From Octopus vulgaris (Eukaryota), in contig OX597839.1 of NCBI GenBank assembly GCA_951406725.2, forward strand, positions 806,001-870,000: a stretch of DNA of 64,000 nucleotides, given 5' to 3'. A program made the translations under genes and the position numbers. The notes below the pieces were generated by a model. It ran no database searches, was not told where the DNA came from, and saw nothing but the letters and a program-made list of their open reading frames with translations. Of this stretch, positions 1-64,000 are shown in pieces (positions within the stretch are counted from its first letter, which is position 1; each line of letters begins with the position of its first letter).

Positions 1-41
1 AATATGTATAAATATATATATATACATGCCTACATACATAC

Positions 42-85
<44 letters not shown>

Positions 86-94
86 ATATACATT

Positions 95-131
<37 letters not shown>

Positions 132-135
<4 letters not shown>

Positions 136-767
136 GAAATATTAAAATAACTAAGTCTCTCTAAAAGAGAACAGCGGCAGCGTTCCCGGAAAATAATAGT
201 TATCGCCATACTAATATGGCATTCTTATAAAAACTGTATCCATATACCTCGAGAAAAAACTACTTGCTGTCCGCTTATTAGCTTTCCATGAGGCCATCGC
301 CTTAAGTTTCAACAATAGAAATATTAAAATAACTATTTGATACACAAACTGTATCCATATAACCTTCGAACAAGGGAGGTCAGTCGCTCCACACTACTTG
401 ACCGGCAGCTACAGACGCGTTTCGGAGTATTGCCCCTTTTCAATGCAGCGTAGCCATATTAGTTTGGCGATAACTATTATTTTCCTGGAACGATGACGCT
501 GTTCTCTTTTAGAGAGACTTAGTTATTTTAATATTTCTATTATTGAAAACAAGTGGATGTATTCCACCGAAACTAGGAATACTCCGAAACGCGTATGTAG
601 CTGCCGGTCAAGTAGTGTGGAGCGACTAACCTCCCTTGTTCGAAGGTTATATGGATACAGTTTGTGTATCAAATAGCTAACTTAAGGCGATGGCCTCATG
701 GAGCTAATAAGCGGACAGATTTTTTCTTATTTTTATTAGAATGCCATATTAGTATGGCGATTACTAT

Positions 768-772
<5 letters not shown>
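132..772. repeat. Interleaved inverted-repeat element in (TA)n (duplicate at 14038-14632)
   Basis: ~132-222 is the reverse complement of ~453-542; ~333-431 is the reverse complement of ~577-677. Confidence 0.85.
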
Positions 773-815
<43 letters not shown>

Positions 816-904
816 CGCACATATATATTGATATGCACATATATATATATTTATGTATACATACACATACACACTCGCACACATATATATACATATATGT
901 GTGT

Positions 905-1077
905 GTAGATTGCTAGCCAAGAAATAGTTTTTATTTTCTCTCCTTGTTTCTTTCCGTGGTAGAGCGTAGGCTCGAAAGGTTAAACACTTTTTCAGTTCCC
1001 GAGCGTTAAAGTAATATATCTGTTTGTTATCTACAGCACCTGTCTTTATCTTTTGTTTTATTTTGTGAATGCTCCCT
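905..1077 (+). repeat. ~170-bp dispersed repeat (also ~10320, 11535, 14767, 22560)
   Basis: Conserved gagcgtaggctcgaaa hairpin and T-rich tail ending ctccc(TA)n. Confidence 0.7.
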
Positions 1078-1517
1078 ATATATATATATATATATAGGAA
1101 TTGTGAGATTAATAATCTAGTGATCTAGTGTTAACTCAATATATGTATGTTCGAGAACAAAGTGTTAGATGAATATAGAGCGGCAATAAGTAAAATGGAT
1201 GTCATAGTAAAAACAAGGGTTATGCTTCGAACATCAATAGTTTGCAAATGTGTATGCTATGAAATGCAAGGATTTCTTAGCTGTGTGCCTACATAACAAC
1301 ATTATATCCTATAACTGCATCGCAGCCTCGAAAAATATTATATATATATATATATACATATATATAAAGAGGGAGAGAGAGAGAGAGAGAGAGAGATAGA
1401 TAGATATATAGTTAGATAGATAGATGTATATATATATACATTATTTACATACATATATATTGATACATTATTTGCATAGATGCATATATATATATATATT
1501 TATGAGTATATGTATAC

Positions 1518-1553
<36 letters not shown>

Positions 1554-1572
1554 ATATGAATGTACATATATA

Positions 1573-1970
1573 GGCGCAGGAGTGGCTGTGTGGTAAGTAG
1601 CTTGCTATCCAACCACATGGTTCCAGGTTCAGTCTCACTGCGTGGCATCTTGGGCAAGTGTCTTCTGCTTTAGCCCCGGGCCGACCAATGCCTTGTGAGT
1701 GGATTTGCTAGATGGAAACTGAAAGCAGCCCGTCGTATATATGTATATGTGTTTGTGTGTCTGTGTTTGTCCCTGTAGCATTGCTTGACAACCGATGCTG
1801 GTGTGTTTACGTCCCCGTCACTTAGCGGTTCGGCGAAAGAGACCGATAGAATAAGTACTGGGCTTACAAAGAATAAGTCCCGGGGTCGATTTGCTCGACT
1901 AAAGGCGGTGCTCCAGCATGGCCGCAGTCAAGTGACTGAAACAAGTAAAAGAGTAAAGAGTAAAAGAGTA
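1573..1970 (+). mobile_element. tRNA-derived cephalopod SINE (OK/OR-type); other copies 15466-15879, 34011-34444, 45060-45505, partial 35952-36088 and ~39270-39470
   Basis: A-box (tggctgtgtggt) and B-box-like head, CORE-like cttgggcaagtgtctt, internal microsatellite, (AAAGAGT)n tail. Confidence 0.85.
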
Positions 1971-2666
1971 TACGTATATATATATATATATATATATACG
2001 TGTTTATATCTATATCAATAAAAATTCTCTGTGGGTGGGTGCGTGCGTGCTTTCTTTATGCACAGTGAAATCGCTGGATTAGTGTGTGCGAAAGTTTTTC
2101 ATTACTCGGGGAAGATTCTCGGGGAATGAAATTTTGGCTCTTGCCAATACAGAGGGTTGCACACTCTCCTTCCTATATGAAACTTGGGAATTTTTTTCAG
2201 CGGTATTATTCTTTCACTATTGATAACAATATTGTTTCACTTTTATTCTTTCACTTTTGACTTCCGGGTTTTTTCAGCGATACATTATTGTTTCACTTTT
2301 ACACAAATTATGGCCTGTACTCATATTGGGGGCTGCAGCTTCTCCTATACGATCATTCTGAGTTTTTTTTTCAGTGGATTCATATGTTTTAGATGACGTA
2401 CATTCCGAATATGCAAAAATGCCATGTTTTCAAAATTTCTAATTCCATCCCTCACCCTAAATCTTTAGTTTTTAACTTTTTTTTCGATTATTTTTGACAA
2501 TCTATGTGAAGAAATACTATTTTGCTTTCATTTCAAATTTTCTATGAAGAGATGAATAATTCTGTACGTTACTTCTATTATTTACATTGGACGGATATGT
2601 GTCCTCATCTTGTTTGTTTTTTACCACAACGTTTCAGCTGGTTTACTTCCAGCCTTCATCGGCTGT

Positions 2667-3128
<462 letters not shown>

Positions 3129-3546
3129 TGTATGTATCTATGTATGCATGTATGGAAAAGTATGCACGTATGTATGTATATATATATATGTGTATATATG
3201 TGCGCATGCGTGGAGAGTATACATATATATATATATATATTATATTAAATAAGAGATAAAACCACTATTAGGCAAATCGAACAATGAAAAACATAAACCA
3301 ATACATAAAATTAATTAATTTAAATTATTTTTAAAATATATCAAAAGTTTTGATATATTTTTGAAATAATGTAAATTAATTAATTTTATGTATTGGCTTA
3401 TGTTTTTCATTGTTTGATTTGCCTAATAGTGGTTTTATCTCGAAGTTAATATAATATAATATAATATATTTATACTATAAAATTGGATTTAATCCTAAAT
3501 CTGACTTTTCCCTGTAAGTATGGATTTATTCCCGAATATTCTATTG

Positions 3547-3592
<46 letters not shown>

Positions 3593-4380
3593 CTCCAGAA
3601 TATAGAAATATTCTGCGCAAAAATACTATTTCTAGATCAAATTATATCATACGTGTTGCCATAGTAGTGACACGCCCATGATAACTAAACGACCGCTACT
3701 AGTTAAAAGCAAAATCAATGCATGAAGAAGAAAACAGAAAGAAACAAACAACAAACTTTCAACCTCCGCCTCTTTCACTTTCTCTTACTGTTATATCGCA
3801 TCCTCATTCGTAGAAACACAGGTAAGTTGGCATGCAAAGAGAGATCTATATATTCTGAAGCAAATTTGAGAGGCATTCATTTCAGTAACTGATTTAAAGC
3901 TCTGTCTTGAAGAGAACCAAATTTCCAGGCAACACAGCACATCTCTATATCTACAATTAAGGTAATTTCCTATAATAGCTTCATAATAGCTTTTATAATT
4001 TTAGATAACATTTTAATATGAGCCTACACACACACACACACACACGCATATTTTGGTTAAAGTAGCGAAAATATCAAACAATTAGTCAAAGCATGCAATA
4101 GTTACACATCTACTTCAACATTAACGACGCACACCTGCTAGTTTGAATAATCCTGACGGATACTCCTTATATATATACATATAAATGTTGGCCTTACGTT
4201 ACCCAGTGTTTCAATATTTAATAACTCCCTTATTTCAACTAGCATGTGTATGACATTTCAGTTCAACATGGAGATGGCAAATTAGGTTACTTAGCATTAG
4301 CACTTTTCTTCACACCTCTGCATTACGTATGAAGTATGACATCTTTTTTAATGTCCTCCATTTTTAGCATCGCACACCAA

Positions 4381-4421
<41 letters not shown>

Positions 4422-4861
4422 GTAAAAAATGAAGTTAGAAAATGCTGCAATATTATACAAATTTTAAGTTTTATATATACATTATAACATGTTTCGTTTC
4501 TTGAAATGAACCTTATCAAAAAAAGTTATATATAAAAAAAATAGTTCATGCTATCAAATATAAAAAATTCATTTATAATACACAATAGAGTCAGACATCA
4601 AAAAGTTCATATATAGTGTGAAGTGAGTTCGTTCATGCTATATGTTTAAAGTGTCTGATGCAGTGGTTCATAGTGGTGATATGCATTCAATATAAAAAAT
4701 AGATCAAAGTGGTGATATGCAGTCAATATAAAAAAATTGATGTTCCTGAAAGAGCGAGGAATTCAATTTAGATTTTACCTTTGAGCAACTGTGATGACTT
4801 ATGGTCGGTGTTCGCTGGATGATTCTGGCAAACCTTGTGTATTGTTCGGGTTTTATAACAC

Positions 4862-5345
4862 CTGTTAGGTGGTCAGTCCAGCGTAACGTGACGTCATCAA
4901 CGTTTTGACCAATCGTTTCGTTAGGTGGCTTAGTCAAGCAGGACGGGACGTCATCAACATTCTGACCAATCGCGACCTATAGCTGTATTAGAACTGCCTC
5001 TTGTCTGTATCCTGTTTTGACCAATCGTTTCGTTAGGTGGCTTAGTCAAGCAGAACGTGACGTCATCAATGTTTTGACCAATCGTTTCGTTAGGTGGCTT
5101 AGTCAAGTAGAACGGGACGTCATCAACATTCTGACCAATCACGACCTATAGCTGTATTAGATCTGCCCCTTGTCTGTATCCTGTTGGGTGACTAGTCAAG
5201 CAGAAAAGGACGTCATCAATATTCTGGCTAGTCCCGGCCTATAGATGTATTAGATCTGCCCCTTGTCTGTAACCTGTCCAGTCTAGCAGAACTAGACGTC
5301 ATTAACGTGTTGACCAATCAGAATCGGGTCTGACCCTTAGCTGTA
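4862..5345. repeat. Degenerate ~55-60-bp minisatellite with GACGTCA and CCAAT motifs (duplicate at 18586-19070)
   Basis: Repeated gacgtcatcaac...tgaccaatc...ttaggtggcttagtcaagcag. Confidence 0.85.
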
Positions 5346-5371
5346 TCGTATATATATATCGTATATATATC

Positions 5372-5411
<40 letters not shown>

Positions 5412-5709
5412 GTATATATATATACGTGTATATTTCTATATCAATAAAATTCTCTGTATGTGGGTGGCTGCGTGCTTTCTTTATGTACGGTGAAACCGCT
5501 GGATTAATGTGTACGAAAATTGGCATGAAAGTTCTTCATTACTCGGGGAAGATTCTCGGGGAATGAAATTTTGGCCCTTGCCAATACAGAGTGCTGCACA
5601 CTCTCCTTCCTATATGAAACTTGTGATTATTTTTCAGCTGTATTATTCTTTCACTTTTGATAACAATATTGTTTCACTTTTATTCTTTCACTTTTGATTT
5701 CCGGGTTTT

Positions 5710-10105
<4,396 letters not shown>

Positions 10106-10181
10106 GAATATGTATAAATATATATATATGCATGCCTACATACATACATATATATATATATACATATAAATATACATTTGC

Positions 10182-10231
<50 letters not shown>

Positions 10232-10486
10232 CGCACATATATATATACATATGCACATATATATATATGTATATATACACATACATACTCGCACACATAT
10301 ATATACATATATGTGTTTGTAGATCGCTTGCCACGAAATATTTTTATTTTCTCACCTTGTTTCTTTCTGTGGAAGAGCATAGGCTCGAAAGGTTAAACAC
10401 TTTCTCAGTTCCCGAGCGTTAAACTAATACATCTGTTTGTTGTCTACAGCACCTGTCTTTATCTTTCGTTTTATATTGTGAATTCT

Positions 10487-10527
<41 letters not shown>

Positions 10528-10666
10528 TGTGACATTAATAATCTAGTGATCTAGTGTTAACTCAATATATGTATGTTCGAGAACAAAGTCTTAGATGAAT
10601 ATAGAGCGGCAATAAGCAAAATGGATGTCATAGTAAAAACAAGGGTTATGTTACGAACACACGCAG

Positions 10667-10698
<32 letters not shown>

Positions 10699-11376
10699 GT
10701 ATGTATATATATATATATATGATCGACAGAATATAGAAATATACTGCGCAAAAACACTACTTCTATATCAAATTATATCATACGTGTTGCCATAGTAGTG
10801 ACACGCCCACGATAACTAAACGACCACCATTAGTTAAAAGCAAAATCAATGCATGAAGAAGAAAACAGTAAGAAACAAACAACAAACTTTCAACCGCCGC
10901 CTCTTTCAATTTCTCTTACTGTTATATCGCATCCTCATTCGTAGAAACACAGGTAAGTTGGCATGCAAAGAGAGAGCTATATATTCTGACGCAAATTTGA
11001 GACGCATTCATTTCAGTAACTGATTTAAAGCTCTGTCTTGACGAGAACCAAACTTTCCAGGCAACACAACACGTCTCTATATCTACAATTAAGGTAATTT
11101 CCTATAATAGCATCATAATAGCTTTTATAATTTTTGAGATCATTTTAATATGTGCCTAAACACACACACACACACACATTTCAATAACTTATTTTCAGAA
11201 CGTAGTCCAAGGAATCCCTAAAAAGATCAGAAAAAGTTTTTAAAAAATGAAAGAATTCTAAAAAATTGCAATTCCTCAGTGACTTTTAGGCCCTCCTGAA
11301 TATGTATAAATATATATATATGCATGCCTACATACATACATTGATATATATATATATATACATATAAATATACATT

Positions 11377-11431
<55 letters not shown>

Positions 11432-12105
11432 TACATATATACATATATATTGATATGCACATATATATATATATATATATGTATACATACACATACACAC
11501 TCGCACAAATATATATACATATATGTGTGTGTAGATTGCTAGCCACGAAATAGTTTTTATTTTCTCTCCTTGTTTCTTTCCGTGGTAGAGCGTAGGCTCG
11601 AAAGGTTAAACACTTCTTCAGTTCCCGAGCGTTAAAGTAATACATCTGTTTGTTATCTACAGCACCTGTCTTTATCTTTCGTTTTATATTGTGAATTCTC
11701 CCTATATATATATATATATATATATAGGAATTGTGAGATTAATAATCTAGTGACATAGTGTTAACTCAATATATGTATGTTCGAGAACAAAGTGTTAGAT
11801 GAATATAGAGCGGCAATAAGCAAAATGGATGTCATAGTAAAAACAAGGGTTATGTTACGAACATCAATAGTTTGCAAATGTGTATGCTATGAAATGCAAG
11901 GATTTCTTAGCTGTGTGCCTACATAACAACATAATATCCTATAACTGCATCGCAGCCTCGAAAAATGTTATATATATGTCAAGAGAGAGAGAGAGAGATA
12001 GATAGATAGATGTATTTATGTATATATATACATTATTTACATACATATATATTGATACATTATTTGCATAGCTGCAATATATATATATATATATATATTT
12101 ATAAG

Positions 12106-12165
<60 letters not shown>

Positions 12166-13059
12166 CATGTATATATGAATGTACATATATACGTATATAT
12201 ATATATACGTGTATATATCTATATCAATAAAATTCTCTGTGTGTGGGTGCGTGCGTGCTTTCTTTATGCACAGTGAAATCGCTGGATTAGTGTGTACGAA
12301 AGTTTTTCATTACTCGGGGAAGATTCTCGGGGAATGAAATTTTGGCTCTTGCCAATACAGAGGGTTGAACACTCTCCTTCGTATATGAAACTTGTGAATT
12401 TTTTTCAACTGTATTATTCTTTCACTTTTGATAACAATATTGTTTCACTTTTATTCTTTCACTTTTGACTTCCGGGTTTTTTCAGCGATACATTATTGTT
12501 TCACTTTTACACAAATTATGGCCTGTACTCATATTTGGGGCTGCAGCTTCTCCTATACGATCATTCTGAGTTTTTTTTCAGTGGATTCATATGTTTTCGA
12601 TGACGGACATTCCGAATATGCAAAACGCCATGTTTTCAAAATTTTTAATTACCTCACTCATCCTAAATTTTTTAATTTTTTACTTTTTTTTCGATTATTT
12701 CTCTCAATCTATGTGAATAAATACGAGATTAAGATTATGGAAAAATATTTTTTTTTATTTCAAATTTTCTATGAAGAGATGAATAATTGTGTACGTTACT
12801 TCTATTATTTACATTGGACGGATATGTGTCCTCATCTTGTTTGTCTTTTACCACAACATTTTGGCTGGTTTACTTCCAGCCTTCTTCGGCTGTGCTGGGC
12901 ATATAGCGTAGAGGTTAAGAGCGCGGGATACTATCCCCAAAATTACGAATTCAATTCCAGAGAGTGTTTTGAATAAATAATAATAATAATAATGAAAATA
13001 ATAATAATAATAATAATGTAAATGATAATAATAATAATAATATTAATGAAAATAATGAA

Positions 13060-13119
<60 letters not shown>

Positions 13120-13250
13120 TAATATGTATGTATCTATGTATGCATGTATGGATTTTTACGTCTGTAATTATGCTTGTATGTATGTATATATATATGTGCA
13201 TATATGTGCGAATGCGTAAAAAGTATACACACACACAGAGAGAGACGCAG

Positions 13251-13286
<36 letters not shown>

Positions 13287-13740
13287 GTATGTATATATAT
13301 ATATGATCGACAGAATATAGAAATATACTGCGCAAAAACACTACTTCTACATCAAATTATATCATACGTGTTGCCATAGTAGTGACACGCCCACGATAAC
13401 TAAACGACCACTATTAGTTAAAAGCAAAATCAATGCATGAAGAAGAAAACAGTAAGAATCAAACAACAAACTTTCAGACTCCGCCTCTTTCAATTTCTCC
13501 TTCTGTTATATCGCATCCTCATTCGTAGAAACACAGGTAAGTTGGCATGCAAAGAGAGAGCTTTATATTCTGAAGCAAATTTGAGACGCATTCATTTCTG
13601 TAACTGATTTAAAGCTCTGTCTTGACGAGAACCAAACTTTCCAGGCAACACAACACGCCTCTATATTTACAATTAAGGTAATTTCCTATAATAGCATCAT
13701 AATAGCTTTTATAATTTTTGAGATCATTTTAATATGTGCC

Positions 13741-13773
<33 letters not shown>

Positions 13774-13932
13774 TTCAATAACGTATTTTCAGAACGTAGT
13801 CCAAGGAATCCCTAAAAAGATCAGAAAAGATTTTTAAAAACGAAAGAATTTTAAAAAATTGCAATTCCTCAGTGACTTTTAGGCCCTCCTGAATATGTAT
13901 AAATATATATATATGCATGCCTACATACATAC

Positions 13933-13982
<50 letters not shown>

Positions 13983-13991
13983 ATATACATT

Positions 13992-14042
<51 letters not shown>

Positions 14043-14628
14043 GAAATATTAAAATAACTAAGTCTCTCTAAAAGAGAACAGCGGCAGCGTTCCCGGAAAA
14101 TAATAGCTATCGCCATACTAATATGGCATTCTTATAAAAATAAGAAAAAAGCTGTCCGCTTATTAGCTCCATGAGGCCATCGCCTTAAGTTAGCTATTTG
14201 ATACACAAACTGTATCCATATAACCTTCGAACAAGGGAGGTCAGTCGCTCCACACTATTTGACCGGCAGCTACAGACGCGTTTCACACACCTTTTCAGTG
14301 CAGCGTAGCCATATTAGTTTGGCGATAACTATTATTTTCCTGGAACGCTGCCGCTGTTCTCTTTTAGAGAGACTTAGTTATTTTAATATTTCTATTATTG
14401 AAAACAAGTGGATGTATTCCACCGAAACTAGGAATACTCCGAAACGCGTCTGAAGCTGCCGGTCAAGTAGTGTGGAGCGACTAACCTCCCTTGTTCGAAG
14501 GTTATATGGATACAGTTTGTGTATCAAATAGCTAACTTAAGGCGATGGCCTCATGGAGCTAATAAGCGGACAGATTTTTTCTTATTTTTATTTTTATTAG
14601 AATGCCATATTAGTATGGCGATTACTAT

Positions 14629-14674
<46 letters not shown>

Positions 14675-14932
14675 CGCACATATATATTGATATGCACATA
14701 TATATATATTTATGTATACATACACATACACACTCGCACACATATATATACATATATGTGTGTGTAGATTGCTAGCCAAGAAATAGTTTTTATTTTCTCT
14801 CCTTGTTTCTTTCCGTGGTAGAGCGTAGGCTCGAAAGGTTAAACACTTTTTCAGTTCCCGAGCGTTAAAGTAATACATCTGTTTGTTATCTACAGCACCT
14901 GTCTTTATCTTTTGTTTTATTTTGTGAATTCT

Positions 14933-14989
<57 letters not shown>

Positions 14990-15224
14990 AATTGTGAGAT
15001 TAATAATCTAGTGATCTAGTGTTAACTTAATATATGTATGTTCGAGAACAAAGTGTTAGATGAATATAGAGCGGCAATAAGTAAAATGGATGTCATAGTA
15101 AAAACAAGGGTTATGCTACGAACATCAATAGTTTGCAAATGTGTATGCTATGAAATGCAAGGATTTCTTAGCTGTGTGCCTACATAACAACATAATATCC
15201 TATAACTGCATCGCAGCCTCGAAA

Positions 15225-15262
<38 letters not shown>

Positions 15263-15284
15263 AGGGAGAGAGAGAGAGAGAGAG

Positions 15285-15316
<32 letters not shown>

Positions 15317-15408
15317 GTATATATATATACATTATTTACATACATATATATTGATACATTATTTGCATAGATGCATATATATATATATATTTATGAGTAT
15401 ATGTATAC

Positions 15409-15446
<38 letters not shown>

Positions 15447-16809
15447 ATATGAATGTACATATATAGGCGCAGGAGTGGCTGTGTGGTAAGTAGCTTGCTA
15501 TCCAACCACATGGTTCCGGGTTCAGTCTCACTGCGTGGCATCTTGGGCAAGTGTCTTCTGCTATAGCCCCGGGCCGACCAATGCCTTGTGAGTGGATTTG
15601 CTAGATGGAAGCTGAAAGAAGCCCGTCGCATATATGTATATACATATATGTGTGTATATGTGTTTGTGTGTCTGTGTTTGTCCCTCTAGCATTGCTTGAC
15701 AACCGATGCTGGTGTTATTACGTCCCCGTCACCTAGCGGTTCGGCGAAAGAGACCGATAGAATAAGTACTGGGCTTACAAAGAATAAGTCCCGGGGTCGA
15801 TTTGCACGACTAAAGGCGGTGCTCCAGTATGGCCGCAGTCAAGTGACTGAAACAATTAAAAGAGTAAAGAGTAAAAGAGTTGACGTATATAGATATATAC
15901 GTGTTTATATCTATATCAATAAAAATTCTCTGTGGGTCGGTGCGTGCGTGCTTTCTTTATGCACAGTGAAATCGCTGGATTAGTGTGTACGAAAGTATTT
16001 CATTACTCGGGGAAGATTCTCGGGGAATGAAATTTTGGCTCTTGCCAATACAGAGGGTTGCACACTCTCCTTCCTATATGAAACTTGTGAATTTTTTTCA
16101 GCGGTATTATTCTTTCACTATTGATAACAATATTGTTTCACTTTTATTCTTTCACTTTTGACTTCCGGGTTTTTTCAGCGATACATTATTGTTTCACTTT
16201 TACACAAATTATGGCCTGTACTCATATTTGGGGCTGCAGCTTCTCCTATACGATCATTCTGAGTTTTTTTTTCAGTGGATTCATATGTTTTCGATGATGG
16301 ACATTCCGAATATGCAAAACGCCATGTTTTCAAAAGTTTTAATTCCCTCCCTCACCCTAAATTTTTAGTTTTTTGCTTTTTTTTCGATTATTTTTGACAA
16401 TCTATGTGAAGAAATACTATTTTGCTTTCATTTCAAATTTTCTATGAAGAGATGAATAATTCTGTACGTTACTTCTATTATTTACATTGGACGGATATGT
16501 GTCCTCATCTTGTTTGTTTTTTACCACAACGTTTCAGCTGCTTTACTTCCAGCCTTCATCGGCTGTGCTGGCCATATAGCATAGTGGTTAAGAGCGCGGG
16601 ATACTGTCCCCAAAATTACGAGTTCAATTCCAGAGAGTGATTTGAATAAATAATAATAATAATAATGAAAATAATAATAATAATAATAATAATGTAAATA
16701 ATAATAATAATAATAATAATAATATAATAATAATAATAATAATGTAAATATTAATAATAATAATAATAATAATAATGAAAATAATAATAATAATAAAAAT
16801 AATAATGTA

Positions 16810-16853
<44 letters not shown>

Positions 16854-17271
16854 TGTATGTTTCTATGTATGCATGTATGGAAAAGTATGCACGTATGTAT
16901 GTATATATATATATGTGTATATATGTGCGCATGCGTGGAGAGTATACATATATATATATATATATTATATTAAATAAGAGATAAAACCACTATTAGGCAA
17001 ATCGAACAATGAAAAACATAAACCAATACATAAAATTAATTAATTTAAATTATTTTTAAAATATATCAAAAGTTTTGATATATTTTTGAAATAATGTAAA
17101 TTAATTAATTTTATGTATTGGCTTATGTTTTTCATTGTTTGATTTGCCTAATAGTGGTTTTATCTCGAAGTTAATATAATATAATATAATATATTTATAC
17201 TATAAAATTGGATTTAATCCTAAATCTGACTTTTCCCTGTAAGTATGGATTTATTCCCGAATATTCTATTG

Positions 17272-17311
<40 letters not shown>

Positions 17312-18087
17312 CTCCAGAATATAGAAATATACTGCGCAAAAACACTATTTCTAGATCAAATTATATCATACGTGTTGCCATAGTAGTGACACGCCCATGA
17401 TAATTAAACGACCGCTACTAGTTAAAAGCAAAATCAATGCATGAAGAAGAAAACAGAAAGAAACAAACAACAAACTTTCAACCTCCGCCTCTTTCACTCT
17501 CTCTTTCTGTTATATCGCCTCCTCATTCGTAGAAACACAGGTAAGTTGGCATGCAAAGAGAGAGCTATATATTCTGACGCAAATTTGAGAGGCATTCATT
17601 TCTGTAACTGATTTAAAGCTCTGTCTTGAAGAGAACCAAATTTCCAGGCATCACAACACATCTCTATATCTACAATTAAGGTAATTTCCTATAATAGCTT
17701 CATAATAGCTTTTATAATTTTAGATATCATTTTAATATGAGCCTACACACACACACACACACACGCATATTTTGGTTAAAGTAGCGAAAATATCAAACAA
17801 TTAGTCAAAGCATGCAAAAGTTACACATCTACTTCAACATTCACGACGCATACCTGCTAGTTTGAATAATCCTGACGGACACTCCTTATACATATACATA
17901 TACATGTTGGCCAGAAGTTACCGAGTGTTTCAATATTTAATAACTCACTTATTTCAACTGGCATGTGTATGACATTTTTGTTCAACATGGAGACGGCAAA
18001 TTAGGTTACTTAGCATTAGCACCTCTGCATTACGTATGAAGTATGACATCTTTTTTAATGTCCTCCATTTTTAGCATCGCACACCAA

Positions 18088-18147
<60 letters not shown>

Positions 18148-19095
18148 AAAAATGAAGTTAGAAAATGCTGCAATATTATACAAATTTTTAAGTCTTTTAT
18201 ATACATTATAACATGTTTCGGTTCTTGAAATGAACCTTATCAAAAAAAGTTATATATAAAAAAAATAGTTCATCCTATCAAATATAAAAAATTCATTTAT
18301 AATACACAATAGAGTCAGACATCAAAAAGTTCATATATAGTGTGAAGTGAGTTCGTTCATGCTATATGTTTAAAGTGTCTGATGCAGTGGTTCATAGTGG
18401 TGATATGCATTCAATATAAAAAATAGATCAAAGTGGTGATATGCAGTCAATATAAAAAAATTGATGTTCCTGAAAGAGCGAGGAATTCAATTTAGATTTT
18501 ACCTTTGAGCAACTGTGATGACTTATGGTCGGTGTTCGCTGGATGATTCTGGCAAACCTTGTGTATTGTTCGGGTTTTATAACACCTGTTAGGTGGTCAG
18601 TCCAGCGTAACGTGACGTCATCAACGTTTTGACCAATCGTTTCGTTAGGTGGCTTAGTCAAGCAGAACGGGACGTCATCAACATTCTGACCAATCGCGAC
18701 CTATAGCTGTATTAGAACTGCCTCTTGTCTGTATCCTGTTTTGACCAATCGTTTCGTTAGGTGGCTTAGTCAAGCAGAACGTGACGTCATCAATGTTTTG
18801 ACCAATCATTTCGTTAGGTGGCTTAGTCAAGTAGAACGGGACGTCATCAACATTCTGACCAATCACGACTTATAGCTGTATTAGATCTGCCCCTTGTCTG
18901 TATCCTGTTGGGTGACTAGTCAAGCAGAAAAGGACGTCATCAATATTCTGGCTAGTCCCGGCCTATAGATGTATTAGATCTGCCCCTTGTCTGTAACCTG
19001 TCCAGTCTAGCAGAACTAGACGTCATTAACGTGTTGACCAATCAGAATCGGGTCTGACCATTAGCTGTATCGTATATATATATCGTATATATATC

Positions 19096-19141
<46 letters not shown>

Positions 19142-20196
19142 GTATATATATATACGTGTATATTTCTATATCAATAAAATTCTCTGTATGTGGGTGGCTG
19201 CGTGCTTTCTTTATGTACGGTGAAACCGCTGGATTAATGTGTACGAAAATTGGCATGAAAGTTCTTCATTACTCGGGGAAGATACTCGGGGAATGAAATT
19301 TTAGCCCTTCCCAATACAGAGTGCTGCACACTCTCCTTCCTATATGAAACTTGTGATAATTTTTCAGCTGTATTATTCTTTCACTTTTGATAACAATATT
19401 GTTTCACTTTTATTCTTTCACTTTTGACTTCCGGGTTTTTTCAGCGATACATTATTGTTTCACTTTTACACAAATTATGGCCTGTACTCATACTGGGGGC
19501 TGCAGCTTCTCCTATACGATCATTCTGAGTTTTTTTTCCAGTGGATTCATATGTTTTCGATGACGGACATTCCGAATATGCAAAACGCCATGTTTTCAAA
19601 ATTTTTAATTACGTCCCTCACCCTAAATTCTTAGTTTTTTACTTTTTTTCGATTATTTTTGTCAATCTATGTGAAGAAATACGAGATTAAGATTATGGAA
19701 AAAATTTTCTTTTTCATTTCAAACTTTCTATGAAGAGATGAATAATTCTGTACGCTACTTATAATATTTACATTGGACGGATATGTGTCCTCATCTTGTT
19801 TGTTTTTTACCACAATATTTTACCACATCGTTTCGGCTGGTTTACTTCCAACCTTCATCGGCTGTGCTGGGCATATAGCGTAGTGGTTAAGAGCGCGGGA
19901 TACTATCCCCAAAATTACGAATTCAATTCCAGAGAGTGTTTTGAATAAATAATAATAATAATAATAATGAAAATAATAATAATATTAATAACGTAAATGA
20001 TAATATTAATAAAATAATAATAATGAAAATAATGAAAATAATAATAATAATAATAATAATAATAATTAATATTTATGTATCTATGAATGCATGTATGGAT
20101 ATTTACGTCTCTAAGTATGCTTGTATGTATGTATATATATATATGTGCATATATGTGCGAATGCGTAAAAAGTATACACACACACAGACACACACG

Positions 20197-20235
<39 letters not shown>

Positions 20236-21431
20236 CTAAATATATATATATATATGCATGTATGTATATATATGGTCGACAGAATATAGAAATATACAGC
20301 GCAAAAACAGTATTTCTTGATCAAATTATATCATACGTTTTGCCATAGTAGTCACATGCCCACGATAACTAAACGACCGCTACAAGTTAAAAGCAAAATC
20401 AATGCATGAAGAAGAAAACAGTAAGAAACAAACAACAAACTTTCCACCTCCGCCTCTTTCACTTTCTCTTTTTGTTATATCGCATCCTCATTCGTAGAAA
20501 CACAGGTAAGTTGGCATGCAAAGAGAGAGCTATATATTCTGAAGCAAATTTGAGACGCATTCATTTCTGTAACTAATTTAAAGCTCCGTCTTGACGAGAA
20601 CCAAACTTTCCAGGCAACACAACACGTCTCTATATCTACAATTAAGGTAATTTCCTATAATAGCATCATAATAGCTTTTATAATTTTTGAGATCATTTTA
20701 ATATGTGCCTATACATACACACACACACACATTTCAATAACTTATTTTCAGAACGTAGTCCATGGAATCCCTAAAAAGATCAGAAAAAGTTTTTAAAAAA
20801 TGAAAGAATTCTAAAAAATTGCAATTCTCAGTGACTTTTAAGCCCTCCTGAATATCAGCGATACATTATTGTTTCACTTTTACACAAATTATGGCCTCTA
20901 CTCATATTGGGGGCTGCAGCTTCTCCTATACGATCATTCTGAGTTTTTTTTTCAGTGGATTCATATGTTTTCAATGACGGACATTCCGAATATGCAAAAC
21001 GCCATGTTTTCAAAAGTTTTAATTACCTCCCTCACCTTAAATTTTTAGTTTTTTACTTTTTTTTCGATTATTTTTCTCCATCAATGTGAAGAAATACGAG
21101 ATTAAGATTATGGAAAAATATTTTTTTCATTTCAAATTTTCTATGAAGTGATGAATAATTCTGTACGTTACTTCTATTATTTACATTGGACGGATATGTG
21201 TCCTCATCTTGTTTGTCTTTTACCACAACATTTTGACTGGTTTACTTCCAGCCTTCATCGGCTGTGCTGGGCATATAGCGTAGAGGTTAAGAGCGCGGGA
21301 TACTATCCCCAAAAGTACGAATTCAATTCCAGAGAGTGTTTTGAATAAATAATAATAATAATAATGAAAATAATAATAATAATAATAATGTAAATGATAA
21401 TAATAATAATAATAATAATGAAAATAATGAA

Positions 21432-21530
<99 letters not shown>

Positions 21531-21667
21531 TAATATTTATGTATCTATGTATGCATGTATGGATATTTACGTCTCTAAGTATGCTTGTATGTATGTATAT
21601 ATATATATATGTGCATATATGTGCGAATGCGTAAAAAGTATACACACACACAGAAACACACGCACAC

Positions 21668-21750
<83 letters not shown>

Positions 21751-22201
21751 TGTATATATATATATGGTCGACAGAATATAGAAATATACTGCGCAAAAAC
21801 ACTACTTCTAGATCAAATTATATCATATGTGTTGCCATAGTAATGACACGCCCATGATAACTAAACGATCGCTACAAGTTAAAAGCTAAATCAATGCATG
21901 AAGAAGAAAACAGTAAGAAACAAACAACAAACTTTCCACCTCCGCCTCTTTCAATTTCTCCTTCTGTTATATCGCATCCTCATTCGTAGAAACACAGGTA
22001 AGTTGGCATGCAAAGAGAGAGCTATATATTCTGAAGCAAATTTGAGACGCATTCATTTCTGTAACTGATTTAAAGCTTTGTCTTGACGAGAACCAAACTT
22101 TCCAGGCAACACAACACGTCTCTATATCTACAATTAAGGTAATTTCCTATAATAGCATCATAATAGCTTTTATAATTTTTGAGATCATTTTAATATGTGC
22201 C

Positions 22202-22252
<51 letters not shown>

Positions 22253-22408
22253 TTCAATAACTTATTTTCAGAACGTAGTCCATGGAATCCCTAAAAAGAT
22301 CAGAAAAAGTTTTTAAAAAATGAAAGAATTCTAACAAATTGCAATTCCTCAGTGACGTTTAGACCCTCATGAATATGTATAAATATATATATATGCATGC
22401 CTACATAC

Positions 22409-22451
<43 letters not shown>

Positions 22452-22728
22452 CATATACATATATCGCACATATATATATACATATATATATATATTTATA
22501 TATATATATGTATACATACACATACACACTCGCACACATATATATACATATATGTGTGTGTAGAGCGCTAGCCACGAAATATTTTTTATGTTCTGTCCTT
22601 GTTTCTTTCCGTGGAAGAACGTAGGCTCGAAAGGTTAAACACTTCTTCAGTTCCCGAGCGTTAAACTAATACATCTGTTTGTTGTCTACAGCACCTGTCT
22701 TTATCTTTTGTTTTATTTTGTGAATTCT

Positions 22729-22787
<59 letters not shown>

Positions 22788-23056
22788 AATTGTGAGATTA
22801 ATAATCTAGTGATCTAGTGTTAACTCAATATATGTAGGTTCGAGAACAAAGTGTTAGATGAATATAGAGCGGCAATAAGTAAAATAGATGTCATAGTAAA
22901 AACAAGGGTTATTTTACGAACATCAATAGTTTGCAAACGTGTATGCCATGAAATGCAAGGATTTCTTAGCTGTGTGCCTACATACCAACATAATATCCTA
23001 TAACTGCATCGCAGCCTTGAAAAATATTATATATATATATATAAAGAGAGAGAGAA

Positions 23057-23123
<67 letters not shown>

Positions 23124-23183
23124 TATAGATGTATATATATACATTATTTACATACATATATATTGATACATTATTTGCATAGA

Positions 23184-23252
<69 letters not shown>

Positions 23253-24177
23253 ATGTATGAATGTACATATATACGTATATATATATATACGTGTTTATAT
23301 CTATATTAATAAAATTCTCTGTGGGTGGGTGCGTGCGTGCTTTCTTTATGCACAGTGAAATCGCTGGATCAGTGTGTACGAAAGTTTTTCATTACTCGGG
23401 GAAGATTCTCGGGGAATGAAATTTTGGCTCTTGCCAATACAGAGGGTTGCACACTCTCCTTCCTATATGAAACTTGTGAATTCTTTTCAGCGGTATTATT
23501 CTTTTATTTTTGATAAAAATATTGTTTCACTTTTATTCTTTCACTTTTGACTTCCGGGCTTTTTCAGCGATACATTATTGTTTCACTTTTACACAAATTA
23601 TGGCCTGTACTCATATTGGGGGCTGCAGCTTCTCCTATACGATCATTCTCAGTTTTTTTTCAGTGGATTCATATGTTTTCGATGACGGACATTCCGAATA
23701 TGCAAAATGCAATGTATTCAAAATTTTTAATTACCTCCCTCACCCTAAATTTTTAGTTTTTTACTTTTTTTTGGATTATTTTTCTCAATCTATGTGAAGA
23801 AATACGAGATTAAGATTATGGAAAAATATTTTTTTTTCATTTCAAATTTTCTATGAAGAGATGAATAATTCTGTACGTTACTTCTATTATTTACATTGGA
23901 CGGATATGTGTCCTCATCTTGTTCGTCTTTTACCACAACATTTTGGCTGGTTTACTTCCAGCCTTCATCGGCTGTGCTGGGCATATAGCGTAGTGGTTAA
24001 GAGCGCGGGATACTATCCACAAAATTACGAATTCAATTCCAGAGAGTGTTTTGAATAAATAATAATAATAATAATAATGAAAATAATAATAATAATAACA
24101 ATGTAAATAATAATAATAATAATATTAATAATAATAATAATAATGTAAATATTAATAATAATTATAATTATAATGAA

Positions 24178-24217
<40 letters not shown>

Positions 24218-24219
24218 TA

Positions 24220-24287
<68 letters not shown>

Positions 24288-24345
24288 TGTATGTATCTAT
24301 GTATGCATGTATGGATAATTTTAGAGATCATTTTAATATGAGCCT

Positions 24346-24380
<35 letters not shown>

Positions 24381-24639
24381 CACATATTTTGGTTAAAGTA
24401 GCGAAAATATGAAACAATTAGTGAGAGCATGCAAAAGTTACACATCTATTTCAACATTCTCGACGCATACCTGCTAGTTTGAATAATCCTGACGAACACT
24501 CCTTATACATATACATATTCATGTTGGCCACACGTTACCGAGTGTTTCAATATTGAATAACTCCCTTATGTGTATGAAATTTTAGTTCAACATAGAGAAG
24601 GCAAATTAGGTTACTTTGCATTAGCACTTTTCTTCACAC

Positions 24640-25530
24640 CTCTGCATTACGTATGAAGTATGACATCTTTTTTAATGTCCTCCATTTTTAGCATCGCACA
24701 CCAGTACTTTTTCCAAAATATGTTCTATGTCAGTTGTAGTTCAGGGCCCAGTTTCCTGATTTCTCGAGGGATATTCTTCTTCGATTGCTCGGGGTTTCTT
24801 GTCTGTTGGCATCAATCAACTCCTTGCAGTATCCCCAACGGAAAATTTTACTGCTGGTCAAGTTGTGGGAAAGCGATGGTCAGTTGTCATCGGAATAGCT
24901 AGGGATGATTCTTTCTCCAAAACATTGTTTCAGCAATCTTATTGTTTCTCTTGCTTTATGATCACTTAGCCTTTCTTCATAGAATCACATATCCGGCCTA
25001 TTTTGAATGACCGTTGACAAAATGCTCTCCGTCATGGAACTGTACCTCTCACCAGTCACTGTGATAGTTTTCCTATCACCGTCCTCAAATAAATAAGGCA
25101 CGATTATCTCATCCATCGTAATTGCACACCAAACTGTACACTTTATGGAATGAAACTCTCTTTGATGTTCTGCACTTGGATTCTCATATTCCCCCAACCA
25201 GGCAATTTTGACTGTTTATGACCCCAATCAAATGAAAGTGAGCTTCATCAGACATGATCAATATTTGTGTAAAATTTGGGTAATTTCGTGACAATTTCTG
25301 GATTCCCACCGCCTGTATCCATAATTCTCAGGCTACATCTGTTGAACCGACTGCACCTTGTGTAGAAAAACGGTTTCATCACTTGGATGTGCTGTGCGGT
25401 GCCATACATTTCAATAACTGTTTCTCAGAACGTAGTCCATGGAATCCCTGAAAAGAACAGAAAAAGTTTTTGAAAAATGAAAGAATTCTAAAAAATTGCA
25501 ATTCCTCAGTGACTTTTAGGCCACTCTGAA
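24640..25530 (-). mobile_element. Tc1/mariner-superfamily transposase relic (duplicate at 48110-49008)
   Basis: SDEAHFHL, HSIKCTVWCAI...PYLFED; terminal CAGGGTGGCCTAAAAGTCACTG on the minus strand of the B copy; the TIR end recurs in the array modules. Confidence 0.8.
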
Positions 25531-25581
25531 TATGTATAAATATATATATATATATGCATGCCTACATACATATATATATAT

Positions 25582-27098
25582 AAGCACTGTTGGAAAGACC
25601 TTTGCCCGCGTTATCCTGGCCAGGCTACAACTACTTGCTTCTCGAATATATCCGGAATCGCAGTGTGGCATTAGAAGAAGCAGATCAACTATCGATATGA
25701 TATTCTACGTACGCCAACTTCAGGAGGAGTCCAGAGAGCAGAAAATGCCATTATGTATGGCCTTCATTGATCTAACAAAGGCCTTTGACTCGGTAAGCAG
25801 AACAGGCCTCTTCATCCTGCTCCAACAAATCGGATGTCCACCAAAGCTGCTGAGGGTCATCAAGTCTTTCCATGATGACATGCAAGGCACCATACAGCAC
25901 AACGGTTCAACATCAGCCGCCTTCCAAATAAAAAAAACGGGGTAAAGCAAGGTTGTGTCCTCGCTCCTACATTGTTTGGCATCTTCTTCTCGCTCTTACT
26001 CTCACATGCCTTTCAGACATCAGATGATGGAGTGTTTCTGCACAGTAGAAGTGACGGGAAACTGTTCAATCTCTGGCGCCTGCGTGCCAAGACCAAAATC
26101 AGAAACGTCCTGATCAAGATGCTATTTTCTGATGATGCCGCTCTGGTATCACACACAGAAGAAGCCCTCCAAAGATTCATTAACTGTTTTGAGCAAGCAT
26201 GTAACGAATTTGGTTTAGCTATCAGCCTTTAGAAGACCAACATCATGGGTCAGGTTACATCGGACGTCCCAGACATACATATTGGAGACCACAGATTACA
26301 AGAGGTGGAGAAGTTTACCTATCTTGCCTCTACCGTCACCTACAACCTATCCTTTGACGCGATGGCCCAACTCTCCAAGCGAGCTTGGGACAACAATAAG
26401 CTGACCAAGACCACGAAAATGAAGATCTACCAGGCATGTGTATTTAGCACTCTACTGTATGGAAGTGAGACTTGGACGCTATACACACGCCAAGAGCGTC
26501 CTGTAAACATCTTTCACCTGCGGGGCCTCCGGAAAATCCTCCGCATCAAATGGCAGAATCATACCCCCAACAAAGATGTCCTCAGACAAGCAGGAATACC
26601 AAGCATGTTTGCACTCCTCACACAAAGACGTATGAGATGGCTTGGGCATGTTAGCCGTATCAAAGATGGCAGAATCCCCAAGGACATACTCTACGGATAG
26701 CTTGCTAGGGGTACTAGGTCTGTGAGTAGACCGTTCTTACGTTACAAGGATGTTTGCAAAAGGGACATGAAGGCCTGCAACATCAATATTAGCGGTTGGG
26801 AGGCAGTTGCTGGCAACCGTGGAGACTGGCGACGTACCGTAAAAGAGGGAATACAAAGGAGTGACAGAGAGAGAGAGGAGAAATGGAAAGACAAGAAAAG
26901 ACGTCAACAAGAAACTATGGCATTACAACCAGCCAGGAACAGTCTTCGCTACATTTGCGGTACCTGCCAGAGGGAGTGTTTGTCCAGGATAGGACTACAC
27001 AGCCACAGCAGGAAATGTATCAGGACATGAAATGTAAAAGCCGGACTAGACTACTTTATGCGCAACTCCATTGTCTCCCGAGACAAAAAGGATGCCAT

Positions 27099-27104
<6 letters not shown>
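25582..27104 (+). mobile_element. 5'-truncated RTE-clade LINE (degenerate reverse transcriptase)
   Basis: AFIDLTKAFDSV, GVKQGCVLAPTLF, LFSDD, LLYGSETW, RWLGHV and C-terminal CxxC...HxxxC motifs; stops and frameshifts; inserted in (TA)n with a short CAA tail. Confidence 0.95.
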
Positions 27105-27144
<40 letters not shown>

Positions 27145-27229
27145 TACATATGCACATGTATATAAACATAAATATATATATATACATACACACATATATA
27201 TACATATATAAACACATACTTACATGCAA

Positions 27230-27281
<52 letters not shown>

Positions 27282-27289
27282 TATACAAC

Positions 27290-27950
27290 AGATATTTCAA
27301 GAAACTTGGTAATTTAATACAACAGCTCTAATCTACAGTAATCAAATGTTATAATAGAAAAAGGTTGTGCATATCCTTTCGATAAGCTTTCTAATAAGAT
27401 CATTGTATGAATCCACCTTCACCTTCAATGGCTGTTGCAATGCAAATGATTCTTTGAAGAGTTTGGACTGTATTGCCATTATTGATTTCAGGTATCTCGT
27501 GGACAATGTTGATCTTTATGGAATTTGCGGTATTGTGAAGATTCGACAAGATGCCATCTTAACAACTCTACAGAATTAGTACTCCTTGGGATTGAAATCT
27601 GATTGCTCTTAGAGGTCAGATGTTTGGTGTTATATGATTGGAAATAATTTATGACCTCCATTATTGAGTTACCTGAATGTTTTGAGAAAATGCTGATTTT
27701 GTATAGTTATCCTCTTCGCACTTCTTCCCTCCAAGGCTCAACAATATTCCCCAAAAGCTCAAAGTGTAAGGCCCTGTGGAAATGTGTGTTTTAACATGAC
27801 CTCTCATAATCACGTCCCCTAAATACATCACATTTGCTGGAAACTTAGCGTGCATCAATCTGACGCCATCGGAAAGATCTGCACGTAACCATTTGTTATT
27901 TCTGTTGTTACACTTTTGATCTTGATGGAATTATTTTCATGAGGTGAGAA
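27290..27950 (-). mobile_element. maT/DD37D-like transposase relic (duplicate at ~50770-51410)
   Basis: [16 protein letters not shown]...MHAKFPANVMYLG...GHV resembles the QDQKxNxxNDRW...TKFPAxVMVLG motif. Confidence 0.65.
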
Positions 27951-28026
27951 TCAAAGCAAGTATATTGTGTATGCAAGTATTCTTGCGTCTTTGTAGACAG
28001 GAAAGAGTTTTATATCCATCATCAAC

Positions 28027-28075
<49 letters not shown>

Positions 28076-28163
28076 CCTGTCTGTCTGTCTGCCTACCTGT
28101 CTGTCTGTCTATCTGTATCTATCTATGTATCTATCTATGTATCTATGTATCTATCTATCTATG

Positions 28164-28226
<63 letters not shown>

Positions 28227-28255
28227 TTATCTCTCTCTCTCTCTCTCTCTCTCTC

Positions 28256-28296
<41 letters not shown>

Positions 28297-28361
28297 TAAA
28301 TCTATCTAACTAGGTAGCTAGCTAGCTATCTGTCTATATATTTGACTGCCTGTCGATCAAC

Positions 28362-28630
28362 ATTCAGTCAACATTCTCATGTCGTCTCTTGTTTTTCTGC
28401 TGTACCAAAGAGTTATATTCACATACAATGGCTTGTGGTTTCTCCAAACTTACCATACATTCTGCAGAATGGCGACTCGATTGTTTTGTCAATATGGAAT
28501 TTTTCGAAATAGTTCTTAATGCTTGCACAGACACGAAATTCGTACCTTTTTTCAAATCTCCCTTATTCGTCCAAGACAATCAGTCTCATCACAAATATGA
28601 GTCGAATTATGTTCAAGTGTCAAGTATCTA
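28362..28630 (-). mobile_element. R4/Dong-like (RLE) non-LTR fragment (duplicate at ~54085-54350)
   Basis: Copy B reads KFHIDKTIESPFCRMYGKFGETTSHIVCEYNSLVQQKNKRRHENV, a degenerate CCHC knuckle followed by RHxxV. Confidence 0.75.
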
Positions 28631-29060
28631 ACGCGTTTGCATGCACATGGGACAGAACGAAGTTAGTTACTACTTAAGAATGCTGAAAGTTTAGTGACAA
28701 CAAAAACTGAACAGATTTTTGGTCAATTCAATATAAACTGAATTCCATTTTCAAAATTTGAATTTCATGTCAGCTTGACCGTCAGGGAAGAAATTTTATA
28801 ACTCGGTGTATCTGTCCTTCCATAGCCATCGGTAATACATATGAAAAATGACTCCACGTTTGTTAGAATAAATGTGTGATAAAAATAATTATTGCCTGAC
28901 AATTTCAGTGATATGAAACTCGGGGTATTGGAAATGAATTCAGCTTACACAAAGTATATTACATATTTTGAATTGTCTCTCCCACGTTCATTTGATAAAA
29001 ATATACGTTTCAATTCTTTACGCATACACATACACACAAACAAACATGCTCACATATGTG

Positions 29061-29108
<48 letters not shown>

Positions 29109-29179
29109 GGCAGAGGATCCTATATCCGAAAAAGAAAAAAAATGTAATGCGCCTATATCAAGTTAAACATATGTCCGGT

Positions 29180-29820
29180 CATAGAGTGACCTAGGGTTTC
29201 GGATCCATAAAGCGCTTAGCTTTATAGGAGACTAGTCTGACTGCAATAGCCGTGGGCATATGAGCTTTCTTCAAACAGAGGTAAGAAAACTGTTACGGTC
29301 AGTTGATTTGTAAACAAACGAATAATATACACTGTCTGGGTCCTAAAACGGGACGAGTTATCTCTAATGGAGCGATCCAGTTACCAAATCTTATGGACCC
29401 AAAGGTCGAACTGGAAATCTTCACACTTAAGCTGGTTTTAGCTTGCAAGTGCTTTGTACAGCCCCAATCGACCTACGTGGAATCGCATGCATGTAGGAGG
29501 TAGCGTTTGAAATGGGATCAAGTACTATAGATCTTGTGTCTTGAGTTTAAGAAGAGATCCCGGATCCAGTGCATTTCGATCAGTATCCTTGCCCGCTCTG
29601 TTATGCAAAGCTTGCGTCGTCCACTTCTGTTTATATAGGACTCCAGTTGCCCTATGATCCTCAATCTAATTTCATGTGGAGTTCTTTCATCCTTAAGGCA
29701 CCACACATGGCTGGTTAGGGATGTAATGTAACCTCTCACTGGAACTTTAAAAGTGGGCTTGCGGTTGTACATATCTCGCTTAAAAGTAGTTCTGGCCGGC
29801 TCGTGTTCACGCCTCTAGTA
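29180..29820 (-). mobile_element. Penelope-like element fragment, GIY-YIG C-terminus (duplicate at ~54905-55550)
   Basis: TSLTSHVWCLKD...IRWWII...Y...KLCITER..L.....LNSRHKIYST matches the Penelope endonuclease tail pattern. Confidence 0.7.
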
Positions 29821-30346
29821 GCTATAGTCGGTTCCGTGGACCCAGCGATATTGTTGTAGTTGTTGCCATTGCAGTAGTCATCTCTGGCGCTAGTGCTGGT
29901 GTTGCTAATACTGTGACCGATAATGTAGCTGCCAGAACATTATCGGAACAAAACTATCACCCCCGTTCTCATTTGAAATGCTACTTGCCGTAATAATTTT
30001 CTACCACCTGTTTGAAGAGTGGTTATATATCCACGGCCATTGGAGTCTAACAAGAGGTCTATAAAACTAAGTGTTTTATGGAAGTGAGACCATTTATCAC
30101 TGTATGAACAAGCATGTATTTAACTGCATGTATATATGTATATATATGTATGTATTATATATATATTTATTTTAGTTTATATATTGTTTATATATTGATT
30201 ATATATGGATTATATATAGGTTATATATAGATTATATATTTATATTTTTCATTGATACTTTAATTATTTCAAAATTATTATTTTTTGTGGCGGTTTTTTT
30301 TATATTAAAATTTTATGTACATTATATATAGTGGTTTTGTCTCTAT

Positions 30347-30470
<124 letters not shown>

Positions 30471-30497
30471 TAAACATTATTTTCAAATTAATGTGTC

Positions 30498-30735
30498 AAT
30501 CCTGATTAAGACGAATGTTTCTGTTATTTAACCCCAGCTGGTGACGCACTAACCTCGTCCTTATATTTCGATCAAGGGAGTTTAGTGTCCCCACCCAACT
30601 GTAAAGCTTTAGAGTTGAGCGGGGACATGAAACTCCCTTGTTCGAAAATACAAGGACGCAGTTAGTGCGTCGAAAGCCAGCTGAGACAATGTCTCTTGGG
30701 CTAAATAATAGTAACATTCGTTCTAACCAGGACTG
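30498..30735. repeat. Long imperfect rod-like hairpin (duplicate at ~60525-60768)
   Basis: Nested pairings cctgatt/aaccagg, gacgcactaac/gttagtgcgtc, caagggagttt/aaactcccttg, tgtcccc/ggggaca. Confidence 0.75.
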
Positions 30736-30815
30736 CCATATTATGCTGGTAAATAATCATTACTCTAGAGTACTGTTACTGAATGTTTCTCGTTCAGAGA
30801 TTTAGAAATAAGTTT

Positions 30816-30920
<105 letters not shown>

Positions 30921-31061
30921 CTGTGTGTGTGTGTGTGCATGTGTGTGTGTATATGTGTGTGCATGTGTGCGTGCGTGCGTGCGAACGTGTGTTTGTGTTG
31001 TATGTGTGCGTGCCTATCTATGTATATGTTTGTAATCTTTGTTTAATACATTTATGTTCAG

Positions 31062-31175
31062 TTGATAGGTAAAGTTGCTATTGTTGAAGGTGTAGATATT
31101 ACAGGCGATGTGTTAGTGAAATACGCAAATCATAATAACCGAAAATTGTGCTTAAGTCCGAACGCTCTAAAAAAG
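31062..31175 (+). pseudogene. Exon 3 of MIB-like gene copy A (open frame, but the copy lacks exon 2)
   Basis: ttcAG|114 nt|GTtagt; LIGKVAIVEGVDITGDVLVKYANHNNRKLCLSPNALKK; paralogous to 61187-61300. Confidence 0.8.
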
Positions 31176-31339
31176 GTTAGTATGTGAGGCTATTAAGTCT
31201 CATTCCACTCAGTTCACTCTAGTTTCTGTTTCAAGTTTGTTTTTCCATATGACTTAATTGTTTGCTCCCAATTAGACAATCTAGCGTCAACACATTTTAC
31301 TTGGATAAACTTAATTTCACAAGCTTTCCCTGACTTACG

Positions 31340-32085
31340 CCAACCAAGTTTCTTCCTGTTAAGTCCATCAGTTCAACAATATGATTACAAAACTGCGACA
31401 GAAAAATATCTAGATTTCTATATAACTGTTCCAACCCCTTGGAATGTCATCCTCGCTGGAAGAACACCTTTCATCTTGAAACCAAACATGGTAGTTTTTC
31501 TTATAGCGTTGACTTGAGCCACATAAGCTACTCGATGTAGATCTCTCTTATCATCTGATTTTAATTTAAAAGTTCAAAGTGGGCTAAATCTTTCATATCC
31601 CACCAAACAGATAACAACACCTAACGTAGGTGAAGACCCTCTTTAGCCTGAGTGCCGGTGTTTCTCCTTTCTCTACCCACTATCTTCGGCGCTTGATATT
31701 TTTATAGAGAACTCATTTCTCATTACCAGTCATTATTCGGTTCAAAAAATTCCATTCGTGAAACTTGACAGCACAGAAGAGCTCACATTCACTCTCCGCG
31801 AGCGATCAGACTCTGAAATTTACGAGGACTTCATTGACCCAATTTCATGACTTTTCCGATGTTACGCATGTATCGAAGAAAGGCTGAATGAACAAATCCA
31901 AGCTTCTCTGCTAGTTCTTCAACATTTACGGTGGGATTTTGTTCCACAGCGTTTGCAGGATGTTCTCGTCGAGTTCTACAGATCTTCCAGGATGAATCTC
32001 GTCTTCTTGGCTGTAGTTTCCGGATCAGAATTTTAGTAGATGCAATTGAAAAAACCGCAGTATTTATGGGATAACCCAATATATC
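31340..32085 (-). mobile_element. mariner (DD34D-type) relic (duplicate at ~61430-62178)
   Basis: [40 protein letters not shown]; TA-TTGGGTTATCCCATAA terminal sequence. Confidence 0.8.
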
Positions 32086-32095
32086 AACGTACATA

Positions 32096-32189
<94 letters not shown>

Positions 32190-32562
32190 GCATATCTATA
32201 CGCGTATAGCGTGCTGTTTATCATTTATGCAGTCATCAAAATTGTTATAATGTCTTGTTGAGATAGTTTCTCTTTCTTTCCTGATGGGAAGATTACATTA
32301 TTTTACAGTTTATTCCTTTTTTCGATTAGGAAAAGCTTTCGCATAAAAATGATGTGTATAAAAAGAAACACTTTTTACTGAATAAATAGCATGTCGTAAC
32401 CAGAAGAGGATTGCAGAGGAAGAAAATCACATTTTCGTCCTTGGTTTCGCTGTAATTCCGCTTATTAGAGTTAAAAGATTGTTCTTCAATGCATGCTAGA
32501 CCACAGACACAGACACAGACACAGCCAGACAGACAGACAGATACGCACACACACATACACAC

Positions 32563-32598
<36 letters not shown>

Positions 32599-32630
32599 GT
32601 ACACATTTTTATATATAAAAGTTTTATGTA

Positions 32631-32681
<51 letters not shown>

Positions 32682-33951
32682 CTTGTGTTTTGGGGAGGGT
32701 TATTATGCCAATAATAATAACTGCATGCACTGCTTCACTATCACTTCTTTGTTGCTAAATGCCTAACCAACTAACCAATCAATCGATTGTTTAATGAGCT
32801 GGTTAAAGAATCAATTGGTTGGTTGTTAGTCAAAGTCCTTTCATCGCTCTTCAGTGATATGAATATGTTTGTATCTGCTGCTGCTACTGTAACCCAGCAC
32901 AACTTGCTGCATTTCTCAATCTACCAGCAACTAAACTGGCAACACCACCAAGCTTTGTTGGTGAGTTGGATGGTTTTGTGTGTCTGTCTCCTACGATTTA
33001 GATTCCTAACTACTCCCACATTTTGCGGTGCAGTGTAACCAAAAGCTTATAGTCGTGATTCATATCGATCCCTTCTGGGTATTAGCGCGCGTCTACGATG
33101 AGTCTACGATTAAAAAAAAATTACCATCATTTTTTCCCATTTTTAATGCATTTTTTTGCTATTATATAAGGGATGTAACTCTCTAAAAATGTATTATTAA
33201 ATCTCAGAACGTAAAAAGCTACAGTAACACCCCACCTTTGTGGTTAGCCATATTGAGATGGCTATTATACTTTACATCTCTAAAAAATGCTTATATAGTT
33301 ATTTCCCTTACAAACCCGAGCAACGCCGGGCGATACTGCTAGTGTATATATAAAATTTAAACAAGTATGAGCTAAGAGTGGCCTATGCCATGTTAATGAA
33401 TAGCATAGAGAAATACAGCGTAAATTTATAATTTATTAAAATTATCTCAGCCTCTAGAGCAGTCGTTCCCAACCGATTTTTGGCCATGCCACACCGAATC
33501 ATTACTAAAATCCTGATGTTCCATTGTGATATTTAATTTTTGTTATTCAAAATTTGGTTATTGTTTACAATATTACACGGAAAGTAAATAAAAAATAAAT
33601 AGTTCAACGGATGTAAAAAAAATGTGTAGGAAACGAATATGAAAAAAAAAATGCGCGGAAAGTAACGGGGGAAGGAAAGGACTTTTGAAAATTCGCAAGA
33701 TTTCTGCGCCCCGGCTTTGGATGATCAAAACTTTCAGAAAAATGGATACTTTTAATGAAATTGTCTACGAATATGTGTTATATAATGTAGATTCCAAACA
33801 ATTTTTGGGGGGTGGGGTGGAAAGTGTTTAAGGAGGGGTTGTGCTGGGGAATTTCGGAAAATTCACCGGAGTCCACTTCAATTCCTCTTAGCCTTCAAGA
33901 AAATGTATATCTTTAATGAAATTCTCTAGAGACAGACAGACTGATGTTGTG

Positions 33952-33992
33952 CCTCTGATGAGAACCCAATAAGTTTCGAAAATCGATTAAGG
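33952..33992 (+). ncRNA. Minimal type I hammerhead ribozyme
   Basis: CCU CUGAUGA GAAC-ccaauaa-GUUUC GAA AA-ucga-UU A AGG; palindrome AATCGATT, UUA triplet. Confidence 0.6.
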
Positions 33993-34156
33993 TTCTTCAT
34001 CATTTTTATAGGCGCAGAAGTGGCTGTGTGGTAAGCAGCTTGGTTCCGGGTTCAGTCCCACTGCGTGGCATCTTGGGCAAGTGTCTTCTACTATAGCCTC
34101 GGGCCGACCAAAGCCTTGTGAGTGGATTTGGTAGACGGAAACTGAAAGAAGCCCAT

Positions 34157-34227
<71 letters not shown>

Positions 34228-34619
34228 ATGTTTGTGTGTCTGTGTTTGTTCCCCAACATATCTTGACAGCCGATGGTGGTGTGATTACGTCTCCGCAATT
34301 TAGCAGTTCGGCAAAAGAGACCGATAGAATAAGTACTAGGCTCACAAAGAATAAGCCAAGGGGTCAAGTTGCTCGACTAATGGTGGAACTCCAGCATGGT
34401 CGTAGTCAAATGACTGAAGCATGTAAAAGAGTAAAAGAGTAAAATATACCTCTGACTATGTAGATTCCGAGGACGTAGGAATTCTTTGGTAAAACAATTG
34501 GGGGCTATTTTTGAGAACTGTTCCATTCACGCGGGCGTTTCCAGAACAATCGTCCATATTTGTTTCATTTTCTCCGTTTTGTGCGTTTGTGCATCCGTAG
34601 ATTTCTAACACACTCACAA

Positions 34620-34682
<63 letters not shown>

Positions 34683-34755
34683 AAAACACATAAAAAGTTC
34701 AAACGGGGAATTATTCCATTGAATATCATGTTTATTATAGAGATTATGAATAGTG

Positions 34756-35090
34756 AAGGCGCGTGGCTCTGTGGTTAGAGCGTCGAGCTTATGATCGTGA
34801 GGTTGTGAGCTCGAATCCCGGACCGGGCTGCGTGTTGTGTTCTTGAGCAAGACACTTTATTTCACGTTGCTCCAGTTCACTCATCTATAGAAATGAGTTG
34901 CGACGTCACAGGTGCCAAGCTGTATCGGCCCTTGCCTTTCCCTTGGACAACACTGGTGGCGTGGAGAGGGGAGGCCGATATGCATGGGTGACTGCTGGTC
35001 TTCCATAAAAAAAAACCTTGCCCAGACTTGTGCCTCAGAGGGTAACTCTCTAGGTGCAAACCCATGGTCAGTGTCTGACCGAAGGAGGTC
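34756..35090 (+). mobile_element. Second tRNA-derived SINE family
   Basis: ggcgcgtggctctgtggttagagcg...tcgaatcccg head followed by cttgagcaagacacttt conserved domain. Confidence 0.8.
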
Positions 35091-35844
35091 ACCAGAGATT
35101 ATGTGACACATTACACTTCTATATTTAACTGTGTGTGCATAATTACTTAAAGTGAAAAAAATCGTATACAACAGATAAGTCGTCTTAATAACATATTTCT
35201 GTGTACCGGACCTTTAGCTGTTATTTTTAGCATAACGAGTTTTCTGGTGTGGGTTTCATTTGCCTTCATTGCCAGTTTGTTGTTTCAGTAGAAATCTACG
35301 GATACATAATCACTCAAAACAGAGGAAATGAAACAAATATGGACTTGTTCAGAAACACCTGCGAGTGAGGAACAGTTCTCAAAAATAGCCCCCAATTGTT
35401 TTCACCCAAAATTCCTATATCCTCGGAATCTACATAGTCCGAGGTATATTTGTAGAGAATTTCATAACAAAAAATAATATCCATTTCCTTGATAGTTAAG
35501 ACGAATTGAAGTGGATTTTGGTATGTATATTCGGAATCTGCATGATAGAACACATATTCGTAGACAATTCATTAAAAATATCCATTTTTATGAAAGTCAT
35601 CTCAAATCTGTAGTTATGCCTAGTTATTCGGGGCAGAAATCTGTAATTTTCCCTTTGAAACAAAGACGAAGAGATTTTATTATAAACTTTCGGAAAATAT
35701 GGTCTAAAAGACACAAAAAAATATTCCGTGAATCTTCTCAGCTGCAAATGCCTTTGTATCAATGATGTAAGCTTTTTCTTACATGTTTGCTGAATTCACA
35801 AACTGACTGGTGGGAATAAGATAACCAGTTAATTTTCATCTCTG

Positions 35845-35952
<108 letters not shown>

Positions 35953-36086
35953 GGAGTGGCTGTGTGGTAAGTAGCTTGCTTACCAACCACATGGTTCCGG
36001 GTTCAGTCCCACTGAACAACTATAGCCTCGGGCTGACCAAAGCCTTGTGACTAGATTTGGTAGACGGCAACTGAAAGAAGCCCATC

Positions 36087-36126
<40 letters not shown>

Positions 36127-36128
<2 letters not shown>

Positions 36129-36380
36129 TTTATTTAAAGCAGCAGAAAATTCAACAAAACCTGTTACTCTGAGTTTCCCGTTGCCGTTCATCGGACAGGT
36201 TTTGCTACAGTGGAGAAGGCTAGCCACTGGATTTGGCAAAAAAGACATGATGAGCGATGGCCAGAAGTATATTGAGTTCTTCATAACCAGCTGATTCTTG
36301 CAAAAACTACCCGATGTACGGCAACGGGAAACTCAGAGTATCAGGTTTTGTTGAATTTTCTGCTGCTTTAAATAAAGCAT
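36127..36380. repeat. Foldback element with ~65-bp arms
   Basis: ctttatttaaagcagcagaaaattcaacaaaacctg...catcgg and its reverse complement. Confidence 0.85.
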
Positions 36381-36449
36381 ATTACTCTACCACTGGTATT
36401 TGAGTACTCTTTTTCCACCTTGTTTCACATTTGTGTTTACTCCGGTATA

Positions 36450-36547
<98 letters not shown>

Positions 36548-37035
36548 CCGCTCAGTCGAAGTCGACTCTCAGTTACTCGATGGATCAGTGTCCTCCAGAC
36601 AGTTCTATCCTGGGCCGCTTCTTTCAGATTGGCTATGTCCATTCCGGTATCACTCTTGATGGTGTCAAGCCAGTGGGTTCTTGGTCGGCCTCTTCCTCTC
36701 TTGCCACTGACAATTCCGAGCATGATGTCCTTCTCCAGGGATTTTCTCCGCATAATATGACCAAAATATGCCAATCTATGCTTGGTGATCCTAGCTTCTA
36801 GCGACAGTTTCAGCTTGATGTGGTTAAGAACTTCTCCATTGGTGAACCTCACTGTCCATGGAATCCGTTAAAGTCTTCTCCAACACCAAAGCTCGAATGC
36901 ATTAATTCTCTTCTGGTCAGCTTTCTTTAGTGTCCAGGTCTCGCATCCATATGTTGTTATTGGGAAGACAATTGCATTCACCAATCTGCATTTGGTAGTG
37001 AGTCTAATGTCTCTACTCTTCCAGACCCTGCTCAT
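36548..37035 (-). mobile_element. RTE/BovB-like LINE 3' fragment
   Basis: TYGCETWTLKKADQKRINAFELWCWRRL; YFGHIMRR..LEKDIMLG...RGRPRTHWLD. Confidence 0.9.
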
Positions 37036-37121
37036 GCATAGTTTCTGCAATCTTTTATAAATCAAAGTAAAATAATTCCAATTTATATCTGGCGCTGCTT
37101 CGTCAGTTGGATGCCAGGGAT

Positions 37122-37308
37122 CGAACATATAGACACGAAGCGATAAGTAACATGCCACGTGTCTATATGCTATAACTTTTCGAATCCACTGCGCAAAAAT
37201 CGGCAATTTATTTACTGCCGGTTAGTTCCGCATGTGTGCGGTGGATTCGAAAAGTTATAGCATATAGACACGTGGCATGTTACTTATCGCTTCGTGTCTA
37301 TATGTTCG
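37122..37308. repeat. Palindrome with ~68-bp perfect arms
   Basis: cgaacatatagacacg...ttttcgaatccac / gtggattcgaaaa...cgtgtctatatgttcg. Confidence 0.9.
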
Positions 37309-38100
37309 CGCGCGTCTGTAATTACCTACATGTTTTCACATACCACTAAATCGAAGGAAATCTACTCCCTCTTTAGTGACATCCGATCTTATGAATAAGA
37401 TGAAAACGACAGGTCTCCTCTCTAAATTGTCCAAAATTTAAAGAATTTTTATTTTAATAACTCATTCTCGAATTGCCCACTTTCTCTATTGGTATACTAA
37501 ACATTGTTTACAAAATGTATACACATTCAGCATAACCCTATGCATACCTCACAAAAATATTGCAATGCCCCACCAGAATATTACCATTCCCCACCGGTGG
37601 AGCATGTGCCCCACGTTGGGAATCACGACTCAGGAGGATGTGACATAGTAAGTAAAAGATCATTAAAACCAGGTCCAGTTGAGAAAGTTAGATAACCTCA
37701 AGAATCAAGATTCCTTCAGAGATGACATGCCATTAAGATAAAAGACAAGCTTATTGTCTGAGATAAAAGGACAGGCTGTAGACACGTATTTCTACCTTAA
37801 TAGGCATCCTCGTATCTTCAGACAGTAAGTGTGATTTTATTTTTTAATGACATGTCAGCTTTGGAGAATGACTTGTTTTTTTTTATATCGAAGTAATATT
37901 TCTTACTTACCTCCTTACTATGACATATCCTCCTAAACAGAAATAATTTTAAGGAATCAAAAATGAATGTTGCCTGGAAAGTGATACACTTGTATTTGCG
38001 TGTGTAGATGTGTGTATGTATGTGTATATGGGTGTGTATATGTGTGTGTATATGTGTGTGCATATATACATGCATTTTATTTTGTTTTTATTTGTTTCAG

Positions 38101-38202
38101 AGTGAAGAATTTTCTAAAGGTGATAGTGTCAAGATAATTGAAGATATTCAAAGAGTTAAAGAATATCAGGATGGACATGAGTGATATACCAAATTGGAAA
38201 GA
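38101..38202 (+). pseudogene. Exon 4 of MIB-like gene copy A: first half of Mib repeat 2, with in-frame TGA
   Basis: Long polypyrimidine tract + tttcAG|102 nt|GTgagt, phase 0/0. SEEFSKGDSVKIIEDIQRVKEYQDGHE*YTKLER resembles FxxGDxVxIxxDxxRVKxxQxGHGEW; TGA at 38182-38184 sits at the expected Trp. Confidence 0.75.
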
Positions 38203-38376
38203 GTGAGTATATGTCTGGAATCATGTAGACTTTGCCCTGATCCAGATATTACATAATAATTGGAGTTCTGTTTGACCATTTTGGATTTTATTCACGACAG
38301 TCACAGGCGGAACATACAGACATAACATACTATCACACGCACGCACACATGTGCATATGTATACATTTATTAATTA

Positions 38377-38775
38377 ACTAGCAGTATCGCCCGGCGTTGC
38401 TCGGGTTTGTAAGGGAAATAATTATATAAGCATTTTTAGAGATGTAAAGTATAATAGCCATCTCAATATGGCTAACCACAAAGGGGGAGGGGTGTTACTG
38501 TAGCTTTTTACGTTCTGAGATTTAATAATAAATTTTAGAGAGTTACTTCCCTTATATATGTCAAAAATGGATTAAAAATGGGAAAAATTGATGGTAATTT
38601 TTTTTTTAAATCGTAGACTCATCGTAGACGCGCGCTAATACCCAGACGGTCTCGATATGAATCACGACTATAAGATACCCGCTTTTGGTTAAACTGCACC
38701 GCAAAATGTGGGAGTAGTTAGGAATCTAAATCGTAGGAGACAGACACACAACCTCACTTTTATATATAAAGATTT
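38377..38775 (+). mobile_element. Helitron/Helentron-like non-autonomous element; reverse-orientation copies ~32975-33345 and ~63095-63455, related 5' end at 45742
   Basis: 5' ACTAGC with cccggcgttgctcggg hairpin, 3' ttttatatataaagat; no coding capacity. Confidence 0.55.
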
Positions 38776-38835
38776 CCTCTATTTACATAATATTGAGGTC
38801 TCTTTCTTTCTTTTGTTATCTTACTGTTTTTAACA

Positions 38836-38868
<33 letters not shown>

Positions 38869-38944
38869 AATGTATAAATAGTTACAGAGATGTACTTGCA
38901 TAGCAAGTGACTTGATCTGAGATCGTGTGCTGGAACGAAAACAG

Positions 38945-39204
38945 TTGCAGCGTTGAAGGTGTTTATAAGCCATTTAAGAAACACACAAAAACCGTTAGAT
39001 TCACTTCAACATTTAAATTTAATTTGTCAAAATATTTTCGTCGCTTTGAGACCGCGACCTGTTAGCACGATATTTTTGTCAGTGAACAGGTCGCGGTCTC
39101 AAAGCGACGAAAATATTTTGGCAAATGAAATTTAAATGTTGAAGTGAATGTAACGGTTTTTGTGTGTTTCTTAAATGGCTTACAAACACCTTCCACGCTG
39201 CAAT
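38945..39204. repeat. Palindrome with ~118-bp arms and a ~21-nt loop
   Basis: ttgcagcgttgaagg...accgcgacctgtt / aacaggtcgcggt...ccttccacgctgcaa. Confidence 0.9.
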
Positions 39205-39519
39205 ATATATATACACACATATATATATATGTATGTATGCATGTATGTGTGTGTGTGTGCGTGTCTGTGCTTGTGATTGTCCTCCACCACTGCTTGACAA
39301 CGAATGTTGGTTTGTTTACATCCCTGTCACCTAGTGGAAACAGATAGAATAAGTACAATGCTTACAAAAATAAAACTGGAGTTGATTCATTAAACTACAA
39401 TTCTTCAAGGCATTGCCCCAGCATGGCCACAGACCAATGGCTGGAAAAAGCAGAAGAATAAAAGAATACATTCTCTGCTTTGGTCTTATGTTCAAGGCAT
39501 AAGAAAGCTTGAGTTTACA

Positions 39520-40120
39520 TGAGAAGGCCTAACAGACCTGGTAGAAACAGCAGCCAAATCTCTCTCAAATCACACCTTACTGTTTTATGTATGTATATAT
39601 ATATGAGCCAATGAGGGGCACCTCTACATGGTAGCTAGACCTGGTAGAAATAGCAGCCAAATTTCCCCCAAATCACACCTTACTGTCTTATCTATGTATA
39701 TATGTATGTATGAGCCTATGAGGGAGACCCCTACATGGCAGCTAGACCTGGTAGAAATAGCAGCCAAATTTCCCCCAAATCACACCTTACTGTCTTATCT
39801 ATGTATATATGTATGTATGAGCCTATGAGGGAGACCCCTACATGGCAGCTAGACCTGGTAGAAATAGCAGCCAAATTTCCCCCAAATCACACCTTACTGT
39901 CTTATCTATGTATATATGTATGTATGAGCCTATGAGGGAGACCCCTACATGGCAGCTAGACCTGGTAGAAATAGCAGCCAAATTTCCCCCAAATCACACC
40001 TTACTGTCTTATCTATGTATATATGTATGTATGAGCCTATGAGGGAGACCCCTACATGGCAGCTAGACATGGTAGAAATAGCAGCCAAATCTCCCTCAAA
40101 TCACACCTTACTGTCTTATC
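39520..40120. repeat. 107-bp minisatellite, ~5.5 copies
   Basis: ORF starts at 39628, 39735, 39842 and 39949 spaced exactly 107 bp; central units identical. Confidence 0.95.
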
Positions 40121-40212
40121 TTTCTGCTACTTATATTCGTCGTAAAAAACTTTCCTGTCACACACTCACGCACACGCACACACACACACACACACACACG
40201 CGCGCACCCTCA

Positions 40213-40249
<37 letters not shown>

Positions 40250-41739
40250 TCACACACACGCACGTTAGCTTACAATTTTATTTATATATTTGCGTGTCTG
40301 TGTTGAAAGAGGAAGTGGGAGGCAGAGTGAAAGAATCACTCACTACAGTAAGTAAATTACTTTCATTTTATTCGCTGCCCACTGTGTGTGTGCGTTTGCG
40401 TGTGGTGTAAACCAGACTAAGAAAAGCATTTGACACACACACCAGAATGTGAGTTTTCTGTAAATTTTGCTTAATTGGAGTTTAAATTTTAAAAACTGGA
40501 GCTGGCATGACGCGATGCATTGTACTCTTAAAATTGCTAGGTAAATTGTAATTGAAGAAATGCTATATTGTAGATTTGTATAACTCCCAAAGGGAGGCAG
40601 ATAAAATCTGCCTTTTATAATAAGAGATATATACCAACGCATAGCTATCTATCTATTTCTTTGTCTGTCTATCGGTTTGTCTGTCTGTCTTTTTCTGCCT
40701 ATCTTTCTATTATTCTATTATCTAAAATAAGAAGACACAGAAAACGTTAATTAGGCTAAAGATTTTTATAACCTGTGCCTGATTGGCATTCGATTGGCGA
40801 ATTAAAACAAAGAGATTGTCATGCTTCTTTGATATTTGCAGCAAGATCCCCACTCTGTATAATGGTCAAACACTAAATGTACTTGACCCAACAAAACGAA
40901 GGGGTCTTGACTATTATTCCGCAACCTCGTCGTGCATAGTTAGAAATATCGTTTTTTTTTCCATTATTTAATTTCCTTTGACTTTCTTAAACTTGATTAA
41001 AATTGCATATACTTTATGTTAAAATATTCTTTGTATTATAACCTTTATTTTATACAAGTTTTAGAGCATAATTAACTAGCGGAACCTACTGGTTTATTTT
41101 TGAAAACTTTATCCAAAAAGGCCTCTCTTGCATCTGTACTAAAAGATAGTCGATCATCTACTAATCATTGAAAAGTGAAAGAAATTGGAATAGGATGATT
41201 AAGCACTTTATATATACACATTATATACTTTATGCTCAATTTTATAGACTTGATATACAGCACACTCCCTCTTTCCCTTTCACTCTTCGCCTTACCCCCA
41301 TTTTCTCTAGCCCTTATCTTTCGTTCCTCGCCTTTCCCTTCAACTGATCACGTGAAAGCGTTACAGATGGGCTGAGTAACGAAGAGAAACATCTGAGTTA
41401 AATAAAATTACACATTTTACTCATCACCACCTCTCTTTCCCCAACTCATCTCCCTTATCCTCTTCTCCATTCACATCCCCTTCACTTCCAACCACTTTCC
41501 GTTTCCTTCCCCTCAATTAATCACGTGGAAGCGTTACCGAGAGGTTAAGTAAGGGAGTGACAAGAAGAATTATAAGATTATTATAATTAACAGAATCTTT
41601 TAACATTACTTACTCAAGATCTTCTTCATATTCACATTTTGCTCGGCTTTCTTCTATGTACACTCAGAAGCAAGCTAATAGTTAAGGAGTGAAATTTAGG
41701 ATTTCTCGGTTTTCTGTAAATCGATTTTGCTAAAACTTT

Positions 41740-43022
41740 TCTCAGCTGGTTTGTGCACTATAGCAACACCACTGTTATGTTTTCATCATTCTGTGTAACG
41801 TCCTTTCTTTTATATTTCAGATTCTTCAGTTTTGGGGTGAACGTAGCTAATAACTTTTGAATGAAAATAGCCCACCTAGATATTTTTTCCAGTAAATGAA
41901 GAGTAATGATACATATTTAGCATACATTGTGTATATATTTAACCGAAAACCATAATAATATTATAAAATTTATTTGCATAATGTATTATTTAGCCACATG
42001 ATCACCATTTCGATGGATAACTTCAAAAGCTCTACTAGTCATGGAATCTGTTGATTCCTTAATAGTAGGTTGGACTGCCTCTGCAGCTTTGGTGGTCGCC
42101 CATAAAACATCTTTCGGTGTAAATTGGCGTCCATCGGGATAAACATCTTGCTTAATGATGGATCAAAGATTTTCGATAGGGTTGAGATCCGGAGATGCTA
42201 GCAACCACATCTTTCACCTTGTATGTTGCAAGATCCTAGAAATGTTTGGGGGGAGGGAGCGCCGTCATCATAAGTACGAGATTCCTTAGAAGTGAAAGCT
42301 GTATGTCATCTAGCCAGGGATCCAAGACCTCTTTCAGGAGATTGCGACTGGGACCACTTTAACTTCTACATGCCGCTGATTGGGCCAACAAGTCTGCCCC
42401 CATGATACCAGCCCACAACATGACTCCTCTACTCTTCCTTTTGACGTTGTGAACGTTAATGATGCTCATCTCCTAAAGGGACCCAACTGCTTGCCCAAGT
42501 ATCAGGTTCGTCAAAGGTCTTGGTTTTGTCAGTGAAAAGAAAAGAACTTATGTTTAATATCATGTAATTTTGGACCTATTGAAGCCTCACACTTCTGTGA
42601 GGAGGCAGTTTTAGGGTTTCTCACACGGAAGCCATGGTCCCGAGGGTGCGATTTCTGGTGGTTTTTGGTACATGAAGAAGTCCGGAGGCGATAAACCTAG
42701 CTTTGCTTGTTTGTCCAGGTTTCTTACGTAATTTGCGGTCAATATTCCTTGAATCCCTAGCTATCACAGTCTTGCAGGTTCCACAATCGGATAGTTTCTT
42801 CCTTAGCGCTCATGTGGCTAAATAATTCATTATGTCAATAAATGTTATAATATGATTATGGTTTTCAATGTATGCTTAATATTTATCATTACTCTTCGCT
42901 ATTTTCATTCAAAAACTGAAGAATCTGAAATAACAAAGAAAGAACGTTACACAGAATAATATAACAATTATTATAAAAATATAACAATGGTGTTGCCATA
43001 GTGTGCAAACTATCTGAGAAAA
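41740..43022 (-). mobile_element. Tc1-like transposon relic with terminal inverted repeats
   Basis: Inverted ctcagctggtttgtgcactatagcaacacca / tggtgttgccatagtgtgcaaactatctgag; internal VMLWAGI and SPDLNPIENL motifs on the minus strand. Confidence 0.8.
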
Positions 43023-44395
43023 AGTTTTATCAGAATTGATAAGATATTAACATGGTTCTGGGTGTATTATTATTTGAGATTGACTCATCAATTTGTTGGT
43101 TCAATCACGTTTACTGCGTGACCGATTTGGAGCATTGTACTTGCAATGTAAAAAATTATGCTTACAAATGGAATACTATAAGTGATACTAAAATCACTTT
43201 TTATAATGCCAGTTTTCCTTCCAAAAGGATGAGCATTGTTGCTTTGTTTTTAAGAAAAGTTAATTGAAATGAAATAACATGCTTAGATATATAACTATAA
43301 AATAAAAATTAAAAGTCAGTGTGGCATTTCCCCCAATTAAAACCAACAATCACCTTAACGTGGTATGGGGATGAACCAGAAATTGGGATGACCGTGGCAG
43401 TGGTGTTTGAATGATAATCTAAATGATATAATCTTAAAAACAAAAAAATTTGAATGGAAAATATTTCCTATTTTACAGAAAAAGGGTTCAACAAAATGTT
43501 CAAACTTTAAATTTTTCTTAAGAATATTGTTTTATAGAAAAAGGTTCAATAAAATGTCGAGCCTTCAAAAGTTAGAAACTAGAAGCGAAAAAACAGTTTA
43601 ATTGGCATTTTATTGTTCTCTTGTTCATTCTATCATTCACCTTCTTCCATCTTCTCTCTTCGAATAATTCATTATCCTTTCTTCCTGGACCTAACTTTGT
43701 TTCATGTTTCTCCTCTCTTCCTCTCCTCCTTTTTCTCTTATTTTTTTTATTTCATTACCTGTCTCCTTCCGTCCTTAATCCCCATTAAATGCTTCCATTT
43801 GTGCTTCCAAAAGGAATGATAGAGTTAATCTTCATTAGTTAATAAAAGGGGATTGAAGTGGTGATATTCCCCACCGTTTAAAAATAAGTTTTCTTTGCTA
43901 ATGAGATGCTCGTTTCAAAAACTGCAACAAAATGCCGATCATTTGTTTTTATATTTTTTCGATTCTACTTTCGATTTTGTGTTTTCGATTCTAGAAAGCA
44001 CAACATTTTAATAAAACTTTTTCTGTAAAAAAAAAAGCAATTTAAAAAAATTAAACACTTTTCTGGAAAACAGGAAATTTAACAGGTGTAAGTAATCAAT
44101 ACATAAAGTAGAATGCATGTATCACATTAGAAACCTGTTATATTATAAGCTTGAGTTTCACGTAACCGACTGTTAAAACGATGATCGAAGAGCAGCAACT
44201 TACAAAATATAAATGAAATATGACCAAAGAAAGTGATTTTAATTCATTGTTCATTAGTTATGTATAGAAGAGAAATATTTTCCCTTTAAACTTTACCTAT
44301 ATTTTTCTTGGCTGTTTGGCCTCATTTACTAAATTTGTTGCTATATTTTTACGCTTTTGCCACATTTTATCCTTATATATTTATTTTGTTTGTAG

Positions 44396-44436
44396 ATGTT
44401 ACGTCAGCGATGATAGTGATAGTGACAGTGCCTCTG
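44396..44436 (+). other. Candidate 41-nt mini-exon (acidic Ser/Asp linker) of copy A
   Basis: T-rich tract + tgtAG|...|GTaagt; one frame reads CYVSDDSDSDSAS. No domain match recognised. Confidence 0.4.
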
Positions 44437-44962
44437 GTAAGTTTTAACAATTTTACTACACTCCAACCACATTTACAAACTGAATAATTGTTATAATACT
44501 TATCTGAGACTATTGGGAGATAACAAATAAGATTCTTTCGGTATAGCTCTGTGTCACCATTGGAGTGAGGGTTTATAGGCTGGCACATTCTGAAATTCAT
44601 AAATAAATTTTTTTACAAGTTATTGTAAGATGAGATCAGGTGACGAGCAGGCAAAGTCGTTACATGTCGTACAAAATACATAGCGACATTTCTTCTGAAT
44701 CTTTATTTTCTCAATTGTACGCTACCGACGTCGACTTTACTTTTCATCATTTCTCGGCCTATAAAATAAGTGACAGATGGTCATTAAGGTCGATGAAAGG
44801 TCCCGTCCTTCGACTTGATGTCTGCTTACACATGTGTCCCCATATACACACATACACACACGCAAACGCGCGCGCACACACACGCATACGCGCGCGCACA
44901 CACGCATACGCGCGCGCACACACGCATACGCGCGCGCACACACACGCATACGCGCGCTCACA

Positions 44963-44996
<34 letters not shown>

Positions 44997-45007
44997 TATA
45001 TATATAC

Positions 45008-45059
<52 letters not shown>

Positions 45060-45222
45060 GGCATAGGAGTGGGTGTGTGGTAAGTAGCTTGCTTATGAAC
45101 CACATTGTTCCGGGTTTAGTCCCACAAGGTGGCAACTTGGGCAAGTGTCTTCTGCTATAGCCTCGGGCCAACCAAAGCCTTGTGAGTGGATATGGTAGAC
45201 GGAAACTGAAAAAAGCCCGTCG

Positions 45223-45267
<45 letters not shown>

Positions 45268-46010
45268 CGTGTGTGTGTGTGTGAGCGCGCGCGCGCGTGT
45301 GTGTGTTTGTGTGTGTGTGTGTCTATACGTTTGTGTGTCTGTGTTTGTCTCCGCTACATCACTTGACAACCGGTTCGGCAAAAGAGAGAGATACAATAAG
45401 TACTTGGCTTACGAAGAATAAATCATGGGGTCTATTTTCTCAACTAAAGGCGGTGCTCCAGCATGGCCACAGTCATATGACTGAAACAAGTAAAAGAGTA
45501 AAGAGCGATATGTATAATATGAGATATTTTGGTATCCAGAAGACTCAAAAAGCAGGTAAGGCTAATGTAAGTGTTATGGAAGGACTGCTGTTAAGCCCCC
45601 AGTATTTTAAGAGCATAAGTAAGGAGTGTAAGGCAGACCGTGTGAGAGCATGTATATTTTAAATAATTACAAGTACTGAAGCTCTTTTAACTCGTCTGTG
45701 ATGATGGAATATCATTTCTAAGACTACCTATTTATTTATAAACTAGCAGTATCACCCGGCGTTGTGGTTTGTTTAGACCCTTCAGAATTGGAATTTTTGA
45801 AAAGTAAAAATTTGGCAGTATGTAGCTTGTTATTCTCTTTAAGAGAAATACACCGAAAAATGGTGACACGGCAATCAAAACATCGTAAAAAATAGGGATA
45901 TTCAAAGAAAAAAGGCACCTTTTTGACGTAAATAATTTATGGTGTTAACATGGTCCGACTTGAATTTTTTCTTCTACGGAAGAAGGAAGAGTTAGCCTTC
46001 GTCTATCATA

Positions 46011-46041
<31 letters not shown>

Positions 46042-46042
<1 letters not shown>

Positions 46043-47345
46043 CTAAAATATTAGGGAATAAATCCAAACTTACAGGGAAAAATCAAATTTAGGATTAAAT
46101 CCAATTTTATAGTATAAATATATTATATCATATTATATTATATTATATTATATTATATTAAATTAGAGATAAAACCACTATTAGGCAAATCAAACAATGA
46201 AAAACATAAGCCAATACATAAAATTAATTAATTTATATTATTTTAAAAATATATCAAAAGTATTATAAGTCTAATAAAGGATAAAGTGTAAAACACTACG
46301 ATCGTTTCATTGCTGTACAATTCGTAATAAATTCGAGTTATGGTTACAGTCAATCTTCAGGTGAATTGAAATATCTAAAACATAATCAGAAATATTTAAA
46401 CATTATTTTTAAGATATAAATAATATAATAATTTTACTTATAATAAACTCTATTATCAAACTAGAAACTTAAAACTTAACAATTATGATTATATCAAAAT
46501 CTACTATAATGTTAAAAATCAACTTTAATTTAATTGGTAGGAAACCCACCAATAATCTAATATCGGTATTAGTCTATATCTAATTACATAAACATTTAAA
46601 AATGACTAATATATATAAATTATCAATGAAAATATATAAGTGTATATAAATATTAAGATCTAAAATAATCTCTATAAATAAATATATATGCACATAAAAT
46701 AAAAACCTAATAAATTAAGTTTTCATATTTAAAGATGAAATAGCTAATTTCAAAATACAAATAAACAAACTTAAACGAACTTTCGGAAATCTTATGTAAA
46801 ATACTTATAGAAATAATCAATTCGTAGTAATATAGTATCGAATAAATACTATAAATATAATTATCAATGGGAATAACTAGCGAATATCAATTTAAAGAAA
46901 TAACTAAGTTATGCTATTAAATTAGACATGACCTGGACCAATCTTTAGTCGAAACATATCTAAGTTTATCAAAGTTTATATAATTTAATTATAAATTTAA
47001 AACTACAATTAATACTATTAAAACATGTATATACAAAAGCCTAACTTAATACACCTCGTATGCTTGCTATTAAATAACAAATCTATCGCTAAGTAGTATC
47101 TTACGAATAAATTTAAATTTAATATCTAATAATATAGAAAATTACGATAATTAGATCATTACATAAACAACGATATTTACATAAGGAAAATATTATTACA
47201 CCAAAGACTTATACAATATTAAAATTTACAATTTGAAGATCTTAAATATAAATAAATACTTATCTTAATTAATTTTATGTATTGGCTTATGTTTTTCATT
47301 GTTTGATTTGCCTAATAGTGGTTTTATCTCTAATTTAATATAATA
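46042..47345. mobile_element. AT-rich Penelope-like element with inverted ends; collapsed hairpin versions at 3245-3550 and 16968-17275
   Basis: agagataaaaccactattaggcaaatc... and its reverse complement; shares the agggaataaatccaaa...acagggaaaaatca leader with the 55980 element. Confidence 0.7.
46294..46363 (-). ncRNA. Type I hammerhead ribozyme with extended stem II
   Basis: CAC CUGAAGA uug(a)cugua...uacagcaau GAA AC-gauc-GU A GUG; palindrome ACGATCGT. Confidence 0.65.
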
Positions 47346-47350
47346 TAATA

Positions 47351-47387
<37 letters not shown>

Positions 47388-47389
47388 TC

Positions 47390-47623
47390 TACAGAATATA
47401 GAAATATACTGCGCAAAAACACTATTTCTAGATCAAATTATATCATACGTGTTGCCATAGTAGTCACACGCCCATGATAACTAAACGACCGCTACTAGTT
47501 AAAAGCAAAATCAATGCATGAAGAAGAAAACAGTAAGAAACAAACAACAAACTTTCAACCTCCGCCTCTTTCACTTTCTCTTTTTGTTATATCGCATCCT
47601 CATTCGTTGAAACACAGGTAAGT
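47390..47623 (+). promoter_or_regulatory. Putative promoter/first exon of MIB-like copy B
   Basis: TGCGCA, GTTGCCATAG (RFX X-box-like half site) and CACGCCC (Sp/KLF-like) motifs, followed by a consensus donor CAG|GTAAGT at 47617/47618; lies upstream of exon 2. Confidence 0.5.
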
Positions 47624-49057
47624 TGGCATGCAAAGAGAGAGCTATATATTCTGAAGCAAATTTGAGAGGCATTCATTTCTGTAATTGATTTAAAGCACTG
47701 TCTTGACGAGAACCAAACTTTCCAAGCAACACAACACATCTCTATATCTACAATTAAGGTAATTTCCTATAATAGCTTCATAATAGCTTTTATAATTTTA
47801 GAGATCATTTTAATATGAGTCTACACACACACACACACACACACACACGCATATTTTGGTTAAAGTAGCGAAAATATGAAACAATTAGTGAAAGCATGCA
47901 AATGTTACACACCTACTTCAACATTCACGACGCATACCTGCTAGTTTGAATAATCCTGAAGAACACTCCTTATACATATACATATACATGTTGGCCACAC
48001 GTTACCGAGTGTTTCAATATTTAATAACTCCCTTATTTCAACTAGCAGGTGTATGAAATTTTAGTTCAACATAGAGAAGGCAAATTAGGTTACTTTGCAT
48101 TAGCACTTTTCATCACACCTCTGCATTACGTATGAAGTATGACATCTTTATAATGTCCTCCATTTTCAGCATCGCGATCCAGTACTTTTTCCAAAAAATG
48201 TTCCATGTCAGTTGTAGTTCAGGGCCCAGTTTCCTGATTTCTCGAGGGATATTCTTCTTCGATTGCTCTGGGTTTCTTGTCTGTTGGCATAAATCAACTC
48301 CTTGCAGTATCCCCAAAGGAAAATTTCACTGCTGGCTAAGTCGTGGGAAAGCGATGGTCAGTTGTCATCGGAATAGCTAGGGATGATTCTTTCTCCAAAA
48401 GATTGTTTCAGCAATCTTATTGTTTCTCTTGCTTTATGATCACTTAGCCTTTCTTCATAGAATCACATATCTGGCCTATTTTGAATGACCGTTGACAAAA
48501 TGCTCTCCGTCATGGAACTGTACCTCTCACCAGTCACAGTGATAGTTTTCCTATCACCGTCCTCAAATAAATAAGGCACGATTATCTCATCCATCGTAAT
48601 TGCACACCAAACTGTACACTTTATGGAATGAAACTCTCTTTGATGTTCTGCACTTGGATTCTCATATTCCCCCAACCAGGCAATTTTGACTGTTTATGAA
48701 CCCAATCAAATGAAAGTGAGCTTCATCAGACATGATCAATATTTGTGTAAAATTTGGGTCATTTCGTGCCAATTTCTGGATTCCCACCGCCTGTATCCAT
48801 AATTCTCAGGCTACAGCTGTTGAACCGACTGCACCTTGTGTAGAAAAACGGTTTCACCACTTGGATGTGCTGTGCGGTGCCATAAATTTCTATAACTAAT
48901 TTTCAGAACGTAGTCCATGGAATCCCTGAAAAGAACAGAAAAAGTTTTTGAAAAATGAAAGAATTCTAAAAAAATTGCAATTCCTCAGTGACTTTTAGGC
49001 CACCCTGAATATATATAAATATATATATATATGCATGCCTACATACATATATATATA

Positions 49058-50608
49058 TAAGCACTGTTGGAAAGACCTTTGCCCGCGTTATCCTGGCCAG
49101 GCTACAACTATTTGCTTCTCGAATATATCCGGAACGCAGTGTGGCTTTAGAAGAAGCAGATCAACAATCGCTATGATATTCTCCGTACGCCAACTTCAGG
49201 AGGAGTCCAGAGAGCAGAAAATGCCATTATGTATGGCCTTCATTGATCTAACAAAGGCCTTTGACTCGGTAAGCAGAACAGGCCTCTTCATCCAGCTCCA
49301 AAAAATCGGATGTCCACCAAAGCTGCTGAGGATCATCAAGTCTTTCCATGATGACATGCAAGGCACCATACAGCACAACGGTTCAACATCAGCCGCCTTC
49401 CAAATAAAAAAAACGGGGTAAAGCAAGGTTGTGTCCTCGCTCCTACATTGTTTGGCATCTTCTTCTCGCTCTTACTCTCACATGTCTTTCAGACATCAGA
49501 TGATGGAGTGTTTCTGCACAGTAGAAGTGACGGGAAACTGTTCAATCTCTGGCGCCTGCGTGCCAAGACCAAAATCAGAAACGTCATGATCAAGGAGATG
49601 CTATTTTCTGATGATGCCGCTCTGGTATCACACACAGAAGAAGCCCTCCAAAGACTCATTAACTGTTTTGAGCAAGCATGTAACGAATTTGGTTTAGCTA
49701 TCAGCCTTAAGAAGACCAACATCATGGGTCAGGTTACATCGGACATCCCAAACATACATATTGGAGACCACAGATTACAAGAGGTGGAGAAGTTTACCTA
49801 TCTTGGCTCTACCGTTACCTACAACCTATCCTTTGACGCTGAGCTCAATATACGCATTGGCAAGGCAGCTGCTGCGATGGCCCAACTCTCCAAACGAGCT
49901 TGGGACAACAATAAGCTGACAAAGACCACGAAAATGAAGATCTATCAGGCATGTGTACTTAGCACTCTACTGTATGGAAGTGAGACTTGGACGCTATACA
50001 CACGCCAAGAGCGTCGCCTAAACATCTTTCACCTACGCTGCCTCCGGAAAATCCTCCTAATCAAATGGCAGAATCATACCCCCAACAAAGATGTCCTCAG
50101 GCAAGCAGGAATACCAAGCATGTTTGCACTCCTCCCACAAAGACGTATGAGATGGCTTGGGCATGTTAGCCGTATGAAAGATGGCAGGATCCCCAAGGAC
50201 ATATTCTACGGAGAGCTTGCTAGGGGTACTAGGTCTGGGGGTAGACCGTTCTTACGTTACAAGGATGTTTGCAAAAGGGACATGAAGGCCTGCAACATCA
50301 ATATTAGCGGTTGGGAGGCAGTTGCCGGCAACCGTGGAGACTGGCGACGTACCGTAAAAGAGGGAATACAAAGGAGTGACAGAGAGAGAGAGGAGAAATG
50401 GAAAGACAGAAAAGACGTCAACAAGAAACTATGGCATTACAACCAGCCAGGAACAGTCTCCGCTACATTTGCGGTACCTGCCAGAGGGAGTGTTTGTCCA
50501 GGAATGGCTACACAGGCACTGCAGGAAATGTATCAGGGCATGAAATGTAAAAGCCGGACTAGACTACTTTGTGCGCAACGCCATTGTCTCCCGAGACAAA
50601 AAGTATGC

Positions 50609-50616
<8 letters not shown>
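49058..50616 (+). mobile_element. 5'-truncated RTE-clade LINE, duplicate of 25582-27104
   Basis: 387-aa ORF 49448-50611 with the same RT motifs; same truncation point. Confidence 0.95.
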
Positions 50617-50655
<39 letters not shown>

Positions 50656-50740
50656 TACATATGCACATGTATATAAACATAAATATATATATATACATAC
50701 ACACATATATATACATATATAAACACATACTTACATGCAA

Positions 50741-50778
<38 letters not shown>

Positions 50779-51483
50779 TATGCAACAGATATTTCAAGAA
50801 ATACTTGGTAATTTAATACAACAGCTCTAATCTACAGTAATCAAATGTTATAATAGAAAAAGGTTGTGCATATCCTTTCAATAAGATCATTGAATGAATC
50901 CACCTTCAGCTTCAATGGCTGTTGCAATGCAAAGGATTCTTTGAAGAGTTTGGGCTGTATTGCCATTATTGATTTCAGGTATCTCGTGGACAATGTTGAT
51001 CTTTATGGAATTTGCGGTATTGTGAAGATTCGACAAGAAGCCCTTGGGATTGAAATCTGATTGCTCTTAGAGGTCAGATGTTTGGTGTTATATGATTGGA
51101 AATAATTTATGACCTCCATTATTGAGTTACCTGAATGTTTTGAGAAAATGCTGATTTTGTATAGTTATCCTCTTCGCACTTCTTTCCTCCAAGGCTCAAC
51201 AATATTCCCCAAAATTTCAAATTGTAAGGCCCTGTGGAAAGTGTGTTTTAACATGACCTCTCATAATCACGTCCCCTAAATACATCACATTTGCTGGAAA
51301 CTTAGCGTGCATCAATCTGACGCCAGCGGAAAGATCTGCACGTAACCATTTGTTATTTCTGTTGTTACACTTCTGATCTTGATGGAATTATTTTCATGAG
51401 GTGAGAATCAAAGCAAGTATATTGTGTATGCGAGGATTCTTGCGTCTTTGTAGACAGGAAAGAGTCTTATATCCATCATCAAC

Positions 51484-51568
<85 letters not shown>

Positions 51569-51632
51569 CCTGTCTGTCTGTCTGCCTACCTGTCTGTCTG
51601 TCTATCTGTATCTATCTATGTATCTATCTATG

Positions 51633-51692
<60 letters not shown>

Positions 51693-51701
51693 CATCCATC
51701 C

Positions 51702-51782
<81 letters not shown>

Positions 51783-53330
51783 TCTGGTTCGGTCCGGACC
51801 TCCAAATGGAGAAGAACTGGAACGAGATAATGAGTAGGGTGGTCACTCTCGCCCAGCAATGGGCCGAGAGGAAACTGTCCCTAAAAGGTCGGGCGGAGGT
51901 GGCGAAAGCGTACATCGCGTCCATCATCTACTACCGCCTGACCGTCGTACCTTGTCCCGACCCTACCATCACCAAACTAGAACGCATCCTCTTCCGCTTC
52001 TTGTGGAAAGGATGCGTCGCGATGGTCAGGCGATCCATTTGCTGTCAACACCCGTTAAAAGGAGGGCTGGGCATGCCGTGGTTGATGATGCGCAGACACG
52101 CGCTGAGACTGCGACATCTCCGGCTCTATGTAGACGACGGTGAACAGGTGTGGTCGCCGTTTGTGAGGCACGCATTCCCGCAACTTGTCTCCATGACCGA
52201 ACTGCAGTCGTGGATCAAAAAGAGGCCGAGGAAGGGCGAATGGCACCGCGAGTGTCGCGTTGCTCTCAAGCAACTCTGCCGCCCGGGTCGACCTTGAGTG
52301 ACTTCAACACAACCAAAGCATTCTATAGGGGATTAGTGGAGGGGAGGTACAACGACGATCTCGGGGCAAACCTGGGCGTCGACGAGGAATACCTGACCCG
52401 CCTGTTTCAAACGACTTTCGGCCCGGGACCTATGGACAACTTCCAGAGATCCCTGGCCTGGCGGTGCTACCAAGAAGCGCTACCCGTTCGGGATAAGCTC
52501 TATAGGATGGCTCGAGAAACACGGGGCCGACCTGCCCGAGATGCGGGCAGAGCGACGAAACCGCTCTGCACGCAATCGTGCAGTGTCCAGCAATTTCCCA
52601 CCTGTGGGCTTATGTCGAACGACTGCTGTCACGTGTGGGACGTGTCGGTTTATCAGCCGAGCCTATCGTTAATATCGTCACGCCTTCTTCCTTCAAACGG
52701 GAAGGAAGAGCTATTTTTATCATACTTGTGGCTATGGCGAAAGAATGTATCTGGTGGACGCGCCTGAAAGGATTAGAGACAAACACTTTCCTCTCTGGTC
52801 AATCCCTCATCAACTTCTTCAAGTATCACTTGAGGAGGAAAGTGAGAGTAGAGAGGCAAGTTTTGTCTAGTGAATGTTTTAAAAAAGATGGGTGAATGTA
52901 GCAAGGATGGCACGTATGAATGACGAAGCCACCTTGACTATGATTCTATGAACCATAAAAATTAATACAGAGAGTTGCTTATTTGCAAAAAGAAAAAAAA
53001 TAAAAAATAAAAGAAAGAAATATAACATGTGACTTCATTGACCGAAGTTACCGGGGTCTTTTCCGTAGGCTTTTCTTTCCACGGGTAAACCTCACCTGTC
53101 CTCCCCTTTACACTTCATATTGACATTTCTGTGATAACGATCCCTATTGATCAATTTTTTTTCCTCTCCCCCTTTTTTTTTAACCCCCCTTTTTTGTCCT
53201 CTTTCTCTCCATTTACGATCCCTTTTGATCGAAACTCCCCCCTTCCTTTTTTTTTTAAACTTTCAAAAGAAAAGCTCTACCTTGTAATTTGTTCTATCTG
53301 TGTGCAGCCCTGTGTGGCTAATAAAGAAAC
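51783..53330 (+). mobile_element. 5'-truncated L1/Tx1-clade LINE inserted in (TCTA)n
   Basis: [31 protein letters not shown] and frameshifted zinc-knuckle region; GC-rich body; pyrimidine-rich 3' UTR ending AATAAAGAAAC. Confidence 0.9.
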
Positions 53331-53331
53331 A

Positions 53332-53396
<65 letters not shown>

Positions 53397-53483
53397 CTCT
53401 ATCTATCTGTCTGTCTGTCTGTTTGTCTGTCTATCTATCTATCTATCTATATATCTATCTATCTATCTATCTATTTATCTCTC

Positions 53484-53559
<76 letters not shown>

Positions 53560-53672
53560 TAAATCTATCTAACTAGGTAGCTAGCTAGCTATCTGTCTAT
53601 ATATTTGACTGCCTGTCTAGCTATCAAACTCTATCTGTATGTATATATATATATATATTCTCATGGTTTCAG

Positions 53673-53845
53673 GTGAATTGGAAAATACGGAAGCCGAGTT
53701 TGGATGTATGGAATCTTATATGGAAAAAATGGCTGCACTCCAGTTATGATTCATACCAGGTGATCATGTAACAATGTCCGATGACATAAGTTCATTAAAG
53801 ATGTTACAAAAAAAACATGGAGGATGGTACCTTGGTATGGAATTC
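53673..53845 (+). pseudogene. Exon of Mind bomb/MIB2-like gene copy B (putative exon 2): first half of Mib repeat 1, with in-frame TGA
   Basis: tttcAG|...|GTaggt boundaries, phase 1/0. Translates (G)ELENTEAEFGCMESYMEKMAALQL*FIPGDHVTMSDDISSLKMLQKKHGGWYLGMEF, matching the Mib repeat pattern FxxGDxVxxxxDxxxxKxLQxxHGGWxxxM. TGA at 53747-53749. Confidence 0.8.
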
Positions 53846-54778
53846 GTAGGTGTTGGTTTCTCTCTCTTTTTGCATTATGCTATTTGATCTCTGTTAATTG
53901 ATGTTATTCATGCAATAATAATAATAATAATAATTTCCACTATTGATACAAGGCCTGTAATTTAGGGTAGGAGAAGAGTAGATTACCTCGACCCCAGTAC
54001 TCAGCTAGTATCTCTTTATCGACCCCGGAACGATAAAAGGCAAACTCAGAACGAAAAGACAAACAAAATGCCGCTAAGCTTTTCGATCAACATTCTCATG
54101 TCGTCTCTTGTTTTTCTGCTGTACCAAAGAGTTATATTCACATACAATATGGCTTGTGGTTTCTCCAAACTTACCATACATTCTGCAGAATGGCGACTCA
54201 ATTGTTTTGTCAATATGGAATTTTACGAAATAGTTCTTAATGCTTGCACAGACACGAAATTTCGTCCCTTTTTTCAAATCTCCCTTATTCGTCCAAGACA
54301 ATCAGTCTGGTCACAAATATGAGTCGAATTATGTTCAAGTGTCAAGTATCTAACGCGTTTGCATGCACATGGGACAGAACGAAGTTAGTTACTACTTAAT
54401 AATGCTGAAAGTTTAGTGACAACAAAAACTGAACAGATTTTTGGTCAATCCAATATAAAATGAATTCCATTTTCAAAATTTGAATTTCATGTCATCTTGA
54501 CCGTCAGGGAAGAAATTTTATAACTCGGTGTATCTGTCCTTCCATTGCCATCGGTAATACATATGAAAAATAACTCCACGTTTGTTAGAATAAATGTGTG
54601 ATAAAAACAATTATTGCCTGACAATTTCAGTGATATGAAACTCGCGGTATTGGAAAGGAATTCAGCTTACACAAAGTATAATATTACATATTTTGAATTG
54701 TCTCTCCCACGTTCATTTGATAAAAATATACGTTTCAATTCCTTACGCATACACATACACACAAACAAACATGCTCAC

Positions 54779-54832
<54 letters not shown>

Positions 54833-55925
54833 TGGCAGAGTATCCTATATCCGAAAAAGAAAAAAAATGTAATGCGTTTATATCAAGTTAAACATATGTC
54901 CGGTCATAGAGTGACCTAGGGTTTCGGATCCATAAAGCGCTTAGCTTTATAGGTAGGAGACTAGTCTGACTGCAATAGCCGTGGGCATATGAGCTTTCTT
55001 CAAACAGAGGTAAGAAAACTGTTACGGTCAGTTGATTTGTAAACAAACGAATAATATACACTGTCTGGTCCTAAAACGGGACGAGTTATCTCTAATGGAG
55101 CGGTCCAGTTACCAAATCTTACGGACCCAAAGGTTGAACTGGAAATCTTCACACTTAAGCTGGTTTTAGCTTGCAAGTGCTTTGTACAGCCCCAATCGAC
55201 CTACGTGGAATCGCATGCATGTAGGAGGTAGCGTTTGAAATGGGATCAAGTACTATAGATCTTGTGTCTTGAGTTTAAGAAGAGATCCCGGATCCAGTGC
55301 ATTTCGATCAGCATCCTTGCCCGCTCTGTTATGCAAAGCTTGCGTCGTCCACTTCTGTTTATATAGGACTCCAGTTGTCCTATGATCCACCATCTAATTT
55401 CATGTTGAGTTCTTTCATCCTTAAGGCACCACACATGGCTGGTTAGGGATGTAATGTAACCTCTCACTGGAACTTTAAAAGTGGGCTTGCGGTTGTACAT
55501 ATCTCGCTTAAAAGTAGTTCTGGCCGGCTCGTGTTCACGCCTCTAGTAGATCTGCTGTTGGTGCCGGACCTATATTGTTGCTTTCGTTCTTATTGTTGTT
55601 AGAGCTATAGTCGGTTCCGTGGGTCCAGCGATATTGTTGTAGTTGTTGCCATTGCAGTAGTCATCTCTGGCCCTAGTGCTGGTGTTGCTAATGCTGTGAC
55701 CAAGAATGTAGCTGCCAGAATATTATCGGAACAAAACTATCGCCCCCGTTCTCATTTGAAATGCTACTTGACGTAATAATTTTCTACCACCTGTTTGAAG
55801 AGTGGTTATATATCCACGGCCATTGGAGTCTAACAAGAGGTCTATAAAACTAAGTGTTTTATGGAAGTGAGACCATTTATCACTGTATGAACAAGCATGT
55901 ATTTAACTGCATGTATATATGTATG

Positions 55926-55981
<56 letters not shown>

Positions 55982-56157
55982 ATAAATATTAGGGAATAAA
56001 TCCAAATTTACAGGGAAAAAATCAGATTTAGGATTAAATCCAATTTTATAGTAAAATATTATATAATATTAATTAGAGACAAAACCACTATTTTGCAAAA
56101 CAAACATGGAAAGACTTAATCAATACATAAAATTTTAATAAAAAGTCAAAAAAACCG

Positions 56158-56200
56158 CCACTACAATTGTTTCTTGTCCTGATCGACAATCTTCAGGTGG
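56158..56200 (-). ncRNA. Minimal type I hammerhead ribozyme (mirror copy)
   Basis: Exact reverse complement of 60225-60267. Confidence 0.8.
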
Positions 56201-59200
56201 ACTTCCAATCTAAAATATCAATATTTTAAAATATAGAAAATAATAATTTTAAAATAATTAAAGTATCAATGAAAAATATAAATATATAATCTATATATAA
56301 CCTATATATAATCCATATATAATCAATATATAAACAATATATAAACTAAAATAAACCTATCAACAATTAAATATAAAACAAAATAAAAATAAACTATATA
56401 TACACCCATACACATATAACTAATTATATATAACCATATCTAAATACATACACTAAATCACACACCTATATATATATCTCTATACATACACATAAAAACG
56501 TCTAGGCAACGATAAATAAATAAAATAGCCAAATACTTCAACACAATACTTATTCATACTCTCTCACACACACATACAACCCACATTCATAAACAATATA
56601 CGTATACCCGCTCACACATACATATACAAACATACAGAACTCGATATATACACCAATATATTCACACCCACAACTATACAGATAAATAAATTACGCAAAT
56701 AATCCCCCCCACACACACACCCATTCACACATACATAAACACTCAAAAGCAAAATAAATAATTCTTTGCACATGTTGATCGAACGTTTTTTTTAAAATTA
56801 TAAATGGAATAATATATAATCAACTTAAATATACAGAATCTACTACAAAACACCAATAAACGATCATGATAAATGAAACCCATATACATATTATGATAAA
56901 ACTCCCCCTACCATACACAATTATACCTATATAGCAAACCCATATACACATTCACACACAAATATACATACGTAAAACACACACACGCAACATATACGTA
57001 TACCCCTCCCATATACATATGCATACCTACTAAACTCGACATATACAACAATATTCTCACACCCACACACATACAGATAAATAAATTACGCAACCAAAAT
57101 ACGCACACACACACACATTCCCACATACATAAACACTCAAAAGAAAAACAACAATACTACACATAATACGATATATAAAATACTTTATAAGTAACCAGAA
57201 TATCAAAAGTAACAAGATTAACATAATGAGAAAAAATATACATACTTTCAAGTCAGTTTCAAATTATGAAGTGAAATTAAATTCTATCCGTTAAAAACGT
57301 CAAACAAATTTACGTTACCATAGGAACCTAACATATGTATAAAAAATATTCCCGCTCTGGAAACGAACATCATTTAAAATTATGAATGGAGAAATGGAAT
57401 AAATGGAATTAAAAATTATATTCACGTGGTTTTTTGGTTGTGTAGTTTGTTTATCTGAGTGTGAGTGGGTGTGAGCGTATTGTTGTGGATGTCGAGTTTG
57501 GTACGTATGTATATGGGTGTGTGTGTGTGTGGGGGGGGTGTAAGTATGTGTTGTGTGTGTGTGTTTTGCGTATGTGTGTTTGTGTGTATATATATGGATG
57601 TATATATGGGGATTGCTATGTGGGTGTAGTTGTGTATGGAGGGGGGAGTTTTGTCATTGTATGGGTGTGGGTTTCATTTGTCATGGTGGTTTGTTGGTGA
57701 TTTGTGGTATGTTCTGTATATTTGGGTTAGTTATGTATTGTTCTTGTGTGTGCAATGTTATACATGTATGATTGGTGTGCGTGGGATTGCGCCCATTTTT
57801 TGGGGATGTATGTGTTTATTTGTCCGTGTGGGGTGGGAGTGGTTTTTTGGTGTATATGTTGAGGTTTATATGTAATTATAGGTATGTGTGAATGAGGGGG
57901 TATTTGTATTTGTCATGGGTGTGTGGTTTACGTGTGTGTATTTGTGTGTGAATGTATAGGTTAAAGCGATTGCTATATAGGTATGTTATAGAGTTTAGTA
58001 AAGGGAGGTTTTATCATTTATGTTTTTATGAGTTTTAATTTATCATGGTAGTTTTATTAAAGAATTCGTAGTAATTTATGTCTTTTTATGATATTACATT
58101 ATTCCATTCATAATTTTTAAGTAATGTTCGTTTACCGCGTGAATATAATTTTTAATTCCATTTATTCTATTTCTCCATTCATAATTTTATATGACGTTTG
58201 TTTCCATAGCGCGAATTCTTTTTATACATATGTTAGGTTCCTATGGTAACGTAATTTTGTTTGACGTTTTTAACGGCTTAGAATTTAATTTCACTTCATA
58301 ACTTGAAACTGACTTGAAAGTATGTATAATTTTTCTCCTTATGTCATCTTGTTACTTTTGATATTCTGGTTACTTATGAAGTATTTTATATATCGTATTA
58401 TGTGTAATAATGTTGTTTTTCTTTGGAGTGTTTATGTATGTGGGAATGTGTGTGAGTGTGTGCGTATTTTAGTTGTATAATTTATTTATCTGTATGAGTG
58501 TGGGTGTGTAAATATTGTTGTATATATCGAGTTTAGTGAGTATGTATATGTATATGTGAGGGTGTATATGTATATGTTGTGTGTGTGTGTTTTACGTATG
58601 TATATTTGTGTGTGAATGTGTATATGGGTTTGCTATATAGGTCTGGGGATGTATGTGTTCATTTATCTGTGTGGGGTGGGAGTGGGTTTTTGGTGTATAT
58701 ATTGAGGTTTATACGTATGTATAGGTATGTGTGAGTGAGGTGGGTATTTTTATATGTCGTGGGTGTGGTTTACGTGTGTGTATTTGTGTGTGAATGTTTA
58801 GGTTAGGGGGATTGTTATATAGGTATGTTATAGAGTTTAGTAAAGGGAGATTTTATCATCATATGTTTTTATGAGTTTTAGTTTATCATGGTAGTTTTAT
58901 TAAAGAATTCGTAGTAATTTATGTCTCTTTACGATGTTTGTTATTTTATTACATTATTTCATTCATAATTTTTAAGTAATGTTTGTTTTACCACGTGAAT
59001 ATAATTTTTAATTCCATTTATTCCATTTCTCCATTCATAATTTTAAATGATGTTCGTTTCCAGAGCGGGAATATTTTTTTATACATATGTTAGGTTCCTA
59101 TGGTAACGTAAATTTGTTTGACGTTTTTAACGGATAGAATTTAATTTCACTTCATAATTTGAAACTGACTTGAAAGTATGTATATTTTTTCTCATTATGT

Positions 59201-60224
59201 TAATCTTGTTACTTTTGATATTCTGGTTACTTATGAAGTATTTTATATATCGTATTATGTGTAGTAATGTTGTTTTTCTTTTGAGTGTTTATGTATGTGG
59301 GAATGTGTGTGTGTGTGTGCGTATTTTGGTTGCGTAATTTATTTATCTGTATGTGTGTGGGTGTGAGAATATTGTTGTATATGTCGAGTTTAGTAGGTAT
59401 GTATATGTATATGGGAGGGGTATACGTATATGTTGTGTGTGGGTGTTTTACGTATGTATATTTGTGTGTGAATGAGTATATGGGTTTGCTATATAGGTGT
59501 AATTGTGTATGGTAGGGGGAGTTTTATCATAATATGTATATGGGTTTCATTTATCATGATCGTTTATTGGTGTTTTGTAGTAGATTCTGTATATTTAAGT
59601 TGATTATATATTATTCCATTTATAATTTTTAAAAAAACGTTCGATCAACATGTGCAAAGAATTATTTATTTTGCTTTTGAGTGTTTATGTATGTGTGAAT
59701 GGGTGTGTGTGTGGGGGGGATTATTTGCGTAATTTATTTATCTGTATAGTTGTGGGTGTGAATATATTGGTGTATATATCGAGTTCTGTATGTTTGTATA
59801 TGTATGTGTGAGCGGGTATACGTATATTGTTTATGAATGTGGGTTGTATGTGTGTGTGAGAGAGTATGAATAAGTATTGTGTTGAAGTATTTGGCTATTT
59901 TATTTATTTATCGTTGCCTAGACGTTTTTATGTGTATGTATAGGGATATATATATATAGGTGTGTGATTTAGTGTATGTATTTAGATATGGTTATATATA
60001 ATTAGTTATATGTGTATGGGTGTATATACAGTTTATTTTTATTTTGTTTTATATTTAATTGTTGATAGGTTTATTTTAGTTTATATATTGTTTATATATT
60101 GATTATATATGGATTATATATAGGTTATATATAGATTATATATTTATATTTTTCATTGATACTTTAATTATTTCAAAATTATTATCTTTTATATTTTAAA
60201 ATATTGATATTTTAGATTGGAAGT

Positions 60225-60267
60225 CCACCTGAAGATTGTCGATCAGGACAAGAAACAATTGTAGTGG
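60225..60267 (+). ncRNA. Minimal type I hammerhead ribozyme
   Basis: CCAC CUGAAGA UUGUC-gaucag-GACAA GAA AC-aauu-GU A GUGG: stems I and II, palindromic stem III, GUA cleavage triplet. Confidence 0.8.
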
Positions 60268-60353
60268 CGGTTTTTTTTACTTTTTATTAAAATTTTATGT
60301 ACTGATTAAGTCTTTCCATTTTTTGTTTTGCAAAATAGTGGTTTTGTCTCTAA

Positions 60354-60450
<97 letters not shown>

Positions 60451-60464
60451 TGTATATATACATA

Positions 60465-60499
<35 letters not shown>

Positions 60500-60981
60500 T
60501 AAAGATTATTTGCCAAATTAATGTGTCAGTCCTGATTAAGACGAATGTTTCTGTTATTTAACCCCAGCTGGTGACGCACTAACCTCGTCCTTATATTTCC
60601 GATCAAGGGAGTTTAGTGTCCCCACCCAACTGTAAAGCTTTAGAGTTGAGCGGGGACATGAAACTCCCTTGTCCGAAAATACAAGGACGTAGTTAGTGCG
60701 TCGAAAGCCAGCTGAAGAGAATGTCTCTTTGGGCTAAATAATAGTAACATTCGTTCTAACCAGGACTGCCATATTATGCTGGTAAATAATCATTACTCTA
60801 GAGTACTGTTACTGAATGTCTCTCGTTCAGAGATTTAGAAATAAGTTTTATATATATATATATATATATATAAGTTTTATATATATATATATATACAACA
60901 CAAACACACGTTCGCACGCACGCACACACACATACACACACACATACACACACATGCACACACACACACATATACACACAT

Positions 60982-61045
<64 letters not shown>

Positions 61046-61186
61046 ATGTGTGTGTGTGTGTGTGCATGTGTGTGTATGTGTGTGTGTATGTGTGTGTGCG
61101 TGCGTGCGAACGTGTGTTTGTGTTGTATGTGTGCGTGCCTATCTATGTATATGTTTGTAATCTTTGTTTAATACATTTATGTTCAG

Positions 61187-61300
61187 TTTATAGGTAAAGT
61201 TGGTATTGTTGAACGTGTAAATGATGGAGGCAATGTGTTAGTGAAATACGCAAATCATAATAACCGAAAATTGTGCTTAAATCCGGACGCTCTGAAGAAG
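61187..61300 (+). CDS. Exon of MIB-like gene copy B (putative exon 3): second half of Mib repeat 1
   Basis: ttcAG|114 nt|GTtagt, phase 0/0, in frame with the 53673 exon. FIGKVGIVERVNDGGNVLVKYANHNNRKLCLNPDALKK matches xGKVGxVxxxxxxGDVxVxY...NPxALxK. Confidence 0.8.
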
Positions 61301-62189
61301 GTTAGTATGTGAGGCTATTAAGTCTCATTCCACTCAGCTCTCTCTAGTTTCTGTTTCAAGTTTGTTTTTCCATATGACTTAATTGTTTGCTCCCAATTAG
61401 ACAATCTAGCGTCAACACATTTTACTTACACCAACCAAGTTTTCTTCCCTGTTAAGTCCATCAGTTCAACAATATGATTACAAAACTGCGACAGAAAAGT
61501 ATCTAGATTTCTATATAACTGTTCCAACCCCTTGGAATGTCATCCTCGCTGGAAGAACACCTTTCATCTTGAAACCAAACATGGTAGTTTTTCTTATAGC
61601 GCTGATTTGAGCCACATAAGCTACTCGATGTAGATCTCTCTTATCATCTGATTTTAATTTAAAAGTTCAAAGTGGGCCTAAATATTTCATATTCCACCAA
61701 ACAGATAACAACACCTAACGTAGGTGAAGACCATATTTAGCCTGAGTGCCGGTGTTTCTCCTTTCTCTACCCACTATCTTCGGCGCTTGATATTTTTTAT
61801 AGAGAACACATTTCTCATTACCAGTCATTATTCGGTTCAAAAATTTCTATTCGTGAAACTTGACTGCACAGAAGAGCTCACATTCACTCTGAGCGAGCGA
61901 TCAGACTCTGAAATTTGCGAGGACCTCATTGACCCAATTTCATGACTTTTCCGATGTTACGCAGGTATCGAAGAAAGGCTGGATGAACAAATCCAAGCTT
62001 CTCTGCTAGTTCCTCAACATTTACGGTGGGATTTTGTTCCACAGCGTTTGCAGGATGTTCTCGTCGAGTTCTACAGATCTTCCAGGATGTATCTCGTCTT
62101 CTTGGCTGTAGTTTCGGCTCAAAATTTTAGTAGATGCAATTGAAAAAATCGCAGTATTTATGGGATAACCCAATATATCCACGTACATA

Positions 62190-62322
<133 letters not shown>

Positions 62323-62755
62323 TATCTATACGCGTATAGCGTGCTGTTTATCATTTATGCAGTCATCAAAATTGTTATAATGTCTTGTTGAGATAGTTTC
62401 TCTTTCTTTCCTGATGGGAAGATTACATTATTTTACAGTTTATTCCTTTTTTCGATTAGGAAAAGCTTTCGCATAAAAATGATGTGTATAAAAAGAAACA
62501 CGTTTTACTGAATAAATAGCATGTCGTAACCAGAAGAGGATTGCAGAGGAAGAAAATCACATTTCGTCCTTGGTTTCGCTGTAATTCCGCTTATTAGAGT
62601 TAAAAGATTGTTCTTCAATGCATGTTAGACCACACACACAGACACAGACACAGACATACAGACAGATACGCACACACACATACACACACACGCACACACA
62701 CACACGAACACACACACACGCACGTACACATTTTTATATATAAAAGTTTTATGTA

Positions 62756-62804
<49 letters not shown>

Positions 62805-64000
62805 CTTGTGTTTTGGGGAGGGTTATTATGCCAATAATAATAACTGCATGCACTGCTTCACTATCACTTCTTTGTTGCTAAATGCCTAACCAACTAACCA
62901 ATCAATCGATTGTTTAATGAGCTGGTTAAAGAATCAATTGGTTGGTTGTTAGTCAAAGTCCTTTCATCGCTCTTCAGTGATATGAATATGTTTGTATCTG
63001 CTGCTGCTACTGTAACCCAGCACAACTTGCTGCATTTCTCAATCTACCAGCAACTAAACTGGCAACACCACCAAGCTTTGTTGGTGAGTTGGATGGTTTT
63101 GTGTGTCTGTCTCCTACGATTTAGATTCCTAACTACTCCCACATTTTGCGGTGCAGTGTAACCAAAAGCTTATAGTCGTGATTCATATCGATCCCTTCTG
63201 GGTATTAGCGCGCGTCTACGATGAGTCTACGATTAAAAAAAAATTACCATCATTTTTTCCCATTTTTTTGCTATTATATAAGGGAAGTAACTCTCTAAAA
63301 ATGTATTATTAAATCTCAGAACGTAAAAAGCTACAGTAACACCCCACCTTTGTGGTTAGCCATATTGAGATGGCTATTATACTTTACATCTCTAAAAATG
63401 CTTATATAGTTATTTCCCTTACAAACCCGAGCAACGCCGGGCGATTCTGCTAGTGTATATATAAAATTTAAACAAGTATGAGCTAAGAGTGGCCTATGCC
63501 ATGTTAATGAATAGCATAGAGAAATACAGCGTAAATTTATAATCTATTAAAATTATCTCAGCCGCCAGAGCAGTGGTTCCCAACCGATTTTTGGCCATGC
63601 CACACCGAATCATTACTAAAATCCTGATGTTCCATTGTGATATTTAATTTTTGTTATTCAAAATTTGGTTATTGTTTACAATATTACACGGAAAGTAAAT
63701 GAAAAATAAATAGTGCAACGGATGTAAAAAAAATGTGTAGGAAACGAATATGAAAAAAAAATGCGCGGAAAGTAACGGGGGAAGGAAAGGACTTTTGAAA
63801 ATTCGCAAGATTTCTGCGCCCCGGCTTTGGATGATCAAAACTTTCAGAAAAATGGATACTTTTAATGAAATTGTCTACGAATATGTGTTATATATTGTAG
63901 ATTCCAAACAATTTTTGGGGTGGGGTGGAAAGTGTTTAAGGAGGGGTTGTGCTGGGGAATTTCGGAAAATTCACCGGAGTCCACTTCAATTCCTCTTAGA

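Follow-up and report, generated by a model that had tools for sequence, protein, structure and literature searches.

TRIM5 and the finTRIM proteins of fish are clustered antiviral RING restriction factors with variable loops under diversifying selection. Cephalopods, to our knowledge, have no adaptive immunity, and we know of few diversified recognition families from them. For the F-box adaptors of nematodes, an antimicrobial role has been proposed (PMC8120010, in excerpt, also citing Thomas 2006), and the selected sites of the NLR-like ankyrin proteins of Podospora lie on the concave face, in the inner helices and in the beta-hairpin (PMC4986451, in excerpt). MIB2 (Mind bomb 2, also named skeletrophin) is an E3 ubiquitin ligase and, to judge from sequence, the direct parent of the octopus genes described here. 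The Mib repeats (REP) have been confirmed as a ligand-binding module (PMC11887331, in excerpt), and the GHGGW motif of repeat 1 lies in a pocket required for Jagged1 binding (PMC5345843, in excerpt). Human MIB2 requires its terminal RING for activity (PMC7815719, in excerpt) and MIB1 requires RING3; the concave face of the MIB1 ankyrin region is conserved yet dispensable for Notch signalling (both bioRxiv 2024.03.01.582834, in excerpt).

Open-access main texts on octopus or mollusc MIB2 and on cephalopod mind bomb held no description of a family such as the one reported here (genome-paper supplements might list the expansion), nor did the available part of a review on cephalopods that mentions mind bomb. 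Our search for open papers on the contact residues of Mib repeats also returned none.

The window analysed here is a 64,000-nt stretch of Octopus vulgaris DNA (contig C26, positions 806,001-870,000), and exons were mapped in C26 0.72-1.40, 1.63-1.68 and 2.46-2.57 Mb. It forms part of a cluster of at least eight MIB2-derived loci on one chromosome: the partial locus G (C26 731-756 kb), a fragment A inside the window, B (860-926 kb), D (939-989 kb), E and F, both partial and rearranged, C (1,184-1,244 kb) and H (1,316-1,345 kb). Further scraps were found besides these, and four of the genes are near full length. The full MIB2 parent is located at 2.51-2.57 Mb, 1.2 Mb from the cluster on the same contig. 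Gene F carries an inverted exon 3 opposite a partial forward copy (C26 1,153,600-1,154,900).

From Mib repeat 1 onward, exon phases and exon order match MIB2, and the ankyrin region is present in the cluster proteins. A tree of that region (22 rows) places the cluster as a clade (99/99) within the cephalopod MIB2 clade (100/99), leaves the inner fork unresolved and divides the cluster into H and a long-stemmed group of B, C and D. Exon structure and tree point firmly to descent of the cluster from MIB2. The Mib_HERC2-ZZ-Mib_HERC2 (MZM) module was looked for and not found: a genome search with PF06701 gave 11 matches, none of them in C26 0.72-1.40 Mb, and the module is also missing from proteins P0001, P0002 and P0011. 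Mib repeats (REP, PF18346) number two in B and C and three in D, E, F and H, and a linker exon restores the frame in the three-repeat genes.

Orthologues of H occur in O. sinensis and O. bimaculoides, and O. sinensis also has a C-like gene. MIB2 itself is 100% identical to its O. sinensis counterpart and 99% to that of O. bimaculoides; between gene C and its match in O. sinensis, identity is 95%. Of the best 120 among 2,008 matches, those without Mib_HERC2 were these Octopus proteins and one 723-residue record. We rejected a barnacle record without the MZM module (P0229) as a parallel case, its protein cluster containing a full-length sister record. The protein-cluster atlas held MIB2-type clusters only, an all-protein search was dominated by long ankyrin proteins, and the best fold match was the MIB1 ankyrin region (8V0E). 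Three short O. sinensis records on small contigs (P0282, P0285 and P0286) consist of three H-type Mib repeats only and are either extra truncated copies or assembly fragments. At their N-termini, C (C26 1,244,189) and D (989,220) begin Met-Gly with Ser at position 6, which fits what we take to be the N-myristoylation consensus; E begins Met-Gly-Glu, H has no such start and B has lost it.

In the last exon, genes B, C, D, E and F have the same early stop, at four codons, and behind it deletions of 13 and 14 nt within the former terminal RING (C26 925.6, 938.8, 1,077.0, 1,171.6 and 1,183.9 kb). They have neither the coiled coil nor the terminal RING; this RING is retained in H and G. Because the terminal catalytic RING has been lost, this fast clade (B-F) should not be a standard Mind bomb ligase, and the label 'substrate recognition by E3 ligase' may not apply to it as such. 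The zinc ligands of RING1 are intact (PF13920, E 1e-9), and the residue after its last cysteine pair is Arg in the cluster where MIB2 RING1 has Lys, so a takeover of catalysis by RING1 is possible.

Within the window, all gene features lie on the forward strand. Fragment A occupies a block (24383..47050) that runs from the upstream region to intron 5 and is 97-98% identical to genes B and C. It has lost ~470 nt relative to B at the exon 2 deletion junction (28340..28370), retains exon 3 (31062..31175), carries an in-frame TGA (38182-38184) in an exon 4 that is densely changed at its 3' end (38101..38202), and keeps of exon 5 a 41-nt remnant with an internal deletion (44396..44436). With no exon 2, a stop in exon 4, a cut exon 5 and no later exons, copy A is a dead 5' fragment, and its located damage all falls in exons 2, 4 and 5. 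Exon 4 of A shows 14 A-only differences, mostly within one 3' tract (38176-38205) with ~11 changes and a 3-nt deletion in ~27 nt between normal flanking introns; we found no donor for this tract in C26 0.72-1.40, 1.63-1.68 and 2.46-2.57 Mb. The junction with gene B (46044..47050) is ~1 kb of sequence common to intron 5 and the upstream region, aligns to gene C in both of these places, and is likely an unequal-crossover point.

The 5' part of gene B fills 47386..64000, and its exons 4-14 lie outside the window (C26 875-926 kb). Exon 2 (53673..53845) encodes the first half of Mib repeat 1 and exon 3 (61187..61300, phase 0-0, bounded by AG/GT) the second half, beta2-beta5, of this Pfam SH3_15 domain. 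The first-pass annotation had called exon 3 a Mib-repeat exon, an identity that holds on its match to PF18346 (E 2.7e-4); the exon also matches CAI9741119.1, an Octopus vulgaris MIB2-like protein. A 12-nt deletion took the original start codon of B, and exon 2 has an in-frame TGA (53747-53749) ahead of strand 1 of repeat 1, so that gene B, given this upstream stop, may be decaying. The next ATG, at 53774, opens a frame of ~595 codons, and repeat 1 would lack strand 1 if translation began there; a fold model of B without this strand, built on an alignment of intact orthologues, places beta2-beta4 at pLDDT 84-91, with strands 1 and 5 absent. No B-type contig in the four public runs searched spanned the TGA site, where C-type contigs read AGA. 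Both Mib repeats of B have turned the conserved QEGHG basic, to QKKHG (53812-53817) and to QKRSG (exon 4, C26 875,276-875,380), a parallel change at the reported ligand pocket.

Other elements surround these genes. Upstream of fragment A, an array of more than 10 diverged units of 1.5-3 kb extends over positions 1-24400 of the window and C26 796-806 kb; related units also precede B and C, and the array is possibly amplified upstream or exon 1 sequence. Intron 2 of B contains a ~4.6-kb insertion (55930-60497) with inner repeats and 1.5-kb inverted arms (55930-57430 and 58990-60497, 95.8%), likely a foldback-type element, which is missing from A and C. Pieces of a non-LTR retrotransposon lie at 49355-50611 (B copy, 418 open codons) and 25520-27030 (A copy, broken), with a reverse transcriptase match (PF00078, E 2e-12); no such match was found for two probable retroelement pieces at 36382-37221 and 51800-52900.

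Exon 3 had been flagged as far more divergent between copies A and B than its introns, and our recount agrees. The copies at 31062-31175 and 61187-61300 differ at 13/114 nt, with 11 of the 13 differences amino-acid-changing (nine of 38 codons: 1, 6, 10, 12, 13, 14, 16, 32 and 34) and two synonymous (codons 36 and 37), while the upstream intron is identical (0/77 unmasked nt differ) and the ~125 nt downstream differ only at 61338 and 61341. In the remaining duplicated block, 182/7,579 nt differ (2.4%), a background drawn from four aligned blocks of the duplicated region with microsatellites and gap-adjacent columns excluded. Against it, the exon 3 excess reaches a Fisher p of 5.5e-6, a best-window permutation p of 0.0038 (5,000 shuffles) and, with differences up to 3 nt apart merged into 8 events, p 0.006. 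The pair contrasts a gene (B) with a broken pseudogene fragment (A). With gene C as third sequence, introns show 167 A-only, 178 B-only and 191 C-only differences over 14,899 columns (1.1-1.3% per lineage; microsatellites masked and 1,011 poorly aligned columns dropped). Exon 3 shows 2 A-only, 10 B-only and 4 C-only differences, and one site where all three differ. The B-only count compares with 1.4 expected (p 1e-6) and the A-only count is close to the neutral rate (p 0.37): the excess arose on gene B, and pseudogene copy A is neutral there. Seven of the changed nucleotides make up a B-specific cluster (61214..61232) that alters five residues (G10R, D12N, I13D, T14G and D16N).

The protein-changing excess is family-wide and extends beyond the flagged exon pair. 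Over 12 exons of B and C, pN is 104.5/1312 (8.0%), pS 12.5/428 (2.9%) and flanking intron divergence 191/7051 (2.7%); over six exons of D and E, the values are 60/561 (10.7%), 4/174 (2.3%) and 93/3185 (2.9%). Synonymous divergence between close paralogues thus equals intron divergence (2-3%) and non-synonymous divergence is 8-11%, so that protein-changing sites diverge at ~3-5 times the neutral rate. D-F, E-F, B-D and C-D go in the same direction, with the B-D and C-D totals omitting exons 2, 3, 4 and 6 owing to their deeper ancestry; B-C and D-E are the independent pairs, and all other tests share sequences.

Family-wide dN/dS is well above 1, in pairwise likelihoods and site models alike. 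Pairwise maximum-likelihood omega is 3.6-3.7 for B-C, or 3.3 with multi-nucleotide changes modelled (p 3e-4 or less), and 4.4-5.7 for D-E (p 6e-4 or less). It is weaker for the ankyrin and RING part of C-D (1.5-1.8, p 0.03-0.18), not significantly above 1 for exon 3 alone (2.2, p 0.27-0.30), and 0.26-0.39 for H against MIB2. An artefact of multi-nucleotide mutation was ruled out, omega remaining above 3 once such changes were modelled. Site models (M1a/M2a and M8a/M8, in self-written code) favoured M2a over M1a by likelihood ratios of 29.5-42.8 for the Mib repeats and 13.1-33.5 for ankyrin plus RING, with p values inflated by recombination, which is present. The selected class has omega 4.7-5.6 on ~40% of 225 codons in the former and 7-13 on 11-21% of 385 codons in the latter. 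Exon 3 codons 10, 12, 13, 14, 18, 27, 28 and 34 are flagged, the first four at a posterior of ~0.9 or more. On these comparisons, we consider positive selection on the family very probable.

The changes fall on predicted binding surfaces. The O. sinensis orthologue, modelled at a mean pLDDT of 89.5, has strands at exon 3 codons 5-11, 17-21 and 27-31, which would put the gene B cluster in the last part of beta2 and the loop between it and beta3. No variation is seen at codons 9, 10, 12, 16, 18, 27, 29 and 30 across 106 MIB2 orthologues (114 minus 8 partial records; related, so not independent), and five of these codons (10, 12, 18, 27 and 30) vary among the paralogues. The same codons change recurrently across lineages (27 as Q/R/L/K, 12 as D/N/H/Y), and neither MIB2 nor the paralogues vary at core positions 8, 19 and 36. 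The exon 3 hairpin may adjoin the GHGGW pocket and touch the ligand.

Ankyrin positions 2, 3, 5, 13, 14 and 33, which we take to be the binding positions of designed ankyrins, are variable in 23/47 columns versus 38/199 elsewhere, and MIB2 conserves them above average. Among columns at least 80% conserved in MIB2, 16/31 of the binding face are variable versus 10/96 of the others (p 5e-6). Relative to the intron rate, pN is 3.8-8.2 on the binding face, 2.5 at other ankyrin positions and 0.6-1.1 in the framework, the last not significantly below neutral. Rates, site models and the placement of sites together back the earlier suggestion of diversifying selection on a predicted binding surface.

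Our preferred explanation, which we hold to be reasonably probable, is that the cluster is an MIB2-derived tandem family caught in an arms race between host and parasite, in which selection keeps changing the binding targets. The history itself is shown by the data: a 3' half of MIB2, without the MZM module, was duplicated and expanded to at least eight loci on one chromosome, and genes B-F later lost the coiled coil and terminal RING, keeping two or three Mib repeats, nine ankyrin repeats and RING1. Amino-acid change is faster at residues invariant in MIB2, and the paralogues swap multi-kb blocks and often die. The sheet and loop of the Mib repeats may combine with the ankyrin concave face into one variable recognition surface, and the proteins could bind pathogen-derived or pathogen-targeted proteins, in the cytosol or tethered to a membrane; they would either lack ligase activity (as sensor, adaptor or decoy) or use RING1 for ubiquitin transfer. 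As to the driver, we lean, if only just, towards an immune target because of the analogy with nematode F-box genes and fungal NLR ankyrins and the TNF role of MIB2. More tentatively, the back half of MIB2 may have become a natural DARPin-like library of selected, block-reshuffled binding faces serving as intracellular pathogen sensors, decoys or RING1 ligases; on this reading the library would consist of Mib-repeat/ankyrin proteins without MZM module and terminal RING, some of them predicted to be N-myristoylated.

The selection could be real and its driver something other than infection: reproductive or gamete conflict, control of selfish elements, or the one-off acquisition of new host partners once the genes had duplicated. 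Statistics on sequences do not tell which agent selects, and Drosophila Mib2 without HERC2/ZZ rescues muscle integrity, for which the MIB and ankyrin regions are needed, largely independently of the RING (PMC5345843, in excerpt); a form without the MZM module and RING can therefore serve as an endogenous scaffold. We nevertheless think this alternative unlikely: the same codons have changed repeatedly in separate lineages and gene turnover is high, which recurrent conflict fits better than a single neofunctionalisation, and human MIB2 works in TNF and cell-death signalling (PMC5912950 and PMC7815719, both in excerpt).

Gene conversion was the other origin proposed by the first-pass annotation, and multi-kb exchange between paralogues, introns included, does occur. 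The introns flanking D exons diverge from B and C by 13-26% at exons 2-4 and 6 and by 1-6% at exons 7-13. O. sinensis XP_029651627.1 (P0007) is a mosaic that equals C at exons 9, 11 and 12 and D at exon 10 and is nearest to B at exon 8; it could be a recombinant gene or a chimeric model. Densely changed tracts are present in exon 2 of B and exon 4 of A, and a lost donor over 19 nt is conceivable. The excess might then stem from exon-limited conversion, with older paralogues outside the sample as donors, or from conversion that evens out introns and leaves old exon differences in place. Tracts from older donors should raise synonymous differences too, whereas pS in B-C and in D-E stands at the intron rate, and a genome-wide search for a donor of the B hairpin with up to two mismatches found none (its own site and one chance match; control 1). 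Conversion shuffles existing variation and cannot generate extra changes that affect only replacement sites and a single face of the protein. The synonymous rate largely refutes conversion as a family-wide explanation, the exon-limited form is not supported given that rate and the missing donor, and we regard either version as very unlikely.

Decay under relaxed constraint, or exon-directed hypermutation, in a dying pseudogene cluster is in our judgement highly improbable. Several features would fit it: the loci A, E, F and G are incomplete or broken, gene B has its upstream stop, B-F lack RING2, and all located damaged spots of A lie in three exons. No class with omega below 1 was found by the site models from any start, and because of this and of a framework not significantly below neutral, the case for purifying constraint draws chiefly on counts of frame-keeping indels and stops. 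In B-C exons, 5/5 indels have lengths divisible by three, against 11/50 in introns, and ~5.6 stops would be expected where the compared codons hold 0, with one just upstream of the compared stretch. Relaxation, however, tops out at the neutral rate, and pN is ~3 times that of introns. Synonymous sites, the dead last exon and exon 3 of pseudogene A all evolve at the neutral rate; the last exon with its flank, at 5-8/261 nt among B, C and D (2-3%), is a built-in control against exon-directed hypermutation. CpG hypermutation was rejected, with CpG-type changes making up 1/13 A-B, 11/89 B-C and 4/41 D-E differences.

Consensus error in the assembly was ruled out as the source of the exon 3 differences by independent runs: three of four public runs have contigs of the B-type exon as well as of the other type. 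These runs, presumed to be RNA though none of those listed is recorded as such, are coded, without tissue label and stored as contigs. Contigs of X1 and X2 (presumed RNA) span exactly 61187-61300 with two other letters each, an X2 contig has exon 2 spliced onto the B-type exon 3, and an X7 contig with the B-type exon has four other letters and two gaps over 170 nt. Run X6 (76% searched) gave, among the matches listed, the other exon type only and no B-type.

If the DARPin-like reading is true, the cluster would be a lineage-specific innate recognition system made from a Notch-pathway enzyme. It is a small, tractable candidate: four genes are near full length, the parent, nearly invariant, can act as control, and the variable residues are named. 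The conserved yet dispensable concave face of MIB1 becomes testable through it, since the cluster rewrites that face and Mib repeat 1. The database name 'E3 ubiquitin-protein ligase MIB2-like' masks the loss of the main substrate module and the catalytic RING.

Among the known systems, TRIM5 and finTRIM differ in their architecture of B-box, coiled coil and SPRY, which the cluster lacks, and the role of the cluster is putative. Unlike the NLR-like proteins of Podospora, the cluster proteins have no NACHT/NB-ARC, their within-gene repeats are not homogenised, and variation lies between paralogues. Nematode F-box SCF adaptors are alike in being tandemly expanded ubiquitin-system genes whose substrate-binding domain is under positive selection; the cluster differs in having no F-box or cullin link, another fold, ~8 loci instead of hundreds, and, in B-F, doubtful ligase activity. 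With respect to MIB2 itself, the cluster is without Mib_HERC2-ZZ-Mib_HERC2, D, E, F and H have a third Mib repeat, B-F are without the coiled coil and terminal RING, and surfaces that are invariant in MIB2 are hypervariable in the cluster.
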